The notes below the pieces were generated by a model, which saw only the letters and a list, made by a program, of their open reading frames with translations, searched no databases and was not told the origin of the DNA. The translations under genes were made by a program, and so were the position numbers. 45,190 nucleotides of DNA, from the sequence record PZ050807.1. One strand, 5' to 3'. Positions within the stretch are counted from its first letter, which is position 1, and each line of letters begins with the position of its first letter. Below, one piece after another: positions 1 through 45,190 of the stretch. Origin of the DNA: a phage.

Positions 1-91
1 TTAACGCTAAAAACCAGGCTGTAACGGCGAAGAACGACGCCGTGTCTGCTAAGAACGATGCGCAGACTGCGAAGACTGCCGCAGAAACAGC
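1..91. repeat. Terminal direct repeat; identical copy at 45100..45190, showing the window wraps a circular or circularly permuted genome unit of 45,099 bp
   Basis: Base-by-base comparison of window start and end: 91/91 identical. Confidence 0.9.
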
Positions 92-1589
92 GCGCACACA
101 GGCCCAGTCGGCTAAGACCGCCGCAGAGTCAGCACGTGACGACGCGCAGACGGCTAAGACTGCCGCAGAAACAGCACGCACCCAGGCACAGACCGCGAAG
201 ACCGCCGCAGAAACCGCCCAGGGTGCGGCGGAAGACGCCCGCGATGAGGCGAAGCAATATGCAGAGCAAGCCGGAGCACCATATAAGCAGGTATTACAAC
301 CGCTACCAGACGTGTGGGTTCCGTTTAACGATTCGCTGGATATGCTCGCAGGCTTCGCGCCAGGATACAAGACGGTTACGGTAGCCGACGACGAGGTTAC
401 TATGCCGAGCGACAAGGTGGTGTCGTTTAAGCGCGCATCAACGGCAACATATATTAACAAGTCCGGCGAGTTTAAAATCGCAGAGATTGACGAGCCGAGA
501 TTCGAAAAATACGGCCTGCTCATTGAAGGGCAACGCACTAACTATTTCTCCAACTCCAACACGCCGGAATCATGGAATACAAATCCGCGTCTGACGCGCA
601 GCGAAACTAAGACTGACAGTCGCGGTTTTACTTACGCAACATTTACGCCAGGAAGTTATGTAGGACAGGTCGGTACGTACACGATTATTGCGGGATCGTC
701 GGCAAGTCCCATTGACGCAGTGCAAGACGACCATGTAACCATTTCGTTTAGGGCTAAGGGTGCTAAGCTGCGAATTGGTGCGCGATTTGACAAGGGAAGC
801 CCACTAACCACGGTAGCGATCATGTACGTGGATATGGACGACCTTTCCGTATCCACATCGGGGGCTGACGCTGATAATCTGGTGGTGAAAAACGTATCCC
901 GCGATGGGGAATGGGTGCTGGTTGAAGCTATTTATAAGGTGACGGACGACTCCGCCCAGGTTCGCGGGGTGGTATCGATGGCTAACCAAATCGGCGGCGC
1001 TCTGTTTGACGCAACCAGCACCGTCGATGTCACTACACCGCAAGTGGAGTTAGGAATTAGTGCGTCGTCGTTTATCCCAACCGCCAGCACGCCAACGACG
1101 CGAGCAAGCGATATGGTTAATATCCCAGTAACCAACAATCTACCAAACATTCCGATTAGTGTGATGACCGAAGTGCGCCGCGGTTGGGATAAAGCGCCTA
1201 GTTCGGCACCGAGGATTGCGAACACCATCGGCGTTGCAAATAACAGCGAACAGATTATTCTGGCGTTCCGCAATCCGGCGGATCCATCGGTGCAGCCGCT
1301 ACCATATGCGCAGATGGGTGTGGCACAGGCCTACGTGCCTGCGGGGTTACAACCAGGCAGGCTTATGGTGGCGGGATTCGTCGGCGGGTCAAATGGGAAG
1401 TTCAAAGCGGTTGTAAACGGCACTATGTCGCCGGAGTCTACGTCTAACTGGGCCGGGCCAGGGGCCGCCACTCAAATCCGAATCGGCGGGTCTTCGGCAG
1501 GTGGCGAGCGCCACCTTTTTGGGCACGTCCGTAACTTCCGCATCTGGCATAAAGCACTGACCGACTTACAAATGGGAGAATTAGTATGA
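1..1589 (+). CDS. Side tail fibre protein, C-terminal part (continues in frame from 44652..45190 across the window join)
   Basis: Frame at position 3 is continuous with the ORF starting at ATG 44652 once the 91-bp overlap is superimposed; Ala/Lys/Thr/Gln-rich tandem peptide repeats (AKNDAQTAKTAAETARTQAQ...) typical of fibre shafts; the internal GTG at 42 is unlikely to be the true start. Confidence 0.6.
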   Translation, partial: NAKNQAVTAKNDAVSAKNDAQTAKTAAETARTQAQSAKTAAESARDDAQTAKTAAETARTQAQTAKTAAETAQGAAEDARDEAKQYAEQAGAPYKQVLQPLPDVWVPFNDSLDMLAGFAPGYKTVTVADDEVTMPSDKVVSFKRASTATYINKSGEFKIAEIDEPRFEKYGLLIEGQRTNYFSNSNTPESWNTNPRLTRSETKTDSRGFTYATFTPGSYVGQVGTYTIIAGSSASPIDAVQDDHVTISFRAKGAKLRIGARFDKGSPLTTVAIMYVDMDDLSVSTSGADADNLVVKNVSRDGEWVLVEAIYKVTDDSAQVRGVVSMANQIGGALFDATSTVDVTTPQVELGISASSFIPTASTPTTRASDMVNIPVTNNLPNIPISVMTEVRRGWDKAPSSAPRIANTIGVANNSEQIILAFRNPADPSVQPLPYAQMGVAQAYVPAGLQPGRLMVAGFVGGSNGKFKAVVNGTMSPESTSNWAGPGAATQIRIGGSSAGGERHLFGHVRNFRIWHKALTDLQMGELV

Positions 1590-1843
1590 AAGACTTAACG
1601 CTGAAGTTTGAAAGCAAGGCCGCTTTTGCGGCCTTCAAAGCGCAATTAAACGGGGATGAGAACGAGGCGTTGCAGGATGATATTCTGCTTGATGTCATCG
1701 GCAACGTGTATGAGGGTGATGAGGATAATCTCGTTGCCGTTGAGGGCTACTTCGTTAACGTGCGCATTCTTGACGACGACCACGGCATTAACTTTGAGCA
1801 GTATGCCGTTGTGTTAGACTCACCACTTCGTCAATGGGCTTAA
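1586..1843 (+). CDS. Hypothetical acidic protein, 85 aa (position suggests a fibre-associated or assembly factor)
   Basis: ATGA start/stop overlap with the fibre gene; no recognisable motif. Confidence 0.45.
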   Translation: MKDLTLKFESKAAFAAFKAQLNGDENEALQDDILLDVIGNVYEGDEDNLVAVEGYFVNVRILDDDHGINFEQYAVVLDSPLRQWA

Positions 1844-1854
1844 GAGGGTAAATC

Positions 1855-2736
1855 ATGGTTACTAAAACAAACATCCCAGCGGATATTACGGCGCTGAAAA
1901 ATTCTACTTCATCATTGTCGTCTGACAAGATGGATAAGTCAGCCAATTTGTCGGACCTTGCAGACAAAACTGTGGCGCGAAGTAATCTTGGTTTAGGGTC
2001 AGCAGCCACGTTGGACGTAGGGGATAGCGGCGGAAACGCGATGAAGGTTGGTGATTTTGGATTGGGGCGACCTAACGGCGCTAAGGTTTTCTATACTACC
2101 TCGCAAGACACGCTACTTGCTGGACTGGACCAATACGGTTTATGTGTGTTCAGGAACGACCTGCAGATCGCTGCGCCGTGGGATATTTGGAACTATTCAT
2201 CAAACCTGTTCTTCCGCGCCGGAGATACTTACAGTATGCTAAGCATACCGTTTGAGGCGGCTGGTAAGGTGAAGGTTTTCGGCGGTGCCGCGGGTTACGG
2301 GTGGAAGACAGGGCGAACACTGCTCGATAACACAACGACGACTATTGACACTAACGGATTTGTCAAGCAAGCATCGCCGATTGTTAAAGTATTTGGTGAT
2401 GGTAAATTTGAGGTTAATGAAGAGTCGAAAGGGGCTAGTGTAGATCGCATATCCGTCGGCGTTTATCGTATCTCTGGTGTTCTCGGTCTTAACTCAGATG
2501 CGGCCTGGGGTGGCGTAGGCGGTGGCTTCGAGATTCCGGTAGACATCAACAAGCAGCCGCGGGTGTGGGTTGACTTCGAGGTTGAGCCTGAAGGGTCTAT
2601 CATTCTTAAAACGTACCACCGGACACACGACACGGCTCCGTCTTTTGCAAAAAACATAATTGACGGCGTTAATGACGGCGATCCGGTAGATATTCCATCA
2701 GACGCTTTTATCTCAGTTCGCGTTAACATGCCGTAA
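1855..2736 (+). CDS. Tail fibre protein (second fibre / receptor-binding candidate)
   Basis: N-terminal motif ANLSDLADKTVARSNLGLGSAATLDVG, characteristic of phage tail-fibre N-termini; Gly-rich beta-type C-terminus; RBS-like GAGGG upstream. Confidence 0.55.
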   Translation: MVTKTNIPADITALKNSTSSLSSDKMDKSANLSDLADKTVARSNLGLGSAATLDVGDSGGNAMKVGDFGLGRPNGAKVFYTTSQDTLLAGLDQYGLCVFRNDLQIAAPWDIWNYSSNLFFRAGDTYSMLSIPFEAAGKVKVFGGAAGYGWKTGRTLLDNTTTTIDTNGFVKQASPIVKVFGDGKFEVNEESKGASVDRISVGVYRISGVLGLNSDAAWGGVGGGFEIPVDINKQPRVWVDFEVEPEGSIILKTYHRTHDTAPSFAKNIIDGVNDGDPVDIPSDAFISVRVNMP

Positions 2737-2740
2737 GTGG

Positions 2741-2766
2741 AAAGGGGCCAAACGGCCCCTTTTTCA
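2741..2766. terminator. Bidirectional intrinsic terminator between convergent genes
   Basis: Hairpin AGGGGCC-AAAC-GGCCCCT (2743..2760) followed by TTTTT; A/T-rich on the other side. Confidence 0.7.
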
Positions 2767-3339
2767 TTGTGCGGATTCCCAGTCTATCTTTCGGCGTATT
2801 GTAGGACTTTCGAAATACTCTTTGCCGTCTACTTCAACCAAAGGCCAGTCGTTCACAATGGCGTATGGATCTGCGACCTCTTCGATTATGCCGGTGGCTT
2901 TATGCTGACCAAACCCTACCAGCACCAGAATCACCCCGGCAACGCGACGCTCCATATACTCGTATGCGCAACGTGCTTCAACCAGACCGCGACGGATGCC
3001 GGTAGTGGCCTTCACTTCGTACGACCAGACGGCATCAATAACTTGGTCTTTGTAATCCGGCCCTACTTTCACTTTGCGCTTACCAAGCATTACCACATCG
3101 CCACGGTTCATGGTGTTGCCGCTAAATAATCCGGTGCGCTGGAGTAAGCCTTGCGGGATGCAACTGCGACCGCCGGTTTGCCCTTCCAGATACATCCCTG
3201 CGAACATCTCGCCAAGTACACCAACGAGACGGCTTTGCTTGCACGCGTCGGAACGGTTACGCCAGTAGTCAAACTCAATGCTTGCAATCAACGATGCCAG
3301 ATGAAATGCTTTGCCAGATAATTCATATTCACCGTACAT
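2764..3339 (-). CDS. Hypothetical protein, 191 aa (last gene of the leftward early operon)
   Basis: Long ORF with RBS AAGGAG 8 nt upstream of the ATG at 3339; no motif recognised. Confidence 0.55.
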   Translation of the reverse strand: MYGEYELSGKAFHLASLIASIEFDYWRNRSDACKQSRLVGVLGEMFAGMYLEGQTGGRSCIPQGLLQRTGLFSGNTMNRGDVVMLGKRKVKVGPDYKDQVIDAVWSYEVKATTGIRRGLVEARCAYEYMERRVAGVILVLVGFGQHKATGIIEEVADPYAIVNDWPLVEVDGKEYFESPTIRRKIDWESAQ

Positions 3340-3383
3340 GATTAAACTCCTTCAGGTTGCGGGCCGAAGCCCGCGATTAATGA

Positions 3384-3854
3384 TTATTTAAGTGCGCCAG
3401 TCACCAGTGTTTTTTCCATGTTGCGGAAATCTTCCGGCGTCATGAGGATTTTCGACCCGTCTTCACCGTACAGCGTCACCAGCGGTTGAGCTTTCGCTAA
3501 AACTCCCTTCGGCAGCGACCACGCATCAACCTGTTTCTTCAGGCTTTCCAACTGCGCTGCCGTTACGTCGATCTGGATCTCGTCATGCACAGTTGTGTAA
3601 GACTCACCCAGTAGCGCGGAATATGCCACTAAATCCACAATGTTATCTTCCTGGTGTTTACGGGTCTGGCGTACCAGCTTCAGGCAAATCATAAATACCC
3701 AGGCTTCTTGCTCGGTAAGGTCCCGACCGGTTAGTGCGTTGAATACGGCAGCAATCTGTTTAGCGCTGCGTTCTTCTTTGCTGTCATATCCATTTTCTTT
3801 CCCGCGCTGTTCCATAGTGGTGGCGGCGTTTTTGCAGTATTCGAATGCTTTCAT
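3384..3854 (-). CDS. Hypothetical protein, 156 aa (possibly an all-alpha NTP-pyrophosphohydrolase-like fold; weak)
   Basis: ORF directly downstream of the early promoter at 3900..3928; the segment EQEAWVFMICLKLVRQ...DNIVDLVAY is faintly MazG-like. Confidence 0.5.
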   Translation of the reverse strand: MKAFEYCKNAATTMEQRGKENGYDSKEERSAKQIAAVFNALTGRDLTEQEAWVFMICLKLVRQTRKHQEDNIVDLVAYSALLGESYTTVHDEIQIDVTAAQLESLKKQVDAWSLPKGVLAKAQPLVTLYGEDGSKILMTPEDFRNMEKTLVTGALK

Positions 3855-3894
3855 GGTTTATCTCCTTGATGGGCGGCGGTATTGCCTCCCGATG

Positions 3895-3932
3895 TGGTTA
3901 ATATAGTGCAACCAAATACGGATTGCAACCAA
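3895..3932 (-). promoter_or_regulatory. Sigma70-type early promoter (minus strand): -35 TTGCAA, 17-nt spacer ending in ATTGGTTGCAC, -10 TATATT
   Basis: Read on the minus strand: TTGCAA(3928..3923)-17 nt-TATATT(3905..3900); two copies of the TTGGTTGCA motif. Confidence 0.55.
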
Positions 3933-4154
3933 TTATTTTAATTCCTCAATCAAATTGGCACGGACAATACGGGCCGAGAAGGCATCGCACACAAGATGGC
4001 AACGCGCCGTCATGACAAGCCAGCCGGTTAGGTCACGGCCTAGCAATTGCTCCGGGCGGCTTACCCGCAATACTTTATTTCCAGGGAAAACCAGGTAACG
4101 TTTAATGATCTCATCCACGACGCGCGGACTGCGATCGACGACTAAGATATTCAT
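3933..4154 (-). CDS. Hypothetical protein, 73 aa
   Basis: Strong RBS AAGGAGA upstream of the ATG at 4154; overlaps the 3' end of the methyltransferase ORF by 44 nt. Confidence 0.45.
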   Translation of the reverse strand: MNILVVDRSPRVVDEIIKRYLVFPGNKVLRVSRPEQLLGRDLTGWLVMTARCHLVCDAFSARIVRANLIEELK

Positions 4155-4620
4155 GTAGTTCTCCTTCGCTCATTATCTTGATTTGTGCGCTGCCGTTTGG
4201 TGGCGCTTCTTCAAAGATTATCAATTGCTGACACTTGTTGTTGCTCGGTCCAACCTCGCCAGTGACGGCATGGATAAACCGGATCCGCCAGTCCAGCAAT
4301 ATAATCAGGTTGGCGGTTTTCCGCGCCAGTTTGGCCCACTTCGTGGTCGTGTCCTGGTTAAGCAGCATTACCGTTTTGCGACCCTGCGATGCGCAAGTCA
4401 CCCACGGCAGCGGGTCGGAATACGGCGGATTGCACCACTTCCACCCGTTTAACTCTGACCAGTCCGCATCAAGCGCGCTATGCTCTTTCGTGAAGTAGCG
4501 CGGTAGCAAATGGTTGTGGTCACTCGCCGCCATGTCGTAACGGAATTTAAACGCCTTGCGCAGTGGTTTGAATAAGGCTGGCGGAGTGCGCCAGCTATCC
4601 TTCTGCTCATTCTCCGTCAT
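4111..4620 (-). CDS. DNA N6-adenine methyltransferase, phage Dam-like
   Basis: NPPY catalytic motif (WCNPPYSD) and size typical of the phage N6A-MTase family; start set at MTENEQ (ATG 4620). Confidence 0.65.
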   Translation of the reverse strand: MTENEQKDSWRTPPALFKPLRKAFKFRYDMAASDHNHLLPRYFTKEHSALDADWSELNGWKWCNPPYSDPLPWVTCASQGRKTVMLLNQDTTTKWAKLARKTANLIILLDWRIRFIHAVTGEVGPSNNKCQQLIIFEEAPPNGSAQIKIMSEGELHEYLSRRSQSARRG

Positions 4621-5071
4621 GCTGCGGATCCAGTGCGTAAAGTGGGATCTGTTTGGCGCTTTCCCACAGGCGTTTAATCCTTTCCTGTTCGCCTTTACCC
4701 ATTGGGCGCATGTCCGTACTATAGTTGCCGTTGGTGGTGTCACGCCACGCGATCAGCACCAGGTCTTTACGGTCGATCTTCGTTGTTCGGCCTTTCGGAC
4801 GGACGTATTCTTCAGCACGTTTGCACTGCTCGCGTAGCCCTTCGGCGGTTATCCGGGTGAGCGATACGGATGTTGTGTACCCGGAGCGCTGCATAATGGT
4901 GATCAGTTCGCCCAGCAGTTCGAAGCGTTCCTCTAATTCCAGCAATTGCTTGTTGGTATCCTGGAATTTTTTATACATATCTTCGGCGTGGCTACGTGCT
5001 TCTTCCGCCTTCTCGCGGGCTTCCAGACACTGTGAAGCCCAGTACGCTTTTTCTTCTTGTAAAATTTTCAT
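4607..5071 (-). CDS. Hypothetical coiled-coil protein, 154 aa
   Basis: Charged helical sequence; start overlaps the upstream gene stop (ATGA). Confidence 0.5.
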   Translation of the reverse strand: MKILQEEKAYWASQCLEAREKAEEARSHAEDMYKKFQDTNKQLLELEERFELLGELITIMQRSGYTTSVSLTRITAEGLREQCKRAEEYVRPKGRTTKIDRKDLVLIAWRDTTNGNYSTDMRPMGKGEQERIKRLWESAKQIPLYALDPQHDGE

Positions 5072-5310
5072 TATTTAGTCTCCGTCATGCGAATCTCATT
5101 TTGTGGGATAAATTTGCCGTTCATCTCTACCCAGCAGGATCCGTACCGCCACTGGGTGTTACGACCGGTTTGCTCCGCATACACAGTCACGCATTCGTAC
5201 TTCTTGAAGTAATACGTGCAGGAGGAAGGCATAATGATGCAAAAAACAACTAATAGCATCCACACCCATAACCGCAAAGCACCGTCGTAATCTAAAAAGA
5301 ATCGTTTCAT
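5071..5310 (-). CDS. Small secreted or membrane protein, 79 aa, with its own early promoter
   Basis: Hydrophobic N-terminus (LRLWVWMLLVVFCIIMPSSC); RBS GAGGA; promoter directly upstream. Confidence 0.45.
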   Translation of the reverse strand: MKRFFLDYDGALRLWVWMLLVVFCIIMPSSCTYYFKKYECVTVYAEQTGRNTQWRYGSCWVEMNGKFIPQNEIRMTETK

Positions 5311-5352
5311 CGTCAAATCCTCATATTAAAAAAGGGCGTTCCCTTCAGAACA

Positions 5353-5390
5353 CCCCCAATATAATGCAACCAATCTCGCAATGCAACCAA
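5353..5390 (-). promoter_or_regulatory. Sigma70-type early promoter (minus strand) of the TTGGTTGCA family
   Basis: Minus strand: TTGCAT(5386..5381)-17 nt-TATATT(5363..5358); two TTGGTTGCA copies. Confidence 0.55.
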
Positions 5391-5394
5391 TTTA

Positions 5395-5715
5395 TTAGAA
5401 GAAATTTGGGTCGCTCATCACATCCACAAGATAAAGGTTGTTAAGGCGGTTGCCGTAATGGCCTGGCGTGCGCTGACGGCACACAACAGCGTAACCAGGG
5501 GGGATGGTATTTCCGGTCGCCAGAATCCACGCCACGCGCGCGCCGTTTAGTGATTTACCGTTGTATTCTATGCGGGTGCCGCCATCTGCAGTGTTAAGGC
5601 TGCCAATCTTCTGACCGGTAGAATTGAGACGGATAACACCAGTCTGGCTATCGTAATTAAACAGTTGTTTGGTCAGTGCTACCGAAAAATCAATTGGATC
5701 AAAGATAGTGTTCAT
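5395..5715 (-). CDS. HNH_3-like (homing-endonuclease-like) protein, possibly degenerate
   Basis: Resembles the HNH_3 pattern (GARVAWILATGNTIPPGYAVV...GNRLNNLYLV) but the expected His residues are replaced. Confidence 0.4.
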   Translation of the reverse strand: MNTIFDPIDFSVALTKQLFNYDSQTGVIRLNSTGQKIGSLNTADGGTRIEYNGKSLNGARVAWILATGNTIPPGYAVVCRQRTPGHYGNRLNNLYLVDVMSDPNFF

Positions 5716-6428
5716 TTTAAATTTTCCTCATTGACTGCAATTGCGAAGCCGCGCGGTGTGAGCGACCTGATTAATTTAGTGCGGGCGGACTTACCACCGA
5801 GCAGACTATACTGTTTGGAGTAACCTTTTTCAACAAATACCGGCTTCTTCTCCGGCATCCTGAAGCCGTTCCCCGTCCATAAGCAAGTCAGCTTCGGATA
5901 TGAATCACGCGCGTTGATATATTCCGGGAATAGCGGGTGCACATCATCTTCCGGCAGGTAGCCGCCATACTCCCACGGGTCGAACGAGTGGTCCGGCTTG
6001 CGCCACTGGGTGGATAGCACACTGCGCGGATTCTCTATCATGTATGGCACTTCGAAGAAGTCACCGAGAAAGGCCGCAATCTTCGCCGTGCGCACGGCCT
6101 TAAGCTGGAAAGCCGGGTCTTTAGCGCGTTTGCGCGGGAAAGCTGGCGCGCCGCTAACTGCCAGGTCGGTGCACGGCGGAAAGGCGTAAATAATATCAGG
6201 CGTGCCAAACTCGCCCGCCATAGCGCGGTCTACGAAGTCCAGATCGATAAACACGTTCTTATAGCGAATGCCGCGCCCATAAAGCCGGTAGTGGTTGTAG
6301 GAGCCGTGGTCGGCCCCGTCAAAGTTAAAGCAGGTGCACTTATGCCCCATCTCGGCAGCACGCTCGATCATAAGGCCGCTGCCGTCGAATAATGACCAGA
6401 TGTTTAGTATCCTAACTCGCTTATTCAC
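5712..6428 (-). CDS. Compact DNA cytosine-5 methyltransferase-like protein
   Basis: Motif I-like LFDGSG, motif IV-like PPC (AFPPCTDLAVSG) and ENV-like MIENP; GTG start overlapping the helicase stop (GTGA). Confidence 0.5.
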   Translation of the reverse strand: MNKRVRILNIWSLFDGSGLMIERAAEMGHKCTCFNFDGADHGSYNHYRLYGRGIRYKNVFIDLDFVDRAMAGEFGTPDIIYAFPPCTDLAVSGAPAFPRKRAKDPAFQLKAVRTAKIAAFLGDFFEVPYMIENPRSVLSTQWRKPDHSFDPWEYGGYLPEDDVHPLFPEYINARDSYPKLTCLWTGNGFRMPEKKPVFVEKGYSKQYSLLGGKSARTKLIRSLTPRGFAIAVNEENLK

Positions 6429-7885
6429 TTGCGGCCTCGCTTCTTCTCTTTCATATATTCCATCAGTTCATCCTGGATGTCGCGCTTACCATCACGGCGG
6501 CTTGCCACTAACTCGTCGAGCGTGCCGCGGGCCTGGATAATGTAGACGAATACCGGGCGCGGGTGTCCGGCCTGCATCTGGCGCACCGGTCCGATACGTT
6601 CGACGATCTGCGCGAAGTGCTCAAAGTTCCACGTATCCGAGAAGATAGCGAGGTGGTGTCCGCCGTCCTGTAAGTTAAGACCGTGGCCTGCCGATGCCGG
6701 GTGTGCAAACATGATCGGAATCTCGCCCCGGTTCCACGCTTCCATATCCTTAACGCCTTGCTTGCCCTTACCCATTGCGACACCCTGCGGGAATTTCTTC
6801 TTAAGGCGGGCTAGGTCGTGCTTGTACTGGTAGGCCACAAGCAGCGGTGCGCCGTTAAGTTCTTCTACGATACTTTCCAGGGCGTCAAGTTTGGCGTCGT
6901 GGATTTTCTCCCACTCGTCGGTCCGCTCGCCGTCGTCGTCAACCTTATACACAGCGCCAGATGCAAGCTGGAGGCATTTAATCGTCTTAGCGGCAGCGTT
7001 GGCGGCCTCCACTGTTCCGCTTTCCAGTTCGGCAAATAGCTCGCTCTCGAACTGGTCGTAAATCTTGCGGGCTTTCTTCGGCAGGTCAACCAGCACCGGC
7101 GTGTAAATCGGCTTGTCACACCCGAAGTATTCAGCCGCGTCAACCGTTAGCGAAATATCAGCCAGCTTTGCGTGAATCTCTTTTTCGGAGTTTTTCAGCG
7201 GGGAGTGCTGCATAGTGAAGCTGCCAGGCGCAACCGGCTTACTTATGAACCAGCGGTCGGTGAATGCTTTATAGCTACTGCCGAGGCGTTCGCCACCGTC
7301 AACAAACCAGTTCTGCCCCCACACATCCTTAAGCCCGTTGGGTGCTGGCGTACCGGTCAGGTTAATCCAGCGCTTGACGTGCTTATGTGCGATCGCCGCC
7401 AGTGCGCGAGCACGTTTACTGCCCTGCTTACTGCGGTAGCCTTTCAGCTTAGTGGACTCATCGGCAACAACGACCGTAAAAGGCCACTCCTCGCCGCAAT
7501 AGTTCACAAGCCACTCAACCACATCATAGTTGAGGCACACGACGTTCGCGCCGCTCTCAAGCGCTGTAATGCGGTCCTTCTCCGGTCCGGTGCCGTCTAC
7601 TACCTGAAGCGATGAGAATCCCCATTTATCTTGTTCCGGGGGCCACGTACCGGACGCAACGCGCAACGGGGCCAGCACCAGCACGCGGTCTTCTCCGTGG
7701 TTCAGTATGCCGGTCTGGAACATTTTGTTCAGCGCCCACATGGTAGCGCCAGTCTTTCCCGATCCCATCGTCGCCCAGATATTACAGCGGGCGTGTTTAA
7801 TGATGAAAGACGTGATTAACTTCTGGTACTCGCGCCTGCGAAAACGTGCCATCTTGTTACGCCTTTTTCCAGACTTCTGTTTCAT
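6425..7885 (-). CDS. Superfamily-2 (SNF2/DEAD-like) DNA helicase
   Basis: Walker A GSGKTGAT, DExx box VVADESTKLK, C-terminal helicase motif HPASAGHGLNLQ; start uncertain (ATG 7885 or 7852). Confidence 0.7.
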   Translation of the reverse strand: MKQKSGKRRNKMARFRRREYQKLITSFIIKHARCNIWATMGSGKTGATMWALNKMFQTGILNHGEDRVLVLAPLRVASGTWPPEQDKWGFSSLQVVDGTGPEKDRITALESGANVVCLNYDVVEWLVNYCGEEWPFTVVVADESTKLKGYRSKQGSKRARALAAIAHKHVKRWINLTGTPAPNGLKDVWGQNWFVDGGERLGSSYKAFTDRWFISKPVAPGSFTMQHSPLKNSEKEIHAKLADISLTVDAAEYFGCDKPIYTPVLVDLPKKARKIYDQFESELFAELESGTVEAANAAAKTIKCLQLASGAVYKVDDDGERTDEWEKIHDAKLDALESIVEELNGAPLLVAYQYKHDLARLKKKFPQGVAMGKGKQGVKDMEAWNRGEIPIMFAHPASAGHGLNLQDGGHHLAIFSDTWNFEHFAQIVERIGPVRQMQAGHPRPVFVYIIQARGTLDELVASRRDGKRDIQDELMEYMKEKKRGRK

Positions 7886-8078
7886 GGTGCCAATTCCTCG
7901 TCGTAGCGGTCCAGTTAAATTCGTGCCCCACATGCACGCCGGTCGCTCGGAAGCCTTTAAACTTCTTCCAGCACACAGTTAACGGCAGCGGCTCGCGCAT
8001 TGCGGCGATATACCATACGCGATCGCCGGGTTTGCAGTCGCCCAGTGTGGTAAGGCGGTAATGTTCTTTCATCGTCAT
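7857..8078 (-). CDS. Hypothetical protein, 73 aa
   Basis: ORF with RBS GGAGA upstream. Confidence 0.4.
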   Translation of the reverse strand: MTMKEHYRLTTLGDCKPGDRVWYIAAMREPLPLTVCWKKFKGFRATGVHVGHEFNWTATTRNWHHETEVWKKA

Positions 8079-8114
8079 GTCTCCAAAAAAGGCGGGACTA
8101 GCCCGCCATGTTGA

Positions 8115-8288
8115 TTATTCGCGTTCTTCACGATAGCGGCGCTGCCGTTCTCGTTCGGCCTTGTTACGGCACGATTTACACTGCGCACGATACCCGTCGG
8201 GGCTACGTGCTGTTTTGCCAGTGTACTTATGAAATTGCGATAGCGGTTTAACACAGCCGCATTGGCTGCAACGTTTTTCTTCAATCAT
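8115..8288 (-). CDS. Small zinc-ribbon protein
   Basis: CSQCGC ... CKSC cysteine pairs; RBS GAGG; start chosen at MIEEK. Confidence 0.4.
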   Translation of the reverse strand: MIEEKRCSQCGCVKPLSQFHKYTGKTARSPDGYRAQCKSCRNKAERERQRRYREERE

Positions 8289-8327
8289 CTTAAATGCCTC
8301 GTTAGTCCTAACCTGCACACTATATCT

Positions 8328-8606
8328 TTATGCGACCAATTCCGCAACCAATAAATCAGCGTCGTGAATGTTGTCGATTACGCGAACGTCGGCCCCGCGC
8401 TTCGCCATGCGCTCATGTTCACGTACCTGGTGCGGCTTCGGCTTACCACCGGGGCGCTTCACTTCAACGAATACGACTCTGCCGTTGATGATGATAATCA
8501 GGTCGGGGGCGCCGGTACGCCCTTCCCATGCCATTTTACGGCAGAATCCACCTGCCTCTTTTACCTCTTTCATCAGGTGACTTTGCACCTTGCCTTCAGG
8601 AGTCAT
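8328..8606 (-). CDS. VRR-NUC domain nuclease
   Basis: PDLIIIINGRVVFVEVKRPGGKPKPHQ matches the VRR-NUC (PD-(D/E)XK) signature; TAATG overlap with the polymerase stop. Confidence 0.6.
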   Translation of the reverse strand: MTPEGKVQSHLMKEVKEAGGFCRKMAWEGRTGAPDLIIIINGRVVFVEVKRPGGKPKPHQVREHERMAKRGADVRVIDNIHDADLLVAELVA

Positions 8607-10894
8607 TATTTTCTATACCTGTACATGATGTCGCCTTCAGCGGCGAGCGGGAAGCCCTTAGCCCACACCGGCAGATCGCACATTAACCGGCATAACTCTT
8701 CGGTCGTGTAATCGTCCGTGTCCGGCACTTCGGTGATTAATTCATCGTGCACCGACAGGACGATTTCGTATCCCGCCGCTTCGACACCAGGCATAGACCA
8801 TGCGAGAATATCGCGACACAGCGCCTGCACGATGTTCTCCGTCAGTTTGCCGCCGTAGGTGTACTGGAAGCCCCACTGGCGCGTCGTCTGATTCTCGCCC
8901 TGATATTTAATGCGGGTGCTGGTTTTCTTCTTGCCAGTATCCTCATCGATTTCAGTCGTGACAGACAGCGCAATCCCCGGATAGCTCATGATACGACCGG
9001 ACGGCAACTCCACTTTCAACCACCAGCCTGGCGCGTCCGGGTCGTCCCGCTCATCGTCAAACGTAGGGTCGTGCTTCGCCTTCGTGCGCATGATTTTAAG
9101 CGCCTGTTTGCCGTCTGGACGCACATTAGCACCGGCCCAGTATGATTTACCTGGATTGCGGATTGCGCACAGCACAGCATCTTCCAGTTCGGCCCAGAAT
9201 CTAACCGTTTCCGGGTGGGACTCACGCCACATACGCTTGATCGCATCGCAGGTAAGCCACACGTTCTTCGGCAGGATGTAAGTCGGTCGCTCGTCTTTCT
9301 TGCCGGGCTTCGGCGGACGCTTCGCTTCATTAATCCTCGCGTACTCGTACCCGCGTTTCGCTGCGGCCCATATGTGATCCGGGAACGTGCCTTTCATCAC
9401 GTCTGCCATCGCATACAGGTCAAGACCCAGGTTTTTGGCAAACTGCAAGAACGCCGCAACGCCGCCGCCGTAGCCGAGGCCCAATTCACACGCCTTACCG
9501 ATCTGGCGGAGGTCTTTGCGGTTGGCCTTGATATAATCCGGGTCGAGGCCGAACATCTTACCGGCAGTTTCGCAATAAATATCGCGTCCCGCCTTAAAGA
9601 CCATCAACGCAGTTTTCTCGCCCGCAATCCAGGCAAGGCCGCGTCCTTCCACGTTGGAGTAGTCCGCTACAACAAACTTCTTACCCTTAGCCGGGATAAT
9701 GCAGCCGCGTACGGTCGATGCTGTCAGCTTAGATATGTCGTACGCCCAGTGTGCGGTCCCGCGTAATAGGGAATTGATGCCGTTGGTTAGCATGTGCGAC
9801 CGGACCCAAAACGACACGTCGCTTTCACCATCACGGCGCTTGATCTTGCCTTCGTGGTCGTCGCTGTACTCGCCACGCGCCAGGTTTTGAGGCTGAAAAC
9901 CTTTACCGGCCCAGCGCAATGTTCGTTTAGCACCACCATACTGAAGACAACCACGGCGGCGACCGTCAGACGACAGACCGTTAACGAGCGGATTGTATTT
10001 GGTCGACGCCGTTGATGACGCACCGAGGCGCATTTCAATCAGAACTTTGCCCTCGTCCGGGAAGTCCGGGTCTTCCAGCAAATCATTCAGTGTGGATTTC
10101 TGCGCGTTATGGATAGTGAAAGCTGGCGCAATATCTCGTAACAACGGCAGGAAATCATTTCCGGTCAGCTTACCGCCAAACTTCTCCATCGCTTCTTCTT
10201 TCAGTTCTTCCTTGTGCGCTTCAACGGCCTTGATGGCGGCGTAGGCCAGTTCGGTGTCCACGTTGAAGCCGCGGTCATTGATCAACTGGTCAATTGCCAG
10301 TATCTGGTCTTCCTTCGGAGTATTACCCCAATCCGGGATACGCCAGTACACTTCACGCATCGCGATAATATCGAAGCGTGCATACTTGAGGAATTTGGCC
10401 CACTCTTCCGGGTGAGTCTCGCGAGTGTAGCGACGGACTTTGTAAGTCTTCGGCGTTGGCTTACAGAATCGCTTAATCAGCGCCTTGCCCGCTTTATCTT
10501 TCGCATGTTCAGCGTCAACGCCCAATACCTGGCATTGCATGTCAAGGCTGCCGGGGAGGGCGTGACGGAAGGCCATAATCATGGTGTCTTCGATCTGGCA
10601 AACCGGCAGGTCAATACCCCACTTCTCACGGATAACCAGGCGGTCAAACAGGAGGCCGTTAGCCATTACGATTTTTGCTTTCTTGCGGACTACCGCACGC
10701 AATGCCTTACGCAGTTCACTCGGCATCTTCGGCGATTCAGTAGCGTCCCACGTCTGAACACGGCCTTCATCAATGGCGTAGGTGCAGACCATGATTTCCG
10801 TGGTTGGGTGTTCTGCATACGCGTATGCGCCGACCTTCTTCAGATCAACGCCGCTAAACGTTTCGGTATCGAGGAATAGTCGTTCGAAGTTCAT
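8606..10894 (-). CDS. DNA polymerase, family A (T7/Pol I-like, with 3'-5' exonuclease)
   Basis: Exo I motif FLDTETFSG; motif B RQIGKACELGLGYGGG; motif C VLSVHDEL; start set at MNFERLF (ATG 10894). Confidence 0.9.
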   Translation of the reverse strand: MNFERLFLDTETFSGVDLKKVGAYAYAEHPTTEIMVCTYAIDEGRVQTWDATESPKMPSELRKALRAVVRKKAKIVMANGLLFDRLVIREKWGIDLPVCQIEDTMIMAFRHALPGSLDMQCQVLGVDAEHAKDKAGKALIKRFCKPTPKTYKVRRYTRETHPEEWAKFLKYARFDIIAMREVYWRIPDWGNTPKEDQILAIDQLINDRGFNVDTELAYAAIKAVEAHKEELKEEAMEKFGGKLTGNDFLPLLRDIAPAFTIHNAQKSTLNDLLEDPDFPDEGKVLIEMRLGASSTASTKYNPLVNGLSSDGRRRGCLQYGGAKRTLRWAGKGFQPQNLARGEYSDDHEGKIKRRDGESDVSFWVRSHMLTNGINSLLRGTAHWAYDISKLTASTVRGCIIPAKGKKFVVADYSNVEGRGLAWIAGEKTALMVFKAGRDIYCETAGKMFGLDPDYIKANRKDLRQIGKACELGLGYGGGVAAFLQFAKNLGLDLYAMADVMKGTFPDHIWAAAKRGYEYARINEAKRPPKPGKKDERPTYILPKNVWLTCDAIKRMWRESHPETVRFWAELEDAVLCAIRNPGKSYWAGANVRPDGKQALKIMRTKAKHDPTFDDERDDPDAPGWWLKVELPSGRIMSYPGIALSVTTEIDEDTGKKKTSTRIKYQGENQTTRQWGFQYTYGGKLTENIVQALCRDILAWSMPGVEAAGYEIVLSVHDELITEVPDTDDYTTEELCRLMCDLPVWAKGFPLAAEGDIMYRYRK

Positions 10895-11061
10895 TGTTTC
10901 ACCCTTACCACGGCCTCGGCGTCCCCTTTCAGAGAGTAGATGCCGTCGGTTATTGTGATTATGTCGTCGTTCTGTTTCACTTCGGCAACCGTGAAGTATT
11001 CGCCCAGGAATTTGGACCACACGCGCATTCCCGGTTTCACATCTTTAGCTTTAATTCTCAT
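10891..11061 (-). CDS. Small protein, 56 aa, translationally coupled to the DNA polymerase
   Basis: My own translation MRIKAKDVKPGMRVWSKFLGEYFTVAEVKQNDDIITITDGIYSLKGDAEAVVRVKQ; stop overlaps the polymerase ATG (ATGA); RBS AGGA; absent from the ORF track because it is under 60 aa. Confidence 0.35.
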   Translation of the reverse strand: MRIKAKDVKPGMRVWSKFLGEYFTVAEVKQNDDIITITDGIYSLKGDAEAVVRVKQ

Positions 11062-11075
11062 TACATTGTCCTATG

Positions 11076-11099
11076 AAAAAGCCCGCATAAAGCGGGCTT
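11076..11099 (-). terminator. Intrinsic terminator (minus strand)
   Basis: Hairpin AGCCCGC-TTTAT-GCGGGCT followed by TTTTT on the minus strand. Confidence 0.55.
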
Positions 11100-11117
11100 G
11101 AGTAGTGGGCTTTGCCC

Positions 11118-11891
11118 TTAGCGGCGTCGACGTTTACGTGGTGCTTCGTCTTCGTCATCGTCGTCATCTTCATCGCGTGACTTGCGACGTTTACGCGGCT
11201 TATCGTCTTCATCGTCGTCATCTTCATCACGGCGGCGCTTAGACTTGCGCGGTTTTTCATCTTCATCATCGTCGTCACGACGTTTTGACTTTTTGGATTT
11301 ACGCGGTGCTTCGTCTTCGTCATCATCCAGGTCGTCGTCAGAGCAATATGCACCGCCGCCGCCACCGAAGGAATCCCCATCATCACGGAAGCGCATACCC
11401 AGCAGACCACAGCCTAAGCCTTTGCCGTTGGTATTGTTCCAGGCCCAAATATCTAAGGAAACGTTGCAATAGCAACCGGAATAGATTTCCTTCCCTTCGA
11501 TTTCGTCGCCGTCGATGGTCAGACCCTGCTCCGTCTGCTTCTCGCCTTCGGAAGTCTGGATGATCGGCTGTTTGAATGATTTAGCGTTGATATACAGCTT
11601 ACCTTCAAACTCTTCCGTTACTTCTTCACGCTCATCTCCATCTCGAACGGCACATTCTTTCGAATCCTGCGCGTAGTGGCGGTCCATCCACTTATCGGCG
11701 TTCTTCTCAGACTTCAGTTTTTCGGTGAGCACTGCGCGTGCCGCCGCTTCCACTTTGTCCACCTGCGGATCTTCTTTATCAAGAATAATCACCGCACGAT
11801 ATGCCGGTTTTTGTCCATCCTGTTTAGGGGTATCACGCTCCCAAATTTTCAGGAAGCATACACGTACATTTTTCAGGTTGACTTTAGCCAT
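11118..11891 (-). CDS. Putative ssDNA-binding protein (gp2.5-like) with a long repetitive charged C-terminal tail
   Basis: N-terminus MAKVNLKNVRVCF resembles gp2.5-type SSBs; acidic C-terminus; start at ATG 11891 with RBS GAGGAA. Confidence 0.45.
   Translation of the reverse strand: MAKVNLKNVRVCFLKIWERDTPKQDGQKPAYRAVIILDKEDPQVDKVEAAARAVLTEKLKSEKNADKWMDRHYAQDSKECAVRDGDEREEVTEEFEGKLYINAKSFKQPIIQTSEGEKQTEQGLTIDGDEIEGKEIYSGCYCNVSLDIWAWNNTNGKGLGCGLLGMRFRDDGDSFGGGGGAYCSDDDLDDDEDEAPRKSKKSKRRDDDDEDEKPRKSKRRRDEDDDDEDDKPRKRRKSRDEDDDDDEDEAPRKRRRR
11121..11335. repeat. Imperfect tandem repeats of about 50 nt encoding (D/E)-rich/PRKSKRR peptide units
   Basis: Visible in both DNA and protein: DEAPRKSKKSKRRDDDDEDE / KPRKSKRRRDEDDDDED / DKPRKRRKSRDEDDDDDEDE / APRKRRRR. 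Confidence 0.5.
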
Positions 11892-11987
11892 TTTCCAATT
11901 CCTCATTTCACATGTATCGGGGTTATTAGAAGCCACCCCGTCCGGCTTGGTTGCTAATGTACTTGGTTGCGTTTCCGCGGTCAAGTG

Positions 11988-12222
11988 TTATTTATCAAAA
12001 AGTTTTAAAATCAGGTCGAGATATTTGTGCAGCCACACCAGTGGAGGGCGGTGCACGTTGTTTTCCATCCAGTTCAAACAGGCTTCGTTATAGCCGTCGT
12101 CCCATAAGCGGGATGGGTGGCGAATCATCCAGGCCAGCGCCAGCAGACCGCCGCAGGTATGTACTACGAATCCCAGCGCCGCAAGCGGCAGCACCATAAT
12201 CATTGCCAGAATCTTATTCATC
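11988..12222 (-). CDS. Small membrane protein, 78 aa
   Basis: Hydrophobic segment ILAMIMVLPLAALGFVV; start chosen at MNKIL. Confidence 0.4.
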
Positions 12223-13644
12223 GCCCAAATCCTCGTCGCTTGCTTCTTGCCATTCCGGGCGCGGGTCGTCAACTGGTGCCAGGACCGGTTTCGCCGGCGC
12301 ACGCGTGATTTTATCTTGCAGTTTCGCCCACACTTTCGGTTTCTCATCCTTCAGCACCTTCTCGGCATCAGTAGGGCTGATTAATGATTCCTTGTACATC
12401 AGGTCGCGCTTGATCCGGGCCGTTGTGAATACGGCGATAACTTCGCTTTCATCCTTCCACTTACGCGCACCTTCACGACCAGCTACCAGCTTCAGGCCCA
12501 GCGCTTCGCCGTCACCGGCTAACACTGCTTTGAATACGGCAGCCTCGATCGCTTTGATGTGCTGGCGCATGGTTTCCAGGCCGTCGTAAGCCTTCTTCAG
12601 TTCTTCCGTGGTCATAGCACCGGCTGGCGCTTCTTTCTTTCCACGCTTCGCACGTCGGGCAGCTTTCCGAGCTTCGAGGTCCATGTTCTGGTCGTGGTTT
12701 TTGCATTCTTCCTCGGCGGCAATGCTTACATCGTCACCCAGGTCTTCGTCGGTTGCCGTTGGTGGCGTTATTGTGTCGATGGCGGCTTTAGCGCGGGCAC
12801 TACATTGGTCCGCAAATCGACACCACTGACACGCATCGGCGCTCGGACGGAAGTCTGCACGGGTGAGATTCTTCTTACCCTTAGCGAGGGCATCCAGGGC
12901 GGCTACTGCGCGTTTTGCTGCGTACTTGGCGAAGATTTCCAGTGCTTCCACCGAAATATCCCACTCCGACGCCCCGCCGCAATACGGCTGGAATATGACC
13001 AGGCGCACGGTTGTTATGTCGTACATCTTTTGCAGCTTGCGCAGCAGTCCGAGCGCATACAGCATAAGCTGTTTGTTCTCTTTCGCCTCGACCTTATGGC
13101 GTCCGGTCTTCAGGTCGCCCACAATGAGCATGTACGTGCCGTCGGTCTTCTTCATCACCATAACCATATCGGCAGTACCGAAGGTCTTGATCGCTTCGCC
13201 GTCAATCTCGTAGCCTTTGTGCAGGACGCGAGTCAGATCCGCGCGCATCTCAAGCTGGACAAACTCGGCAACTTCAAGCAGCGGTCGCCAGTGGTCGATG
13301 TACGCGTCGCACTGTTTCACCATGTCGTCAGTTACCAGGATGGCGTCCTTAGGTGCTTTCGCTGCCGCTTTAACTGGTCCTTTACCCTGATTTTCGACGT
13401 AGCACCCTTTATATGTCTTCGCCGTGATGTGGTCTTCGCCTGCAATGATGCGGTTTAGTACCACTTCAGATACGGTGTGCATACTCGTACCGTTGATCGC
13501 GGCTTGCCCGGATTCGTTCGGAATACCTTTCTCCACCACCAGGGCGGCGGGACACCCCATCCATTTTTTAGCGCCGGATGGGCCAAGTAATGAGTGTTCT
13601 GTATTACTGCCGGATTGCGTCTTGCGCTTCGCTTTGATAGCCAT
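12214..13644 (-). CDS. PD-(D/E)XK exonuclease, Cas4/RecB-like with Cys cluster (recombination exonuclease)
   Basis: Nuclease core TADMVMV...LIVGDLKTG...QLMLYAL; cysteines in CQWCRFADQC; long charged C-terminal extension. Confidence 0.7.
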   Translation of the reverse strand: MAIKAKRKTQSGSNTEHSLLGPSGAKKWMGCPAALVVEKGIPNESGQAAINGTSMHTVSEVVLNRIIAGEDHITAKTYKGCYVENQGKGPVKAAAKAPKDAILVTDDMVKQCDAYIDHWRPLLEVAEFVQLEMRADLTRVLHKGYEIDGEAIKTFGTADMVMVMKKTDGTYMLIVGDLKTGRHKVEAKENKQLMLYALGLLRKLQKMYDITTVRLVIFQPYCGGASEWDISVEALEIFAKYAAKRAVAALDALAKGKKNLTRADFRPSADACQWCRFADQCSARAKAAIDTITPPTATDEDLGDDVSIAAEEECKNHDQNMDLEARKAARRAKRGKKEAPAGAMTTEELKKAYDGLETMRQHIKAIEAAVFKAVLAGDGEALGLKLVAGREGARKWKDESEVIAVFTTARIKRDLMYKESLISPTDAEKVLKDEKPKVWAKLQDKITRAPAKPVLAPVDDPRPEWQEASDEDLGDE

Positions 13645-13832
13645 TATTCGACCCTCGTAAATTGAGCAATATAATAATCATGCTTAATTCCTGCTTTCGC
13701 CGCGGCGTTATTCATTGTCGCGGCCAGTTCTTTCGCTTGCATCCAGCAACAATTCCAGTTCTGATTCATAATTATTTCCGGCTGTTCGTCGCCGGTGTTA
13801 CGGCAGCGAAATAAAACAAAGAAAATACTCAT
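13644..13832 (-). CDS. Hypothetical small protein, 62 aa
   Basis: TAATG overlaps at both ends imply translational coupling. Confidence 0.35.
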   Translation of the reverse strand: MSIFFVLFRCRNTGDEQPEIIMNQNWNCCWMQAKELAATMNNAAAKAGIKHDYYIAQFTRVE

Positions 13833-14083
13833 TATGGCGTCTCCCAACGGTCAATAGTTTTTGCTTCAGACCCAACTGCAAAGCGAACATATTCGTGATT
13901 CGAGTCCGCCCATAAATAAAAGTCTGGATTAGCGAAGGTCGTGCGTTTAATTTGTGCCGGTGTTTCCCGCTTCTTACTAATTACGGCAACGCGGGATTGA
14001 AAGGGGCCGGTGCGCTCGAATAGCCAGTAGTACGGGCGCTGGTCGCGCGAGTCCACCGCTTCAATTAATGTGAATCGTGCCAT
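13832..14083 (-). CDS. Hypothetical protein, 83 aa
   Basis: ORF in the early operon. Confidence 0.45.
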   Translation of the reverse strand: MARFTLIEAVDSRDQRPYYWLFERTGPFQSRVAVISKKRETPAQIKRTTFANPDFYLWADSNHEYVRFAVGSEAKTIDRWETP

Positions 14084-14096
14084 TGTCTCGTCTCTT

Positions 14097-14124
14097 TAAA
14101 AATAGGCCCGCAGAATAGCGGGCC
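14097..14124 (-). terminator. Intrinsic terminator or attenuator (minus strand) after the first early gene
   Basis: Hairpin GGCCCGC-TATTCT-GCGGGCC followed by TATTTTT on the minus strand. Confidence 0.5.
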
Positions 14125-14131
14125 TGGTATA

Positions 14132-14632
14132 TTAGTCTTCCAGTTCGAAATAGGTTTCGACAATTTCTTTCAGTTCGGTGTGGAAGTCTTCAACGTCGTC
14201 ATCTTCCAGCTTAGCCACAGTCTTGATTTCGAACGATTCCAGCAGGTCGTCAAATTCGTCGTTCGCGTCGTCATCGTCGCCGCCTGCAATGATTGCCGCG
14301 TATTGTGCAATTTCATCGCGCATTTCTTTCAGTGGATCGGCGTCTTTCTTAGCCTTGCCTTTGCCCTTGCCTTTGGCTGGCTTTTCTTCCGGTTCGTCTT
14401 CGTCGTCATCTTCTACGACTTCTTTTTTCGCCTTGCCCTTAGCCGTGGACTTCTTAGCAGGTTTCTTATCTTCCTGCTCGTCATCTTCGTCTTTGGCTTC
14501 TTCTTTCTTAGCCTTAGACGGTTTCTTATCTTCCTGCTTACCAACGGCAGCGCCATGGGTTTCGTAATGTTTAGCGATGGTTTCCAGTGCTACTACGCCG
14601 CGAGTAATCAGATTCAGGATTTGCTCAAACAT
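14132..14632 (-). CDS. Highly charged low-complexity protein (first gene of the leftward early operon)
   Basis: Start at MFEQIL (ATG 14632, RBS GGAGA); long K/E/D-rich region and acidic C-terminus (DDDDANDEFDDLLESF...EDDDVEDF). Confidence 0.5.
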   Translation of the reverse strand: MFEQILNLITRGVVALETIAKHYETHGAAVGKQEDKKPSKAKKEEAKDEDDEQEDKKPAKKSTAKGKAKKEVVEDDDEDEPEEKPAKGKGKGKAKKDADPLKEMRDEIAQYAAIIAGGDDDDANDEFDDLLESFEIKTVAKLEDDDVEDFHTELKEIVETYFELED

Positions 14633-14678
14633 GGTGTGTCTCCGTTTAGTTAAAAGTGAATGTCGTTTCGACGAGGTG

Positions 14679-14708
14679 AATAATAGATTGGTTGCAGGAT
14701 GGGTGTCA
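14679..14708 (-). promoter_or_regulatory. Leftward early promoter: -35 TTGACA, 18-nt spacer containing GCAACCAAT, -10 TATTAT
   Basis: Minus strand: TTGACA(14708..14703)-18 nt-TATTAT(14684..14679). Confidence 0.55.
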
Positions 14709-14715
14709 ACAACTA

Positions 14716-14753
14716 ATTTAAAAAAAAATCCCCGAAGCAAAACGCAACGGGGA
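14716..14753 (-). terminator. Terminator-like hairpin plus T-run (minus strand) upstream of the leftward promoter
   Basis: Minus strand: CCCCGTTGCGTTTTGCTTCGGGG followed by TTTTTTTTT. Confidence 0.4.
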
Positions 14754-14823
14754 TAACCATAAGAGACAATGAGACTGGTTTTATTATTACACGCGCGCGC
14801 ACCCGTTTCAATATACAAAACAG

Positions 14824-14852
14824 TTGACACCGGTTTAATTTGGGTGTAGTTT
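14824..14852 (+). promoter_or_regulatory. Candidate rightward promoter: TTGACA-17 nt-TAGTTT
   Basis: Consensus -35; weak -10. Confidence 0.35.
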
Positions 14853-14883
14853 CTTTGGTCATTAACCAACAGGAGACTGAATT

Positions 14884-15177
14884 ATGAATACGACTAAATT
14901 GAATGCTTTGTTAGATATGGTTGAGAATGGTGTTGATGTTGGTGCGGCCCGCGACGCTATTAACGTTGCGTTCAAAGACCTGGCCTACAAACTGGAATTA
15001 CTGAACGGTACGGCGGCGAGCAAGCTGCAAAAGCATAACGAAGAAATGGAAGAATACAAAAAGCAGGTTATCAGACTGCGCGAAGAGGGTAAGTCCTGGG
15101 CAATGATTGCCGAGCTAACAGGCATTAATCAAAGCACTGTACGCTCCTGGGTACGCAATGCTAAAACCGCTAAGTAA
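14884..15177 (+). CDS. Small HTH DNA-binding protein (putative transcriptional regulator)
   Basis: C-terminal helix-turn-helix SWAMIAELTGINQSTVRSWVRN; RBS AGGAGA. Confidence 0.55.
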   Translation: MNTTKLNALLDMVENGVDVGAARDAINVAFKDLAYKLELLNGTAASKLQKHNEEMEEYKKQVIRLREEGKSWAMIAELTGINQSTVRSWVRNAKTAK

Positions 15178-15189
15178 GGACTTGAGAAG

Positions 15190-17454
15190 ATGAGAAATAT
15201 AGAATTTGCGATCACACCCCCCGCTAAGAAAGGCGAATCTGCGGTAGCTCATAACCAGTCCATGACTACCGCCGAGTTTTTCGAATTTATCCAGGATGCA
15301 CCGGTAGTGTCGTCAGTTTGCATTAACGGTACTGAAGATAAAAAAGAATATGCGCGACGTAAGCGTAAAGGCGACGGCATTGTGGCTACAACCGCCGATG
15401 GCACGCGTAAAAAGACTGGCGTGGTTAGCCGCTCGATCCTGTTCTTCGACCTGGACCGTGCTGACAACCGCACACTTACCCGCTGCCGCAGGGCTTTCCG
15501 CAAGTCCGGCCTGGAATATGTCTACCACACCACCACCGGCGACCGCCACCCGTTGAAAGACGGCAAGCGCTGTGTGCGTTTCCTGGTGCTGACAAACAAG
15601 CCAGTTCCGGCGGAAGACTTGGGTCGCGCGCAGGCTGCACTGCTTGAGCAACTGGGTCTTACCGACGCGGGCTTTGATGACTGCTCGAAAGACACAAACC
15701 GCCTTATGTACCTGCCCCACCAGCAGGCTAAGGTCGAGTGTCATGAGGGTGAACGCGCTAACGTGCGTCGTCTGCTTCGCCTGGCTGACAAGATGGGTAT
15801 TGAGCAGGAAACGTTTCGCCGTGAACTGGTGCAGGGCGACGACGAGCAGATGAACGGCATCCTCGACTGGTGTTTCCAGGCTGGTTTTGAGCCGTTACCA
15901 TCCGGGCGCGGTTATGAAGTACCGTGCCCAAACGAACATCTGCACTCTGGTGAAGGGTCTACCGCTATCATGCTTAAGGATGGCGAGATTCGTTTCAAAT
16001 GTATGCACACCGGCAACGGATGCTGTTCTGAACTGAACAAACACCAACACCTGGCGCTGCGAATGATTGGTATCCCGGATATTTATAACGTGGAACCTCA
16101 CAACATGTCGCGCAAACAGATCTCGGCAATCCTGCCCGGACTGGACGATGAAGAAGTGGACGCGCAGTATGAGCACATGGTCGATCTGGTTGGCGAAGGT
16201 GAGGATTATGCGTCCTGTACTGACGCAGACCTGGAAGACGAACCAACGGCACTGTTCTCTAAACACGACCCGATCATCGAAGGTCTGATTAACTTCAAAT
16301 CGACCTGGTACGCAGCGGGTGAGTCGAACATTGGTAAATCCTTCTACATCCTGGGTCAGATGGCTGCCGTTGCCGCGGGCATCCCGTTCGGGGGCGCGAA
16401 GGTCGTCCAGTCGCATTGCTTCTACTTCGATGCGGAAGGTGGCGAGGCGTCCATCCAGCGTAAAGAAGCATTGCAGATTAAATATGAGCATGATCTTGAC
16501 AAGCTGCACATTGTTGACCTTCAGGCACGCGGCTGGGATATTACGAGCAAATCCGGCCTGCGTGAAGTAATCAGCTTTATCAACCGCACAGCGGATGGGG
16601 AACCGGTCGGCCTGGTGGCGTTCGACTCCCTTAACCAGACCGTGGCCCTGCGCTCGGCAGATGCCAAACCGTTCGACGAGAACAACGCAAGCGATATGGG
16701 TGAGATTGTCAAAGCGCTGAAGTCCATTGCGGAAAACACAGGAGGCAGTGCGGGCGTCATTCACCACCCGGCGAAGGGTGCAAACGGCAGCCGATCCCCG
16801 CGTGGGTCCGGTGCGCTACATGGCGCGGTGGATTCTGCATTCTTCCTGGAACAGCCAGACGAGAATCAGCCCGGACAGCTTAACCTGTATCATGAGAAAG
16901 CCCGTAACGGCGTAAAACAGGGTCCACGCGGCTTCGTACTACTTAAGTGCAAAGTGTCCATTAACGAGCGCAAGTCCGACACGTTCGAAGCGCACCAGTC
17001 CACTAACCCTGGTCCAGACTTCGGCGATGTGGTTGCCGGTTGGGACGTCAAGCCAATCCAGGCCACCCCGCGTGATGAGACTCTGTACCTTGTACCGGTA
17101 GCTCTGGCCCCGTTCGCTATCGAACAGGCGAAGGCCGCGGGCAAGCAGGCTGTTAAGGAAGAAAACCCCGCCGGTCCGCGCAATGAAAAAGAGAAAGTGC
17201 TTTACGCAGCGCTCGAAGCGTTGATGGAAGAGAATCCGGGACACCATGGCTTCAGCAAATCGGCAATCGTCCGCAAAGCCGGACTGGCGAAAGGTGGCAC
17301 ATCGACGAAGCCAATAGACGATATGCGTGAGCGCGGAATCATCGGCTTTTACAAAGACCCTGACACCGGGGCCATTTACGGGTCGTCGAATCTGGTTATC
17401 AATTCACAAATACCTATGCAATTGACGGCGACGGACGACGACCTTAAAGATTAA
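15190..17454 (+). CDS. DNA primase / replicative helicase fusion (primase-like N-terminal domain plus P-loop ATPase)
   Basis: Walker A GESNIGKSFYILG, Walker B LVAFDSLNQ; N-terminal primase-like region with Cys/His cluster (CPNEHLHSGEGS...CMHTGNGCC). Confidence 0.8.
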   Translation: MRNIEFAITPPAKKGESAVAHNQSMTTAEFFEFIQDAPVVSSVCINGTEDKKEYARRKRKGDGIVATTADGTRKKTGVVSRSILFFDLDRADNRTLTRCRRAFRKSGLEYVYHTTTGDRHPLKDGKRCVRFLVLTNKPVPAEDLGRAQAALLEQLGLTDAGFDDCSKDTNRLMYLPHQQAKVECHEGERANVRRLLRLADKMGIEQETFRRELVQGDDEQMNGILDWCFQAGFEPLPSGRGYEVPCPNEHLHSGEGSTAIMLKDGEIRFKCMHTGNGCCSELNKHQHLALRMIGIPDIYNVEPHNMSRKQISAILPGLDDEEVDAQYEHMVDLVGEGEDYASCTDADLEDEPTALFSKHDPIIEGLINFKSTWYAAGESNIGKSFYILGQMAAVAAGIPFGGAKVVQSHCFYFDAEGGEASIQRKEALQIKYEHDLDKLHIVDLQARGWDITSKSGLREVISFINRTADGEPVGLVAFDSLNQTVALRSADAKPFDENNASDMGEIVKALKSIAENTGGSAGVIHHPAKGANGSRSPRGSGALHGAVDSAFFLEQPDENQPGQLNLYHEKARNGVKQGPRGFVLLKCKVSINERKSDTFEAHQSTNPGPDFGDVVAGWDVKPIQATPRDETLYLVPVALAPFAIEQAKAAGKQAVKEENPAGPRNEKEKVLYAALEALMEENPGHHGFSKSAIVRKAGLAKGGTSTKPIDDMRERGIIGFYKDPDTGAIYGSSNLVINSQIPMQLTATDDDLKD

Positions 17455-17461
17455 AATTTGC

Positions 17462-17542
17462 GCGCATTGGTTGCCAATATGGTTAATTTGTGCGCGCATT
17501 GGTTGCCAGATTGGGCATTAAATCTATATCGCATTGGTTGCC
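17462..17542 (+). repeat. Three direct iterons GCGCATTGGTTGCC spaced about 35 bp apart (candidate origin or operator array)
   Basis: Repeat copies at 17462, 17494 and 17530, immediately after the primase-helicase stop. Confidence 0.6.
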
Positions 17543-17580
17543 GTGTAGTGCTAAATAAGTGAATAGTTATGCAAAATAAG

Positions 17581-17755
17581 TGCATAAAACAAACGGGACA
17601 AAAACGGGACAAACGACAAACGGGACAAAACGGGACGTCCCGCCGTCCCCCTCAGGAGTGGCGCGGGTTTGAGGCAAACGGGACAAGCGGGACAGACCAC
17701 AGTCTTTCAGACTAGACGGGGGGTATGGTCCCCCCTCCGTCTGAGACTGCATAAA
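17581..17755. repeat. Structured non-coding element A: ACGGGACA iterons, CGGGACGTCCCG palindrome and a long stem-loop; paralogue of 34104..34440
   Basis: Direct comparison with copy B: about 150 bp near-identical. Confidence 0.6.
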
Positions 17756-17907
17756 AGCTCTGGTTGCATAATCAACGGCAGCATAGTGAAAAATGCGGCG
17801 GGGGTAGATCTCGGCAACCAATGCGAGTTGAAGAGTGGAGAGTGAAAAATGCAGTTTGCAATTGCAACTCATAGCGATCAGCATTTTCATGCGCGTGATT
17901 AATATTG

Positions 17908-17936
17908 GTTGCACCCACCTTGGCACCTTGCTATAT
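17908..17936 (+). promoter_or_regulatory. Rightward promoter of the TTGGTTGCA family: -35 TTGCAC, 17 nt, -10 TATATT
   Basis: TTGCAC(17908..17913)-17 nt-TATATT(17931..17936). Confidence 0.5.
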
Positions 17937-17965
17937 TGGCTGCACACCATCATGAGGACTGAACA

Positions 17966-18292
17966 ATGAAAAAATTAATCTGGGTTTACGCGTTGGCGGT
18001 GGCTAAGGAGCAAGAAGCGGCAGCGTATATCACCCCGTGCAGTTATGCAGTCGAACGCTTGGAAGCGGCCCAGGCCGTTGTCCGGGTGATGAAGCGCGCA
18101 ATCATCGGTAGGCTGGAGGACCGATTCGACACGATGGCAGAGATCCAGCCACTGGCGAACGCAATCCAGGACTACGCGCTTGCATTTGCCCGTGAACGCC
18201 TGGCATACCGGTTTGGTATCGGGGAAACGGCAGTGGCTAACATCGCCCGCATTCAGGCCCAGCGTGAGCTGCACGCCATACTCGCGAAATAA
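17966..18292 (+). CDS. Hypothetical protein, 108 aa
   Basis: ORF downstream of the promoter. Confidence 0.5.
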   Translation: MKKLIWVYALAVAKEQEAAAYITPCSYAVERLEAAQAVVRVMKRAIIGRLEDRFDTMAEIQPLANAIQDYALAFARERLAYRFGIGETAVANIARIQAQRELHAILAK

Positions 18293-18571
18293 GTGGCCAA
18301 AATGACACGCAGACGCGCTCAATGGCTTTCATGGCACATTCCCCTACATAGCATCCGTTTATGGGCGCAGAACGCGATTGAGGGCGATTCTGTGTTCTGG
18401 AGCTATCTGGATGACGTCAAGCCGCTGACGCAGACCAGAAAGCTGCACCAGTTCATGAACGAACACGGACTGCCGGTGAAAACGTCATTGCAACCAATCG
18501 GCATCCGTATTACATTACGCCGTAAGCCAATCGTTGAGCAGGTTGGCAAACACAGGAGACTGACAAAATGA
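18293..18571 (+). CDS. Hypothetical protein, about 90 aa
   Basis: ORF; start is GTG 18293 or ATG 18302. Confidence 0.4.
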   Translation: MAKMTRRRAQWLSWHIPLHSIRLWAQNAIEGDSVFWSYLDDVKPLTQTRKLHQFMNEHGLPVKTSLQPIGIRITLRRKPIVEQVGKHRRLTK

Positions 18572-19164
18572 AATTGATCTTCCGCCATAAACATAATGGG
18601 CGATTCCTTACCCCAATCCAGGTGCTGCCGAACTATGTGCGCCTGCACCACGAAGCCAGCGACCGCGTATTCTGGTTTAAGAAAGCCACTCTGCCGAAAT
18701 ATTTGCAGGTTGTGCATCATGACGTCCGCGTCGGCGATGTGCTGCGGGATATTCGGGACGGTGCGCTGTTCGTAGTCCAGCGTGTGACTACCTTCGGCGT
18801 TGTACTGCAATGCGGAGCGATCCGACGCCGTCTATTTTCTGTCGGCCTGGTGAACTACACTCGCGTGGGCCGGAACTATGTGCCTAAGCAGTTCAAGCGC
18901 TACGACGCTAGCCAAGTCAACGCTCGCATGAATGCGACCCTTAATGACCTGATTGCGAAACAGGATGCCGTGACGAACGCACAGCGCCATGCGCAGGAAT
19001 ACGGTGTGGGATTCATCCGGGTAGAACGAGACGGCAGTATGACGTCCATCGACCCGCGCTCGACCCAACTGAAGATAGTCGAAGTGAGCAAATGTTGCCG
19101 GGCAGAAGTTGTGCGCGACCCCGGCGGGCAAGCCTTCTGTCGCGAGTGTGCGGGTGTGATATGA
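18568..19164 (+). CDS. Hypothetical protein, 198 aa, with C-terminal Cys cluster
   Basis: CCRAEV...CREC zinc-ribbon-like end. Confidence 0.5.
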   Translation: MKLIFRHKHNGRFLTPIQVLPNYVRLHHEASDRVFWFKKATLPKYLQVVHHDVRVGDVLRDIRDGALFVVQRVTTFGVVLQCGAIRRRLFSVGLVNYTRVGRNYVPKQFKRYDASQVNARMNATLNDLIAKQDAVTNAQRHAQEYGVGFIRVERDGSMTSIDPRSTQLKIVEVSKCCRAEVVRDPGGQAFCRECAGVI

Positions 19165-19301
19165 GCGCAACCATCCGTGATATGCTTATGCACAACCGTT
19201 TTGAGATAGGCGGTCGGGTGTTTCGCAATTACTTCGTGGCGCGTGCCTGGGCGCGCCATATTGGCAAACCGGAGAGTGAAATTAAATGCTACACGATGTG
19301 A
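19161..19301 (+). CDS. Hypothetical small protein, 46 aa
   Basis: ATGA overlap with the upstream gene; weak. Confidence 0.3.
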   Translation: MSATIRDMLMHNRFEIGGRVFRNYFVARAWARHIGKPESEIKCYTM

Positions 19302-19573
19302 TGTTTTGGTTTGGTATATTCTGCGCAATCTTGCTGGTTGGCGCTGTCACCCTGGTTATTGCAGTCTGGTTTATATGGCCTGCCGTTGAGGCCGTGAGCA
19401 TTACCCGCATGACCTTCGCCTACTACAAGAAACACGGCATCACGCAACATTCCAGCAGGCTTAGGGTGTGGTGGCTGTGGTATCGCGATATGCTCGGAGG
19501 CAGGCGGTTCGAGGCCATCAGGTCACACGGTTGGGAATGGCAAGGCGTAGGACGCTGGTCAATTTCAGAATAA
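19286..19573 (+). CDS. Small membrane protein, 95 aa
   Basis: N-terminal transmembrane helix FWFGIFCAILLVGAVTLVIAVWFIW. Confidence 0.45.
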   Translation: MLHDVMFWFGIFCAILLVGAVTLVIAVWFIWPAVEAVSITRMTFAYYKKHGITQHSSRLRVWWLWYRDMLGGRRFEAIRSHGWEWQGVGRWSISE

Positions 19574-19593
19574 TTATGCAGTCGTGATATAGT

Positions 19594-19627
19594 CCCCAGT
19601 GAGGTTTAATCTTACTGGGGCTTTTTT
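19594..19627 (+). terminator. Intrinsic terminator immediately upstream of the holin gene
   Basis: Hairpin CCCCAGTGAGG-TTTAAT-CTTACTGGGG followed by CTTTTTT. Confidence 0.6.
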
Positions 19628-19930
19628 ATGGAAGTTTTCCACAAATTAGATGAATGGGTAATTATCGCCGCTGCCGGGGTGGCGGGTGGCTTCGTAGGTG
19701 CGCGTATGCACCCGGAAGCTGCACAAGGACCGGTAAACTTTGTGCTGTTCGTCGTCGTTGGCTTCCTGTGTGCTGTATTTGGTGCACCAGCCATCGCCGA
19801 ACTGACCGGCTTGACCAGTCAGCGCATGATCGCAGGTCTTGGATTCGTAACGGCAATCTTCTGGATGCCGATTGCGGCACGGATCCGAGAGCTAATCGCT
19901 AATGCCCGCTTTCCGGGAGGTGCCAAATGA
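19628..19930 (+). CDS. Holin candidate
   Basis: 100 aa with two to three transmembrane segments, directly upstream of the endolysin. Confidence 0.55.
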   Translation: MEVFHKLDEWVIIAAAGVAGGFVGARMHPEAAQGPVNFVLFVVVGFLCAVFGAPAIAELTGLTSQRMIAGLGFVTAIFWMPIAARIRELIANARFPGGAK

Positions 19931-20193
19931 TTTTCGGCGTCGATGTTTGTGCGTGGTTTGGCGTTATGTTCTTCCTCATCGTCGGCGTGTCGTCGCTGTA
20001 CAACGTCTACGCCGCATCCGTGAATGACGGCCTTGTTGGTCGTGTGCTCTATCTCTTAACGGCAGTCTTCTGCGTGGTCGGCTTGATGCAAACCGGGCAT
20101 GTGGAGAACGCCACTATCAACGCCATTTGCTGGCTGTTTGCATTGCGCACCCTGCGCAATGCTGTTTTGAAAGGTGTAAAACATGCAATTTAG
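19927..20193 (+). CDS. Second small membrane protein (holin or antiholin-like)
   Basis: 88 aa, hydrophobic; ATGA overlap with the holin. Confidence 0.4.
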   Translation: MIFGVDVCAWFGVMFFLIVGVSSLYNVYAASVNDGLVGRVLYLLTAVFCVVGLMQTGHVENATINAICWLFALRTLRNAVLKGVKHAI

Positions 20194-20668
20194 TGAGAAT
20201 GGTTTGCGGTTTACTGCCGCATGGGAGACGTTTAGCCCGGTGCCCTACTTCGCCACGAAGAAAGAGCAGGAGCAAGGTCTTTATACCTGGGGCTTCGGTC
20301 ATACGGGCACTAACCCGCCGCGCAGCATTACCCGCACTGAGGCAATGGAACTACTGCGCAAGGATATTGCCATTGCTGAGAAGTTTGTTCAGCGCGCAAT
20401 GCCGATCGGGGCGTTCAACCAGGCCCAGTACGACGCGCTTGTGGATCTGGTCTTCAACGTAGGGCCGCGTGCCATCGGGGCTAATACCGGAACTGGTCGT
20501 GCAGTTCGTGCCGGTGATATTCAGACGATCCGTGCTAAACTGCCTCAATTCCGTATGCAAGCCGGGGTTGTTGTCAAGGGTCTGGTGCGTCGCGCTAACG
20601 GACGCCTGGCACTATTCGACGGTAAGCAGTGGGACGTTGCCGAGCGTATCGGTCGTAATTCAGTTTAA
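20183..20668 (+). CDS. Endolysin, GH24 (T4-type) lysozyme
   Basis: ENGLRF...GLYTWGFGHTG and FNQAQYDALVDLVFNVG match the T4-lysozyme family pattern. Confidence 0.8.
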   Translation: MQFSENGLRFTAAWETFSPVPYFATKKEQEQGLYTWGFGHTGTNPPRSITRTEAMELLRKDIAIAEKFVQRAMPIGAFNQAQYDALVDLVFNVGPRAIGANTGTGRAVRAGDIQTIRAKLPQFRMQAGVVVKGLVRRANGRLALFDGKQWDVAERIGRNSV

Positions 20669-20677
20669 GGGGGAGAT

Positions 20678-21085
20678 ATGTTAAAAAGTATTCTTGATCA
20701 TAATTCGGACGCGCTTGACGCGTTGGCTAAAACGGACGACGCTGGCGCGCGTCGCATCATTGCAGACACCATCAGCCATGCCGGGGTGTTTGGTGCAAGC
20801 CTTCCGGGACCGAAGCCTGATGTGAAGGTGACAAGCGCAACGGTATCGGTAGAGCCAGAGGCGGTTAAAATCGGCACCCAGTCTAAGGCTACGGTGGCGG
20901 TGCAACCGGCAGGGGCAACCGATAAATCCGGCGTGTGGATTAGTGGGTCGCCAACCATCGCCACCGTTGACGCTTCTGGTAATATCGACGGCAAAACTCC
21001 AGGTTCTGTCGATATTATTTGGGTGGCTAAGGATGGAAGCGGGGTGTCGGGCCGAAAAACGGTAACTGTGTCAAACTCCGAGTAA
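20678..21085 (+). CDS. Bacterial Ig-like (Big_2) domain protein
   Basis: Pattern ATVAVQPAGATDKSGVWISGSPTIATVDASGNIDGKTPGSVDIIWVAKDGSGVSGRKTVTV is typical of Big_2 domains. Confidence 0.5.
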   Translation: MLKSILDHNSDALDALAKTDDAGARRIIADTISHAGVFGASLPGPKPDVKVTSATVSVEPEAVKIGTQSKATVAVQPAGATDKSGVWISGSPTIATVDASGNIDGKTPGSVDIIWVAKDGSGVSGRKTVTVSNSE

Positions 21086-21091
21086 AGATCA

Positions 21092-21118
21092 AGCCCGCAA
21101 CTATGGCGGGCTTTTTAT
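21092..21118 (+). terminator. Intrinsic terminator
   Basis: AGCCCGC-AACTAT-GGCGGGCT followed by TTTTT. Confidence 0.65.
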
Positions 21119-21203
21119 TGCTTGACCTGCAACCAATTAATAGCTCATACTTCTGTCGCCGTGGTATATTGATCGCGGTCAAACTGAATCAGGAAAATAT
21201 ACG

Positions 21204-22346
21204 ATGCACCCTCAAACCAAAATTACAGACGAGCAGTTGATCGCCGAAATCCAGGCGGGAACGACCGCGAAAGATATTGCTAAGAAATACGGGATTGCAC
21301 TGCGCAATGTTTATATGCGCAAAGCACGCTTATCTAAAAAGGGGATTGGGCACGGTAACGATGCCGTAATTCGTAAGCGTGTTGCCGATGGCTTCGGCGT
21401 GAAACGTGTATCCGCCCTGGTACGAGGCAATGGCGAAGAGGTCATGTCGTGGGTTATCACCGAGCAGGACAAAGAGCGCCAGCTTGAGGCGATGCGTGCA
21501 GTGCTGGACGGCATGAACAGCGAAATCACACCGGCAGCACCCGTAAGCGCGCCACCAGTCCCGATCCAGGCGCTGGACCTGCTAAACCTGTACACCGTGT
21601 CCGACTTCCACCTGGGGATGCTGGCATGGGGAGAAGAGACTGGCGAGGATTGGGATATGGCTATTGCCGAAGACCTGTTCTACCGCTGGTTTGTCGAAGC
21701 CTTTGCCCGCGCCCCGGATGCCGGAACAGGCGTGATTAACATCCTCGGTGATATGGCCCACTTTGACAGCCTGGATGCCGTTACCCCCGCAAGTGGTCAC
21801 GTCCTGGATGCCGATACCCGCTATCAGAAGCTGGTGCGCTACATGATTCGCATGGTCCGCCACGTTGTCGAACTGGCATTGCAGAAACACCACAAGGTTA
21901 AACTGCTAATCGTGCAGGGCAACCATGACGAAAGCGGTATGATCTGGCTGGCTGAGATGTTCGCTACGCTGTACGAGAACGAGCCGCGCGTTGAGGTGGA
22001 TACGTCGCCGGATGTCTATAAGATGGTCCAGCACGGTAAGACTACGCTGTTCTTCCATCACGGGCACAAGGCTAAATTCGACGCTATCGAGCCGGTCATG
22101 ATTTCGAAATTTCGTGAGGCGTTCGGATCCAGCCAGTACAGCTATGCTCACGTAGGCCACCTGCACCACCAGAAGATTATCGAATCGCGAAACATGATTG
22201 TTGAACAGCACCGCACGCTTGCCGCGAAGGATGCCTACGCCAGCCGAGGCGGTTGGATGAGCGGACGCAGTGCAAACGTGATAACCTATAGCGCGAACTA
22301 CGGTGAAGTAGCACGCTTAACCATTAGCCCGGAGATGTTGAAATGA
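21204..22346 (+). CDS. HTH-fused calcineurin-like metallophosphoesterase (phosphatase or Mre11/SbcD-like nuclease)
   Basis: Motifs DFH, GDMAHFD, GNHDE, FFHHGH and GHLHH; N-terminal HTH TAKDIAKKYGIALRNVYMRK. Confidence 0.6.
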   Translation: MHPQTKITDEQLIAEIQAGTTAKDIAKKYGIALRNVYMRKARLSKKGIGHGNDAVIRKRVADGFGVKRVSALVRGNGEEVMSWVITEQDKERQLEAMRAVLDGMNSEITPAAPVSAPPVPIQALDLLNLYTVSDFHLGMLAWGEETGEDWDMAIAEDLFYRWFVEAFARAPDAGTGVINILGDMAHFDSLDAVTPASGHVLDADTRYQKLVRYMIRMVRHVVELALQKHHKVKLLIVQGNHDESGMIWLAEMFATLYENEPRVEVDTSPDVYKMVQHGKTTLFFHHGHKAKFDAIEPVMISKFREAFGSSQYSYAHVGHLHHQKIIESRNMIVEQHRTLAAKDAYASRGGWMSGRSANVITYSANYGEVARLTISPEMLK

Positions 22347-22555
22347 TCAGACAAGTCTTCATGAGCACGCAGGCCGCACGCCTGACTGAATTACGCAAAC
22401 AACTGGAAGGACTGCGCCGATTCGAGCGCACAGCGGCAGCGGTAGGCATGAGTATGTCGGAACGGATCGAGATACTCACTCAAATTCGCCACACAGAGGG
22501 CGCAATCGAGGCAGTTAAGGCTATGCTAACCCGATACTACGGTCGACCCGTTTAA
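22343..22555 (+). CDS. Hypothetical protein, 70 aa
   Basis: ATGA overlap with the upstream gene. Confidence 0.45.
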   Translation: MIRQVFMSTQAARLTELRKQLEGLRRFERTAAAVGMSMSERIEILTQIRHTEGAIEAVKAMLTRYYGRPV

Positions 22556-22566
22556 TCTCACCACAG

Positions 22567-22589
22567 GCCCGCTTACGCGGGCTTTTTTG
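22567..22589 (+). terminator. Intrinsic terminator
   Basis: GCCCGC-TTAC-GCGGGC followed by TTTTTT. Confidence 0.65.
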
Positions 22590-22614
22590 TGTCTGCAATT
22601 CTCCCTGATATAAT
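22587..22614 (+). promoter_or_regulatory. Candidate promoter for the packaging/morphogenesis operon: TTGTGT-16 nt-TATAAT
   Basis: Consensus -10 TATAAT at 22609..22614. Confidence 0.45.
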
Positions 22615-22683
22615 CGTGACAGGTGGTTGGGCCACCTCCTATGTTGCCGATGGTCGGCGCATATGCATAAAGGGGTTATTATC

Positions 22684-23235
22684 ATGGCAGAAATCAAGGT
22701 AAAAGGCCGTCGTGCGAAGTTAGACGGGCGAGTCGCAGTCACTCCACGCCGCAAACCGGGCGAGCAAACCGAACACACCAATCTCGGACCTGAAATCGAG
22801 TACGGCAAACGCCGGAAAGGGGGCAAGTGTGGCCGTCCTACTGATTATCGGTCTGTTTATTGTCGCCAGTTGCGAGATTATTTTGCTTCAGCCGACGCAT
22901 GGCAAGTCAACTACTCGGACAAGGGTGCGGCGCAAGTTATCCCACGTAACAAGATGCCAACACTTGGGCGCTTTGCGGCGGAAATCGGGGTAGGCGTAGC
23001 ATGTCTGTATCGCTGGGCGCGTAAGCACGAAGAATTTGCCGAGGCGATGGCGGACGCGATGGAACTGCAAAAGACCTTTCTCATGGAAGCGGGTGGCGTG
23101 ACTATTGCTGCGGGATTTGCTGCATTCCTGCTTAAAGCCAACCACGGCGTACGCGACGATGCACCGCTGGAAGATGACGACGATGATAACGGCGACGTCA
23201 CTGTGGAGCCAGCCGGTAAAGGGCAGGGCGAGTAA
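22684..23235 (+). CDS. Terminase small subunit
   Basis: Position upstream of TerL; HTH GRFAAEIGVGVACLYRWARKHEEF; acidic C-terminus; start at MAEIKVKG. Confidence 0.6.
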   Translation: MAEIKVKGRRAKLDGRVAVTPRRKPGEQTEHTNLGPEIEYGKRRKGGKCGRPTDYRSVYCRQLRDYFASADAWQVNYSDKGAAQVIPRNKMPTLGRFAAEIGVGVACLYRWARKHEEFAEAMADAMELQKTFLMEAGGVTIAAGFAAFLLKANHGVRDDAPLEDDDDDNGDVTVEPAGKGQGE

Positions 23236-24620
23236 TGCGTAACTACGCGGCAGAGCACCGCGCACTAGATCGCAAGCTGGCGAAACGCAACCGTCCGCCT
23301 AAACCTACCCGTGTAGCGCAAGCGGTCCGGCTATACCAGCCGGATTGCCTGCCGCACCAGGTAGAGCTACTCCGCGACACGAAGACCAAAATCCTCGGCC
23401 TGTGTTCCGGCTTCGGCGGTGGAAAGTCATGGTCGGCGGCCCGTAAAGTCGTCCAGCTTCTGTGCCTGAATCCTGGCTATGACGGCATTGTGACCGAGCC
23501 GACAATCCCGCTTCTGGTTAAAATCATGTACCCGGAGCTAGAGAAGTCTTTCGACGAGGCCGGTTTGCGCTGGAAGTTCAATAAACAGGATAAGATTTAT
23601 AACGTACTGGTGAAGGGTAAATGGACCCGCGTAATTTGCGAGTCAATGGAGAACTACACCCGCTTGATCGGTATTAACGCCGCGTGGATTGTTGCCGATG
23701 AGTTCGACACCACGAAGCAGGACGTCGCTATGGCGGCGTATCACAAGCTACTCGGTCGTTTGCGTGCCGGTAATGTGCGTCAGTTCGTCATCGTATCCAC
23801 GCCAGAAGGCTTCCGGGCGATGTATCAGATTTTCGAAGTGGAGAAGGATAGCCAGAAACGTCTGATCCGGGCGAAGACTACCGACAACTTCCACTTACCG
23901 CCAGACTTCATCGACACGCTGCGAAGCCAGTACCCGGCAAACCTGATTGACGCATACCTGGACGGTAAATTCGTCAACCTTACATCAGGTGCGGTGTACA
24001 AGATGTTCGACCGTGAGCAGAACGCCAGTACCGAGGAAGTGCAGCCAGAAGACACGCTAATCATTGGCATGGACTTTAACGTCACGAAGATGGCGGCTGT
24101 GGTGTACGTCAGACGGCAGCGAGTCACGGAGGCGAAGGAGTTCCGCGACGAAATCCACGCAGTCGATGAGTTTGTTGACTTGTTCGATACGCCTGCAATG
24201 ATTGACGAGATTGAGGCACGCTACCCCGATCATTGTGCTGCCGGTAAGGTGGTGATTTACCCGGATAGCAGTGGCAAGTCCCGTAAGACGGTCAACGCGT
24301 CCTCTTCGGATATTGCACAACTGGAAGACGCAGGCTTTGAGGTGGAATATGACAGCGTTAACCCGCCGGTAAAAGACCGCCTGATTGCCATGAATACGAT
24401 GATGTGTAACTCGAAGGGTGTGCGTCAGTATTTTGTGAATATGGCTAAATGCCCTACACTGGCAAAATGTTTAGAACAGCAGGTTTACGACCTGAAGAAA
24501 GGCGAGCCGGATAAAACGGCCGGTGTGGACCACATGAATGACGCCGCGGGCTATCCGATTGTGCACCTGTTCCCTGTGATTCGACCGATTGCCGTTGTTC
24601 CGACCGTCGATTTCTACTAA
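23235..24620 (+). CDS. Terminase large subunit
   Basis: ATPase Walker A LCSGFGGGKSW and Walker B WIVADEFD; 461 aa; followed by portal. Confidence 0.85.
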   Translation: MRNYAAEHRALDRKLAKRNRPPKPTRVAQAVRLYQPDCLPHQVELLRDTKTKILGLCSGFGGGKSWSAARKVVQLLCLNPGYDGIVTEPTIPLLVKIMYPELEKSFDEAGLRWKFNKQDKIYNVLVKGKWTRVICESMENYTRLIGINAAWIVADEFDTTKQDVAMAAYHKLLGRLRAGNVRQFVIVSTPEGFRAMYQIFEVEKDSQKRLIRAKTTDNFHLPPDFIDTLRSQYPANLIDAYLDGKFVNLTSGAVYKMFDREQNASTEEVQPEDTLIIGMDFNVTKMAAVVYVRRQRVTEAKEFRDEIHAVDEFVDLFDTPAMIDEIEARYPDHCAAGKVVIYPDSSGKSRKTVNASSSDIAQLEDAGFEVEYDSVNPPVKDRLIAMNTMMCNSKGVRQYFVNMAKCPTLAKCLEQQVYDLKKGEPDKTAGVDHMNDAAGYPIVHLFPVIRPIAVVPTVDFY

Positions 24621-24632
24621 GAGGATAATTTA

Positions 24633-26153
24633 ATGTCTGTAAACGTGGACAACCAACACCCACTCTACGCGCGCATTGCGCCTGAGTGGAAGATGATCCG
24701 TGACTGCGTTGCAGGTGAAAGGGCCGTTAAAGCGTGCGGCCCGCTTTACTTGCCGTTTCCGTCCAGTGGCGACAACACCGACCCAAAAGCGAAGGCCCGC
24801 TACAAGGCATACAAGCAACGTGCGGTCTTCCTGAACGCCACCGCTCGCACGCTTAACGCGTTGCTGGGTATCGCCTTTGCGAAGCCAGTCACCATGAAGC
24901 TGTCCGGTAAAATCGCCGAGCTTATCGACGACGTAGACGGCAGCGGAATGCCATTGCCGCAGTTACTGCGTGGAGCGATGTCGGAAGTGCTGCAATCCGG
25001 GCGAGCCGGTTTTATGGTGGACTATGACCGCCAGGCGCATTTTGACGAACTGGGTAACGTCGTGCCGCAAACCGCCGCAGAGATGGCGATGCACCGTCCG
25101 CTCATTAAGCTGTACACGGCAGAGCAGATCATCAACTGGCGACAGACCCACGGGCAGGACACCTTGATCGTGCTGAAAGAGTGCGACGAAATCAGCACCG
25201 AAGATACCGACGATTTCGCAAACCACGAAGTTACGATATGGACCGAGCTACGAATGGTCAACGGCAAAGCACACGCCCGCCGCTGGTTTTTCAACGCAGA
25301 CACGTCCGAAGTGCAGATGGATTTACCGCGTGGCTTTACCAAAACCGACCTGGTGCCGCTGGTAGATTCTGCCGGTCGCGCACTGGATAGCCTGCCGTTT
25401 TGCTGGTGTGGTGCAGTCGATAACAACGCCACCCCGGACGCCGCGCCGCTGGCTGATATTGCGTCCATCAACATTAAGCACTACAACGCCGAAGCGGACG
25501 TTGCTGAGATTGCGCACATCGTAGGCCAGCCGACGCTAATCACTACCGGTCTGACCCAATCATGGGCCGATAAAAACCTGAAGGGTGGTATCGCGCTCGG
25601 TGCGACGAAGGGTGTTATCTTGGGCCAGAACATGGACGCCAAACTGCTTCAGGCCGAAGAACGCAACCTGTCCGTGGCATTGTGTGAACGCCGTGAGAAA
25701 CAGATGGCTAAACTCGGTGCGGCGCTGGTGGAGAAGGGGAGCGCACCTAAAACGGCAACAGAAGCGGCCTACGACGCGCAGACTGATAACAGTATCTTGT
25801 CGCTGATTGCCGGTAACGTTGAGAAGGCATTCAACAAGGCGCTTCAGATCGTGCAGTTGTTCACTGGTGACACCGCCGAGCAGACTGTAACCCTGAACAA
25901 GTTCTACACCGAAATCACGGTGGATGCGCAGTTGATGACCGCAATGATGAGCGGTGTACAGACTGGGACGGTCCGTCTTTCTGATTTCATCAAATGGATG
26001 ATGGCACAGGGTGTAATCGACGATTCGCAGACTGTAGACCAGGTGGAAGACGACTTGCGGAATCAGAATCCGTTGCCGCAAATGTCACCGGATGCGGTAA
26101 ACTTGGACGATGACGAATCGGACAAGGTAGATGACGATGCCGAGGAAAATTAA
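24633..26153 (+). CDS. Portal protein
   Basis: 506 aa ORF directly after TerL with acidic C-terminus; synteny. Confidence 0.7.
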   Translation: MSVNVDNQHPLYARIAPEWKMIRDCVAGERAVKACGPLYLPFPSSGDNTDPKAKARYKAYKQRAVFLNATARTLNALLGIAFAKPVTMKLSGKIAELIDDVDGSGMPLPQLLRGAMSEVLQSGRAGFMVDYDRQAHFDELGNVVPQTAAEMAMHRPLIKLYTAEQIINWRQTHGQDTLIVLKECDEISTEDTDDFANHEVTIWTELRMVNGKAHARRWFFNADTSEVQMDLPRGFTKTDLVPLVDSAGRALDSLPFCWCGAVDNNATPDAAPLADIASINIKHYNAEADVAEIAHIVGQPTLITTGLTQSWADKNLKGGIALGATKGVILGQNMDAKLLQAEERNLSVALCERREKQMAKLGAALVEKGSAPKTATEAAYDAQTDNSILSLIAGNVEKAFNKALQIVQLFTGDTAEQTVTLNKFYTEITVDAQLMTAMMSGVQTGTVRLSDFIKWMMAQGVIDDSQTVDQVEDDLRNQNPLPQMSPDAVNLDDDESDKVDDDAEEN

Positions 26154-27240
26154 CCAACGACTGGCGGATCGCATGATTCGCCGTCACATCTTCACCCAGC
26201 GCCTGAGCAATGAGCAGGCGCGTAAAGTGCTGGCAATGTGGCAAAAATTCCGTCCTACGTTACTGGGTAAGCTGACCGAATTACTTGAGGGCAAGAAGTC
26301 AATGAGCAATAAGGCGCTTACCACTCTGCTAACCCAAATCGACAAAACGGTTAAGACCGAACTGCGCGACGAGTTTAAAGTGCTGGCTGAAGGTCTGGCG
26401 GAGTTTGCCGATACCGAGGCTGAATATCTGACCAACACATTAACGGCAGCACTGCAACCTGCGCTTTCAGTCCCTGCCGTTGAGGTGGTTGGTGTAGTGA
26501 CCGGTGCGCAGATTGCAGCGACGGCTATGAAAAATCCATTCCAGGGCAACACGCTTATGCAATGGCCTGATTCTCTGTCAGAATGGACCAGAACGCAGAT
26601 CAGCAATCAGGTGCGCGCCGGATTTATCCAGGGCAAACCTACTATGCAAATTATTGCGGACGTCAAGCGCGCGTTGGGCGGTCGTAGCGCGCAGGCCATT
26701 TCAAGCGTGGTCAAGTCCGCAGTCAACCACTATGCGGCGACCGCACGCGAATTAATGGTAAAAGCAAATGATGATATTCTCGACGGTCGCCAGTGGCTTT
26801 CTACACTGGATACTCACACCTCAACGCTCTGTCAGTTACGCGATCGCCTGTTTTATCCGGTTGATGTTACCCCCGAAACAAAAGGGAAACGGGACGGGAA
26901 AGTGGTGGCTGGATCACAGTATGGCGCTGGTCCGGGCAAGCTACATTATTGTTGCCGTTCTACCGAGACGTGGAAAGTCAAGGGTATGGAAGATTGGCCC
27001 AGTGGTAAGCGTCCGGCACTGAAGGCCGAAGCGGGTAAACTGCTAAGTGAGCAGGTCAGTGCTAAGACGGACTTCTTCTCCTGGGTACAGCGCCAGCCGC
27101 GGCATATCCTTGAGGAATTATACGGAGTGCAGCGCGCGGACCAGATCTTGCGGGGCGTGAAAGTTCCGACCATGTTTAACGACGCGGGCGAGCTTATGAC
27201 GATTCAACAACTGAAAAATAAGGGGTTATGGCGTGATTAA
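26131..27240 (+). CDS. Head morphogenesis (minor head) protein
   Basis: Synteny (portal-adjacent), 369 aa. Confidence 0.5.
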   Translation: MTMPRKINQRLADRMIRRHIFTQRLSNEQARKVLAMWQKFRPTLLGKLTELLEGKKSMSNKALTTLLTQIDKTVKTELRDEFKVLAEGLAEFADTEAEYLTNTLTAALQPALSVPAVEVVGVVTGAQIAATAMKNPFQGNTLMQWPDSLSEWTRTQISNQVRAGFIQGKPTMQIIADVKRALGGRSAQAISSVVKSAVNHYAATARELMVKANDDILDGRQWLSTLDTHTSTLCQLRDRLFYPVDVTPETKGKRDGKVVAGSQYGAGPGKLHYCCRSTETWKVKGMEDWPSGKRPALKAEAGKLLSEQVSAKTDFFSWVQRQPRHILEELYGVQRADQILRGVKVPTMFNDAGELMTIQQLKNKGLWRD

Positions 27241-27541
27241 ATACGCAGCAGTCGGATTGATTCTCGGCCTTGTAATTGGGTTCTGGCAAGGTGACAACTA
27301 TCGTGCTGGCGTGGTGGCGGAGGCGGCGCAGGAAGCGCAAGCCAAAGCCCAACGGCAGCAAACTAAGGTAATCCATGAGTCGGTACAGAAAGAGCAGGCC
27401 CGCGAAGTGGAGTTCCGCACAGTTGAGAAAGAGGTGATTAAATATGTCACGCGTCCTGATCGCGATAATTGTAAGTTTGATGCTGACCGCGTGCGGATCA
27501 AGCAACGTGCCGTTGATGCCGCTAACGGAATCAGCAATTAA
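27233..27541 (+). CDS. i-spanin (Rz-like)
   Basis: N-terminal transmembrane helix MIKYAAVGLILGLVIGFW followed by a charged coiled coil; contains the start of the overlapping o-spanin. Confidence 0.55.
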   Translation: MIKYAAVGLILGLVIGFWQGDNYRAGVVAEAAQEAQAKAQRQQTKVIHESVQKEQAREVEFRTVEKEVIKYVTRPDRDNCKFDADRVRIKQRAVDAANGISN

Positions 27542-27674
27542 GCCGCCGTGTAAGTTTGAGTCGCCATCGGAAGATCCGGACGAAGATTTAGCGATTGATG
27601 TGCGAAATATGAAATGCGGGGCGGAGTTAAGGGCACAAGTGCTGGATTTGCAGAAATTAATTAAGGGGCCGTAA
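27444..27674 (+). CDS. o-spanin (Rz1-like outer-membrane lipoprotein)
   Basis: Signal peptide with lipobox LTAC-G, Pro-rich; starts inside Rz in the +1 frame (overlapped architecture). Confidence 0.55.
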   Translation: MSRVLIAIIVSLMLTACGSSNVPLMPLTESAIKPPCKFESPSEDPDEDLAIDVRNMKCGAELRAQVLDLQKLIKGP

Positions 27675-27687
27675 TGGCCCCTTTCTA
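27664..27687. terminator. Bidirectional intrinsic terminator
   Basis: AGGGGCC-GTAAT-GGCCCCT followed by TTCTATT; same stem as the terminators at 2743 and 43357. Confidence 0.65.
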
Positions 27688-28449
27688 TTAGCGCGGAATA
27701 CCGCAGATTTCGTTTAGTGTCTTCACGTCAAGCGCTACTGCCGTTGACTTCTTCTCTTCCTGCGGGATGAACTGTTTCACTTCAGGCCATGCCTTAATAA
27801 GTTTGGTGTCTGTAGTGTACTTATTCAGAGTACCCATAACTGACAATTTAAACTCATCGTATTTAGCACGTAAATCGCGGCGCGCCTTGTCGTTCTTATC
27901 CAGACGTTTGCAAAATTCATGCTCTGCCGGGTAATCTGCACGACCGCGAGGCTTGTAGATCGGCACTTGCTCACCTTCCGCGTTAATTTCCACCAGCGCC
28001 GTAAGTAGCGCAGTTTCAAACCCAGGTACGATTTCGCCAATGTCCGGGGCCATCGAGTTATTGTAGCGGTCTTCCCAGTAGCCTCGGTGACAGCGGCTGC
28101 TGTAGTTATCACCGCTCAATGACAGTGTGCGGATGTTACCACCCATGTTGACTTCGAACGTTGCATCGTACACAGCACCAATGCCGTGGGGCATGTCCTT
28201 GTTATGGCTGAAGGTTGCACGGCTGGCGTACACGCTTATGCTAAACATGCCGTTATTTGTGTCTTGATAGCTGCGCATCATTTTCTGCAACCCAACGAAG
28301 CTGGTAACACCTTTCGGCATCTGATCCAGAGTGATAGCCAGCGCCAGGTCGCGCGATTCGGTCATTAACTTTTTGGCCTGCTTCGTGATTTCGTGGCCTG
28401 CCAGGATGTTAGCCAGGATTTGCTTTTTAATGTCTTTAGTCAGTCTCAT
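27688..28449 (-). CDS. Hypothetical protein, 253 aa; inverted single-gene cassette inside the head module
   Basis: Start at MRLTKDIK (ATG 28449, RBS AGGAAACAACA); own early-type promoter and terminator. Confidence 0.5.
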   Translation of the reverse strand: MRLTKDIKKQILANILAGHEITKQAKKLMTESRDLALAITLDQMPKGVTSFVGLQKMMRSYQDTNNGMFSISVYASRATFSHNKDMPHGIGAVYDATFEVNMGGNIRTLSLSGDNYSSRCHRGYWEDRYNNSMAPDIGEIVPGFETALLTALVEINAEGEQVPIYKPRGRADYPAEHEFCKRLDKNDKARRDLRAKYDEFKLSVMGTLNKYTTDTKLIKAWPEVKQFIPQEEKKSTAVALDVKTLNEICGIPR

Positions 28450-28479
28450 TGTTGTTTCCTCGTTTGTTGGTGTGCAACC

Positions 28480-28508
28480 AATATATTGCAACCAATTAGC
28501 CAATGCAA
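28480..28508 (-). promoter_or_regulatory. Early-type promoter (minus strand): -35 TTGCAT, 17 nt with ATTGGTTGCAA, -10 TATATT
   Basis: Minus strand: TTGCAT(28508..28503)-17 nt-TATATT(28485..28480). Confidence 0.5.
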
Positions 28509-28515
28509 GCAAATT

Positions 28516-28544
28516 TTGTGATTATTTTTATCACTGATAATATT
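28516..28544 (+). promoter_or_regulatory. Candidate promoter for the scaffold/capsid genes: TTGTGA-17 nt-TAATAT
   Basis: Hexamer match by eye. Confidence 0.4.
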
Positions 28545-28598
28545 AAGGGCGTGAAGTCGAGCGGGTGGCCCGCTCTGCCACAATCCCTGGGGGATGTT

Positions 28599-29303
28599 AT
28601 GAAACTGACTAAAGCAGAATATGACGCGTTGCCTGAAGGCATGAAAGCATTGTTTGTTGCCGATGGTGACGGGTACAAGGCGACGTTTATGACCGCCGAA
28701 GAAGTACAGGCCGAGATCAAAGGTCTGAAGGATAACAACGCGAAGCTGGTAGGCGAGAAAAAGGCAGAAGCCGAACGCCGTGCCGAAGCGGAGCGACTCG
28801 CTAAAGAGAAAGAGGAAGCCGCAGCGCGCAAGAACGGCGACCTTGAAGCGATCGATAAGTCCTGGCAGGACAAGTTTACTAAATACGATGCGGATACGAA
28901 GGGCAAAATCGAAGCCTACCGCAAACAGATTCACGATCTTACCATCGGCAGCACTGCCAAAGACCTGGCATCAAAGCTGTTCGGTAAGAACGCTGGCATT
29001 ATGCAACGCCACGTCATGGACCGCCTTGCGCTGGAAGAAGGCGAAGACGGCAGTCTGAAAGTGCGCGTATTGCAGGACGGCAAACCATCCGCACTGACTA
29101 TGGAAGAACTGGAGAAAGAGTTCCGTAGTAACGAAGATTTCGCGTCCGTCCTGGCGGGTACGCCTGCCGGTGGTGCGCCGAGCAAACCGACCCATGTAAT
29201 CGACGATCCGAAATCTAAGATTCAGATGGGTCATAGCTTCGGCATCACTGACTTGACCAAACAGGCCAGCGATATTATCGCCAAACTGGGCGACGACGAG
29301 TAA
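28599..29303 (+). CDS. Scaffolding protein candidate
   Basis: Charged coiled coil (AEAERRAEAERLAKEKEEAAARK), immediately upstream of the major capsid gene. Confidence 0.5.
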   Translation: MKLTKAEYDALPEGMKALFVADGDGYKATFMTAEEVQAEIKGLKDNNAKLVGEKKAEAERRAEAERLAKEKEEAAARKNGDLEAIDKSWQDKFTKYDADTKGKIEAYRKQIHDLTIGSTAKDLASKLFGKNAGIMQRHVMDRLALEEGEDGSLKVRVLQDGKPSALTMEELEKEFRSNEDFASVLAGTPAGGAPSKPTHVIDDPKSKIQMGHSFGITDLTKQASDIIAKLGDDE

Positions 29304-29308
29304 GCAGG

Positions 29309-29333
29309 TTGCCCGCGAAAGCGGGCAATTTTG
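29309..29333 (+). terminator. Intrinsic terminator/attenuator
   Basis: TTGCCCGC-GAAA-GCGGGCAA followed by TTTT. Confidence 0.6.
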
Positions 29334-29400
29334 CGAGCGTGAAAAATTAGGGTAACATTAAAAGCACTGGGCGATTGCTCTCTACTCAAAGGATAAACTT

Positions 29401-30522
29401 ATGTCTTTAACAGTGTTCCAGCGTAAACTCGTCACCGCGGTTACGCAAATGATCCCCGACAACTTGAACGTCTTCAACGCTGCCGCTAACGGCGCGGTCG
29501 TTCTCGGTACTGGCGAAGTGCTGAAAGATGTTGTCGAGAAGATGTCTGTAGGTCTGATCGCCAACCTGGTGTCTGACCGTAACGCATATGCCCCGGTTGG
29601 TACTCCTGCCGATGCGAAAGTGCTGGCGCGTATGCTGACCAACTCCGTTAACCTGTCCGCGAAAGTCGGTCCTGTTGCAATCACCAAAGCTATGATGGCT
29701 AAAATCGAAACCAACGTTAACAGCGTTGCGGCTGAGATTGCGGCACAGGCTACTCAAGCTATCTTGCTGCACTACCTGAAAGCGGGTATCGGCGCTGGTA
29801 AAGCTGCGATCGACACTAACGCTGCGGCGAAATATACCCAACCGGCGCGCGTTGACGGTGTAGGCGGTCGTACCTTCCCGACCCTGGCAGACTTCCCGCT
29901 GGCGGCGGCTAAGTTCGGCGATCAGGCATCTCTGATTAAGTCCTGGTTTATGGACGGTGTGACCTGGGCTAACTTCATTGCATATCAGGCGCTGCCTTCT
30001 GCTGAGCAGGTGTTCGCGATCGGCGACCTTCAGGTAATGGGTGATGGCTTAGGCCGCCGCTTTATTATCTCCGATGCCGCTGCCGATGCAATGGGCGCTG
30101 GCAAAATGCTGGGTCTTGTTCCGGGCGCGGTAGCAGTTACTACCAACGGTCTGGATATGCTGGCGCAGGAGCGTGGTGGTAACGAGAACATCGAGCGCTG
30201 GTGGCAGGGTGAGTTTGACTTTAACGTCGCTGTTAAAGGCTATCGCATGACCGCGGCAGCACGCGCAGGCGTTGAAGGCGTCCGTTCCTTCAAACTGGCT
30301 GATATTACCAATACCAGTAACTGGGAACTGGATCAGGGCCAGGTCGATAACGCGCCGTACACTACCTACGACGTTGGCGGCACGGATACTGAAGAGGGAT
30401 CTACCACTTCACTGAAAGAGAAAGGTCGTCGTCGTAAGCAGGACGCGCAGGCCGTACCGACCCGCCACATCAAGGAAACTGCCGGTGTGTTGGTAACTCT
30501 GACGGCAACCACCGCATCTTAA
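29401..30522 (+). CDS. Major capsid protein
   Basis: 373 aa ORF after the scaffold, strong RBS context, flanked by terminators; synteny. Confidence 0.65.
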   Translation: MSLTVFQRKLVTAVTQMIPDNLNVFNAAANGAVVLGTGEVLKDVVEKMSVGLIANLVSDRNAYAPVGTPADAKVLARMLTNSVNLSAKVGPVAITKAMMAKIETNVNSVAAEIAAQATQAILLHYLKAGIGAGKAAIDTNAAAKYTQPARVDGVGGRTFPTLADFPLAAAKFGDQASLIKSWFMDGVTWANFIAYQALPSAEQVFAIGDLQVMGDGLGRRFIISDAAADAMGAGKMLGLVPGAVAVTTNGLDMLAQERGGNENIERWWQGEFDFNVAVKGYRMTAAARAGVEGVRSFKLADITNTSNWELDQGQVDNAPYTTYDVGGTDTEEGSTTSLKEKGRRRKQDAQAVPTRHIKETAGVLVTLTATTAS

Positions 30523-30541
30523 TCGGTGCATACCCAAACGG

Positions 30542-30566
30542 GGCGGGCTTAAGCCCGCCTTTTTTA
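30542..30566 (+). terminator. Intrinsic terminator after the capsid gene
   Basis: GGCGGGCTT-AAGCCCGCC followed by TTTTTT. Confidence 0.7.
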
Positions 30567-30579
30567 TAGGAGCAATATC

Positions 30580-31080
30580 ATGTATGGCGACCCACAAACA
30601 TTTGTAGATTATGCCAACGCGCGAGGCGTAGAAGTCACATTGGGAGATGCAACGCAGCACTTGACCGTCGTTAACGACTTCCTGAACGGCCTCGACTGGA
30701 TCGGCGACCCTGCGGACCATCTCGGCGTCGATGCGTGGCCTCGTATGAATTTCACCTCCGACGGTAAGCCAATCCGCGAAACGGACACGCTTGACATCAC
30801 CACTATTCCGAAAGGCCAGCAAGTCGAGTTTTCTGCAATTCCCGTTGCCGTTGAGCAGGCGGTTTATCGACTTGCCTTGCTGGTGGCGGACGGCATTGAT
30901 ATTTCACCCATCGGCGGTGGTAAAGAAACAATCCGCGAAACGGTTGGCCCGATTACGATGGAATATGACCCGTCTACCTTTGGCGGTTATGTTTCGTTCC
31001 CGTGGTGGGACGGTATGCTGAGCTACTGGTTGAACACCGAAGGCAACGCAGCCGGTAACTTTGACGTATACAGAGGTTGA
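30580..31080 (+). CDS. Head-tail connector / head completion protein candidate
   Basis: Synteny. Confidence 0.45.
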   Translation: MYGDPQTFVDYANARGVEVTLGDATQHLTVVNDFLNGLDWIGDPADHLGVDAWPRMNFTSDGKPIRETDTLDITTIPKGQQVEFSAIPVAVEQAVYRLALLVADGIDISPIGGGKETIRETVGPITMEYDPSTFGGYVSFPWWDGMLSYWLNTEGNAAGNFDVYRG

Positions 31081-31188
31081 TTATGAATCCTGCAATCATC
31101 GTAGCGATGCTGGCGGCGTTGGCTACTAAAGAAGACGAGCCAGAAGTAGAACAACCGGAGCCGGAACAACCAGAAGGAGGCGAAGAGG

Positions 31189-31542
31189 ATGGCGGGCTTT
31201 GACTATCGGGCGTTGAAACGGAAAGTTAATCCGTTGATTAAGAAATTTGGCATGAAGGTGATGGCATCACGTCCAGGCGGCGTGGTGCGCGTGGGCGGCG
31301 AGGAAGTGGTGACGCCGCCGTTATCGTTTGAAATCGTCGGCCTGCGTGAAGAATACAAGCCGCATGAGATAGACGGAACGCGTGTCCTTTCCGGGGACGT
31401 TAAATTTTTATGCCAGGCTACCGAGCAGTTGCAGGTTGGTGACACGGTTAATCTGAATAACATCGACTACCGCGTGGTGAATCCTAACCCCCTGCAACCG
31501 GCAGCTACAACAATGCTGTTCCAGTTACAGCTAAGGGGCTAA
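31189..31542 (+). CDS. Head-tail joining protein candidate
   Basis: Synteny; strong RBS GAAGGAGG. Confidence 0.45.
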   Translation: MAGFDYRALKRKVNPLIKKFGMKVMASRPGGVVRVGGEEVVTPPLSFEIVGLREEYKPHEIDGTRVLSGDVKFLCQATEQLQVGDTVNLNNIDYRVVNPNPLQPAATTMLFQLQLRG

Positions 31543-31543
31543 C

Positions 31544-32134
31544 GTGGCAGAACAGTATTCTTTCGCGGCTACGATCGCAACGTGGGTAGAGAAGACGAAA
31601 GAGAACAACGATAAGGCGGTGCGGGCGGTGGGTATGCAAATCCTCGGTCGCCTTATCGAGATCTCGCCAGTTGGCGACCCGAAGCGCTGGAAGATTAACC
31701 GCGCTTTCGCCCTTGCGCGGGAACACGCTAACAGAGTTAACGCCGCACAGCGAAAGAAGAACGGCGGCAAACTGAAGCGAGGCCAGAAGAAGCACGCAAG
31801 CGTACTGGTTAGCTTCACGACGAAGAAAGGGCAGGTGACTTTCCGCCAGCGTGGCTGGGCCGCTAAGAATTACACCGGCGGGCGCTTCCGGGGAAACTGG
31901 CAGGTGTCATTTGATCGCCCGGCTACCGGTACAGTTGACCGCATCGACAAGGCGGGGGCCGCCACACTTGCCGCAGGGCGTGAGATTCTGGTGCAGTATG
32001 ATTCGGACACGTACGGGTCGATCTGGTTTACTAACAATGTGCCGTATGCGCAGCGACTGGAGTACGGCTGGAGTAAACAAGCGCCCGCGGGCATCGTCCG
32101 CGTAGTGGCGGCAGAAATTAATTCGAAGGTGTGA
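31544..32134 (+). CDS. Neck / tail-completion protein candidate (HK97 gp10-like position)
   Basis: Synteny; GTG start with RBS AAGGGG. Confidence 0.45.
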   Translation: MAEQYSFAATIATWVEKTKENNDKAVRAVGMQILGRLIEISPVGDPKRWKINRAFALAREHANRVNAAQRKKNGGKLKRGQKKHASVLVSFTTKKGQVTFRQRGWAAKNYTGGRFRGNWQVSFDRPATGTVDRIDKAGAATLAAGREILVQYDSDTYGSIWFTNNVPYAQRLEYGWSKQAPAGIVRVVAAEINSKV

Positions 32135-32135
32135 T

Positions 32136-32558
32136 ATGAGCAATACTAAAATCCGGAAGGCGCTGAATAGCGTAGTGGAAGAGTTAGCCGCGGAATTGCA
32201 GACGGGTACGCGCATTATCCGCATCAACTGGGAGAATATTGCGGGCGACCACGCAGACGGCAACGGCATCTACCTAGAGCCGTACCTGCTACCGGCCCCG
32301 ACCCAGTTTGTTGGCCTACAGCAGAAGGGACGGATCTACGCGGGCGTGTATCAGGTTGCCGTAGTGTTCCCCGCGGACACGGGCACGCAGTATGCCAGCG
32401 AACTGGCGGACACCATTGCCGAGTCGCCAAAGTGGCAGAACGTGAAAATTGACGGCATGACGTTCCAGTTACAAGATGCACCGTACACCAGTCCGGTGAC
32501 TGAAGATATTGACGCGGCGCGCATTGTAATCACGGTTATGTACCACGGTTGCGCCTGA
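32136..32558 (+). CDS. Tail terminator protein candidate
   Basis: Synteny directly upstream of the major tail gene. Confidence 0.45.
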   Translation: MSNTKIRKALNSVVEELAAELQTGTRIIRINWENIAGDHADGNGIYLEPYLLPAPTQFVGLQQKGRIYAGVYQVAVVFPADTGTQYASELADTIAESPKWQNVKIDGMTFQLQDAPYTSPVTEDIDAARIVITVMYHGCA

Positions 32559-32619
32559 TTTGGCGCAATTCAGCGTGTGCGGTATCATTAATCGGAATAA
32601 CTAAACAGGAGCATTCATT

Positions 32620-33345
32620 ATGGGTTATCAACTTCCTAACGGGTCCAGCGTCCAAATCGGGTCCGTACAGGGTGCAGGCATCGCAGTTACGGCAGCGTCG
32701 AACGCGGCGGCATCTATCAGCGACCTGACTCAAGGTTGCGTAATCACCTGCGCCGCTTCACATGGTCTGGCGGTTGGCGACGTGGTTATGTTCACGAAAT
32801 CCCCGTGGGTCCGTGCGCTTAACCAGGCTTTCATCGTGGGTAAAGTAGACACCAACGACGTGACGCTGGCGCGCTTCGACACGTCTGATACGACTAAGTA
32901 TCCGAACGGTGCGTTCCAGGCAGGCACACCGGGTGAGGTCGTGAAGATTTCGAGCTTTATCGACTTCCCGTTTATCACCAACGTTGCCGTGTCCGGTGGC
33001 GACCAGCAGACGACGACCTTCCAGCCGTTGCAGGTGAATACCGCGATCAGTCTGAACACCACGAAAAACCCGTTGGTACAGACCTATACCTTCACCCACG
33101 ACGAAGAAGACCCGATCCGTCCGATTCTGGAAGACCTGGACGACACGCAGAAGACAACGGTAATTAAGTTCACTAACCCGGCAGCGTCCAGCGGTAAAGG
33201 TGAAATCCGTATCTATGCGGCTAAGGTGTCCTTCCAGAAGATTCCGTCTGCGGAAGTAAACAACGTCGAAACGGTACAATCCACTCTGACCATGCAGTCG
33301 GAAATGATGATTTACCGCAAAGACCTTGTTGAAGCCTTATCCTGA
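32620..33345 (+). CDS. Major tail protein
   Basis: 241 aa ORF before the chaperone/tape-measure genes; terminator downstream. Confidence 0.6.
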   Translation: MGYQLPNGSSVQIGSVQGAGIAVTAASNAAASISDLTQGCVITCAASHGLAVGDVVMFTKSPWVRALNQAFIVGKVDTNDVTLARFDTSDTTKYPNGAFQAGTPGEVVKISSFIDFPFITNVAVSGGDQQTTTFQPLQVNTAISLNTTKNPLVQTYTFTHDEEDPIRPILEDLDDTQKTTVIKFTNPAASSGKGEIRIYAAKVSFQKIPSAEVNNVETVQSTLTMQSEMMIYRKDLVEALS

Positions 33346-33376
33346 TTTGGTCGGGTAAATGGCGAGTGTTAACATT

Positions 33377-33398
33377 GGGGGCGTAAGCCCCTTTTTTA
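33377..33398 (+). terminator. Intrinsic terminator/attenuator after the major tail gene
   Basis: GGGGGCG-TAA-GCCCC followed by TTTTTT. Confidence 0.6.
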
Positions 33399-33412
33399 AT
33401 GGAGAGAATATC

Positions 33413-33775
33413 ATGGCTAAACAATCCCTTTTCACCCTCGACCCAAAACCGACTTTCAAGCTGCCGATTGAAATCCCGCGTCCGGGCGAGAAAGAGCCGG
33501 GTAAGCTGACTTTCACCGTCCGCCACCGTCCGATCGACGAGTTCTCGCAGACCATGCAGGAGACTGAACGCAAGCTGTCAGAGTATGACCAGAATGACCC
33601 GGACGGCTTTAACGTTATGGTCGAGGCCATCATGCATGTGGCTGAAGGCTGGAATCTGCCGGATGAGTTCACTGAAGAGAACGTACGCCGCCTGGTGGTG
33701 AACTATCCGCGTGCGTTCGGCGTGTTCCATACGTCGTACTATCTCGAATTGATGGGCTTGCGTGAAAAAAACTAA
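33413..33775 (+). CDS. Tail assembly chaperone (lambda gpG-like)
   Basis: Position immediately upstream of the tape measure; slippery site at its 3' end. Confidence 0.6.
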   Translation: MAKQSLFTLDPKPTFKLPIEIPRPGEKEPGKLTFTVRHRPIDEFSQTMQETERKLSEYDQNDPDGFNVMVEAIMHVAEGWNLPDEFTEENVRRLVVNYPRAFGVFHTSYYLELMGLREKN

Positions 33776-34089
33776 TTGAGGCGGCGCGACGCTTCTATGG
33801 TCCGCCGCCACCGTCCGAAGACCTTGCCGCTAGTTTATGGGGTGCGGCCCCCGAAGATATTTGTCCGCCAGTTGCATTATGGCCTGATAACGTACAGGTC
33901 GTTGCCGTTTTCACTGACTGCTCAACGCAGTGGCGCACCGGTTTTAACGGAGCATACGGCATCGACTACGGCGTGCTGGAATGGCTATTTAAAATGCACG
34001 GCATCGAAAATGAGAAGCGAGCTTTTAAAGATATCAAGTTAATGGAGCGTATTGCACTCGACGAAATTGCAGCACAACAGGCCGGGTAA
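33766..34089 (+). CDS. Tail assembly chaperone extension (gpT-like), expressed as a G-T fusion by -1 programmed frameshift at A_AAA_AAC
   Basis: Heptamer A AAA AAC at 33766..33772; the -1 frame is open from 33766 to the TAA at 34087..34089. Confidence 0.5.
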   Translation, partial: KKLIEAARRFYGPPPPSEDLAASLWGAAPEDICPPVALWPDNVQVVAVFTDCSTQWRTGFNGAYGIDYGVLEWLFKMHGIENEKRAFKDIKLMERIALDEIAAQQAG

Positions 34090-34103
34090 TTCCGGCCTTT
34101 TTC
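34080..34103 (+). terminator. Intrinsic terminator after the GT chaperone ORF
   Basis: GGCCGG-GTAATT-CCGGCC followed by TTTTT. Confidence 0.6.
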
Positions 34104-34106
34104 ATA

Positions 34107-34430
34107 GCGGGACAGCGGGACGTCCCGTTTTTGTCCCGCTGTCCCGCCCCGCCAAAAACTGCATACCTATTCAGAAATACTGCATAAAACCAAAACGGGA
34201 CAAAAACGGGACAAGCAGGACGTCCCGCCTCAAAAGTGCATATCTATGCAGTTTTCATGCATAAAACGAACGGGACAAAAACGGGACAAACTGCAAGCGG
34301 GACAGAGCGGGACGTCCCGCCGTCCCTGCCAGAGCTGCCGCGGGTTTCAGCCGATCGGGACAGGCGGGACAAAGCCAAGTCTTTCAGACTAGACGGGGGT
34401 CAATGGCCCCCTCCGTCTGAGACTGAATAA
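34107..34430. repeat. Structured non-coding element B: GGGAC/GTCCC iterons, palindromes and a conserved stem-loop; paralogue of 17581..17755
   Basis: Several ACGGGACA iterons, three GGGACGTCCC palindromes, 13-bp inverted repeat GCGGGACAGCGGG/CCCGCTGTCCCGC, hairpin at 34378..34425. Confidence 0.6.
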
Positions 34431-34492
34431 GGTTGGTTGCAAAATGACTGATACAATACAAACGGCAACTTGCATAAAAAGGGGACTGCATA

Positions 34493-37135
34493 ATGGCAGA
34501 TCAAGCGGCAGGCATCACGCTAAAGGCGGATGTTGCACAAATCAGAACGGCGAATACTGTGCTTGATTCATTCGCACAGAAATCCGAGAACACAGAAAAC
34601 AAGGTTAAGAAGTTAAACAACACCCTCGGCAAATCTAAAAAGGTGACGAGTGATGCCGCTGGCGGAATGGAAAAGCTGGCGAACGAATCGCATCGAGCAG
34701 CCGATGGCATGACGAAACAGGAGCGACTCGCCAACCGGTTAGGCATGTCGACCAAAAACCTGGGCTTTGCCTCGCATAACGCCGCATTCCAGTTACAGGA
34801 TATAGCGGTTACGCTTGAGATGGGTATGCCGGTGCACCGCGTCATGCTTCAGCAGTTACCACAGCTTACTGGGGCGTTCGGTGGGTTTGGTAACACGCTG
34901 CGTTATGTTGCTGGCTTCCTCGGCCCAGTAGGGATCGGAATTGCAGCACTAACGGCAACGTTAGGCGTAGGGGTGGCAATTACGACACGTGCCGAAAACC
35001 AGGTAGCAGCGCTTAACAAGACGCTGGCGCTATCCGGTAACATTTCCGGCCTAACTGCAAACCAGATCCTGGTGCTATCCGAGAACGCCGAGCGCATGGG
35101 CGGGTCGTTCCGCAAGACGCGTGACACAATCCAGGCGCTGGCGGCGGCGGGTGTGAAAGCGGGTGCAGACTTCGGCACGCTGGCGAAAGTGGTGAATGAT
35201 TTTGCGAAGGTGTCCAGCCAGCCGATCGAGGATGTGGTCGCGGCGGTGGCGAAGCTGTCTACCGACCCGGTAGGTGGCTTGCGAGCATTGGCTGATAAGT
35301 ATCACGTCGTAAACGAAGCGCAGATCCAGCAGGTGCAGTCACTAGTGACGGCTGGTCGCGAAACCGAAGCGGTGGCGCTGGCTAACAAAACAGCCGCAGC
35401 GTCGTTTACCACTATGACCAATGAGATCAAGTCCAACATGGGTACGCTTGAGCGGTCGATGAACGTCGTTACATCGGCAGCTAAATCTATGTGGGATGCC
35501 ATCCTGGATGTTGGACGCGCGCAGTCCTCGAATGAGTCAGAGATGAAAGCGCGTGAATCATTGCAGCGACTGACCACGGCTTACTATGCCGAGATGAAAG
35601 CGGTAAACGCTGCCGGTGGGGTGATGACCGAAGCGCAGAAAGCGCGTATTAACATGCTTTACAGCGAACTGGTCGCCCAGGAGAAGGTGGTGGCGTCGCT
35701 CACCATGCGCAACCGTGCCGAGCGGGACAACGCCAGCGCCGCGGACGCAGCAGCAAAGGCGAACGAAGAGGCAAACCGCACCGCCCGCGACCGCGCTGCG
35801 TTTGAGAAGGAGTACGCAACCAACGCGAAGAGGCGCGCCGACGAGATCGCCCGCCTCAATTTGCTTAATAAGCGCGGCGTGATTGACGAGAAAGAGCTTG
35901 CCGAGGCGGTGAAGCAGGTAAACGAGCGTTACAAAGACCCCGCCCCGAAGAAGGCCGCCGCTGTTCGAGTCGATGCCGGGCTGAAAATGCTGGAAGTAGC
36001 ACGGAGCGAACTGGCACAGCTTCGTGAGTCTGGAAAGCAGATCGAAGCCAACTCCTCGACGCAGACCCGAACGCAACGCGCGCAAGCGGCCCTGAACAAG
36101 CTGATCGCGGATAATGAGCAGTTAATCGCCGCAAGCAAAGAAAGAGCACTAACGGCAGCCGAAAAGCAGCAGATGGTCGAATTCGGACGCGTGAAGGAAG
36201 TACGCGAGCAGATCGTCGAAGAAGCCAAATTGCTGGACGCGAAAGAGAAGCAGGTCAAGGCGCACGCGCAGATCGACGCCTTCGTTAAGAACCAGAACGC
36301 CGAGCTAAAAGCCACCGCGGCGGGCTATGCGCTTTCCACTCGCGAAGCGGCAAACCTGCGTGAAGAATTGCAGCTAATTGACCGCCTGAAGCGGGTGGGC
36401 GCTAGTGATGCCGATATTGATCTGGCGGTGTCTAAACTGCGCGAAGTGCAGGAAGCACAGACCGGTGCTAACGCCTCACTATGGGATGGATTCAGCCGTG
36501 GGCTTAAGGATAGCGTGGATGAAATGGGTAACGGCTATACGCAGATGGTATCGGCAACGAAATTTACATTCGGCGCTATGATGGACACGATGAATGAATT
36601 TTTCGAGACTGGTAAATTCAACGCGAAGGAAATGATTAAATCCATCCTGAGCGAATTTATCAAGCTGGCTACCTCGCAGGCGTTCAAGTCCGTAATCAAC
36701 GCATTCGGCGGTGACGGTGGGAAGAATGGTCTGTTCGGGGCAATCTTCTCCGGTCTGACGAAGAATGCCGACGGTGGAGCGTACGCTGGCGGCAACCTGT
36801 CCGCATATTCCGGTCAGATCGTAAGCCAGCCAACCTTTTTCAATTACGGCGTTAAGGCGTTCGCTAACGGCGCGGGATTGATGGGTGAGGCTGGGCCGGA
36901 GGCCATCATGCCGCTGAAGCGCGGGCCGGACGGTAAACTGGGCGTTGCCGCAAGTGGGGCTGGTGGTGGTATCGTCGTGACAACGAACGTGAACATGGGT
37001 ACAGGGCAGGCTGACACCAGCGTTAAAGGGACCGACCCGCGAATGGGGCAGGTATTCGGCAAGCAGATCACGGAAGCGGTTAAGGCCGAAATCGTGAAAG
37101 CGACTAAACCAGGTGGAGTACTTTACAAACGATGA
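34493..37135 (+). CDS. Tail tape measure protein
   Basis: 880 aa, coiled-coil rich, downstream of G/GT chaperones and upstream of tail-tip genes. Confidence 0.85.
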   Translation: MADQAAGITLKADVAQIRTANTVLDSFAQKSENTENKVKKLNNTLGKSKKVTSDAAGGMEKLANESHRAADGMTKQERLANRLGMSTKNLGFASHNAAFQLQDIAVTLEMGMPVHRVMLQQLPQLTGAFGGFGNTLRYVAGFLGPVGIGIAALTATLGVGVAITTRAENQVAALNKTLALSGNISGLTANQILVLSENAERMGGSFRKTRDTIQALAAAGVKAGADFGTLAKVVNDFAKVSSQPIEDVVAAVAKLSTDPVGGLRALADKYHVVNEAQIQQVQSLVTAGRETEAVALANKTAAASFTTMTNEIKSNMGTLERSMNVVTSAAKSMWDAILDVGRAQSSNESEMKARESLQRLTTAYYAEMKAVNAAGGVMTEAQKARINMLYSELVAQEKVVASLTMRNRAERDNASAADAAAKANEEANRTARDRAAFEKEYATNAKRRADEIARLNLLNKRGVIDEKELAEAVKQVNERYKDPAPKKAAAVRVDAGLKMLEVARSELAQLRESGKQIEANSSTQTRTQRAQAALNKLIADNEQLIAASKERALTAAEKQQMVEFGRVKEVREQIVEEAKLLDAKEKQVKAHAQIDAFVKNQNAELKATAAGYALSTREAANLREELQLIDRLKRVGASDADIDLAVSKLREVQEAQTGANASLWDGFSRGLKDSVDEMGNGYTQMVSATKFTFGAMMDTMNEFFETGKFNAKEMIKSILSEFIKLATSQAFKSVINAFGGDGGKNGLFGAIFSGLTKNADGGAYAGGNLSAYSGQIVSQPTFFNYGVKAFANGAGLMGEAGPEAIMPLKRGPDGKLGVAASGAGGGIVVTTNVNMGTGQADTSVKGTDPRMGQVFGKQITEAVKAEIVKATKPGGVLYKR

Positions 37136-37142
37136 TAAAATG

Positions 37143-37171
37143 GCCCTCACACACAACGTGAGGGCTTTTTT
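37143..37171 (+). terminator. Intrinsic terminator/attenuator after the tape-measure gene
   Basis: GCCCTCAC-ACACAAC-GTGAGGGC followed by TTTTTT. Confidence 0.65.
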
Positions 37172-37771
37172 ATGGCACAAGGTACAATCACAGTGACGAA
37201 TGGTAGTAAGACCGTCACAGGCGCGGGCACAGCGTTTTTAAGCGCATTGGGTAAGGTATTCGTGCTGGCCACCATCGACGGCAACGACTACATTGCTAAA
37301 ATCGCGTCATTCAACTCTAACACTTCAATCACACTGGTGGACAATTGGCCCGGACCGACTAAATCCGGCGCTGCATACGACTTGATTGAGGCGCACGACC
37401 AGCGGGCTAATGAGTGGCCCTACTATTGGCATATGCAATTGCAAGGCGGTGGCGACGTGCAGTTATCATTCCGCACCGAAGAATTGCAATTTGGCAACGG
37501 GTACGGGCAGAACATCGCAGATGGGCCGAACGCCGAGACGAAACAATTCCCGATCCAGTTTGTAGGCTTGACTAACGACAAGTGGAATAACCCTAAGCTG
37601 GTCTATAACTTCCTGCGCGCGCATTTTGTAAAGCCGTTTATTGTCACCGCGCCGGATGGGGAGAAGGGGCTCTACGTTGTAGAGCGGTCGAGCTTGTCGT
37701 ACACTGACAACGGACACTATACGGCAACCGTATCAGCGACACTTAAAACCGCAATTGGATTCGTGCAATGA
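37172..37771 (+). CDS. Minor tail / distal tail protein (gpM slot) with a fibre-like N-terminal domain
   Basis: Synteny; first ~70 aa paralogous to the N-terminus of the side tail fibre (44652..). Confidence 0.5.
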   Translation: MAQGTITVTNGSKTVTGAGTAFLSALGKVFVLATIDGNDYIAKIASFNSNTSITLVDNWPGPTKSGAAYDLIEAHDQRANEWPYYWHMQLQGGGDVQLSFRTEELQFGNGYGQNIADGPNAETKQFPIQFVGLTNDKWNNPKLVYNFLRAHFVKPFIVTAPDGEKGLYVVERSSLSYTDNGHYTATVSATLKTAIGFVQ

Positions 37772-38556
37772 ATAAACTTTACCGTGAGGCAACGCGCTTC
37801 GACCCGTCCGGGCGCGTTCGACTGATTCACATTGATGCGCAGGACGTCGATCCTGGCGACGGCGCTATCGGGGCAGGACACCACTATTTCCACTACTGCT
37901 TTATCCCGCACACAGCGGAAGATATTGCCGCTGCCGGTGGGGATGAGTCGAAGCTGAAGCCTAAATCTCTGTTCTTTGACGGACAGGAGTATGAATTTTG
38001 GCCCTTTGATTTAACCGGCCTTAATTTCTCCACCTCAACGGCGGCAGATCCGCAGCTAACTATCGTCGATATTGGCGGCGTTATCACTCGCCTGTCACTG
38101 AATCACGACCAGCTACTGGGCGCAAAGGTTGAGGTTATCGACACGTTTGCGAAGTTCCTGGACCACGGCGAAGATCCAGACCCAACGCAAAAACGCGTAC
38201 AGGAGTTTTACATTGATTCGCAGGTTGGTCGCAATCCGGGTCGACAAATTACGTTTGCGCTTTCCTCGCCTGCGGATATGGAAGGGCAGGTGGTCCCGCG
38301 CCGCCAGATCATGAATATGTGCGAGTGGGCGCTTAATGGCAAATACGCCAGCGGGGACGGGTGTACGTGGAATCTGGCGGCCCCCGGCATCAAGTATTAC
38401 GACGAGCGGGGCAACGAAGTCATAGCGATGAACATGGACCGCTGCGGTGGCTGTTTGTCAGACTGTTATCTTCGTTTTGGTCAGGGGCTGGCTGACCCTA
38501 AATCGGCAGTGCTGGACTTCGGCGGCTTCCCCGGATCTAAACTTATCAAGGGGTAA
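37768..38556 (+). CDS. Minor tail protein L-like
   Basis: Synteny plus C-terminal Cys cluster (CEW...C..., DRCGGCLSDC), as in lambda gpL. Confidence 0.6.
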   Translation: MNKLYREATRFDPSGRVRLIHIDAQDVDPGDGAIGAGHHYFHYCFIPHTAEDIAAAGGDESKLKPKSLFFDGQEYEFWPFDLTGLNFSTSTAADPQLTIVDIGGVITRLSLNHDQLLGAKVEVIDTFAKFLDHGEDPDPTQKRVQEFYIDSQVGRNPGRQITFALSSPADMEGQVVPRRQIMNMCEWALNGKYASGDGCTWNLAAPGIKYYDERGNEVIAMNMDRCGGCLSDCYLRFGQGLADPKSAVLDFGGFPGSKLIKG

Positions 38557-38558
38557 TC

Positions 38559-39299
38559 ATGTTAACTAAGAAAGTGAGAAGTGAGATTACCGCGCATGTC
38601 GCGTCTTGTCTGCCTGAAGAGGCCTGCGGGCTTGTCGTCATGGTCGGGCGCAAGCAGGTTTTCGTACCCTGCCTGAACGTGTTCGAAGACCCCACCGGCG
38701 AGCGCACCAGGAAAGACGCATTCACTATCAGTGATATGGCATGGATGGATGCCGAAGATATGGGCGAAGTCGTACGCGTGGTGCACTCGCACCCCGGACA
38801 GCGCGAACTAACCCCATCGTTAGGCGACGTCAACGGATGCAACGGCAGCGGCATTACCTGGACCATCGTTAACGAGTTTGGCGACCTTATCGAGATAGAC
38901 CCGGAAGACCCGCCGCTGGTAGGCCGCCGTTTTGTGCTGGGTATTACTGACTGCTACGGCCTCGTCATGGACTGGCACAAGAAGAATGGCGTAAACCTGC
39001 CGGACTTCCGCGTGCCGTATAACTGGTGGGAGAGCGGGGAGAATCTCTACATGGACAACTGGTATAGCGCCGGTTTCCGTGAATGCGCTGAGAACACCCC
39101 AGGCGCAATGGTCATCATGCAGATTAGCTCCGAGGTGCCAAACCACGCAGGGATCTACCTTCCGGGCGACCAACTGCTACACCACATCTACGGCAGCTTG
39201 TCCAGTGTTATCCCGTTCCGGGCAGGCTTTTTCCGTGAAAATGTGGTTAAATGGGTCAGACACAAAGACCTACCGGAGAAAATTGCGATATGGCAATGA
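38559..39299 (+). CDS. Tail assembly protein K-like (JAB/MPN + NlpC/P60)
   Basis: HSHPG...S..D metal-site motif and Cys/His pair (DCYGLV ... HAGIY). Confidence 0.6.
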   Translation: MLTKKVRSEITAHVASCLPEEACGLVVMVGRKQVFVPCLNVFEDPTGERTRKDAFTISDMAWMDAEDMGEVVRVVHSHPGQRELTPSLGDVNGCNGSGITWTIVNEFGDLIEIDPEDPPLVGRRFVLGITDCYGLVMDWHKKNGVNLPDFRVPYNWWESGENLYMDNWYSAGFRECAENTPGAMVIMQISSEVPNHAGIYLPGDQLLHHIYGSLSSVIPFRAGFFRENVVKWVRHKDLPEKIAIWQ

Positions 39300-39907
39300 C
39301 CACGTTTAAATTATACGGCGTCTTAGGACGCCGTTTTGGTAAAGAGCATAAGCTGGACTGTTTCACACCAGGCGAGGGAATTACCGGTCTGTGTGTGAAA
39401 TTACCCGGCTTACAGGAATATTTAATGTCTGCGCACCTGGACAATATGATGTTCAAAGTGCGTAAAGGCGACCACACAATGGGAAGCACCGATGAACTGG
39501 GCGAATCCCACGGCAACCGCGTCATTACCATCGCGCCAGTTATGACGGGTGCAAAAAGCGGCTTAGGCCAATTGCTGGCTGGCGTGGCTATCGTAGTAGC
39601 CTCGTTCTATACGGGTGGTCTTGCAACTGCCGCTTTCGGAGCTTCCGCCGCCACCGCTGCCGCGATCGGGACCGCCACATTCTCATTCGGTATGTCAATG
39701 GCGCTGGGTGGTGTTATGCAGCTACTATCACCGCAACCGAAAGGATTGCAGACACGCCAGGATGTTGATAACAAAGCATCGTACGCGTTCGGCGGGCCAG
39801 TAAACACGACTGCGCAAGGGACCGCACTTGGTGTATTATGGGGCGAGCGTGAGATCGGCGGCGCTATTATTTCAGCCGGTATCGTAACTGAGGATTTACA
39901 CGAATGA
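39290..39907 (+). CDS. Tail assembly protein I-like
   Basis: Synteny; Gly/Ala-rich hydrophobic C-terminal half; start at MAMTTFKLYGV. Confidence 0.55.
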   Translation: MAMTTFKLYGVLGRRFGKEHKLDCFTPGEGITGLCVKLPGLQEYLMSAHLDNMMFKVRKGDHTMGSTDELGESHGNRVITIAPVMTGAKSGLGQLLAGVAIVVASFYTGGLATAAFGASAATAAAIGTATFSFGMSMALGGVMQLLSPQPKGLQTRQDVDNKASYAFGGPVNTTAQGTALGVLWGEREIGGAIISAGIVTEDLHE

Positions 39908-42900
39908 CTATCGTCTATTCCGTAACGGGCCATAAGGGCGGTGGCGGGAAACAGCATACCCCGCAAGAAACACCCGACAGCCTGCACTCGCTGGCTAAAA
40001 TCCGCATTCTGCTCGCATTGGGTGAGGGGGAATTTGAAGGCATCCCGTCGGCAGCAGAGCTACGCAAGCGCGTCTATCTGGACGGCACGCCGATCATGAA
40101 CGAGGATAACTCGGAAAACTTCCCTGGCGCGCGCGTTGAGTTCCGCCCAGGCACACAGCACCAGGACGTGATTCACGGATTTTCAGCCGTGGAAAGCGAG
40201 TCGTCGGTAAACGTCAAGCTGGAGCAGGGCTCACCGTGGGTACGTCAAATCACCGACACCAGTCTGGACGCGGTGCGCATTCGTATTGGCATTCCTGCGT
40301 TGTACACCAACGAAGATAACGGCGACCTGGTTGGTGGGCGTATCGACTATAAGATCGTGGTGTACACCGACAACGCCGATCCGCGTGAGTTTGCATTCGC
40401 TGCCGTTGGTAAAACAATGTCGCTGTATGAGCGCGACCACCGCATCGAATTACCGTCGAACGTTAACACCGGCTGGCGCGTCGAAGTGCACCGCATCACC
40501 GCAGACTCCACCTCGGCGAAAGTGGTAAACGATATTCGCGTACAATCTATCACCGAGATAATCGACGCCCGTTTGCGCTACCCGCTAACCGCGTTGCTGT
40601 TCGTTGAGTTTGATGCGAAGGCTTTCCAGGATATCCCGCGCGTGTCTATCAAGTGCAAAGGCCGCAAAGTGCTGATCCCGACCAACTACGACCCGATCGC
40701 ACATACCTATAGCGGCGACTGGGACGGCACTTTCAAGCGTGCATGGACGGATAACCCTGCGTGGCACTGGTACGATATTTGTATTACGGAACGCTTCGGC
40801 CTCGGTCGTCGCATCAAGCCGCAGATGCTAAACCGCTATGCGCTTTACCAGATTGCACAACGCTGCGATCAGATGGTTAGTGACGGCAACGGCGGACAAG
40901 AAATACGGTTTAAGAATGATATGTACATACAGTCGCAGACCGACGCATGGACCGTTCTGAAGGACTTAGCCGCCATCTTCGCCGGAATGACCTGGTGGGG
41001 CAATCAGATGCTGAATATTGTCAGTGACCAACCAGTCGCTGCGGTTTCGCACACCATTACGAATGCCTCCGTTATTGATGGGCGATTCGATTATGCGTCT
41101 GGCAGCCAGAAGACTCGCTATTCAACATTCGCGGTGGCATACGGCAATCCGGCTAACCACTACGATGACGCAATCGCAACGGGCCAGCGCGTGGAACTGG
41201 TGCGCCGCCACAAGATTAACCGCCTTGATATTACGGCGATCGGCTGTACGCGTGAATCTGAAGCGCAACGCCGCGGTCACTGGGCGCTTATTTCAAACCA
41301 GCTTGACCAGCAGGTGAGCTTTAAAGTAGGTATGGAAGGTCTGTTCTTCATTCCGGGGAGCGTGGTCGCTATCGCCGACACCAACATTTCCGGCGGTTTC
41401 GAGATTCGCGGCGGTCGCTTACTGGAAGACCCAGGCACGCGCACGGTGCTTAACACAGACGAAGAAATCACATTCCGCCCAGGTGATAAATTCCTGGTGC
41501 GCACTGCGAACGGTAGTGTCGAGACTCGCGCAATATCAAGCGTCAACGGCAACAAGGTTACGTTATCCAGTGCCCTGGATGCCGACCCGATCCCGTTCCA
41601 GCCGTTTTGCGTCGACGGTGATGATATTCAGGTGCAGAAGTTCCGCATCACCGATCTGGAGTATGACGACGCAACCAGCACTTTCTCGGTGCGCGGGATT
41701 GAGTACAACGACAGCAAATATGATGCCGTTGATAATGGCGCTCGTCTTGATCCTGGCATCTTTACGCAAATGCCGGACGGTGTGCTGAAGGGGCCGGAAT
41801 CCGTAACCATTACCCCGTCGCAGATTTCAAGCCAGGGTCAGTTAATCACCAACGTGGATATTGTCTTTCCACCGGTGAAAAATGCCGTTGTATATGAAAT
41901 CCAGTGGCGAAGGACCAGCCTTCAGAATATGGCGTTGCAGTGGGGTAACGACTGGGTAAACTTGCCTCGTACGCCGTCGAACGGTGCACACATCCCCAAC
42001 GTGTTCTCCGGTAACTACCAGGCGCGCGTCCGCGCAATCGGTATGGGTGAAATCTCATCCCCGTGGGTAGAGTCTGCCATCACGCCGATCGAGGGTCGTT
42101 TAGGTGGGCTGAATGCGCCAATCATTACGGCGGCAGTTTCCGGTTTGCATCAGATCTTGTGGAAGTGGAATCACAACAACGCTGCGACCGATATTTCATA
42201 CACAGAGCTTGAAGTGCGCAAGCCAGGGACTGAAGAGTGGCACTTCCTCACTAACGTGCCGTACCCAGGCGCGGAGTACGCGCAGACTTCGCTTGAGTTC
42301 GGGATTTACCAGCAGTTGCGAGCACGCGTAGCAGATAAAATCGGCAACCTGTCCGATTGGTCCGCACCGTTTGAAGGCCAGGTGAGCGATAAAGTTGACG
42401 ACTACATGAAGGGACTCGACGATGAGTTTCTTACTTCTGAAGACGGCAAGCACTTCCAGGAACAGATCGACACGTTCCCGCAAGGCATTTACGAGTCAAT
42501 GCTTACGGACGCGCAGCAGTTGCTTAACGCACGTGCCGAGTATCAAGGTATTTACGCCGAGATCAAAGTGGCCTATACCGTTGCTGCCGATGCGCACCAG
42601 GCGGTCGCTGAACTGGAAACGCTGATCGGCACGCGCCTTGATGATGCGGAAGCCGCAATCCATACGCTACAGACTGCGCAGAGCACACACGAACAGGCGT
42701 TCGCTCAGTACCAGCAAACGGTGTCAGCTAAGTTTGGCGATCAGGAAGCCGCAATCCAGTCAGTGCAAACGGCAACGAGTGATGTAGCCAGCGCTCTGGC
42801 GACCTACAAAACACAGGTAGCCGCGCAGTTCGGGCAACAGTCCGCCGCGATCGAGCAGAAAATGACGTCTACGTTTAACCACTCTGGTGGTAACGCAACC

Positions 42901-43350
42901 TACAGCCTGAAAGCTGGAGTGACGTACAACGGGACGTATTATGATGCCGGTATGCAGCTTTCGGTAGTTGCCGAAGGGAACTCGGTTAAATCGTGCATCG
43001 CGTTCAAGGCGGACCAGTTCTACATCATGCACCCGTCGAACGGTACGCTATCCTCCGCGTTCATCGTTGACGGCGGGCAGGTGTACATCGACACGGCCCG
43101 AATCAAGAACGCGTCCATTAACTTTGCGCAGATCACGGACACGCTGCAATCCAACAACTGGCAGCCTGGCAGCCAGGGGTGGCGAATCGCGAAGGATGGC
43201 GGCGCGGAGTTTAACAACGTGACAATCCGCGGCAACGTGTATGCGCAGACTGGTAACTTCGGTTTTTCAAGTGGGTCGGTACAAATCGACTGGTCGGGGG
43301 TAAACGTGCCGTTGCCTGGCGGAGGGCGGGTTAAAGTGGGGGTGTGGTAA
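39904..43350 (+). CDS. Central tail fibre / host-specificity protein J-like
   Basis: 1148 aa; N-terminus GHKGGGGKQHTPQETPDSLHSLAKIRIL is J-like; synteny. Confidence 0.8.
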   Translation: MTIVYSVTGHKGGGGKQHTPQETPDSLHSLAKIRILLALGEGEFEGIPSAAELRKRVYLDGTPIMNEDNSENFPGARVEFRPGTQHQDVIHGFSAVESESSVNVKLEQGSPWVRQITDTSLDAVRIRIGIPALYTNEDNGDLVGGRIDYKIVVYTDNADPREFAFAAVGKTMSLYERDHRIELPSNVNTGWRVEVHRITADSTSAKVVNDIRVQSITEIIDARLRYPLTALLFVEFDAKAFQDIPRVSIKCKGRKVLIPTNYDPIAHTYSGDWDGTFKRAWTDNPAWHWYDICITERFGLGRRIKPQMLNRYALYQIAQRCDQMVSDGNGGQEIRFKNDMYIQSQTDAWTVLKDLAAIFAGMTWWGNQMLNIVSDQPVAAVSHTITNASVIDGRFDYASGSQKTRYSTFAVAYGNPANHYDDAIATGQRVELVRRHKINRLDITAIGCTRESEAQRRGHWALISNQLDQQVSFKVGMEGLFFIPGSVVAIADTNISGGFEIRGGRLLEDPGTRTVLNTDEEITFRPGDKFLVRTANGSVETRAISSVNGNKVTLSSALDADPIPFQPFCVDGDDIQVQKFRITDLEYDDATSTFSVRGIEYNDSKYDAVDNGARLDPGIFTQMPDGVLKGPESVTITPSQISSQGQLITNVDIVFPPVKNAVVYEIQWRRTSLQNMALQWGNDWVNLPRTPSNGAHIPNVFSGNYQARVRAIGMGEISSPWVESAITPIEGRLGGLNAPIITAAVSGLHQILWKWNHNNAATDISYTELEVRKPGTEEWHFLTNVPYPGAEYAQTSLEFGIYQQLRARVADKIGNLSDWSAPFEGQVSDKVDDYMKGLDDEFLTSEDGKHFQEQIDTFPQGIYESMLTDAQQLLNARAEYQGIYAEIKVAYTVAADAHQAVAELETLIGTRLDDAEAAIHTLQTAQSTHEQAFAQYQQTVSAKFGDQEAAIQSVQTATSDVASALATYKTQVAAQFGQQSAAIEQKMTSTFNHSGGNATYSLKAGVTYNGTYYDAGMQLSVVAEGNSVKSCIAFKADQFYIMHPSNGTLSSAFIVDGGQVYIDTARIKNASINFAQITDTLQSNNWQPGSQGWRIAKDGGAEFNNVTIRGNVYAQTGNFGFSSGSVQIDWSGVNVPLPGGGRVKVGVW

Positions 43351-43356
43351 AACGCA

Positions 43357-43380
43357 AGGGGCCGTTTGGCCCCTTTCTTA
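43357..43380. terminator. Bidirectional intrinsic terminator
   Basis: AGGGGCC-GTTT-GGCCCCT followed by TTCTT; same stem as the terminators at 2743 and 27664. Confidence 0.65.
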
Positions 43381-44343
43381 ATACATATTAGGAAGGACAA
43401 TCAGCGGTGTTGGTACGACAACATTGCGGTTAGGCATCTGGAATTGCTGCCGTGAATAGTTGCCAATGACGCGGTTTTTCGCTGCACCAACGACGCTACC
43501 CGCCATGCGTATCCCGTTCATGCGTACGTGGTTATAACCGCTATTGTTTTCAATAAGCGCGCCCGTGTATGAAAGCTGAATAAGGCTGTTACCGATATTC
43601 TGCCACCCTGCGCTAAGGTCAACCGTCCCGTTAAACACAAACGGCTTATTGACGGTGGAGAATGTAACCTGGCCTGCGTTGTTGGTCATCGTGATACCGG
43701 TTCCGGGGCTTGGCGGTGTGTTATTGAATATAACCAATTCCATGTCAACGGCAGCACCCACATCATCAATCCCGCCGTAAGCCGCATTGCGGACGATAAT
43801 ACTGCCTCCATCGAAGCCAACCGACACGTTAGGGTCATCCCAACGGGCGAACGGAACACCTCCGACCGGCAGCGGCATACTTCCGTTCACATGGACGCGC
43901 TGCGCGTAGCGACAGGTCATCAGCCGAGCGACGTTTGATATGGCGGTGAAGTCCGTCGAGTTAGCCACCAGAAGCCCAGCATTACGCGACCCCACCGGCA
44001 GCACTTCCATAATCGTTCCCGCCCAGGTTGGAAGCCCGCTATAAGCGCCCAGCGCGTCAGCACCGTGCAGCGTAATTCCGCCATCACCATTTCGAGATAT
44101 TGACGTTACAAACATCGGATCGGGTATTACCAGTGTTTGGTCGAACACTTCCACCACTTCAACGGGATTAGTTAGCACGACTATAAGCTGCGATCCAGGC
44201 GTTAGCGGAGTATTGACTGTTAGCGTCTTGTCAGATTGGCAGCGCTGATTAAAATTGGTACAAAAAGACGGAGCACGAAGCCCCGCCGTAATTTCCATTC
44301 TTGGACGCCCATCGTTGTATTCGATAAGGATACCTGCACCCAT
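43378..44343 (-). CDS. Beta-rich hypothetical protein, 321 aa; inverted cassette between J and the tail-fibre genes
   Basis: G/N/T/V-rich with no catalytic motif; RBS GGGAG; co-transcribed with the upstream lipoprotein gene. Confidence 0.5.
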   Translation of the reverse strand: MGAGILIEYNDGRPRMEITAGLRAPSFCTNFNQRCQSDKTLTVNTPLTPGSQLIVVLTNPVEVVEVFDQTLVIPDPMFVTSISRNGDGGITLHGADALGAYSGLPTWAGTIMEVLPVGSRNAGLLVANSTDFTAISNVARLMTCRYAQRVHVNGSMPLPVGGVPFARWDDPNVSVGFDGGSIIVRNAAYGGIDDVGAAVDMELVIFNNTPPSPGTGITMTNNAGQVTFSTVNKPFVFNGTVDLSAGWQNIGNSLIQLSYTGALIENNSGYNHVRMNGIRMAGSVVGAAKNRVIGNYSRQQFQMPNRNVVVPTPLIVLPNMY

Positions 44344-44345
44344 AA

Positions 44346-44570
44346 TTACCACTCCCGTGATTTAACTGATACCGTACCAGAGAAGTTACCGTCTGAATCT
44401 GCCGCCAAACCGGTGAATCGCATGTCAATGTCTCCGGCAGCGACCTTTTGCCCGTCAACATAACGCAACATGCAGCTTCCCGCAACGTAGGTAACGCAAT
44501 CGCCATTATGACGCTCAACAGCACAACCAGACAGCATAGCAACGACTAAAATACTTAATAAAGTTTTCAT
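44346..44570 (-). CDS. Small lipoprotein, 74 aa (candidate superinfection-exclusion factor, Llp/Cor-like by context)
   Basis: Signal peptide MKTLLSILVVAMLSGC with canonical lipobox LSG-C; strong RBS AAAGGAGA; early-type promoter upstream. Confidence 0.55.
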   Translation of the reverse strand: MKTLLSILVVAMLSGCAVERHNGDCVTYVAGSCMLRYVDGQKVAAGDIDMRFTGLAADSDGNFSGTVSVKSREW

Positions 44571-44599
44571 GGTATCATCTCCTTTGTTTTGACAACTTA

Positions 44600-44628
44600 A
44601 ATATAGTGCAACCAATACGTGATTGCAA
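44600..44628 (-). promoter_or_regulatory. Early-type promoter (minus strand): -35 TTGCAA, 17 nt with ATTGGTTGCAC, -10 TATATT
   Basis: Minus strand: TTGCAA(44628..44623)-17 nt-TATATT(44605..44600). Confidence 0.55.
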
Positions 44629-44651
44629 CCAATTTATGAGGAGTTTTCGCT

Positions 44652-45190
44652 ATGGCAGCGGGTACACTTAACGTAACAAACAACAGCAAGGCCGTAACGG
44701 GGTCGGGCACGACGTTTACGTCATTGAAAGCGGGCGACTTTTTATCGCTGGTGGTGGGGCAAGTCCCGTACACCGTCGCTATTGAGTCAATCCAGAGCAA
44801 CACGGCGCTTACGCTGGCGCTGCCGTTTGACGGCCCAACGTCTACCGGTCTGGCGTGGGACTCCGTATCCCGCGATACGATGTCGCTGGCGACTATGGGT
44901 GTGACCGTACAGGCGCAGAAAGCGCTACGCATGTTGATTGCTGATGAAAACAACTGGCGAGCAATCTTCGGCGACGCAGAGCAAATCAGCGTGACACTGC
45001 CAAACGGCACGGTTATGCAGGGTATGTCGTGGGGATATTTGTCCAGCCTTCTAAAAGACGTCGATCCGGTTGAGCTTCAGAATATTGCCAACCAGGCGGT
45101 TAACGCTAAAAACCAGGCTGTAACGGCGAAGAACGACGCCGTGTCTGCTAAGAACGATGCGCAGACTGCGAAGACTGCCGCAGAAACAGC
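44652..45190 (+). CDS. Side tail fibre protein, N-terminal part (runs off the window end; continues at 1..1589)
   Basis: ATG 44652 with RBS GAGGAG; open to the window end; in frame with the ORF at the window start. Confidence 0.6.
   Translation, partial: MAAGTLNVTNNSKAVTGSGTTFTSLKAGDFLSLVVGQVPYTVAIESIQSNTALTLALPFDGPTSTGLAWDSVSRDTMSLATMGVTVQAQKALRMLIADENNWRAIFGDAEQISVTLPNGTVMQGMSWGYLSSLLKDVDPVELQNIANQAVNAKNQAVTAKNDAVSAKNDAQTAKTAAET
45100..45190. repeat. Terminal direct repeat (second copy of 1..91)
   Basis: 91/91 identity with the window start. Confidence 0.9.

What the first reader, a model, noticed from the sequence alone, without database searches (positions are those of the whole stretch)
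2741..2766. Three near-identical bidirectional terminators mark every junction between convergent modules
AAGGGGCC-N4/5-GGCCCCTT occurs at 2743..2760, 27664..27682 and 43357..43374, each exactly where plus-strand and minus-strand transcription units converge (tail fibres/early operon, spanins/inverted gene, J/inverted cassette). The shared stem suggests duplication of a terminator cassette along with mobile gene modules, or a common protein-binding hairpin.
Basis: seen in the sequence. Interest (0 to 1): 0.45.

Follow-up and report, generated by a model that had tools for sequence, protein, structure and literature searches.

The report
Conserved terminator hairpins between convergent phage genes
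The three look-alike GC-rich hairpins are ordinary transcription stop signals at the three places where oppositely oriented genes meet in an E. coli Dhillonvirus genome; relatives carry them at the same places, where some records already annotate them as terminators.

Summary
GGGGCC-N4/5-GGCCCC occurs exactly three times, against 0 in 100 shuffles, and each copy lies between convergent stop codons that are 27, 13 and 27 nt apart. The window is a complete Dhillonvirus (HK578-like coliphage) genome, 99% identical to phage Ioannina.

The hairpins have the anatomy of intrinsic terminators. Each has a 6-bp G/C stem of about -12.5 kcal/mol, a T-tract on the + strand and a weaker one on the - strand. 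They are the only terminator-like hairpins in the genome with near-symmetric flanks.

The same stem sits at the same three junctions in 8-13 divergent relatives, while loops and flanks vary. GenBank records of WFI, WF5505 and HK578 already annotate these positions as putative terminators, on both strands in HK578.

"Every convergent junction" holds (3 of 3). The stem is not specific to such junctions, because relatives carry a fourth copy after the major tail protein gene.

The duplication idea is partly supported. In phages rolling, WF5505 and 101114BS4, a ~40-nt terminator cassette is directly repeated on both sides of an extra inverted gene. Elsewhere the hairpin stays with the backbone while the neighbouring gene is swapped.

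Nothing supports a protein-binding role. The verdict is ordinary and low interest, with a modest lead towards terminators acting as recombination joints.

The parts
2741..2764 (.). Site 1 terminator hairpin: A-tract 2741-2743, stem arms 2744-2749 / 2754-2759, loop AAAC 2750-2753, T5 tract 2760-2764. The last T is the first base of the minus gene's stop codon.
   Evidence: hairpin -12.5 kcal/mol; d = +34 on the + strand, +5.8 on the - strand. The stem is invariant in 11 lineages. The orthologue is annotated as a terminator in WFI and WF5505.
27663..27684 (.). Site 2 terminator hairpin: stem arms 27665-27670 / 27676-27681, loop GTAAT 27671-27675, then TTTCTATT. The o-spanin stop codon TAA (27672-27674) lies in the loop, and the 5' arm encodes the last residues K-G-P.
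   Evidence: d = +12 / -1.9. It is conserved in 13 lineages, and the loop variants GTAAT and GTGAT both keep a stop codon. HK578 annotates it as a terminator on both strands.
43356..43377 (.). Site 3 terminator hairpin: stem arms 43358-43363 / 43368-43373, loop GTTT 43364-43367, then TTTCTTAAT.
   Evidence: d = +19 / -0.5. The same stem is present in 8 lineages, and different stems occupy the same junction in HK578, TheodorHerzl and L009, where the module is replaced. It is annotated as a terminator in WFI.
1855..2736 (+). Distal tail-fibre gene (Phage_tail_C_2 domain) that ends 7 nt before the site 1 stem. It is a horizontally acquired host-range gene.
   Evidence: PMC11430396 describes the Ioannina orthologue CDS28 as acquired by recombination.
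2764..3339 (-). Last gene of the minus-strand early/replication-modification operon (phrog_10558, unknown function). It ends 4 nt from the site 1 stem.
   Evidence: Homology to all distant relatives begins exactly at 2742.
27444..27674 (+). o-spanin (Rz1-like lipoprotein) gene whose 3' end overlaps the site 2 hairpin.
27688..28449 (-). Inverted Nmad5 gene. It is the moron-like cargo between the site 2 hairpin and its own promoter.
   Evidence: In relatives it is replaced by a pol III beta-like gene or by HK578 gp06, and it is partly deleted in Teewinot, with breakpoints at 27684/27692 and 28446/28465.
28474..28523 (-). Promoter-like repeat (ATTGGTTGCA x2, -10 TATATT) that would drive the Nmad5 cassette towards site 2.
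   Evidence: (D4).
39904..43350 (+). J-like tail tip protein gene, ending 7 nt before the site 3 stem.
43378..44570 (-). Inverted cassette of a DUF6453 membrane protein (43378-44352) and a phage lipoprotein (44346-44570). The positionally corresponding inverted small gene is annotated as a super-infection exclusion protein in Teewinot. The cassette ends 4 nt from the site 3 stem.
44600..44643 (-). Promoter-like repeat (TTGCAA-17-TATATT with two ATTGGTTGCA copies) that would drive the inverted cassette towards site 3.
   Evidence: (D4).
3900..3943 (-). Member of the same promoter-like repeat family, upstream of the last two minus-strand genes that end at site 1.
   Evidence: (D4).
33377..33397 (+). 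Co-directional terminator after the major tail protein gene. In 10 relatives it is a fourth GGGGCC-AGCAC-GGCCCC-T6 hairpin. In this genome it has become GGGGGC-GTAA-GCCCC-T6.

Best explanation
The three hairpins are Rho-independent (intrinsic) transcription terminators used by the host RNA polymerase. They sit in the very short gaps (13-27 nt between stop codons) where a plus-strand late or structural unit meets a minus-strand unit. Those pairs are the tail fibres against the early replication/modification operon, the spanins against the inverted Nmad5 gene, and J against the inverted membrane-protein/lipoprotein cassette. On the plus strand the RNA forms a 6-bp G/C stem followed by a U-tract, which releases the polymerase. 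On the minus strand the same stem forms with a poorer U-tract, so termination there is probably weaker and may be helped by head-on polymerase collisions at the stem-loop. The result is that early or moron transcription from the strong ATTGGTTGCA-type promoters does not run antisense into the late structural genes, and late transcription does not run antisense into the inverted genes. The shown steps are sequence anatomy, predicted stability, position, conservation and prior annotation. The inferred steps are actual 3'-end formation, efficiency in each direction, and how much plus-strand read-through feeds the downstream late genes. The shared stem is an old, genus-wide feature of the Dhillonvirus backbone, present at four positions in most relatives. 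It most likely reflects common descent or copying between sites, maintained by selection for a strong stem.
For: There are three exact matches against 0 in shuffles. The core hairpins fold at -12.4 to -12.5 kcal/mol, and 45-nt contexts fold at -15.7 to -26.9. The plus-strand tails are TTTTTCATT, TTTCTATT and TTTCTTAAT, with terminator scores d = +34, +12 and +19. The minus-strand scores are +5.8, -1.9 and -0.5, whereas the 11 other terminator-like hairpins of the genome score -14 to -73 on their reverse strand. The three are therefore the only near-symmetric ones. The stem is invariant at the orthologous junctions in 11 (site 1), 13 (site 2; one G.U variant) and 8 (site 3) lineages. Flanking genes in these lineages are only 72-82% identical, and loops and flanks vary. 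Where the J C-terminus and inverted cassette are replaced (HK578, TheodorHerzl, L009, Teewinot), a different A-tract/hairpin/T-tract element sits at the convergent junction. The positions are annotated as putative terminators in WFI, WF5505 and HK578, on both strands in HK578. The same design (AAGGGGCC-N4-GGCCCCTT) occurs in at least 120 unrelated viral contigs, 96% of them with a T-rich tail. A Tunavirus carrying a homologous tail-fibre gene has an analogous annotated bidirectional terminator with a different stem. In E. coli, terminators between convergent genes are widespread and depend on a stem-loop (10.1101/2022.10.23.513370).
Against: No RNA 3'-end data exist for any Dhillonvirus in the literature I could search, so everything is prediction. 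The minus-strand U-tracts are poor, especially at sites 2 and 3. At site 2 the 5' arm is coding and the stop codon lies in the loop, so a translating ribosome could interfere, and part of the conservation could be a coding constraint. Late genes downstream of sites 2 and 3 must still be expressed, so termination on the plus strand cannot be complete unless unmapped promoters exist. In KarlBarth the site 1 hairpin is truncated, yet the phage was isolated and sequenced (listed host E. coli K-12), so the element is dispensable at least there.
Confidence: 0.8

Rival explanations
1. Besides terminating transcription, the hairpins and the conserved ATTGGTTGCA promoters act as short portable homology patches. 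Recombination between them lets Dhillonviruses swap, insert and delete the genes they flank, in the manner of the PeSL cassettes of T4-like phages. The near-identity of the copies would then be kept up by copying between sites.
For: The site 2 cargo is exchanged (Nmad5, pol III beta-like, HK578 gp06, or partly deleted) with breakpoints at the hairpin (27684/27692) and at the promoter (28446/28465). In rolling, WF5505 and 101114BS4 a ~40-nt cassette (AGAAAATAATTC + hairpin + T-tract + GTTA) is directly repeated on both sides of the extra pol III beta-like gene. The repeat is perfect in rolling, while the second copy is decayed and its loop flipped in the other two. All distant relatives regain homology exactly at 2742. 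In KarlBarth the sequence diverges immediately after the loop of site 1. The loop variant AAAC is found at both site 1 and site 3 in the same two lineages only (the window group and IMG/VR contig 3300045988_003101), which suggests copying between sites. PeSL stems are also typically GGGG...CCCC, and crossovers were mapped in their loops (PMC2839356).
Against: The hairpins lie within 4-8 nt of stop codons, so 'breakpoint at the hairpin' cannot be told apart from 'breakpoint at the gene end'. The homology is only 16-40 nt. The foreign tail-fibre gene arrived without the hairpin. At site 3 the hairpin lies inside the swapped module, not at its edge. The tandem arrangement could come from a single illegitimate event. 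No circles or recombinants were observed.
Confidence: 0.3
2. The shared stem is convergence, not common origin. GGGGCC/GGCCCC is simply one of a few optimal short G/C stems for intrinsic terminators, and each site reached it independently.
For: The identical AAGGGGCC-N4-GGCCCCTT element occurs in at least 120 unrelated viral contigs. A second stem type (GCCCGC/GCGGGC) also recurs at four or five other terminators in this genome. At the major tail protein site the stem changed in this lineage without loss of the terminator.
Against: Three to four identical 12-nt stems in 45 kb, with related loops (A[TA]NC or its flip) and shared GAA...TTTTTTA flanks at sites 1 and 3 (27 of 28 nt identical in WFI), exceed what stem preference alone predicts. 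Only 2 of the 120 unrelated loci carry more than one copy. A clear duplication is seen in relatives.
Confidence: 0.3
3. The hairpins mainly protect RNA 3' ends or serve as processing sites, stabilising transcripts that end elsewhere, rather than causing termination.
For: Stable 3' stem-loops block exonucleases (established knowledge). The genome has at least one strong hairpin without any T-tract (3355-3378) that may play such a role.
Against: T-tracts directly after the stem are conserved on the plus strand in all relatives (T4-T9), which is the hallmark of termination and is not needed for stabilisation.
Confidence: 0.08
4. The palindromic GGGGCC...GGCCCC sequence is a common binding site for a phage or host protein, either as an RNA hairpin or as a DNA inverted repeat.
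For: Only the strict conservation of the stem sequence at several sites supports this.
Against: Loops differ, change length (4 or 5 nt) and flip orientation between lineages. The stem is replaced by unrelated stems in module variants and at the major tail protein site. The GGGGCC and GGCCCC hexamers occur 11 and 10 times in the genome, against 7-8 expected, so they are not a rare signal. There is no Rfam family match.
Confidence: 0.04

Closest known systems
Rho-independent (intrinsic) terminators annotated in Dhillonvirus GenBank records (vB_EcoS_WFI MK373791, WF5505 NC_073060, HK578 NC_019724)
   Same: They occupy the same three gene junctions and have the same GGGGCC stem. They were predicted with ARNold or MFOLD at -13.5 to -16.6 kcal/mol, and HK578 lists the spanin junction on both strands.
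   Different: The loops and tails differ. This genome has shorter plus-strand T-tracts at sites 2 and 3, and its nearest relative Ioannina carries no terminator annotation. None of these predictions has been tested experimentally.
Bidirectional terminators between convergent gene pairs in E. coli (SEnd-seq; Ju et al. 2019, as described in 10.1101/2022.10.23.513370)
   Same: A single stem-loop sits between closely spaced convergent genes and serves both transcription units. The stem-loop is needed to position termination or collision.
   Different: The E. coli class is described as not resembling canonical intrinsic terminators. The phage hairpins look canonical on the plus strand. No transcript-end data exist here.
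Morons of lambdoid and other phages (PMC3594210)
   Same: The inverted Nmad5 and membrane-protein/lipoprotein cassettes are independent units with their own predicted promoter and terminator. They are inserted in the late structural region and vary between relatives. The SO-1 record already calls the gene at site 2 a 'possible moron'.
   Different: This is a virulent phage. The terminator is shared with the opposing late operon and stays in place while the cargo gene changes.
PeSL promoter/stem-loop cassettes of T4-like phages (PMC2839356, PMC4122927)
   Same: They are repeated, conserved regulatory sequences with GGGG...CCCC stems that flank variable genes. Indels are bounded by copies, and crossovers have been mapped in the loop.
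   Different: A PeSL is one composite element of about 100 bp. Here the hairpin and the promoter lie at opposite ends of the cassette, 0.8-1.2 kb apart. Only 5332-5401 is composite. Recombination between copies is not demonstrated.

Membership tests
Intrinsic (Rho-independent) terminator | Stable G/C-rich RNA stem-loop | tested here: met
   6-bp G/C stems with 4-5 nt loops fold at -12.4 to -12.5 kcal/mol. In 45-nt context the values are -15.7 to -26.9 kcal/mol, with z-scores of -1.8 to -5.4.
Intrinsic (Rho-independent) terminator | U-rich tract immediately 3' of the stem | tested here: met
   The plus-strand tails are T5CATT, T3CTATT and T3CTTAAT, with nT 3.2-4.1 and d = +12 to +34. Relatives have T4-T9.
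Intrinsic (Rho-independent) terminator | Located just downstream of the last gene of a transcription unit | tested here: met
   The stems begin 7 nt after the plus-gene stop codon at sites 1 and 3. At site 2 the stop codon lies in the loop.
Intrinsic (Rho-independent) terminator | Structure conserved at the orthologous position in relatives | tested here: met
   The stem is invariant in 8-13 lineages while loops and flanks vary. Other stems occupy the same junction in replaced modules.
Intrinsic (Rho-independent) terminator | RNA 3' ends map to the U-tract, or termination is shown in vitro | not testable with these tools
   No transcript-end data for Dhillonviruses were found.
Bidirectional terminator | Lies between convergent transcription units | tested here: met
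   All three real convergent junctions carry one.
Bidirectional terminator | Terminator-like anatomy on both strands (A-tract upstream and T-tract downstream) | tested here: inconclusive
   The minus-strand tails are TTTCCACTT, TTAATTAATTTC and TTGCGTTTTACC, with d = +5.8, -1.9 and -0.5. These are borderline but far above the reverse-strand scores of the other 11 hairpins, which are -14 to -73.
Bidirectional terminator | 3' ends of both opposing transcripts at the element | not testable with these tools
   This needs strand-specific 3'-end mapping.
Moron (for the inverted cassettes that end at sites 2 and 3) | Own promoter and own terminator, independent of the surrounding operon | tested here: met
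   Predicted sigma-70-type promoters with paired ATTGGTTGCA repeats lie at 28474-28523 and 44600-44643, and a hairpin lies at the 3' end. This is by sequence only.
Moron (for the inverted cassettes that end at sites 2 and 3) | Present, absent or replaced among otherwise syntenic relatives | tested here: met
   Site 2 carries Nmad5, a pol III beta-like gene, both, HK578 gp06, or a partial deletion. Site 3 carries DUF6453 plus lipoprotein, an rtp44-like gene, or a different arrangement in Teewinot.
Moron (for the inverted cassettes that end at sites 2 and 3) | Deviant base composition | tested here: inconclusive
   GC is 0.47-0.52 in the cassettes against 0.536 for the genome, a small difference.
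PeSL-type mobile regulatory cassette | [quoted passage not shown] | tested here: not met
   At the three sites the hairpin stands alone, and the matching promoter is 0.8-1.2 kb away at the other end of the cassette. A composite promoter/hairpin exists only at 5332-5401.
PeSL-type mobile regulatory cassette | Repeated conserved copies flanking variable genes, with indels bounded by copies | tested here: inconclusive
   A direct ~40-nt repeat flanks the extra gene in rolling, WF5505 and 101114BS4. Breakpoints fall at the hairpin and the promoter but coincide with gene ends.
PeSL-type mobile regulatory cassette | Recombination between copies shown (mini-circles) | not testable with these tools
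   This needs inverse PCR on infected cells.

The most novel reading that the evidence does not exclude
In Dhillonviruses a small family of near-identical terminator hairpins, together with a family of near-identical ATTGGTTGCA-type promoters, works as a PeSL-like system of recombination joints in a siphovirus. Short conserved regulatory sequences would guide the exchange, insertion (with duplication of the hairpin cassette) and deletion of moron genes and of the host-range module. Hairpin-mediated template switching would flip loops and homogenise copies.
Probability: 0.25. Interest if true: 0.45.

Novelty: already known. Interest (0 to 1): 0.18.

Why it matters
As terminators these elements are routine. 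They explain how a compact virulent phage keeps early or moron transcription and late transcription from running antisense into each other across 13-27 nt gaps. They are also handy, well-defined part boundaries for anyone engineering Dhillonvirus host range or inserting cargo genes. The only wider point concerns genome mosaicism. If the hairpins and promoters really guide gene exchange, the PeSL idea from T4-like myoviruses would extend to an unrelated siphovirus group and help explain why mosaic joints in phage genomes fall so neatly at gene borders.

Tried and rejected
- An Rfam scan of the whole window at gathering thresholds found nothing.
- A consensus fold of the site 3 junction that included the replaced modules (HK578, TheodorHerzl, L009) misaligned the non-homologous hairpins. 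It therefore gave no usable covariation, and the different stems had to be read by eye.
- IMG/VR searches with the inverted-cassette proteins returned only 3 loci and 1 locus, so GenBank genomes were used for the comparison.
- The tool's own terminator scan missed sites 1 and 3. It extends the stem into the A/T flanks and then finds too few T bases. I rescored with the core stem.
- A fourth convergent junction at 17454/17567 was considered and rejected. The ORF has no family hit and covers the non-coding repeat 'region B'.
- I tested whether the acquired tail-fibre gene brought the hairpin with it. Homologues in Kuravirus and Tunavirus align only up to the stop codon and carry different hairpins.
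- I tested whether GGGGCC is a rare signal in the genome. It is not.
- Literature searches for Dhillonvirus terminators or transcriptomes found no transcript mapping.

Full report
**What the window is.** Megablast places the whole 45,190-base window in the genus Dhillonvirus, the HK578-like virulent siphoviruses of E. coli. It is 97-99.8% identical to phage Ioannina (OQ589852) and to three 'Dhillonvirus LM40P1' assemblies, and about 75-83% identical to some 150 other members. Bases 1-91 repeat at 45100-45190 (D1). The window is therefore a complete, circularly permuted genome with an assembly overlap inside the tail-fibre gene.

**Check of the observation.**
- GGGGCC-N3-6-GGCCCC matches exactly three times, at 2744-2759, 27665-27681 and 43358-43373. 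None of 100 dinucleotide-preserving shuffles gave a match.
- Each lies between convergent stop codons: 2736/2764, 27674/27688 and 43350/43378. The stops are 27, 13 and 27 nt apart.
  - a tail-fibre C-terminal-domain gene against the last gene of the long minus-strand early operon;
  - the o-spanin against an inverted Nmad5 gene;
  - the J-like tail tip gene against an inverted DUF6453 membrane protein plus lipoprotein cassette.
- From the annotation of Ioannina and my ORF list, the genome has three plus-to-minus switches and all three carry the hairpin.
- A nominal fourth junction (17454/17567) depends on a 128-aa ORF with no PHROG or Pfam match. That ORF covers a block of GGGAC-type repeats annotated as non-coding 'region B' in phage SO-1.

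**Anatomy.**
- Each core hairpin folds at about -12.5 kcal/mol on either strand. In 45-nt context the values are -15.7 to -17.6, and -26.9 for site 1 on the + strand, where the A- and T-rich flanks extend the stem.
- I applied a d'Aubenton-Carafa-type score as a rough guide only. The + strand values are clearly terminator-like (d = +34, +12, +19). The - strand values are borderline (+5.8, -1.9, -0.5).
- Eleven other terminator-like hairpins in the genome score -14 to -73 on their reverse strand. The three junction hairpins are therefore the only ones with near-symmetric A-tract/stem/T-tract design.
- This fits a two-way role, but the minus direction is predicted to be weaker.
- At site 2 the o-spanin stop codon lies in the loop and the 5' arm encodes the last residues. 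Relatives have loops GTAAT or GTGAT, and both keep a stop codon.

**Relatives.** I read the junctions in WFI, WF5505, HK578, TheodorHerzl, TH13, SECphi18, LF50P3, SO-1, Teewinot, rolling, 101114BS4, KarlBarth and four IMG/VR loci from three contigs (tables).
- The GGGGCC/GGCCCC stem is unchanged at site 1 in 11 lineages. It is unchanged at site 2 in 13 lineages, one with a G.U pair, and at site 3 in 8 lineages.
- The adjoining genes in these lineages are only 72-82% identical, and the loops and flanks vary.
- Plus-strand T-tracts are T4-T9 in the relatives.
- Where the J C-terminus and the inverted cassette are a different module (HK578, TheodorHerzl, contig L009, Teewinot), another A-tract/hairpin/T-tract element with a different stem sits at the convergent junction. 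The structure and position are kept while the sequence is not, which is what a terminator predicts.
- GenBank records already mark these positions as putative terminators: WFI 10418-10436, 26076-26091 and 29415-29430; WF5505 29397-29412; HK578 4992-5018(-) and 5002-5022(+).
- Ten relatives also carry a fourth GGGGCC-AGCAC-GGCCCC-T6 hairpin after the major tail protein gene, between co-directional genes. In this genome that site reads GGGGGC-GTAA-GCCCC-T6. The stem is thus a genus-wide terminator family, not a mark of convergent junctions as such.

**How general the design is.** Of these, 96% have at least 5 T in the 8-nt tail on one strand and 62% on both. Only two loci carry more than one copy. 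The stem is a common terminator solution, but several copies in one small genome are unusual.

**Transcription units.**
- A ~44-nt repeat occurs four times on the minus strand, at 3900-3943, 5358-5401, 28474-28523 and 44600-44643. It contains two ATTGGTTGCA copies and a TTGCAA-17-TATATT promoter match.
- Two of these repeats lie at the heads of the inverted cassettes that end at sites 2 and 3, and one lies upstream of the last two genes that end at site 1.
- The inverted cassettes therefore look like morons, each with its own promoter, a cargo gene and a terminator. The SO-1 record already says 'possible moron' for the gene at site 2.
- The likely job of the hairpins is to stop these promoters from transcribing antisense into the terminase-to-spanin genes, the tail genes and the tail-fibre genes, and to stop late transcripts from running antisense into the cassettes.
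- How the late genes beyond sites 2 and 3 are expressed, by read-through or by further promoters, remains open.

**The duplication and mobility idea.**
- Homology breakpoints against relatives fall at the hairpins:
  - Every distant relative regains homology at exactly 2742.
  - At site 2 the cargo is exchanged between 27684/27692 and 28446/28465, so the hairpin and the promoter stay while Nmad5, a pol III beta-like gene or HK578 gp06 alternate.
  - At site 3 the hairpin lies inside the exchanged module.
- In rolling, a ~40-nt cassette (AGAAAATAATTC, hairpin, T-tract, GTTA) is perfectly repeated on both sides of the pol III beta-like gene, which sits in tandem with Nmad5. In WF5505 and 101114BS4 the second copy has a mismatch and a flipped loop. 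This is a direct case of the cassette being duplicated together with a gene.
- In KarlBarth the sequence departs right after the loop of site 1.
- Loops appear as reverse complements of each other between lineages: AAAC/GTTT, AGAT/ATCT, ATAC/GTAT and GTAAT/ATTAC. The AAAC variant occurs at both site 1 and site 3 in the same two lineages only. This hints at hairpin-mediated template switching and copying between sites.
- Against a strong claim:
  - The hairpins lie 4-8 nt from stop codons, so hairpin breakpoints cannot be separated from gene-end breakpoints.
  - The homology is short.
  - The tail-fibre gene next to site 1, described as horizontally acquired in PMC11430396, matches Kuravirus and Tunavirus genes only up to its stop codon. 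Those phages have different hairpins.
- The closest described system is the PeSL cassette of T4-like phages. Its stems are also GGGG...CCCC and its loops host crossovers (PMC2839356, PMC4122927). A PeSL, however, is one composite promoter/stem-loop element, which the three sites are not.

**Protein-binding idea.** Nothing supports it. The loops vary, change length and flip, and the stem is replaceable. The hexamers occur 10-11 times in the genome against 7-8 expected, and no Rfam family matches.

**Verdict.**
- The elements are best explained as conserved intrinsic terminators serving convergent units. They are strong for the late strand and probably weaker for the opposite strand.
- This is a known kind of element, and the orthologous copies are already annotated in relatives, so the finding is ordinary.
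- The residual interest is the lead that these terminators and the matching promoter family act as recombination joints for moron and host-range gene exchange. I rate that at about one in four.

Noticed in passing
window 3900-3943, 5358-5401, 28474-28523, 44600-44643 (minus strand); 17904-17940 (plus strand): There is a family of near-identical promoter-like repeats, AAATTGGTTGCA-N7-ATTGGTTGCAnTATATT. ATTGGTTGC occurs 16 times exactly in the genome. The paired copies overlap the -35 and spacer like operator sites, so a phage regulator may bind them.
   Followed up: partly
window 5332-5401: A terminator-like hairpin (GGGGGTGTTC-TGAA-GGGAACGCCC plus T4, minus strand) starts directly after the -10 box of one of these promoters. 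This composite promoter/stem-loop resembles a T4 PeSL, and it lies next to a homology breakpoint (5324) seen in many relatives.
   Followed up: partly
window 17455-17965 and 34100-34490: Two non-coding blocks are rich in AAACGGGAC repeats and share a 178-nt stretch at 80% identity. Three TTAAAnnTGCGCGCATTGGTTGCCA repeats lie at 17451-17543. The blocks correspond to 'region A/B' in the SO-1 record, and the first lies where the WFI and WF5505 records begin and end. The 128-aa ORF annotated there in Ioannina is probably spurious.
   Followed up: partly
window 27665-27681: The o-spanin stop codon sits in the loop of the site 2 hairpin, and the 5' arm encodes the last residues (K/R-G-P). Loop variants in relatives (GTAAT, GTGAT) always keep a stop codon. 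Translation could therefore modulate termination here.
   Followed up: partly
sites 1-3 across relatives (L005-L016, L140-L143): The hairpin loops appear as reverse complements of each other in different lineages (AAAC/GTTT, AGAT/ATCT, ATAC/GTAT, GTAAT/ATTAC). This is the signature of small hairpin-mediated inversions.
   Followed up: partly
window 3355-3378: A strong hairpin (-13.6 to -15.5 kcal/mol, UUCG loop on the minus strand) lies between two minus-strand genes and has no T-tract on either side. It may be an RNA stabiliser or processing site rather than a terminator.
   Followed up: no
window 1-91 = 45100-45190; 1-217: A 91-nt terminal overlap from circular assembly falls inside the tail-fibre gene. 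That gene also contains 42-nt tandem coding repeats.
   Followed up: no
L146 (phage KarlBarth) 1080-1100: The site 1 hairpin is cut after its loop (GGGGCCATCC followed by unrelated sequence). This phage lacks an intact hairpin at that junction, and the breakpoint lies inside the element.
   Followed up: partly
window 33359-33775: The ORF start inherited from the Ioannina annotation for the tail assembly chaperone lies upstream of the major-tail-protein terminator (33377-33397). The real start is probably after the hairpin, as annotated in WFI.
   Followed up: no

What the first reader, a model, noticed from the sequence alone, without database searches (positions are those of the whole stretch)
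3895..3932. Phage-specific early promoter family built on a TTGGTTGC(A/C) 9-mer
The 9-mer TTGGTTGC(A/C) or its complement occurs about 16 times, all in intergenic DNA: 3907, 3924, 5365, 5382, 14687, 17467, 17499, 17534, 17814, 17904, 21128, 28473, 28487, 34433, 44607, 44624. Chance expectation for a 9-mer on both strands in 45 kb is well below one. At five sites the arrangement is identical: TTGCA(A/T/C)-N7-ATTGGTTGCA(C/A/T)-TATATT, a near-consensus sigma70 promoter with the motif abutting the -10 (3895..3932, 5353..5390, 28480..28508, 44600..44628 on the minus strand; 17908..17936 on the plus strand). These promoters head the early operon segments and the two inverted cassettes inside the structural module. 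Elsewhere the motif is inverted or promoter-independent (14687, 21128, 17462..17542), which argues it is also a regulator-binding site.
Basis: seen in the sequence. Interest (0 to 1): 0.7.

Follow-up and report, generated by a model that had tools for sequence, protein, structure and literature searches.

The report
Conserved operator word in phage promoters
A 9-base word repeated about twenty times in this E. coli phage genome lies inside the core of nearly every promoter-like site of its non-structural genes and stays at the same places in related phages, so it is most likely the docking site of a still unidentified regulator that controls those promoters.

Summary
TTGGTTGC(A/C) occurs 17 times against about 1 expected. 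The 8-mer core occurs 21 times, and 18 of those lie in the 5.8% of the genome that is non-coding.

The window is a complete Dhillonvirus genome, a virulent E. coli siphovirus. The sites are kept at orthologous positions in five other Dhillonvirus genomes, in four more divergent Dhillon-like contigs and in Edwardsiella phage eiAU. They are absent from the related Guernseyvirinae and from 14 other relatives.

Almost every copy lies in the core of a sigma-70-like promoter, in one of two arrangements:
- **Class 1:** the palindromic TTGCAA part of the word serves as the -35, and a second copy abuts the -10.
- **Class 2:** a better -35 (TTGAC-) with the word inverted in the spacer.

Orientation and register vary, so the word is best read as an operator laid over the promoters, not as the RNA-polymerase recognition element. 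Repression by occlusion is the likeliest mechanism, but this is inferred.

The binding protein is unresolved. A 97-aa sigma-region-4-type HTH protein, the first gene of the rightward early operon, fits in Dhillonvirus, but eiAU has the motif without that protein. "Early" timing is untested. I found no description of the motif in the papers searched.

The parts
3900..3932 (-). Class-1 promoter ahead of genes 3384-3854 and 2764-3339. Motif copies at 3924-3932 and 3907-3915, 17 bp apart; -35 TTGCAA at 3923-3928; -10 TATATT at 3900-3905.
   Evidence: (9 of 12). In Ioannina, BF9, rolling and CHD5UKE2 the upstream copy is inverted but still supplies TTGCAA. In Bas84 both copies are inverted.
5358..5390 (-). 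Class-1 promoter ahead of 5071-5316 and 4607-5071. Motif copies at 5382-5390 and 5365-5373; -35 TTGCAT; -10 TATATT at 5358-5363.
   Evidence: The same pair is present in BF9, Bas84, rolling and CHD5UKE2.
8319..8351 (-). Promoter ahead of the Lar-like zinc-ribbon gene. Motif TTGGTTGCG at 8343-8351; degenerate copy TTGGTCGCA at 8331-8339; -35 TTGCGG; -10 TATAGT at 8319-8324.
   Evidence: Conserved in all five Dhillonvirus genomes (block C). eiAU has a motif pair ahead of the orthologous gene.
11947..11984 (-). Class-2 promoter ahead of the ssDNA-binding/annealing gene. -35 TTGACC at 11979-11984; -10 TACATT at 11956-11961. Two inverted motif copies, 11963-11970 in the spacer and 11947-11954 just after the -10.
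   Evidence: 9 of 12; block D. eiAU has a motif ahead of its orthologue.
14680..14709 (-). P_L, the main leftward early promoter: TTGACA-N18-TATTAT, with the motif inverted in the spacer (14688-14696 on the + strand).
   Evidence: 11 of 12; block E. In divergent Dhillon-like contigs two overlapping inverted copies fill the spacer.
14824..14869 (+). P_R, the rightward early promoter: TTGACA 14824-14829, N17, TAGTTT 14847-14852. A degenerate operator TTGGTCATTAACCAA lies at 14855-14869, just after the -10.
   Evidence: In L160, L162, L164 and L165 a full inverted motif occupies this place.
14884..15177 (+). Candidate regulator gene: a 97-aa protein with a long helix and a C-terminal HTH of the sigma-70 region 4 / LuxR / transposase type. 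It is the first gene of the P_R operon.
   Evidence: Pfam Sigma70_r4_2, 31.4 bits, cut-off 25.7. (found only in Dhillon-like phages). (C-terminal 60 residues nearly invariant). (model pLDDT 85.5). Weakened: eiAU lacks it.
17451..17543 (+). Three direct 26-nt repeats, TTAAA..(T)GCGCGCATTGGTTGCC(A/G), spaced 32 and 35 bp, directly after the helicase-primase stop codon. The motif is the C-ended variant, at 17467, 17499 and 17534. A promoter-like TTGCCA-N16-TATATC lies at 17503-17530.
   Evidence: The equivalent arrays are present in the other Dhillonvirus genomes. eiAU has about 10 copies in the matching gap.
17812..17826 (-). Inverted copy CGGCAACCAATGCGA, a perfect 15-nt inverted repeat of 17529-17543. 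Together they bracket the ACGGGACA repeat array.
   Evidence: I2, 100% complementary, 268 nt between the arms.
17905..17944 (+). Class-1 promoter ahead of the rightward cluster starting at 17966. Motif at 17905-17913; -35 TTGCAC at 17909-17914; degenerate spacer copy; -10 TATATT at 17932-17937; degenerate start-site copy TTGGCTGCA at 17936-17944.
   Evidence: In the other genomes the start-site copy is a perfect TTGGTTGCA.
18488..18516 (+). Promoter-like site inside the 3' end of gene 18293-18571. -35 TTGCAA comes from the inverted motif (18489-18497); N17; -10 TACATT at 18511-18516. It lies ahead of gene 18568-19164.
   Evidence: It is the conserved block (block I).
21122..21151 (+). Class-2 promoter after the terminator at 21091-21113 and ahead of the phosphoesterase gene. 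TTGACC-N18-CATACT, with the inverted motif (21128-21136) directly after the -35.
   Evidence: 9 of 12. BF9, Bas84, rolling and CHD5UKE2 have two inverted copies here.
28473..28508 (-). Class-1 promoter of the reversed nmad5 cassette. -35 TTGCAT at 28503-28508; motif at 28487-28495 abutting the -10 TATATT (28480-28485); second motif at 28473-28481 overlapping the -10 and the start site.
   Evidence: It is the best conserved block (block K). The same layout occurs in L167.
34433..34441 (+). Motif copy with no recognisable promoter. It follows a hairpin element that is paralogous to 17712-17768 and lies ahead of the tape-measure gene.
   Evidence: Present only in the window and its closest relative, Ioannina.
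44600..44632 (-). Class-1 promoter of the reversed lipoprotein / membrane-protein cassette. Motif copies at 44624-44632 and 44607-44615; -35 TTGCAA; -10 TATATT at 44600-44605.
   Evidence: (9 of 12). The other genomes keep only the upstream copy and have TAATAC as the -10 (block N).

Best explanation
(A)TTGGTTGC(A) is an operator: the recognition site of one sequence-specific DNA-binding protein, probably encoded by the phage. It is laid over the core of about a dozen host-type (sigma-70) promoters that drive the non-structural genes.

**Shown.**
- The word is strongly enriched and almost confined to non-coding DNA.
- It stays at orthologous positions while flanking DNA diverges.
- It overlaps the -35, the spacer or the start site of conserved promoter-like hexamer pairs.
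- Its orientation and register relative to those hexamers vary.

**Inferred.**
- A protein bound there would exclude RNA polymerase, so the element turns these promoters down together.
- This would resemble a Cro-like shut-down of early and middle transcription, spread over the whole non-structural gene set.
- The TTGCAA inside the word is palindromic and serves as a usable -35 in either orientation. This is why operator and promoter have fused.

**Candidate binder in Dhillonvirus.** The 97-aa HTH protein is made first from P_R, and P_R itself carries a weaker copy just after its -10. That is an autoregulation layout.

**Second possible role.** The dense array after the helicase-primase gene may act at the replication origin.
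For: - **Enrichment:**
- **Other genomes:** 20-22 copies at the same intergenic places in five other Dhillonvirus genomes that share about 80% nucleotide identity with the window.
- **Conservation:** motif columns are 92% invariant against 68% for the other aligned columns, Fisher P 1e-5.
- **Divergent lineages:** the motif is kept in Dhillon-like contigs whose helicase-primase is 66-69% identical.
- **eiAU:** 23 copies against 2.2 expected, with 42% helicase-primase identity. Copies lie ahead of the orthologous ssDNA-binding and zinc-ribbon genes, in the gap after the helicase-primase gene and ahead of a reversed gene.
- **Variable orientation and register:**. The same dam-side promoter uses direct, inverted or doubly inverted copies in different genomes.
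- **P_L:** the spacer is fully filled by two inverted copies in divergent lineages.
- **P_R:** an operator follows the -10, degenerate in the window and perfect in divergent lineages.
- **HTH protein:**
Against: - No binding protein is identified.
- eiAU carries the motif but has no homologue of the HTH protein. Its syntenic gene is an XRE-type HTH that resembles the one in motif-free Shemara.
- eiAU has no motif in its divergent early control region.
- No transcription start sites or time-course data exist, so promoter function and the sign of regulation are inferred from sequence only.
- Generic sigma-70 consensus hits in this genome are no more frequent than in shuffled sequence. The promoter calls therefore rest on conservation and position.
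- A general repressor would also hit 17909 and 21122, which probably feed the lysis and packaging genes.
Confidence: 0.5

Rival explanations
1. Positive element. The word is bound by a phage factor that recruits or retargets host RNA polymerase to these promoters. This would be a MotA-box-like or Mor-like activator site that compensates for the weak -35 (TTGCAA, TTGCAT, TTGCAC).
For: - In class-1 promoters the word always covers the -35 position, and that -35 matches only 3-4 of 6.
- P_R, which would have to fire first, has a consensus TTGACA and only a degenerate copy.
- The first P_R product is a small HTH protein with a sigma region 4-type fold.
Against: - Copies in the spacer, abutting the -10 or over the start site are places where activators do not normally work.
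- Class-2 promoters already have TTGAC- at the -35 and carry the word inverted in the spacer.
- Orientation at one and the same promoter flips between genomes.
Confidence: 0.15
2. Initiator site. The word is the iteron of the phage replication initiator, for example the C-terminal winged-helix part of the helicase-primase. It would be used mainly at an origin next to that gene. The promoter copies would couple transcription to initiator level, as DnaA boxes do.
For: - The densest clusters in both genera lie directly after the helicase-primase gene. The window has three 26-nt direct repeats plus an inverted copy bracketing about 270 bp. eiAU has about 10 copies in a 900-bp gap.
- All C-ended variants (TTGGTTGCC) are confined to that region.
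- The helicase-primase has a C-terminal extension of about 100 residues.
Against: - That C-terminal part is the least conserved region between Dhillonvirus and eiAU, although the motif is identical.
- A different repeat family (ACGGGACA) in the same gap is an equally good iteron candidate.
- Most copies are single or paired at promoters far from this region.
- This reading does not exclude the operator reading.
Confidence: 0.12
3. Host factor site. The word is recognised by a DNA-binding protein shared by E. coli and Edwardsiella, and these phages exploit it.
For: - The identical 8-mer core is found in two genera with different hosts and non-homologous early HTH proteins.
- No phage protein shared only by the motif-bearing lineages looks like a DNA-binding regulator.
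Against: - I could not match the word to any E. coli regulator site that I know of. This rests on recall, not on a database test.
- The base before the core differs between genera: A in 72% of Dhillonvirus sites and G in 68% of eiAU sites. This fits a diverging phage factor at least as well.
- The word is not enriched in a 50-kb E. coli sample.
- Guernseyvirinae relatives, which also infect E. coli, Salmonella and Raoultella, do not use it.
Confidence: 0.12
4. No extra factor. The copies are paralogous pieces of one ancestral strong promoter that spread by duplication, and they are read by sigma-70 polymerase alone.
For: - Four sites share an almost identical 30-bp layout.
- The word contains a -35-like TTGCAA.
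Against: - There are inverted copies in spacers, copies after the -10 and arrays without a promoter.
- The 8-mer is invariant while the rest of each spacer diverges.
- It has been retained for the whole time since the Dhillonvirus and eiAU lineages split.
Confidence: 0.06

Closest known systems
Phage P1 C1 repressor operators (from my own knowledge; not tested here)
   Same: An asymmetric operator word is scattered at a dozen or more places over the whole phage genome. It occurs singly or in pairs and in either orientation, and it overlaps the promoters of many separate operons.
   Different: P1 is temperate, its operator is 17 bp and its repressor is known. Here the phage is virulent, the conserved core is 8-10 bp, part of it doubles as the -35 and the binder is unknown. 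No C1 homologue was seen in the family scans.
Lambda Cro with O_R and O_L (from my own knowledge)
   Same: A small HTH protein is encoded as the first gene of the rightward early operon, next to a divergent leftward promoter. Operators overlap both promoters, and the layout would turn down early transcription and autoregulate.
   Different: Lambda operators are 17-bp palindromes at two loci and are bound by a Cro/CI-fold dimer. Here the word is asymmetric and sits at about a dozen promoter regions. The candidate has a sigma-region-4 / LuxR-type HTH after a long helix.
T4 middle promoters with the MotA box (from my own knowledge)
   Same: A phage-specific word replaces the -35 of otherwise sigma-70-type promoters that keep a good -10.
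   Different: The MotA box has a fixed position (about -30) and a fixed orientation, and it needs AsiA. Here position and orientation vary and copies also occupy the spacer and start site.
DnaA boxes, and iteron origins next to helicase-primase genes such as P4 alpha ori/crr and SaPI ori (from my own knowledge)
   Same: An asymmetric 9-mer is clustered in a non-coding stretch beside the replication gene and also occurs at promoters.
   Different: The sequence is unrelated to the DnaA box (4 of 9 positions). Origin function and the binding protein are untested. A second repeat family shares the region.
KorA/KorB global regulons of IncP plasmids (from my own knowledge)
   Same: One short operator is repeated at most promoters of a small replicon, which gives coordinate control.
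   Different: That system is on a plasmid, not a phage. Its operators are palindromic and its proteins are known.

Membership tests
Sigma-70-type bacterial promoter | -35 and -10 hexamers resembling TTGACA and TATAAT, separated by 16-18 bp | tested here: met
   Twelve sites match 8-11 of 12 with 17-18-bp spacers. The hexamers are conserved across genomes. Consensus hits as such are not above chance in this genome.
Sigma-70-type bacterial promoter | A transcript 5' end 6-8 nt after the -10 | not testable with these tools
   No transcript data for any Dhillonvirus start site were found.
Repressor operator | The site overlaps the core promoter (-35 to +20), so that a bound protein excludes polymerase | tested here: met
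   Copies lie at the -35, in the spacer or at the start site of 12 promoter-like sites.
Repressor operator | A cognate DNA-binding protein is encoded with it and co-varies with it | tested here: inconclusive
   The HTH protein co-occurs with the motif in all Dhillon-like lineages. eiAU has the motif without it.
Repressor operator | Binding lowers transcription | not testable with these tools
   This needs reporter assays or in-vitro transcription.
MotA-box-type activator element | Fixed position and orientation relative to the -10 | tested here: not met
   Orientation flips at the same promoter between genomes. Copies occur from the -35 to the start site.
Sigma-54 promoter | GG and GC doublets separated as in TGGCAC-N5-TTGC | tested here: not met
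   Read directly from the sequences. No copy or pair of copies gives that spacing.
Iteron-type replication origin | Several direct repeats beside the initiator gene | tested here: met
   Three 26-nt direct repeats at 17451-17543, directly after the helicase-primase gene, plus an inverted copy. eiAU has an analogous cluster.
Iteron-type replication origin | Replication starts there and the initiator binds the repeats | not testable with these tools
   GC skew only follows gene orientation.
Known RNA family | A match to an Rfam model in the motif-rich non-coding regions | tested here: not met
   No Rfam match at gathering score and no tRNA in the window.

The most novel reading that the evidence does not exclude
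The word is the site of an uncharacterised global regulator that both shuts all non-structural promoters and marks the replication origin beside the helicase-primase gene. It would be a DnaA-box-like dual-purpose element of a virulent phage, older than the split of Dhillonvirus and Eiauvirus. In Dhillonvirus it would be read by an orphan sigma-region-4-like HTH protein. In eiAU a non-homologous protein would have taken over an identical site set.
Probability: 0.12. Interest if true: 0.65.

Novelty: new member of a known kind. Interest (0 to 1): 0.45.

Why it matters
Dhillonviruses are common, well-sampled virulent coliphages. They are part of the BASEL collection, are used as phage-therapy candidates and are engineered against defence systems. 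I found no description of their transcription programme.

This word gives a ready map of about a dozen promoter regions and a testable model of coordinate control: one factor acting on one operator word. It also gives two practical handles.
- The promoter-operator cassettes can be reused or avoided when these phages are engineered.
- A simple pull-down with the word should identify a new regulator.

The case is ordinary in kind, since phage regulons built on a repeated operator are well known. It is unusually clean, and it is conserved across two genera.

Tried and rejected
1. **Nmad5 as the binder.** It is one of the few non-structural proteins shared only by the motif-bearing lineages. Its model (pLDDT 72.5) has no fold match in the PDB. 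An nmad5 deletion phage was constructed and plated in spot tests, according to PMC11846954. I dropped it as a lead.
2. **DUF6378 protein, Dam and HNH.** They have the same phylogenetic profile, but nothing suggests sequence-specific regulation.
3. **Co-variation between the HTH recognition helix and position 9 of the motif.** INQ, INV and INR helix variants were compared. There is no consistent shift.
4. **Helicase-primase C-terminal domain.** It is no more similar between the window and eiAU than between the window and motif-free Shemara.
5. **Collection-wide pattern scans for motif pairs.** They returned scattered, apparently unrelated hits and were uninformative.
6. **Intermediate lineages.** The search for related loci returned 14 relatives at 37-45% identity without the motif and one eiAU-like contig with it.
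7. **Literature.** There was no relevant hit for the sequence. The Dhillonvirus, HK578 and eiAU papers I found do not describe promoters or repeats.
8. **Sigma-54, DnaA box, CytR, PdhR/GntR-type, NtrC, BirA and RutR sites.** I compared these from memory. None fits, and this is a lead-level check only.
9. **RNA hairpin reading of TTGGT-N5-ACCAA at transcript starts.** The hairpin is weak (-3 kcal/mol, z -1.0).

Full report
**What the window is**

The 45,190-base window is a complete, circularly permuted genome of a Dhillonvirus, an HK578/SO-1-like virulent siphovirus of E. coli. It is 97-99% identical to Dhillonvirus LM40P1 and to Escherichia phage Ioannina, and about 80% identical to many other members of the genus.

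Gene order, taken from the annotated relatives:
- a leftward replication and modification operon, about 14.6 kb down to 2.7 kb
- a rightward operon from 14.9 kb: a small HTH protein, the helicase-primase, small genes and the lysis genes
- the packaging, head and tail genes, 22.6-43.4 kb, interrupted by two reversed cassettes: nmad5 at 27.7-28.5 kb and a lipoprotein / membrane-protein pair at 43.4-44.6 kb

**The observation**

TTGGTTGC(A/C) occurs 17 times. Dinucleotide shuffles gave a mean of 0.95, and none of 100 reached 17. The 8-mer core occurs 21 times against 2.0 expected from a third-order model.

On my gene map 5.8% of the genome is non-coding. That fraction holds 18 of the 21 core copies (P about 6e-20).

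Of the three copies in coding DNA:
- 8344 and 18489 lie in the last codons of genes and belong to promoter-like sites for the next gene.
- 35816, in the tape-measure gene, is probably chance.

**Conservation**

Five other Dhillonvirus genomes carry 20-22 copies each, at the same intergenic positions. In alignments of six such regions the motif columns are invariant in 66 of 72 cases, against 490 of 720 for the other columns (Fisher P 1e-5). The conserved islands are the word, the -10 and the -35. The rest of each spacer drifts.

Four more divergent Dhillon-like metagenomic contigs, with helicase-primase 66-69% identical, keep the word at the same places.

Edwardsiella phage eiAU belongs to genus Eiauvirus, and its helicase-primase is only 42% identical. 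It has 23 copies against 2.2 expected. Several lie at orthologous places:
- ahead of the ssDNA-binding gene
- ahead of the small zinc-ribbon gene
- in the long gap after the helicase-primase gene
- ahead of the scaffold gene
- ahead of a reversed gene in the tail region

The word is absent from relatives and from the host sample:
- the related Guernseyvirinae: Shemara 1 copy, RP180 1, Bas76 4, against about 1.5 expected
- 14 further relatives from IMG/VR
- a 50-kb sample of E. coli K-12, with 2 copies

**Anatomy**

Almost every copy lies in the core of a sigma-70-like hexamer pair (coordinates checked).

*Class 1.* The -35 is TTGCA(A/T/C), taken from the word itself. A second copy fills the spacer and ends one base before the -10 TATATT. 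The sites are:
- 3900-3932
- 5358-5390
- 28480-28508
- 44600-44632 (all four above on the minus strand)
- 17909-17937, plus strand, where the spacer copy is degenerate
- 18488-18516, plus strand

At 28480, and at 17932 in the other genomes, a third copy overlaps the -10 and the start site.

TTGCAA is its own reverse complement, so an inverted copy supplies the same -35. At the promoter corresponding to 3900 the upstream copy is direct in the window. It is inverted in Ioannina, BF9, rolling and CHD5UKE2, and both copies are inverted in Bas84.

*Class 2.* The -35 is TTGAC(A/C) and the word lies inverted in the spacer:
- P_L at 14680-14709 (11 of 12)
- 11956-11984 (9 of 12), with a second inverted copy just after the -10
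- 21122-21151 (9 of 12)

In the divergent lineages two overlapping inverted copies fill the whole P_L spacer.

*P_R.* TTGACA-N17-TAGTTT at 14824-14852 has only a degenerate TTGGTCATTAACCAA after its -10 in the window. A perfect inverted copy sits there in the divergent lineages.

*Exceptions.* The only copies without a hexamer pair are 34433, 17813 and parts of the array at 17451-17543.

*Caveat.* Generic consensus hits are no more frequent in this genome than in shuffled sequence: 16 against 12.2, 12 against 10.0 and 9 against 9.5. The promoter calls rest on position before genes and on conservation, not on consensus score. Class-1 promoters match 8-9 of 12, which is fair and not near-consensus.

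**Mechanism**

Orientation and register vary, and many copies occupy the spacer or the start site. The word therefore cannot be an element read by RNA polymerase. It behaves as an operator for a separate protein that recognises an asymmetric site of about 9-10 bp as a monomer or as a flexible dimer. Copy spacings of 9, 12, 14, 16, 17, 23 and 32-35 bp occur, in direct or inverted orientation.

A protein on these positions would exclude polymerase. I therefore favour coordinate repression of the non-structural promoters (confidence about 0.5). This step is inferred. No transcript or binding data exist.

**The binder**

*The 97-aa HTH protein (14884-15177).* This is the only recognisable DNA-binding protein among the early genes.
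- Pfam Sigma70_r4_2 scores 31.4 bits against a cut-off of 25.7.
- The model has a long helix at residues 19-67 followed by a tri-helical HTH. The HTH superposes on IstA, LuxR/GerE and CENP-B type domains, but with non-significant E-values.
- It is the first gene transcribed from P_R, its last 60 residues are almost invariant, and it is found only in Dhillon-like phages.
- This gives a Cro-like layout: divergent P_L and P_R, operators on both, and the regulator made first.

*The objection from eiAU.*
- eiAU has no homologue; the best E-value in a six-frame profile search was 0.3.
- Its syntenic gene is an XRE-type HTH that resembles the one in motif-free Shemara.
- Its divergent early region has no copy of the word.
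- No other HTH was found among the small proteins of eiAU.

*Other candidates.*
- The non-structural proteins shared only by the two motif-bearing lineages are Nmad5, a DUF6378 protein, Dam and an HNH nuclease.
- Nmad5 has no recognisable fold. An nmad5 deletion phage was constructed and plated in spot tests, according to PMC11846954.

*Host factor.* A host factor remains possible. The base before the core differs between the genera: A in 72% of Dhillonvirus sites and G in 68% of eiAU sites. That suggests a diverging phage factor at least as much as a host one.

The binder is therefore unresolved.

**The array after the helicase-primase gene**

Directly after the stop codon at 17454 there are three 26-nt direct repeats, each ending in CGCATTGGTTGCC, at 17451-17543. 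A perfect 15-nt inverted copy lies at 17812-17826. Together they bracket a different repeat family (ACGGGACA, about 7 copies) and a hairpin.

All C-ended variants of the word lie here, in every lineage examined. eiAU has about 10 copies in the corresponding 900-bp gap.

This looks like an origin next to its initiator gene, as in P4 or SaPI elements (my own knowledge). A second, replication-linked role of the word is plausible but untested.

**Comparison and novelty**

In kind this is a known thing: one operator word repeated over a small replicon to give coordinate control. The nearest parallels, all from my own knowledge, are:
- the dispersed asymmetric C1 operators of phage P1
- lambda Cro at O_R and O_L
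- the KorA/KorB regulons of IncP plasmids

It is not a MotA-box type element, because fixed position and orientation were tested and not met. It is not a sigma-54 promoter.

I found no description of the motif, or of Dhillonvirus or Eiauvirus promoters, in the searchable literature.

I rate it a new member of a known kind with moderate interest (0.45). It is a clean, conserved and directly testable regulon in a widely used phage genus, but not a new principle.

Noticed in passing
window 14712-14811 (minus strand): Candidate small RNA between P_R and P_L. The promoter is TTGAAA-N17-TG-AATAAT (10 of 12), back-to-back with P_R. About 55-65 nt downstream there is a hairpin plus T9 terminator (-16 kcal/mol, z -3.9), and its stem shows compensatory changes in BF9, Bas84 and rolling. 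The 5' part contains CAGUCUC, which is complementary to GAGACUG at the ribosome-binding site of the HTH gene (14873-14879) and in the tails of the two hairpin elements.
   Followed up: partly
window 5326-5363 (minus strand): The promoter at 5358-5390 lies upstream of a strong hairpin plus T-run (5357-5326, -16.2 kcal/mol, z -4.6, with compensatory changes in BF9). A start about 7 nt after TATATT would fall inside the 5' arm. Read-through transcripts would then terminate, while transcripts from this promoter would escape.
   Followed up: partly
window 17567-17700 and 34100-34392: A second repeat family, (A/G)CGGGACA with GGGACGTCCC palindromes and TGCATAAAA words, forms two paralogous arrays. 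One follows the helicase-primase gene and one precedes the tape-measure gene. Each array ends in a similar hairpin, ...CCCCCTCCGTCTGAGACTG(C/A)ATAA..., followed by (T/C)TGGTTGCA. These are candidate iterons or another regulator's sites.
   Followed up: partly
whole window, mostly coding DNA; also L126, L127, L128, L129 and the IMG/VR loci L146-L159: The 8-mer family G[CT]TGCCGT (complement ACGGCA[AG]C) occurs 49 times against about 9 expected. Related words (CGGCAGC, ACGGCAAC) are among the most over-represented in every relative examined, including those without the TTGGTTGC word. In the late region 19 of 25 copies have ACGGCARC on the coding strand. Unexplained.
   Followed up: no
window 14884-15177 and homologues (alignments A2, A3): The N-terminal 35-50 residues of the HTH protein are hypervariable and are replaced outright between isolates, giving forms of 89 to 149 aa. 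The C-terminal 60 residues are nearly invariant.
   Followed up: partly
L001 (Ioannina) 36723-37457; window 14132-14869: The public annotation of Ioannina extends the first leftward gene with a TTG start across the P_L promoter and its operator. Other annotated genomes and the conserved ATG at 14632 indicate a product of about 166 aa. This protein is extremely acidic and lysine-rich, and is probably disordered.
   Followed up: partly

What the first reader, a model, noticed from the sequence alone, without database searches (positions are those of the whole stretch)
4111..4620. Dam-like N6A methyltransferase whose 3' end overlaps the next gene by 44 nt
The NPPY-motif methyltransferase ORF continues 44 nt into the downstream gene (3933..4154), which has a strong RBS AAGGAGA. 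The long overlap may be real or may indicate a sequencing frameshift or indel. Together with the C5-MTase-like protein, this gives the early operon two self-methylation activities, presumably anti-restriction.
Basis: partly seen in the sequence, partly recalled or inferred. Interest (0 to 1): 0.4.

Follow-up and report, generated by a model that had tools for sequence, protein, structure and literature searches.

The report
Phage adenine methylase with stop-loss tail
This is an ordinary, already annotated adenine methyltransferase gene of a Dhillonvirus coliphage, and its unusually long 44-base overlap with the next gene is real: one base change removed the usual stop codon, with no sequencing error involved.

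Summary
ORF 4111..4620 (-) encodes a 169-aa PF05869 "phage Dam" protein (E 5.6e-37, NPPY at residues 64-67). It overlaps the next gene (3933..4154, -) by 44 nt, and AAGGAGA lies 6 nt before that gene's ATG.

The window is essentially a whole Dhillonvirus genome, 98.5% identical to LM40P1 over the 3.2 kb compared. In most of the genus Dam is 161 aa, ends in TGA and overlaps the next gene by 20 nt. Here that TGA is CGA (4135..4137), a single T-to-C change with no indel. The change is synonymous (Val6 GTT to GTC) in the overlapped gene. Translation therefore runs 8 codons further (RSQSARRG) to the next TGA.

The same 169-aa allele occurs in LM40P1, slur05, SECphi4 and JLBYU60, in a 90%-identity cluster of 62 sequences, so it is not an assembly artefact. 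Differences within the tail are synonymous for the downstream gene and non-synonymous for Dam, so the tail is a passenger.

The overlapped gene is a homologue of Ksap1, the Dhillonvirus protein sensed by Klebsiella Avs2. The "C5-MTase-like" protein is 54% identical to an experimentally shown phage Dcm.

Anti-restriction is plausible but unproven. BASEL Dhillonviruses are restriction-sensitive, and Avs2 escaper phages that lost part of the gene upstream of ksap1, inferred to be dam, are viable. Overall this is ordinary and already known.

The parts
4111..4620 (-). Dam-like N6-adenine DNA methyltransferase gene, 169 codons plus TGA. This is the stop-loss allele of the usual 161-codon gene.
   Evidence: ORF listing and sequence. 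Pfam PF05869 E 5.6e-37, 127.4 bits against a cut-off of 28.1. phrog_111 'DNA methyltransferase' E 7e-54. 85-88% identical to the annotated Dam of Oekolampad, Ioannina and YD-2008.s. The exact sequence is in public collections on 5 contigs.
4420..4431 (-). Catalytic motif IV, N64-P-P-Y67 (AAT CCG CCG TAT).
   Evidence: Read. P66 and Y67 are invariant, and N64 and P65 are present in every full-length homologue, the only exception being a fragment that lacks this stretch. The motif also aligns with NPPYS of the T1-type Dams of Tls and KarlJaspers.
4135..4137 (-). CGA (Arg162) at the position where most of the genus has the Dam stop codon TGA. The changed base is 4137. The same change is GTT to GTC (Val6, synonymous) in the overlapping gene.
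   Evidence: DNA alignment without gaps. In a survey of 19 relatives alignable at the junction, 15 have TGA and 4 have CGA, the latter being L004, L007, L020 and L021. SECphi18 also has TGA.
4111..4134 (-). The rest of the 8-codon extension (S163..G169) and the new stop TGA at 4111..4113.
   Evidence: Between the window and slur05 (L007) the three substitutions in this stretch are all synonymous in the downstream frame and all amino-acid-changing in the Dam tail (SQSA against PKSS).
3933..4154 (-). Homologue of ksap1 (73 aa), whose first 44 nt lie inside the Dam gene.
   Evidence: phrog_10685 E 4e-40. tblastn hits in 158 phage records, essentially all Dhillonvirus. About 58% identical to SECphi18 Ksap1, with escape residues L47 and T50 conserved as L46 and T49. 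The same position after the methyltransferase gene as described in PMC11564622.
4160..4166 (-). Shine-Dalgarno sequence AAGGAGA for the ksap1 homologue, lying inside Dam codons S-E-G-E.
   Evidence: Sequence. It is conserved in position in relatives as GAAGGAGAA, GAGGGAGAA, GAAGGTGAA or GAGAGTGAG.
4607..5071 (-). Upstream gene (154 aa, function unknown). Its last 14 nt overlap the start of Dam.
   Evidence: ORF listing. phrog_10530 match to residues 1-153. The same 14-nt overlap is annotated in Oekolampad, Ioannina and YD-2008.s.
5712..6428 (-). Small Dcm-like C5-cytosine methyltransferase (238 aa), the second methyltransferase mentioned in the finding.
   Evidence: phrog_757 E 2.7e-80. 54% identical over its full length to KarlJaspers Dcm, with Cys82 and Glu128 conserved as Cys86 and Glu132. 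The closely related K42 enzyme was shown to make 5mC and to need a CCWGG site in msDNA. There is no Pfam hit even at E = 10.
3384..3854 (-). DUF6378 gene, the next gene after the ksap1 homologue in this genome.
   Evidence: PF19905 E 2.9e-10. 72% identical to Oekolampad bas18_0029 and unrelated to the HAD-type 'putative phosphatase' bas18_0030, which this genome lacks.

Best explanation
The gene encodes a small orphan DNA N6-adenine methyltransferase of the phage 'Dam' family PF05869. That family also holds the T1-type Dam enzymes. The gene is expressed from a tightly packed minus-strand block of replication and modification genes in a Dhillonvirus.

In the genus, dam and the next gene (a ksap1 homologue) normally overlap by 20 nt, with the ksap1 ribosome-binding site and start codon inside the last codons of dam. 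In this lineage one T-to-C substitution changed the dam stop TGA to CGA. The change is silent in ksap1. Ribosomes therefore continue for 8 more codons (RSQSARRG) to the next in-frame TGA, which lengthens the overlap to 44 nt.

The tail is a by-product whose sequence is dictated by selection on ksap1, and it is most likely neutral for the enzyme.

Shown:
- Family membership and the catalytic motif.
- The substitution, and its recurrence in independent genomes.
- The pattern of substitutions within the overlap.

Inferred:
- The enzyme methylates phage DNA at adenine, most likely at a defined short site such as GATC, as reported for T1.
- Methylation gives at most narrow protection against restriction.
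- ksap1 in this allele is translated mainly by direct initiation at its strong SD plus ATG, not by re-initiation after dam termination.
For: - Family: PF05869 at 127.4 bits against a cut-off of 28.1, and phrog_111. NPPY and the N-terminal D-x-W-x-T-P and D-x-A-A motifs align with Tls and KarlJaspers Dam and are conserved in alignment A3.
- Stop-loss: gap-free DNA alignment with TGA in relatives and CGA here. Dam is 161 aa in 15 of 19 relatives alignable at the junction, and 169 aa in the window, LM40P1 (two records) and slur05.
- More distant homologues (63-70% identical) end within a few residues of position 161, so the short form is ancestral.
- Not an artefact: the exact protein is on 5 contigs. 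Its 90%-identity cluster has 62 members, and 11 of the 15 listed are 169 aa, including SECphi4 QJI52516.1, slur05 YP_009208091.1 and JLBYU60 YP_010740318.1.
- Passenger tail: the three differences between the window and slur05 in the extension are all synonymous for ksap1 and all non-synonymous for Dam.
- The downstream gene is real: phrog_10685, 158 Dhillonvirus records, and a start codon that varies ATG/TTG/GTG at one fixed position.
- Other gene junctions in the block overlap by 1, 4 or 14 nt.
Against: - No experiment on any Dhillonvirus Dam was found, so activity and target sequence are inferred from homology of only about 30% identity to T1-type enzymes.
- The NCBIfam equivalog TIGR01712 is matched below its cut-off (85.8 against 97.05 bits).
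- The AlphaFold model was poor (pLDDT 65) and gave no significant structural match, so the fold is supported by sequence profiles only.
- A basic tail (4 Arg in 8 residues) could in principle affect DNA binding.
- The direction of the change (TGA ancestral) rests on majority and outgroup lengths, not on a rooted tree.
Confidence: 0.88

Rival explanations
1. The 44-nt overlap is an artefact: a sequencing or assembly frameshift or indel near 4100..4160 hides the true stop of the methyltransferase gene.
For: Only the general prior that unusually long overlaps can signal errors. Most relatives have a 20-nt overlap.
Against: - The alignment to four relatives has no gap in this stretch. The difference is one substitution.
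- The identical junction is found in two LM40P1 assemblies (L020, L021), in slur05 and in the ctFRY1-like contig.
- The 169-aa protein is deposited for SECphi4, slur05 and JLBYU60, and the exact window protein occurs on 5 contigs.
- Both reading frames stay intact and homologous on either side of the junction.
Confidence: 0.02
2. The stop-loss is adaptive. Either the basic RSQSARRG tail improves DNA binding or stability of the enzyme, or the longer overlap lowers or retunes translation of ksap1, the protein sensed by Avs2.
For: - The allele persists in a sizeable lineage (62-member cluster) and has spread into a mosaic dam gene in slur05 and JLBYU60.
- All CGA alleles seen carry ATG and not the TTG or GTG found in many TGA alleles.
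- In TTG alleles the SD can pair with the start region (AGGAG with CUCCU), and that hairpin is absent here.
- ksap1 is under known defence pressure.
Against: - The tail sequence is not conserved (SQSA against PKSS against longer variants), while ksap1 is unchanged.
- 161-aa and 169-aa forms coexist within one 90%-identity cluster.
- The folds are no more stable than shuffled sequence (z from -1.4 to +0.9).
- The sample of alleles is small.
- The allele is linked to a particular ksap1 variant, so it can hitch-hike.
Confidence: 0.08
3. The enzyme is not a GATC-type site-specific methylase protecting against restriction. It may have a different or relaxed target, or serve another role such as marking DNA for replication or packaging, or escaping mismatch repair.
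For: - Specificity cannot be read from a 161-aa enzyme without a recognisable target-recognition domain, and identity to T1-type Dam is only about 30%.
- Relaxed-specificity phage adenine methylases exist in other families.
- Dhillonviruses are reported as restriction-sensitive.
- GATC is only mildly under-represented, with 151 sites and observed/expected 0.74-0.86.
- Viable deletions remove part of the gene upstream of ksap1, inferred to be dam.
Against: - The relaxed-specificity enzymes checked (Hia5 group, phiP27 NP_543076 type) belong to other families and are of other sizes.
- The sensitivity of BASEL Dhillonviruses to type I and II systems argues against broad adenine methylation.
- T1, the family's classical member, is cited as methylating its own DNA. 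GATC as its site is from my own knowledge of Auer and Schweiger 1984 and Schneider-Scherzer 1990.
Confidence: 0.3

Closest known systems
Dam-like methyltransferases of other Dhillonviruses (for example Oekolampad bas18_0032 QXV82998.1, YD-2008.s EpYD_10, SECphi4 QJI52516.1, slur05 YP_009208091.1)
   Same: Same gene at the same position, 85-100% identical, with the same 14-nt overlap with the upstream gene and the same embedded start of ksap1. SECphi4, slur05, JLBYU60 and LM40P1 carry the same 169-aa stop-loss form.
   Different: Most members (Oekolampad, YD-2008.s, Ioannina, HK578, SECphi18 and others) stop 8 codons earlier at TGA and overlap ksap1 by 20 nt instead of 44 nt.
T1-type phage Dam (Tls dam YP_001285551.1, KarlJaspers bas06_0042; Pfam PF05869)
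   Same: Same Pfam family. The D-x-W-x-T-P, D-x-A-A and NPPYS motifs are shared in the same order, with 29-30% identity and E 2e-17 to 9e-14. Both are orphan enzymes in lytic siphophages.
   Different: T1-type proteins are 233-246 aa, with an N-terminal extension of about 55 residues and an insertion near residue 110. The Dhillonvirus enzyme is a minimal 161-169 aa version. Its target site is untested.
E. coli Dam, T4 Dam and DpnM (alpha-class, Pfam PF02086)
   Same: Only the name and the presumed chemistry (AdoMet-dependent N6-adenine methylation with a (D/N)PPY motif).
   Different: No PF02086 match in the Pfam scan and no sequence match to any solved structure at E up to 1. It is a different family, so 'Dam-like' is a functional label and not orthology.
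Ksap1 of phage SECphi18 (Bechon et al. 2024, PMC11564622)
   Same: The overlapped downstream gene is its homologue. It is 73 aa against 74 aa, about 58% identical, and sits directly after dam. The core DLTGWLV(I/M)T-RCH-VC is conserved, including the escape positions.
   Different: The N-terminal third differs (VFPGNKV against IDPRRDHV). In this genome it is followed by a 78-nt spacer and the DUF6378 gene instead of the phosphatase gene. Recognition by KpAvs2 is untested for this variant.
Phage K42 / KarlJaspers Dcm, the trigger of retron Ec86 (bioRxiv 10.1101/2023.08.16.553469)
   Same: The window's second methyltransferase (5712..6428) is 54% identical over its full length, of the same size (238 against 236 aa), and conserves the catalytic Cys and Glu.
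   Different: One of the two Lys residues mutated in that study is Leu here (K176 to L180). Target site and activity are untested for the Dhillonvirus protein. There is no Pfam PF00145 match.

Membership tests
[quoted passage not shown] | Score above the curated gathering threshold of the family profile | tested here: met
   127.4 bits against a cut-off of 28.1, E 5.6e-37, residues 2-141 on profile positions 4-150 of 169. All 14 database homologues carry PF05869.
[quoted passage not shown] | Catalytic motif IV (D/N)PP(Y/F) of amino-methyltransferases | tested here: met
   N64-P-P-Y67 (nt 4420..4431). P66 and Y67 are invariant, and the motif is present in every full-length sequence of alignment A3. 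It aligns with NPPYS of Tls and KarlJaspers Dam.
[quoted passage not shown] | Rossmann-type methyltransferase fold | tested here: inconclusive
   The AlphaFold2 model from a 12-sequence alignment has mean pLDDT 65, with residues 27-64 below 50. Foldseek against the PDB gave no match with E below 0.001, and methyltransferases appear only among insignificant hits.
[quoted passage not shown] | N6-methylation of adenine in DNA, and the target sequence | not testable with these tools
   This needs methylome sequencing or methylation-sensitive digestion. No published data for the genus were found.
NCBIfam TIGR01712 phage_N6A_met (equivalog) | Score above the curated cut-off | tested here: not met
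   85.8 bits against a cut-off of 97.05. It is related, but not an equivalog-level member.
Alpha-class Dam (E. coli Dam / T4 Dam / DpnM, Pfam PF02086) | Match to the family profile or to solved members | tested here: not met
   PF05869 was the only Pfam family at E up to 0.01. No PDB sequence match at E up to 1.
Orphan (solitary) phage methyltransferase | No cognate restriction endonuclease gene next to it | tested here: met
   The neighbours are a 154-aa protein of unknown function, the ksap1 homologue, a DUF6378 protein and a small HNH homing-type endonuclease. None matches a restriction-enzyme family.
Ksap1 (Avs2-stimulating protein 1 of Dhillonvirus), for the overlapped gene | Homology to SECphi18 Ksap1, position directly after the methyltransferase gene, genus-restricted distribution | tested here: met
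   About 58% identity with L47 and T50 conserved. Position as in PMC11564622. 158 phage records, essentially all Dhillonvirus. Binding to KpAvs2 is not testable here.
C5-cytosine DNA methyltransferase (for the neighbouring gene 5712..6428) | Pfam PF00145 match | tested here: not met
   No Pfam family even at E = 10 and no PDB sequence match.
C5-cytosine DNA methyltransferase (for the neighbouring gene 5712..6428) | Homology to an enzyme shown to make 5-methylcytosine, with the catalytic Cys (PC motif) and Glu (ENx motif) present | tested here: met
   54% identity over 231 residues to KarlJaspers Dcm, E 2e-86. FPPC and ENP are conserved as C86 and E132.

The most novel reading that the evidence does not exclude
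The stop-loss allele is not neutral. By removing dam's own stop it lengthens the dam/ksap1 overlap and changes how much Ksap1, the Avs2 trigger, is made. It also predisposes the locus to in-frame fusions when ksap1 is deleted under Avs2 pressure. One natural genome (L004, protein P0017, seen on 6 contigs) has lost ksap1 and now encodes a 348-aa Dam-DUF6378 fusion, which could be a functional new two-domain enzyme.
Probability: 0.08. Interest if true: 0.35.

Novelty: already known. Interest (0 to 1): 0.12.

Why it matters
It matters little beyond correct annotation. The gene, its 169-aa form and its neighbours are already deposited for several Dhillonviruses, and the overlapped gene has been characterised as an Avs2 trigger.

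The useful outcomes are practical:
- The long overlap should not be 'corrected' as a frameshift.
- The downstream ORF should be labelled as a ksap1 homologue.
- Claims that the two methyltransferases protect the phage from restriction should be treated as untested.

Tried and rejected
- **Sequencing error or indel.** Rejected by the gap-free alignment and by recurrence in independent genomes.
- **Longer ORF from GTG 4743.** Rejected because that stretch is the 3' end of the upstream gene, and both the Pfam match and relatives' annotations start at ATG 4620.
- **Structure route.** AlphaFold2 on a 12-sequence alignment gave pLDDT 65. Foldseek against the PDB returned nothing significant, and phmmer against PDB sequences found nothing. 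This route led nowhere.
- **Link to the relaxed-specificity adenine methylases.** The Hia5 group is alpha-class and Dam-related, and phiP27 NP_543076.1 is a 352-aa protein of a different type. Neither is this family.
- **Literature search for methylation or digestion data on Dhillonvirus DNA, or for PF05869 specificity.** Nothing direct was found.
- **A wider survey of the junction in IMG/VR with a degenerate DNA pattern.** It returned the same 15 contigs as the protein-based scan.
- **RNA folding around the ksap1 start.** No fold was more stable than shuffled controls.
- **Pfam and PDB searches for the Dcm-like protein.** These gave nothing. Its assignment rests on PHROG and on homology to the K42/KarlJaspers enzyme.

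Full report
**What is in the sequence**

On the minus strand an ORF runs from ATG 4620 to TGA 4111..4113 and encodes 169 residues. The mechanical ORF listing extends it upstream to GTG 4743. That stretch is the 3' end of the upstream gene 4607..5071, whose PHROG match covers residues 1-153 of 154. The Pfam match begins at residue 2 of the ATG-4620 product, and annotated relatives start at the same place.

The protein matches Pfam PF05869, the phage DNA N-6-adenine-methyltransferase family, with 127.4 bits against a gathering score of 28.1 (E 5.6e-37). It also matches phrog_111 'DNA methyltransferase'. NPPY is at residues 64-67 (nt 4420..4431).

The next ORF, 3933..4154, starts with ATG 4152..4154. 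AAGGAGA lies at 4160..4166, with six bases between AAGGAG and the ATG. The two ORFs share 4111..4154, which is 44 nt.

**Where the window comes from**

The 3.2 kb around the finding is 98.3-98.5% identical to two genome records named Dhillonvirus LM40P1 and 94.8% identical to a third. It is 78-92% identical to many annotated Dhillonvirus coliphages such as Ioannina, YD-2008.s, Oekolampad, SECphi4 and Envy. At 45,190 bases the window is the size of a whole genome of this genus.

**Why the overlap is 44 nt**

In Oekolampad, Ioannina and YD-2008.s the homologous gene is annotated as 486 nt (161 aa) and overlaps the next gene by 20 nt. The protein alignment shows 85-88% identity up to residue 161, after which only the window continues, with RSQSARRG.

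The DNA alignment has no gap in this stretch. Relatives read ...AGT CGT TGA and the window reads ...AGT CGT CGA TCG CAG TCC GCG CGT CGT GGA TGA. A single T-to-C change at minus-strand position 4137 therefore removed the stop. In the frame of the downstream gene the same base is the third position of Val6 (GTT to GTC), so the change is silent there.

**Is the allele real and how common is it**

I compared the junction in 19 relatives where both genes could be aligned.
- 15 have TGA with a 20-nt overlap.
- Four have CGA: two LM40P1 records, L007 (a 43,900-bp contig whose length matches slur05 LN881730) and L004.

SECphi18 also has TGA.

In the large protein collection the exact window protein occurs on 5 contigs. 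Its 90%-identity cluster has 62 members, and 11 of the 15 listed are 169 aa, including SECphi4 QJI52516.1, slur05 YP_009208091.1 and JLBYU60 YP_010740318.1. The neighbouring cluster, whose representative is 161 aa, has 496 members. More distant homologues (63-70% identical) end within a few residues of position 161, so the short form is the ancestral state.

The slur05 and JLBYU60 proteins resemble the 161-aa group in their first two-thirds and the window type in the last third. This suggests that the CGA allele moves by recombination together with the 73-aa variant of the downstream gene.

**Is the tail functional**

Within the extension the window and slur05 differ at three bases. All three are synonymous in the downstream frame (both encode DRSPRVVDE) and all three change the Dam tail (SQSA against PKSS). 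Other members have still other tails.

Selection therefore acts on the downstream gene, and the Dam tail is a passenger. I cannot exclude a mild effect of four extra arginines on DNA binding.

**The overlapped gene is a ksap1 homologue**

The 73-aa product has no Pfam match but matches phrog_10685 (E 4e-40). It is found by tblastn in 158 phage records, essentially all Dhillonvirus.

Bechon et al. 2024 (PMC11564622) describe Ksap1 as a 74-aa protein encoded between the methyltransferase and phosphatase genes of the Dhillonvirus SECphi18.
- It is bound by the Klebsiella Avs2 defence protein and activates it.

I extracted the SECphi18 protein from its genome. It is about 58% identical to the window protein, and the core DLTGWLV(I/M)T-RCH-VC, which includes both escape positions, is conserved.

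Across the genus the start codon of this gene is ATG, TTG or GTG at one fixed position behind a Shine-Dalgarno sequence inside dam. This supports that start and fits translational coupling. In TTG alleles the SD can pair with the start region, and that pairing is absent in the window. None of these folds beats shuffled controls, however, so this remains a hint only.

**How the methyltransferase most likely works**

By homology it is an AdoMet-dependent N6-adenine DNA methyltransferase. It shares the ordered D-x-W-x-T-P, D-x-A-A and NPPYS motifs with the T1-type Dams of Tls and KarlJaspers at 29-30% identity. It lacks their N-terminal extension and an internal insertion.

It is not related to E. 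coli or T4 Dam (no PF02086 match; no match to any solved structure). It scores below the cut-off of the NCBIfam equivalog TIGR01712. No restriction enzyme gene lies nearby, so it is an orphan.

Phage T1 is cited as methylating its own DNA with its enzyme. That the T1 site is GATC is from my own knowledge of Auer and Schweiger 1984 and Schneider-Scherzer et al. 1990. I therefore favour a defined short site such as GATC. The genome has 151 GATC sites, only mildly under-represented at observed/expected 0.74-0.86. This is inference.

The structure prediction was too poor to help (pLDDT 65, no significant Foldseek match).

**The anti-restriction idea**

The second methyltransferase is real. The 238-aa product of 5712..6428 has no Pfam match even at E = 10. 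It is nevertheless 54% identical over its full length to the 236-aa Dcm of KarlJaspers, with the catalytic Cys and Glu conserved. The enzyme of the closely related strain K42 was shown by LC-MS to make 5mC on retron Ec86 msDNA, defence required the CCWGG site in that msDNA, and the enzyme triggers the retron.

Three points caution against a simple anti-restriction reading.
- The BASEL study describes Dhillonviruses as sensitive to type I and II restriction systems compared with Queuovirinae. It found no simple link between methyltransferase genes and resistance in the related Drexlerviridae.
- SECphi18 mutants lacking part of the gene upstream of ksap1, which I infer to be dam, are viable.
- Phage Dcm and Dam can betray the phage to retrons.

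Anti-restriction is therefore plausible for a narrow set of enzymes but is unproven.

**Comparison and novelty**

The gene is a member of a known family. The same 169-aa form is already annotated in GenBank and RefSeq for several phages, and the overlapped gene is characterised in the literature. The only additions here are the explanation of the long overlap as a stop-loss allele and some side observations. I rate it as already known and of low interest.

**Side observations**

- One natural genome (L004, protein P0017, 348 aa, seen on 6 contigs, also deposited as Siphoviridae sp. ctFRY1) has lost almost all of ksap1. Because its dam carries CGA instead of TGA, dam now reads in frame into the DUF6378 gene. 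This resembles the laboratory Avs2 escape deletions.
- In Ioannina the ksap1 homologue is fused to the phosphatase gene (230 aa), and the DUF6378 gene is labelled as a second adenine methyltransferase, which looks like a mis-annotation.
- The window and LM40P1 lack the HAD-type phosphatase gene that most of the genus has after ksap1. They have instead a 78-nt spacer with a promoter-like TTGCAA-17-TATATT.
- GAATTC and GATATC are strongly depleted, at 1 and 2 sites against about 9 expected.

Noticed in passing
window 3933..4154 (-): The gene overlapped by dam is a homologue of Ksap1, the Dhillonvirus protein that binds and activates the Klebsiella Avs2 defence protein (PMC11564622). It is about 58% identical to SECphi18 Ksap1, and the escape positions L47 and T50 are conserved as L46 and T49. 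Its N-terminus (MNILVVD) looks like that of a response-regulator receiver, as that paper also noted from fold searches.
   Followed up: yes
L004 about 2001..3050 (IMGVR_UViG_3300045988_003101); protein P0017: This genome carries a natural deletion of almost all of ksap1, leaving 12 codons. Because its dam has CGA instead of the ancestral TGA, dam reads in frame into the DUF6378 gene and gives a 348-aa fusion. The fusion is seen on 6 contigs and is deposited as Siphoviridae sp. ctFRY1 DAF54266.1. It resembles the laboratory Avs2 escape deletions.
   Followed up: partly
L002 (Ioannina OQ589852.1) 585..1810: In Ioannina the ksap1 homologue has lost its stop and is fused to the HAD phosphatase gene (230 aa, annotated 'acid phosphatase'). 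The DUF6378 gene next to it is annotated as a second 'DNA N-6-adenine-methyltransferase', which appears to be a mis-annotation.
   Followed up: partly
window 3855..3932, and 3384..3854 (-): This genome and LM40P1 lack the HAD-type 'putative phosphatase' gene that most Dhillonviruses carry right after ksap1. Instead a 78-nt spacer with a promoter-like TTGCAA-17-TATATT (3900..3928) and a repeated TTGGTTGCA precedes the DUF6378 gene.
   Followed up: partly
window 5712..6428 (-): The Dcm-like methyltransferase has no Pfam match even at E = 10 and no PDB sequence match. It nevertheless belongs to a widespread phage family (1514 phage records) whose KarlJaspers/K42 member is an experimentally shown 5mC methylase and a trigger of retron Ec86. 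One of the two Lys residues mutated in that study is Leu here.
   Followed up: partly
window 4152..4170 (-) and the same place in L001-L021: The ksap1 start codon is polymorphic (ATG, TTG or GTG) at one fixed position. TTG alleles have the strong SD GAAGGAGAA, which can pair with CUCCUUG. Many ATG alleles have the weak GAGAGUGAG. The window lineage combines a strong SD with ATG. All five CGA (stop-loss) alleles seen use ATG. The sample is small, and the folds are no better than shuffled controls.
   Followed up: partly
whole window: GAATTC (1 site) and GATATC (2 sites) are strongly depleted against about 9 expected, and CTAG has 14 sites against 52-175 expected. GATC (151 sites) and CCWGG (147 sites) are not avoided.
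   Followed up: no
window 4607..5071 (-): The 154-aa upstream protein matches phrog_10530, which is labelled 'DNA ligase', a label copied into some RefSeq records. It has no Pfam or NCBIfam support and is far too small for a ligase, so the label is doubtful.
   Followed up: no
proteins P0018 and P0020 (slur05, JLBYU60): Their Dam is a mosaic. The first 120 or so residues match the 161-aa group and the last third matches the window type, including the stop-loss tail. This points to recombination within the gene.
   Followed up: no
window 5395..5715 (-): A small HNH homing-type endonuclease gene (phrog_99, E 1e-13) overlaps the end of the Dcm-like gene by 4 nt. Some relatives appear to lack it.
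   Followed up: no

What the first reader, a model, noticed from the sequence alone, without database searches (positions are those of the whole stretch)
5071..5310. Small secreted or membrane protein with a dedicated early promoter
A 79-aa protein with a hydrophobic, Cys-containing N-terminus is the only gene served directly by the early promoter at 5353..5390. Small envelope-targeted early proteins are often superinfection-exclusion or host-membrane-modifying factors.
Basis: inference. Interest (0 to 1): 0.35.

Follow-up and report, generated by a model that had tools for sequence, protein, structure and literature searches.

The report
Optional small membrane protein of Dhillonvirus
This is a real but optional 79-residue phage gene for a small, membrane-inserted or exported protein of unknown function; it is the first gene of a several-gene operon, not a lone gene with its own promoter, and it is only modestly interesting.

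Summary
The window is a Dhillonvirus (HK578/SO-1-like E. coli siphophage). The ORF 5071..5310(-) is a real gene. It matches phrog_18961 over its full length (E=1.8e-41), has dN/dS of about 0.15-0.24, and is annotated "hypothetical protein" in about 80 phage records. It has a short N-tail, one strongly hydrophobic segment (residues ~14-33) and a conserved ~45-residue C-terminal domain with two invariant cysteines (C40, C59). It has no lipobox, no Pfam/NCBIfam/PADLOC family and no solved relative. The upstream "promoter" is real as a motif: a 33-nt element found four times in the window against zero expected. It is not dedicated to this gene. The gene's stop codon overlaps the start of the next gene, a homologue of the published anti-Tmn protein, which is followed by Dam. 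About half of Dhillonviruses lack exactly this ORF yet keep the same promoter, hairpin and ribosome-binding site in front of anti-Tmn. "Early" timing is untested. Presence or absence does not follow the terminal receptor, and a classical lipoprotein gene sits beside the tail-tip locus, so a Cor/Llp-type receptor block is unlikely. My best reading is an accessory envelope-acting factor, with superinfection exclusion or counter-defence the leading guesses. One paper places the cohesive genome end inside this promoter.

The parts
5071..5310 (-). Small gene, 79 codons plus the TAA stop. Residues 1-13 are the N-tail (MKRFFLDYDGALR; 5310..5272). Residues ~14-33 are the hydrophobic segment (5271..5212). 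Residues 34-79 are the conserved C-terminal domain (5211..5074), with invariant Cys40 (5193..5191) and Cys59 (5136..5134).
   Evidence: ORF and translation. phrog_18961 match, E=1.8e-41. Homologues in 81 phage records. dN/dS 0.15-0.24. Hydropathy. Invariant columns. AlphaFold2 model with mean pLDDT 80.5: helix 10-48, strands 52-55, 58-63 and 66-69, helix 70-78.
5318..5322 (-). Shine-Dalgarno sequence GAGGA, 7 nt upstream of the ATG at 5310.
   Evidence: Sequence. Relatives carry GGAG at the same distance.
5358..5390 (-). Conserved 33-nt promoter-like element, TTGGTTGCATTGCGAGATTGGTTGCATTATATT. The -35 TTGCAT is at 5386..5381 and the -10 TATATT at 5363..5358, with a 17-bp spacer.
   Evidence: 4 copies in the window against 0 expected. 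The 10-mer TTGGTTGCAT, with up to one mismatch, occurs 18 times against 3.7 expected. Present in all the Dhillonvirus loci read here, with or without the small gene. Promoter activity itself was not tested.
5328..5357 (-). G+C-rich hairpin (5357..5332) followed by a T-run (5333..5328). It looks like an intrinsic terminator for transcripts coming from the helicase-Dcm-HNH genes upstream. It starts just after the -10 box.
   Evidence: Terminator scan. Folding z-score -3.2. All variants fold at -14.6 to -19.1 kcal/mol. Two stem versions, GTTC/GAAC and GTCC/GGAC, differ by a compensatory change. Transcripts starting at about 5351 keep only a 5-bp stub. This last step is inference.
5353..5362 (.). 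ATATTGGGGG. This is the position equivalent to the 10-nt 5' cohesive end (ATCTTAAGGG) reported for Dhillonvirus EE09. It overlaps the -10 box and the 5' arm of the hairpin.
   Evidence: PMC10673088. The EE09 record starts with ATCTTAAGGGTGTCC and ends with ...TTGGTTGCATT. Other Dhillonvirus papers report headful packaging or circularly permuted termini. Unresolved.
4607..5071 (-). Next cistron, 154 aa. Its ATG overlaps the stop of the small gene (TAATG). It is a homologue of the anti-Tmn protein (ORF35 of phage SM_S22). PHROGs (phrog_10530) and some GenBank records label it "DNA ligase".
   Evidence: 58% identity, E=1e-64, to SM_S22 CDS0035. The ORF35/CDS numbering was matched through the paper's "CDS6 = nmad5". 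phrog_10530.
4111..4620 (-). Dam-type N6-adenine DNA methyltransferase, overlapping the end of the previous gene.
   Evidence: Pfam PF05869, E=2.7e-37. Translation from the ATG at 4620.
3933..4154 (-). 73-aa protein of unknown function (phrog_10685). It is the last gene before the next copy of the promoter motif (3900..3932).
5395..5715 (-). Upstream gene, an HNH endonuclease-like protein. Its stop codon lies 5 nt before the promoter motif.
   Evidence: phrog_99, E=1e-13. Annotated as HNH or homing endonuclease in relatives.

Best explanation
The ORF is a genuine, non-essential accessory gene of Dhillonvirus. It encodes a mini-protein that reaches the cell envelope through one N-terminal hydrophobic segment. 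The most likely form is a bitopic inner-membrane protein, N-terminus in and C-terminus out. Its conserved ~45-residue C-terminal domain (helix, three strands, helix) would then sit in the periplasm, held by a C40-C59 disulfide. A cleaved, exported form is the close alternative. The gene is the promoter-proximal cistron of an operon, followed by an anti-Tmn homologue, Dam and a 73-aa protein with overlapping or closely spaced reading frames; transcription may continue further. The operon is read from a conserved phage promoter that is present whether or not this gene is. The hairpin and T-run just downstream of the -10 box probably stop transcripts arriving from the HNH gene upstream, while promoter-initiated transcripts lack the 5' arm and read on. 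As for function, I commit to an envelope-level accessory role during infection. The leading guess is exclusion of secondary phage infection at the inner-membrane/periplasmic step (T4 Imm or HK97 gp15 style), not receptor masking.

Shown: the coding status, the hydrophobic segment, the conserved two-Cys domain, the operon arrangement and the precise presence/absence polymorphism. Inferred: the topology, the disulfide, the promoter and terminator logic, and the function.
For: The gene is real and under purifying selection. One hydrophobic segment is present in all 23 family sequences examined, with a Kyte-Doolittle 18-residue maximum of 1.86-3.3. Two cysteines spaced 18-20 residues apart are invariant down to 22% identity. 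The AF2 model (mean pLDDT 80.5) puts C40 on the helix and C59 on strand 2.

The ORF-sized indel is precise. Ioannina and SM_S22 keep the promoter, hairpin and RBS fused directly to the 154-aa gene. About half of the roughly 160 Dhillonvirus records carry the gene. Stop and start overlap as TAATG. The neighbour is an anti-Tmn homologue, followed by Dam.

The family was found only on phage records and phage-like metagenome contigs, in moron-like or operon-first positions. One pattern-limited scan of bacterial genomes with a sub-family alignment found no relative. The promoter motif family is far beyond chance. The hairpin is conserved with a compensatory change.
Against: No experiment or homology links the family to any function. 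Pfam, NCBIfam, PADLOC and PDB sequence and fold searches are all empty, and BFVD fold matches are all uncharacterised proteins.

Topology is not decided by the flanking-charge rule: the C-minus-N charge difference ranges from -3 to +4 across the family.

In the nine Dhillonvirus-type sequences read here, a Pro followed by small residues at -3 and -1 (P-[STAI]-[STAV]-[AGC]) suggests possible signal-peptidase cleavage, which would argue against a membrane anchor.

The phage already carries a lipoprotein gene next to the tail-tip locus, a candidate exclusion factor. EE09 proteomics did not list the homologue (CDS1) among detected proteins, but only four phage proteins were seen in infected cells.
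Confidence: 0.4

Rival explanations
1. It is a counter-defence factor against a membrane-embedded host immune system. It would act alongside the co-transcribed anti-Tmn (Tmn is a KAP NTPase with transmembrane segments) and the Dam methyltransferase.
For: The gene is translationally coupled to an anti-Tmn homologue and shares its promoter. A distant family member (P0013) heads an operon that also encodes a protein with an Acb2/Tad1-hairpin domain. Optional, fast-swapping alleles fit arms-race genes: relatives that are 95% identical in flanking DNA carry alleles only 69% identical in protein.
Against: KS_S9 and Dru_SM5 both carry the small gene yet were still inhibited by Tmn in PMC11846954. SM_S22, which escapes Tmn, lacks the small gene. 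There is no match to any known anti-defence family.
Confidence: 0.2
2. It is an exported periplasmic mini-protein. The N-terminal segment is a cleavable Sec signal peptide, and the mature ~48-residue disulfide-bonded domain acts free in the periplasm, as T4 Spackle does.
For: The Dhillonvirus-type sequences read here have Pro followed by small residues at -3 and -1 right after a ~15-residue hydrophobic core: PSSC, PISC, PSTA, PTAA, PAAG, PTVG. The Jersey-like versions have GLG, GFG or AFS before MVAYDC.
Against: The N-tail carries a protein-level conserved acidic/aromatic motif (FFxDYDGDLR, and DLFDF in distant members) and several acidic residues. That is unusual for a signal-peptide n-region and suggests the tail is kept in the mature protein. 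Some members (P0010, P0014) have no acceptable -3/-1 site. No signal-peptide predictor was available.
Confidence: 0.25
3. It is a membrane protein with N-terminus out and C-terminus in. The conserved domain would face the cytoplasm, and the two cysteines would serve dimerisation or metal binding. It would act on a cytoplasmic or inner-leaflet target such as cell division, a transporter or a holin.
For: Several members have purely acidic N-tails with no Lys or Arg (MDD, MGDFFE, MADLED, MEDLFD) and basic residues soon after the hydrophobic segment. Under the positive-inside rule this favours N-out. The C-minus-N charge difference is +2 to +4 in P0006, P0011, P0013, P0014 and P0017.
Against: The Dhillonvirus and Jersey-like members give 0 to -2, which favours N-in. 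Exactly two invariant cysteines in a 45-residue domain is more typical of an extracytoplasmic disulfide than of a metal site.
Confidence: 0.12
4. It is a lysis-timing regulator, holin-like or antiholin-like.
For: It is small, has a single hydrophobic segment and a soluble domain. In Jersey-like phages the homologue sits next to the spanin gene.
Against: In Dhillonvirus the gene is far from the lysis cassette; the holin and endolysin genes are CDS65-67 in SM_S22. In Jersey-like phages it lies on the opposite strand to the spanin gene. About half of Dhillonviruses do without it. No holin or antiholin family matched.
Confidence: 0.06
5. It is not a gene. The ORF would be a chance reading frame in a regulatory or cos-adjacent region.
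For: It lies 40-50 nt from a reported genome end and from regulatory elements. It is absent from half of the relatives.
Against: dN/dS is 0.15-0.24 with near-saturated synonymous change, and synonymous differences occur inside the conserved N-tail codons. Remote protein homologues exist in unrelated phage contexts. The RBS is conserved.
Confidence: 0.02

Closest known systems
phrog_18961 (with weaker links to phrog_26710, phrog_27356 and phrog_9067): uncharacterised small phage proteins. Examples are bob_8, bas18_0034, EE09_1 and phiEap-2 ALA45592.
   Same: Full-length HMM match, E=1.8e-41. Same length, hydrophobic segment and motif: Y-x-C ... TGRxT ... G-x-C-[YW]-V ... IP.
   Different: Nothing differs. 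This is the family, and no function is attached to it.
Inner-membrane superinfection-exclusion proteins of phages (T4 Imm, HK97 gp15, P22 SieA). Recalled from general knowledge.
   Same: They are small, membrane-inserted, accessory, and expressed apart from the structural genes. They would act on incoming DNA at the inner membrane.
   Different: No sequence or fold similarity was detected. No phenotype is known. The resemblance is one of kind only.
Cor / Llp-type receptor-blocking lipoproteins of T1-, T5- and phi80-like phages. Recalled from general knowledge; PMC8594841 describes the receptor-binding-protein loci downstream of gpJ in Dhillonvirus.
   Same: They are small envelope proteins with cysteines, encoded by related siphophages.
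   Different: There is no conserved lipobox. Presence is uncoupled from receptor type. The window has a separate lipoprotein gene at 44346..44570 beside the tail-tip locus.
T4 Spackle and T4 RI: small phage proteins with an N-terminal export or anchor segment and a periplasmic domain. Recalled from general knowledge.
   Same: The architecture is similar: a hydrophobic N-terminal segment followed by a small soluble extracytoplasmic domain.
   Different: There is no detectable homology. The genomic context differs and the gene is not linked to the lysis genes.
Anti-Tmn (ORF35 of phage SM_S22; PMC11846954).
   Same: It shares the operon, the promoter and the accessory character.
   Different: Anti-Tmn is the neighbouring 154-aa gene (4607..5071), not this protein. 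The two are not homologous, and SM_S22 lacks the small gene.

Membership tests
phrog_18961 (uncharacterised phage protein family) | Full-length match to the family HMM | tested here: met
   E=1.8e-41, residues 1-79 against profile positions 1-80 of 80. All 11 members of alignment A1 match.
Bacterial lipoprotein (Cor/Llp-type exclusion lipoproteins) | Lipobox [LVI][ASTVI][GAS]C at the end of the signal peptide, conserved among homologues and followed by a polar mature N-terminus | tested here: not met
   In the window, Cys24 is preceded by VVF and Cys31 by PSS, with Pro at -3. Only the 011D5 allele reads IAGC, and there the Cys is followed by hydrophobic IGIPSTA. Cys31 is Ala or Gly in most homologues.
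Single-pass (bitopic) membrane protein | One hydrophobic segment of about 19 or more residues with hydropathy above the transmembrane threshold (Kyte-Doolittle about 1.6), conserved as a feature across homologues | tested here: met
   The 19-residue maximum is 2.07 in the window protein and 1.9-2.9 in relatives. The 18-residue maximum is 1.86-3.3 in all 23 sequences. TMHMM and DeepTMHMM were not available.
Sec-type cleavable signal peptide (secreted protein) | Positively charged n-region, h-region of 7-15 residues, and small residues at -3 and -1 | tested here: inconclusive
   A c-region-like P-x-x-[AGC] is present in the Dhillonvirus-type sequences read, and the h-region is about 15 residues. 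However, the n-region carries 2-3 acidic residues and a conserved motif. SignalP was not available.
Periplasmic disulfide-bonded domain | A paired, invariant cysteine pair placed on the periplasmic side and close together in the structure | tested here: inconclusive
   C40 and C59 are invariant in 18 of 18 sequences. Topology by the charge rule is ambiguous. Model coordinates could not be read, so the distance was not measured.
Sigma-70-type promoter | -35 and -10 hexamers close to TTGACA and TATAAT with a 16-18 bp spacer, plus a mapped transcription start | tested here: inconclusive
   TTGCAT (3 of 6), a 17-bp spacer and TATATT (5 of 6). This is below the 9-of-12 threshold of the scan. The 33-nt element recurs 4 times against 0 expected and always lies upstream of a gene. 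No transcription start data exist.
   The TAATG stop/start overlap joins it to the next gene. No - strand terminator-like site lies between 5071 and 2764. The promoter is retained unchanged in phages lacking the gene.
Intrinsic (rho-independent) terminator | A G+C-rich stem-loop directly followed by a T-run | tested here: met
   An 11-pair stem at 5357..5332 followed by TTTTTT. Folding z-score -3.2. Conserved, with a compensatory stem change. Termination activity itself was not tested.
Known superinfection-exclusion, holin or anti-defence protein families | Sequence or fold homology to a curated family | tested here: not met
   No hits in Pfam, NCBIfam or PADLOC. The single PDB-sequence hit (E=0.62) covers only the hydrophobic stretch. 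The best PDB fold match has E=0.75.
Early gene (temporal class) | Transcript or protein appears in the first minutes of infection | not testable with these tools
   No transcriptome for any Dhillonvirus was found. The one proteome (EE09, 25 min after infection) detected only four phage proteins, and the homologue was not among them.

The most novel reading that the evidence does not exclude
The promoter that reads this gene is split by the phage's cohesive end. In virion DNA, the -35 box and spacer would lie at one end of the genome. The last bases of the -10 box, the hairpin and the small gene (starting about 50 nt from the end) would lie at the other. The small membrane protein / anti-Tmn / Dam operon could then be transcribed from this promoter only after the injected DNA has circularised. 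That would be a built-in gate tying expression of counter-defence and envelope genes to successful genome entry and end-joining.
Probability: 0.2. Interest if true: 0.55.

Novelty: new member of a known kind. Interest (0 to 1): 0.3.

Why it matters
Small accessory membrane proteins are among the least understood phage genes, and some of them decide whether a cell can be infected a second time or whether a defence system fires. This one is a clean natural test case. Closely related phages differ by exactly this one ORF, it sits in front of an experimentally validated anti-defence gene, and Dhillonvirus genomes can be rebuilt in vitro (PMC11846954). On present evidence, though, it is a catalogued hypothetical protein with an unremarkable architecture, so the practical value is modest. 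The report also corrects the picture of the locus: the gene belongs to an operon, the neighbour labelled "DNA ligase" is an anti-Tmn homologue, and the promoter may straddle the genome end.

Tried and rejected
- **Curated families.** Pfam, NCBIfam and PADLOC scans of the protein and of 18 family members gave no family.
- **Solved structures by sequence.** A profile search of the PDB gave only one E=0.62 hit, to the transmembrane part of a MotB chimera, which I take as noise.
- **Fold search.** Foldseek against the PDB found nothing below E=0.75. Against BFVD it found only uncharacterised small phage proteins, including phiEap-2 and 9NA.
- **Lipoprotein reading.** Rejected, because there is no conserved lipobox.
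- **Twin-arginine signal.** I considered this because of MKRFFL in the window allele. Rejected: most alleles read MKSLFF, and seven residues separate the motif from the hydrophobic core.
- **Identity with anti-Tmn.** Rejected. Anti-Tmn is the neighbouring gene, and SM_S22 lacks the small ORF.
- **Consensus folding of the hairpin.** RNAalifold on a MAFFT alignment misaligned the 3' arms because the loop lengths differ, so I disregarded that pair table and folded each variant separately.
- **Related loci.** The search for related loci with the whole-family alignment failed because no conserved stretch was long enough. With a sub-family alignment it found no bacterial-genome relative and only phiEap-2 among viral contigs.
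- **Contig ends as a test of the cos site.** Metagenome contigs run across the junction, so the check is uninformative.
- **Literature by locus tag or PHROG id.** The search found nothing.
- **Model coordinates.** They are not exposed, so the Cys-Cys distance could not be measured.
Full report
**What the window is.** A 3-kb stretch around the finding is 98.8% identical to "Dhillonvirus LM40P1" and about 80% identical to many HK578/SO-1-like E. coli siphophages. The finding lies in the - strand block of replication and DNA-modification genes. The order is SNF2-type helicase (6425..7933), Dcm-like methyltransferase (5712..6428), HNH endonuclease-like gene (5395..5715), the small ORF (5071..5310), a 154-aa gene (4607..5071), Dam (4111..4620), a 73-aa gene (3933..4154) and a 156-aa PNK-like gene (3384..3854).

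**Checking the observation.** The window contains 236 ORFs of at least 60 aa, so the ORF alone means little. Three results show that it codes for protein.
- It matches phrog_18961 over its full length (E=1.8e-41).
- tblastn finds it in 81 phage records, 79 of them Dhillonvirus-like, where annotated records call it "hypothetical protein".
- Pairwise dN/dS against six homologues is 0.15-0.24, with synonymous sites near saturation, and 0.05-0.21 in the C-terminal half.

**The protein.** The sequence is MKRFFLDYDGALR-LWVWMLLVVFCIIMPSSCTY-YFKKYECVTVYAEQTGRNTQWRYGSCWVEMNGKFIPQNEIRMTETK. The middle segment is strongly hydrophobic, with a Kyte-Doolittle 19-residue maximum of 2.07 here and 1.9-2.9 in relatives.
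- A phmmer search of 1.84 billion representative proteins found 8 proteins at E up to 0.001, one of them a spurious repeat protein.
- A profile search then brought the family to about 20 sequences of 67-93 residues.
- All share the same plan: a short N-tail, one hydrophobic segment, then Y-x-C ... T-G-R-x-T ... G-x-C-[YW]-V ... I-P-x-x-E. Two cysteines, Cys40 and Cys59 in the window protein, are invariant along with Thr52 and Val61.
- AlphaFold2 on this alignment gives mean pLDDT 80.5: a long helix (10-48), three strands (52-55, 58-63, 66-69) and a short helix (70-78).
Cys31 is not conserved. Cys24 is conserved within the Dhillonvirus-type sequences and lies inside the hydrophobic segment. Neither forms a conserved lipobox.

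**Topology is open.**
- The flanking-charge rule gives C-minus-N differences from -3 to +4 across the family. Dhillonvirus and Jersey-like members lean towards N-in and C-out.
- An invariant cysteine pair in a 45-residue domain favours a periplasmic, disulfide-bonded domain. This is inference.
- In the Dhillonvirus-type sequences read here, Pro followed by small residues at -3 and -1 comes after a ~15-residue hydrophobic core. This looks like a signal-peptidase site.
- Against cleavage, the N-tail carries a motif conserved at the protein level (FFxDYDGDLR, and DLFDF-like in distant members) despite synonymous DNA changes. That argues the tail is retained.
- My estimates are about 0.55 for an uncleaved N-in/C-out anchor, about 0.3 for cleavage and export, and about 0.15 for N-out/C-in.

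**The promoter and what it serves.** The element at 5358..5390 is TTGGTTGCA-N8-TTGGTTGCA-N-TATATT.
- The same 33-nt pattern, allowing up to 3 mismatches, occurs four times in the window, all on the - strand, with none expected by chance.
- Each copy lies directly upstream of a gene: the 156-aa gene, this gene, the nmad5 homologue (27688..28449) and a lipoprotein gene (44346..44570).
- Read as a sigma-70 promoter it has -35 TTGCAT, a 17-bp spacer and -10 TATATT. It is weak by consensus and the generic scan did not list it. Its recurrence and position make a promoter the sensible reading, but no transcript data exist and "early" is untested.
- Directly after the -10 box comes an 11-pair G+C-rich hairpin and a T-run (5357..5328). 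Relatives conserve it in two stem versions, GTTC/GAAC and GTCC/GGAC, which differ by a compensatory change.
- A transcript starting about 7 nt after the -10 box (near 5351) would lack most of the 5' arm. It would keep only a 5-bp stub that is not adjacent to the U-run. The hairpin would therefore end transcripts from the HNH gene without stopping promoter-initiated ones. This is inference.

**The gene is not the only gene served.** Its stop overlaps the ATG of the next gene (TAATG). The following genes overlap or abut, and no - strand terminator-like site lies between 5071 and 2764. The comparison with relatives is decisive. Ioannina and SM_S22 lack exactly this ORF, yet their promoter, hairpin and RBS are fused directly to ATGAAAATTTTAC..., the start of the 154-aa gene. 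The deletion end-points are the two ATGAAA start codons. About half of the roughly 160 Dhillonvirus records carry the ORF. Alleles are shuffled between close relatives: OZ035746 is 94.8% identical over 3 kb but its small protein is only 69% identical. The gene is an optional first cistron, and the promoter belongs to the operon.

**The neighbour.** SM_S22 CDS0035 is 58% identical to the window's 154-aa protein (E=1e-64). Yamashita et al. (PMC11846954) showed that "ORF35" of SM_S22 is an anti-Tmn protein. Their numbering follows the GenBank record, since their "CDS6 = nmad5" matches CDS0006. The small gene is therefore co-transcribed with a homologue of a validated anti-defence gene and with Dam. 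PHROGs (phrog_10530) and some records label this neighbour "DNA ligase". The small gene is not itself the Tmn counter-measure. KS_S9 and Dru_SM5 carry it yet were inhibited by Tmn, and SM_S22 escapes Tmn without it.

**Function.** Nothing known matches. Pfam, NCBIfam, PADLOC, PDB sequence search and PDB folds are all negative, and BFVD folds match only uncharacterised small phage proteins.
- Contexts elsewhere vary. In Jersey-like phages (phiEap-2 and two metagenome contigs) the gene is a lone opposite-strand gene between the spanin and head genes.
- In other contigs it sits in runs of small genes, or is followed by a DUF5131 gene.
- In one contig it heads an operon that includes a protein with an Acb2/Tad1-hairpin domain.
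- A pattern-limited scan of bacterial genomes with a sub-family alignment found no relative.
- Presence is uncoupled from the terminal receptor. JLBYU37 (with the gene) and JLBYU60 (without) are both FhuA-dependent, with 99.3% identical receptor-binding proteins. [quoted passage not shown]
- The window also has a typical lipoprotein gene (MKTLLSILVVAMLSGC...) beside the tail-tip locus. It is a candidate for the Cor/Llp-type exclusion role, though I did not test this.

These points argue against a receptor-masking role. They leave an inner-membrane or periplasmic exclusion step, a counter-defence role, or some other manipulation of the envelope. I commit to exclusion at the entry step as the single most likely function (about 0.3) and counter-defence second (about 0.2). 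None of this is shown.

**An unexpected point: the genome end.** The EE09 paper (PMC10673088) reports a 10-nt 5' cohesive end, ATCTTAAGGG, from PhageTerm. The EE09 record starts with that sequence, followed by the hairpin and the homologue of this gene (CDS 53..295). It ends with ...ATTGGTTGCATAATTAGATTGGTTGCATT. The reported end therefore falls inside the -10 box. The equivalent position in the window is 5362..5353. If this holds, the small gene would begin about 50 nt from one end of the virion DNA, and its promoter would be assembled only after the ends join. The evidence is one analysis. Other Dhillonvirus papers report headful packaging (Opt-212, UDS3lw) or, from Nextera XT libraries, mostly circularly permuted termini. 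Contigs that cross the junction do not settle it. I leave it as the most novel reading not excluded.

**Verdict.** The gene is an ordinary-looking but genuinely uncharacterised accessory envelope protein in a catalogued, phage-only family. Interest is modest at 0.3. It is raised a little by the clean natural knock-outs, the anti-Tmn operon context and the possible cos-split promoter.

Noticed in passing
window 3900-3932, 5358-5390, 28480-28512, 44600-44632 (all on the - strand); single copies near 8330, 11963, 14688, 17905, 21127, 34433: A 33-nt element holds two direct copies of TTGGTTGCA 17 bp apart, the second abutting a TATATT -10 box. It occurs four times against 0 expected, each time just upstream of an accessory gene: the PNK-like gene, this operon, nmad5 and a lipoprotein gene. 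The duplicated 9-mer looks more like a binding site for a phage regulator than a requirement of sigma-70. A related promoter at 17905(+) has only one copy.
   Followed up: partly
window 5353-5362 (equivalent to EE09 record positions 1-10): The position matches the 10-nt 5' cohesive end reported for Dhillonvirus EE09 by PhageTerm. It falls inside the -10 box and the 5' arm of the hairpin. Other papers report headful packaging or circularly permuted termini for the genus. The HNH gene lies immediately upstream, which recalls the HNH-next-to-cos arrangement of HK97-like phages (from general knowledge).
   Followed up: partly
window 4607-5071 (-): The 154-aa gene is 58% identical to the experimentally defined anti-Tmn protein of phage SM_S22. 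PHROGs (phrog_10530) and some GenBank records label it "DNA ligase", which looks like a misnomer.
   Followed up: yes
window 27688-28449 (-): This is a homologue (61% identity) of nmad5, the gene whose point mutations let Dhillonviruses escape Tmn. It corresponds to the N-terminally truncated form, lies on the strand opposite the head genes, and has its own copy of the promoter motif.
   Followed up: partly
window 44346-44570 (-) and 43378-44352 (-): A 74-aa lipoprotein with a canonical lipobox (MKTLLSILVVAMLSGC; phrog_4281) sits behind a copy of the promoter motif. A 324-aa gene follows it (phrog_1265, "membrane protein"), just downstream of the 1148-aa ORF at 39904..43350, which I take to be the J-like tail-tip gene. 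This is probably the receptor-binding-protein and exclusion-lipoprotein locus described for small siphophages.
   Followed up: no
window 5332-5357 and the same site in L001-L007, L011, L018-L021: The hairpin exists in two stem versions, GGGTGTTC...GAACGCCC and GGGTGTCC...GGACGCCC, with different loops. This is a compensatory double change that preserves pairing.
   Followed up: yes
L019 1743-2206 (metagenome Dhillonvirus contig ERR12393983_1204): The anti-Tmn homologue is called as two ORFs of 46 and 111 aa, which suggests a frameshift or stop (a pseudogene or an assembly error) in that phage. The small gene upstream is intact.
   Followed up: no
L017 227-469 and 2605-2850: A distant family member (P0013) is the first gene of an operon in an unrelated phage contig. 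That operon also encodes a protein with an Acb2/Tad1-hairpin domain, a DUF2800 nuclease-like protein, an ssDNA-binding protein and a GapR-like protein.
   Followed up: no
window 3355-3378: A 10-pair G+C-rich hairpin lies between the 156-aa and 191-aa genes. It has no T-run on the - strand, so it is not an obvious terminator for the operon. Its role is unknown.
   Followed up: no

Follow-up and report, generated by a model that had tools for sequence, protein, structure and literature searches.

The gene at positions 5712–6428 on the minus strand of PZ050807.1, a 45,190-nt stretch of phage DNA that was analysed as a whole and is referred to below as the window, probably encodes an active, orphan, phage-borne, SAM-dependent DNA C5-methyltransferase (C5-MTase) of the PHROG 757 family, with CCWGG as its most likely target. 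Judged from sequence, a structural model and analogy with a characterised homolog, the probability of this reading was estimated at roughly 0.7. The window is an almost complete genome of a Dhillonvirus (an HK578-like E. coli siphophage) and is circularly permuted relative to phage Ioannina and Dhillonvirus LM40P1, with which it shares ~97–99.6% nucleotide identity across most of the sequence. The gene is an ordinary one for this phage group and is already known; a 99%-identical gene carries the existing annotation "cytosine specific methyltransferase", and both the activity of the family and its role as a retron trigger have been published before.

The ORF read from the window starts with GTG and encodes 238 aa plus a stop. 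Direct translation confirmed the 238-aa protein that the first-pass annotation had given at these positions without a strand, together with the motifs LFDGSG, PPC and IENP and the Thr, rather than Gln, that follows the Cys. GTG was the sole canonical start codon upstream of motif I and hence the only start that retains strand beta-1 and motif I. In the GenBank record of the near-identical phage Ioannina, the MTase is annotated as a 219-aa protein from an internal ATG and thereby loses motif I, so the GTG start of the 238-aa form is preferable; N-terminal conservation among homologs also favours the longer form over that annotation. A GAGG Shine-Dalgarno-like element (6435–6438, minus strand) lies 6 nt upstream of the GTG, within the helicase coding sequence.

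On the upstream side, the GTG (6426–6428) overlaps the TGA (6425–6427) of an SNF2-family DNA helicase gene (6425–7933, minus strand; PF00176, 3.5e-9; PHROG 62 'DNA helicase', 6e-154). The resulting GTGA (6425–6428, minus strand), which had also been proposed in the first-pass annotation, was read directly in the sequence, and the equivalent junction is ATGA in welsh and Envy, two relatives with ~82% nucleotide identity. On the downstream side, the MTase stop shares an ATGA (5712–5715) with the start codon ATG of a 106-aa HNH-like gene (5395–5715, minus strand; PHROG 99 'HNH endonuclease', 1e-13), an arrangement kept in welsh and Envy; a Pfam search with the HNH-like protein gave no match. Because stop and start codons overlap at both junctions and the overlaps are conserved in relatives, helicase, MTase and HNH-like genes form a conserved, translationally coupled chain.

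The PHROG 757 "DNA methyltransferase" profile matched residues 8–236 of the product (hereafter, the window protein) at 2.7e-80, making it a clear member of this compact phage 'Dcm-like' family. The ORF is far above chance, given a best homolog at E = 2.6e-148 and the numerous phage records and clusters recovered. With tblastn, homologs were found in 1,514 phage records, whose hosts included Escherichia, Klebsiella, Salmonella, Shigella and others and whose phage groups included Dhillonvirus, Drexlerviridae, Kagunavirus, Sashavirus, and rV5-like and RB49-like phages; the annotations of these homologs ranged from "hypothetical protein" to "Dcm-like C5 cytosine methyltransferase". When a profile was run against 1.84 billion cluster representatives (50% identity clusters), 1,883 matched at E ≤ 1e-3. 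Nearly all of them were 210–280 aa long, so the small size is a trait of the family and not the result of truncation. KP27_137, the 'Dcm' of the KP15/KP27 myoviruses, was considered as a member and rejected, being an unrelated canonical PCQ enzyme.

The compact MTase family is orphan and phage-borne. Only 22 loci of the PHROG 757 type were found by profile search in ~185,000 species-representative genomes, where their neighbours were prophage genes (four integrases, an S24 repressor, Gp157, Rad52/ERF, SSB and terminase) and no restriction endonuclease partner was seen beside any of the 22 loci. A Vsr gene beside one cellular homolog was rejected as evidence on the family, since it belongs to an adjacent canonical dcm-vsr pair of the host. 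Nmad5 was likewise rejected as an obligatory partner; the MTase occurs in ~1,500 records versus ~150 for full-length Nmad5, and one Dhillonvirus, Opt212, has kept Nmad5 with the MTase reduced to a remnant.

A published experiment on a homolog shows the family to be bona fide 5-methylcytosine (5mC)-forming DNA methyltransferases, and the window protein clearly belongs to it. When phage K42 escaped retron Ec86/Eco1, four of four escapers were mutated in a 711-bp "dcm" (Wang et al., bioRxiv 10.1101/2023.08.16.553469; Cell Rep 2024, 43:114857). In the same study, carried out in the dcm+ host MG1655, 5mC on msDNA was low until the phage enzyme was expressed; expression of K42 Dcm raised it, as measured by LC-MS, and was toxic together with the retron, and a C82A/E128A/K175A/K176A quadruple mutant produced neither the 5mC rise nor the toxicity (bioRxiv 10.1101/2023.08.16.553469). 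Mutation of either C of the CCTGG site in msDNA abolished defence, and a Dcm of this type was encoded by 34 of 35 Ec86-sensitive phages (bioRxiv 10.1101/2023.08.16.553469). Two points about that study weigh against our reading: mutations at the msDNA site could act via effector binding rather than methylation, and MG1655 itself is dcm+. Later papers treat K42 Dcm as an established trigger of Ec86.

Phage K42 is 95% identical to the BASEL phage KarlJaspers (Bas06) (bioRxiv 10.1101/2023.08.16.553469), in which we located the 711-bp gene. Aligned end to end, the window protein and the product of that gene were 54% identical (E = 2e-86), and the two are of nearly the same size (238 and 236 aa, respectively), share an Asn at motif II, and are both encoded near an SNF2-type helicase in genomes with a separate Dam-like gene. 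Residues C82, E128 and K175 of K42 Dcm correspond to C86, E132 and K179 of the window protein, whereas K176 corresponds to Leu180. The gene contexts also differ: in KarlJaspers and K42, which are Drexlerviridae, dcm neither overlaps the helicase nor has a downstream HNH-like gene, whereas the window, from a Dhillonvirus, shows both. Between the two possibilities raised in the first-pass annotation, the minimal cytosine methylase gained support from the family and from this homolog, while a repurposed fold performing different base chemistry became unlikely, since the K42 homolog gave 5mC.

The window protein had no match in Pfam (including PF00145, even at E ≤ 10) or NCBIfam, and it did not attain the gathering threshold of PF00145. 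In a diverse set of family members, 5 of 76 reached PF00145 at E ≤ 1, the best at E = 0.0039, and members with extensions of 80–200 aa had no Pfam domain within the extension. Searches of the PDB with the single sequence and two family profiles retrieved no methyltransferase, only a kinase and short-chain dehydrogenases at chance level. An AlphaFold2 model of the window protein built with 38 homologs (pLDDT 90.8, pTM 0.89) showed a class I Rossmann-like methyltransferase fold with the topology of the C5-MTase large domain, and the best 50 Foldseek hits for the model were all DNMT3A/B/C or DNMT1. As modelled, the enzyme is nearest in structure to the DNMT3 catalytic domain, although identity to DNMT3A/DNMT3B (PDB 6u8p, 5yx2 and 8tdr) was only ~15%, with TM-scores of 0.45–0.57. 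Alignment of the family profile with DNMT3A by hhalign was significant (E = 2e-4 to 3.7e-5) and placed motifs I, IV and VI in register, whereas no significant alignment was obtained with M.HhaI; the M.HhaI and DNMT3A catalytic-domain query sequences had each been checked as a 100% match to PDB chains. In the relaxed DNMT3A alignment, residue mapping past motif VI is unreliable, and motifs VIII and X were therefore placed by sequence pattern and predicted secondary structure, not by superposition.

Conservation was counted over 76 diverse family members (33–55% identity). Five residues were invariant (C86, E132, P134, Y177 and W184), and F83, P84, N133, K179, T181, R221, P225 and G227 were nearly so. 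Motif I, LFDGSG (6375–6392, minus strand), forms the SAM-binding loop after strand beta-1 and was aligned by hhalign with 'LFDGIATG' of DNMT3A, with which the family of the window protein shares SLFDG; in the wider family the motif is a degenerate FDx[T/S]G with one Gly. Motif IV, FPPCT (6168–6182, minus strand), contains the nucleophile Cys86 (6171–6173) after strand beta-4 and was aligned by hhalign with the DNMT3A PCN, the family having PC-T-DL where DNMT3A has PC-N-DL; the residue before PPC was Phe in 70 of 76 members. Motif VI, IENP (6027–6038, minus strand), contains Glu132, followed by an Asn found in 74 of 76 members, and corresponds in the relaxed alignment to the ENV of DNMT3A. The spacing between motifs IV and VI was 46 residues in both the family and DNMT3A.

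A strand with the sequence KLTCLWTGN (5868–5894, minus strand; beta-strand 181–186 in the model) is the probable equivalent of motif VIII, as its pattern and predicted structure resemble 'RARYFWGN' of DNMT3A, with LWTGN in place of FWGN. By this pattern-based mapping, the arginines of the motif VIII QxRxR are absent, and Lys and Thr occur instead in K179-L-T181-C-L-W184 (K179 in 75 of 76 members and T181 in 74). The putative motif X, IRSLTPRGFAIAV (5733–5771, minus strand), resembles 'GRSWSVPVI' of DNMT3A in sequence, IRS-L-TP in the family standing against GRS-W-SVP, and leads into a C-terminal helix (226–236 in the model); R221, S222, P225 and G227 were conserved in 74, 68, 72 and 74 members, respectively. 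At motif II, the clade of the window protein has Asn35, as opposed to Asp in 72 of 76 members, and the active K42 homolog also has Asn.

The lack of Pfam and NCBIfam matches, the few family members that reach PF00145, the PDB profile searches without a methyltransferase, the non-significant M.HhaI alignment, the absent motif VIII arginines and Asn35 at motif II speak against the C5-MTase assignment. A catalytically dead or non-DNA enzyme, such as a DNA-binding or regulatory protein with an MTase fold or a DNMT2-like RNA methyltransferase, nevertheless seems highly improbable. All 76 members have the catalytic Cys and Glu; the K42 homolog, which shares the motif II Asn and the motif VIII Lys, raised 5mC in DNA in a manner dependent on four residues that were mutated together; and in the structural ranking DNMT3, CmoX, a prophage methyltransferase and HhaI all stood above DNMT2. 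The initial C5-MTase-like interpretation was accordingly strengthened by the fold, the invariant catalytic residues, the hhalign result with DNMT3A and the 54%-identical 5mC-forming homolog.

Sequence similarity to the canonical C5-MTases M.HhaI, M.HaeIII and E. coli/Shigella Dcm (PDB 10mh, 3ubt and 3lx6) was undetectable, and their PCQ, ENV, RxR and GN[AS] contrast with PCT, ENP, KxT and IRS in the window protein. E. coli Dcm is an enzyme of ~470 aa with PCQ/ENV/GN and a large target-recognition domain (TRD), often accompanied by Vsr, and the window protein does not qualify as its ortholog. Since sequence similarity, motifs and TRD all differ, 'Dcm-like' is a functional label and does not denote orthology to E. 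coli Dcm. The likeness to DNMT3, in turn, lies in the working principle and is not evidence of direct descent.

A different product was also considered. CmoX (PDB 8yf3) is a phage DNA cytosine C5-carboxymethyltransferase (372 aa, complete small domain, target GC); its family is defined by SPPC and by an Arg that replaces Asn304 of M.HhaI and binds the carboxymethyl group of Cx-SAM; the cofactor can come from E. coli CmoA, and most CmoX genes occur with CmoA (PMC12783734). Arg221 (74 of 76 members) occupies the equivalent position in the window protein, so that an enzyme of this kind using Cx-SAM from host CmoA would yield 5-carboxymethylcytosine instead of 5mC. This equivalence is only pattern-based, however, and the SAM-dependent DNMT3A also has Arg there ('GRSW'), DNMT3A/B being the closest structures. 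In the window protein, as in most of the family, Phe takes the place of the SPPC Ser (FPPC), and the K42 homolog raised 5mC by LC-MS. No CmoA/CmoY-like family was among the matches listed in a Pfam scan of 44 window ORFs (down to E = 1.7e-11), and no cmoA or cmoY/amide-ligase gene is annotated in Ioannina. We therefore assign carboxymethylation a very small chance and retain SAM-dependent methylation as the expected chemistry.

The first-pass annotation had judged the protein too short for a conventional TRD, and the spacing of its motifs bears this out. Motif X follows the end of motif VIII after 32 residues (family median 33, range 25–50), compared with 92 in DNMT3A and 137 in M.HhaI, and with so few residues the window protein has no conventional TRD or motif IX. 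DNMT3A is already considered minimal, and DNMT3 enzymes act at CpG as tetramers with DNMT3L or with themselves; DNMT3A accommodates its TRD loop and motif IX within those 92 residues. At the same position the window protein has a basic linker (5772–5867, minus strand; 8 K/R and 2 D/E among the 32 residues) that was modelled as two short helices only (pLDDT 77–78). The most conserved family-specific element lies instead between motifs VI and VIII, where a 37-residue segment (WRKPD...YGGYLPEDDxHP...RDxYP; residues 142–178; 5895–6005, minus strand) has conserved W142, R143, P151 and Y177, and is a candidate DNA-contact or recognition element. The downstream HNH-like protein was rejected as a TRD acting in trans, since Drexlerviridae members occur without that neighbour and K42 Dcm is sufficient alone.

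It is possible, and we suggest it tentatively, that the family represents a C5-MTase reduced to its catalytic core, which would read its target without TRD or motif IX through the 37-residue segment and the 32-residue basic linker. Its specificity or preferred substrate (hairpin or partly single-stranded DNA, e.g., msDNA and replication intermediates) may then differ from that of host Dcm, a difference that would explain why the phage enzyme, unlike host Dcm, fires retron-Eco1; and its invisibility to Pfam and NCBIfam may have led to its activity being misattributed to hosts, as for KP36. To our knowledge, no solved C5-MTase has such a TRD-less recognition mode, and in the literature we found no paper on target-site recognition by TRD-less enzymes of this family.

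Regarding the target, CCWGG is favoured by analogy at somewhat better than even odds. Some circumstantial, non-decisive support comes from site counts: the window contains 147 CCWGG sites versus 148 expected and so does not avoid this site, while CTAG, GGCC and numerous 6-bp palindromes show strong depletion. No direct methylome for any phage with a PHROG 757-type enzyme was found in the literature. CCWGG was assumed by analogy, and not mapped, in the K42 study (bioRxiv 10.1101/2023.08.16.553469), which gives some weight to an active DNA C5-MTase whose target is not simply CCWGG and whose specificity is shorter, relaxed or structure-dependent (hairpin or single-strand). Such an enzyme would fit the small number of residues at the TRD position. 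It would also explain why retron-Eco1 is fired by the phage enzyme and not by host Dcm, in line with the tolerance of Ec86 in dcm+ MG1655 and its low msDNA 5mC before phage enzyme expression, but host and phage enzymes might differ simply in how strongly they are expressed, and loss of defence upon mutation of either C of the msDNA CCTGG argues against such a non-CCWGG target. The candidate recognition segments, moreover, are highly conserved in the family, which points to one defined common target.

Restriction phenotypes can be read both ways. The BASEL data showed no simple relation between methyltransferase genes and restriction phenotypes, a point against the main reading and for a target other than simple CCWGG. 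In circumstantial support of CCWGG, KP36 DNA, with 155 CCWGG sites, was completely resistant to EcoRII; DNA of KP34, a phage lacking any methyltransferase, was susceptible to every enzyme. The authors of the KP36 work described no cytosine methyltransferase of the phage and attributed the resistance to the host, yet in the sequence used here (NC_029099) KP36 gp74 is a family member 44% identical to the window protein. If the resistance does stem from host Dcm, as those authors proposed, it would speak against our reading. McrBC cuts at purine-5mC, and promiscuous cytosine methylation is disfavoured because these phages grow on McrBC+ K-12 strains. Overall, a different or relaxed specificity appears unlikely, and a target other than simple CCWGG in an active enzyme is about as unlikely, so that methylation at CCWGG remains the favoured reading.

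In the proposed mechanism, SAM would be held by motifs I and II together with the motif X helix, Cys86 of FPPC would attack C6 of a flipped-out cytosine, Glu132 of ENP would protonate N3, and the methyl group would be transferred to C5 to give 5-methylcytosine. With the usual TRD and motif IX replaced, reading of the target would have to fall to one or more of three elements: the basic catalytic loop, the 32-residue linker and the 37-residue segment lying between motifs VI and VIII. The gene sits between its two partners in the coupled helicase-MTase-HNH chain and is expressed with the replication module; its product would maintain methylation of freshly replicated phage DNA with or without host Dcm and would thereby shield this DNA from EcoRII-type restriction. 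This activity would also carry a cost, because methylation of the msDNA of retron-Eco1 (Ec86) by this family triggers abortive infection.

Carrying the gene therefore predicts protection from restriction at the unmethylated site and also sensitivity to retron-Eco1, which senses the activity of the enzyme; both outcomes are relevant to the choice and engineering of therapeutic Dhillonvirus and Drexlerviridae phages. The family is very common among phages yet invisible to Pfam and NCBIfam, its genes often carry the label "hypothetical protein" or are annotated with a truncated start, and the restriction analysis of KP36 credited the host with what was likely its activity. What remains of interest is the TRD-less recognition mechanism and an abundant family missed by standard domain libraries. 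A TRD-less C5-MTase of ~230 residues is a tractable minimal system for studying sequence recognition in the catalytic core, and it could serve as a small methylation tool.

The compact methyltransferase family also includes gp74 of Klebsiella phage KP36 (230 aa; L006, NC_029099.1, 17553–18245, minus strand), which shares 44% identity with the window protein and differs from it in motif IV, where PSC replaces PPC. When KP36 was characterised in 2013, it was said to lack any cytosine methyltransferase gene of its own, and its complete resistance to EcoRII was credited to host Dcm. The phage's own gene, gp74, is a likelier cause of this resistance than Dcm.

Across the whole window, many restriction-type palindromes were strongly avoided. 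AAGCTT and CAGCTG were absent (13.9 and 11.4 expected, respectively), GCCGGC and GGCGCC occurred once each (17.4 and 15.7 expected), and CTAG and GGCC were found 14 and 170 times against expectations of 53.7 and 236. GATC was moderately rarer than expected in the genome (151 versus 203), and no avoidance was observed in the whole window for CCWGG (147 versus 148) or GCGC (388 versus 391).

The second methyltransferase of the module is a Dam-like phage N6-adenine methyltransferase (4111–4743, minus strand; PF05869, 2.7e-37), for which TIGR01712 fell just under the cutoff. A similar arrangement was found at two Yersinia chromosomal loci of prophage origin (L017, 4797–6043; L018, 1128–2656), where a gene carrying a methyltransferase motif of the DPPY type (N6/N4) comes directly after the homolog of the compact C5-methyltransferase, the two genes abutting or overlapping by one base; these pairs resemble the phage pairing of C5 and Dam-like methyltransferases. 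The Ioannina annotation names a second ‘DNA N-6-adenine-methyltransferase’, the counterpart of a 156-aa ORF (3384–3854, minus strand) whose only matches were PHROG 9871, a family of unknown function, and PHROGs that bear the label ‘phosphofructokinase’; the methyltransferase name looks wrong. Downstream of the compact methyltransferase, the start of a 106-aa HNH-like gene (5395–5715, minus strand) is ATGA-coupled to the methyltransferase stop. Its product matched PHROG 99 (1e-13) and had no match in Pfam; read by eye, ‘VVCRQRTPGHYGNRLNNL’ apparently takes the place of the usual HNH_3 ‘DH...N’ catalytic stretch. This protein may be a degenerate remnant of a homing endonuclease, possibly with a DNA-binding role only.

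In phage Ioannina (L004, OQ589852.1), the counterpart of the compact methyltransferase (28354–29013) is 99% identical to window 5712–6428. The GenBank start of the gene was placed at an internal ATG, giving 219 aa, and the annotated protein therefore lacks strand beta-1 and motif I. In the same record, the helicase is named ‘chromatin remodeling complex ATPase’, and several other product names, such as ‘mature oligodendrocyte transmembrane protein’, look like over-interpreted domain matches. The sole region in which the window departs from Ioannina is 3915–5324 (26340–27967 in Ioannina), with identity falling to approximately 78% across 4121–4940. The Ioannina ‘acid phosphatase’ gene (26342–27034, approximately 0.66 kb) had no aligned counterpart in the window, and probably corresponds to what the Ioannina publication calls a ‘unique gene of intergeneric origin’.

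A gene at 27691–28512 (minus strand) with ‘nucleotide modification associated domain 5’ (Nmad5; PF18757, E = 1.1e-42) is located within the head-gene block, on the opposite strand to that block. It is 99.6% identical to its Ioannina counterpart, versus approximately 62–64% for most other Dhillonviruses. Escape from the Tmn defence system has been linked to a single Lys-to-Glu change in a Dhillonvirus nmad5 (2025, PMC11846954).
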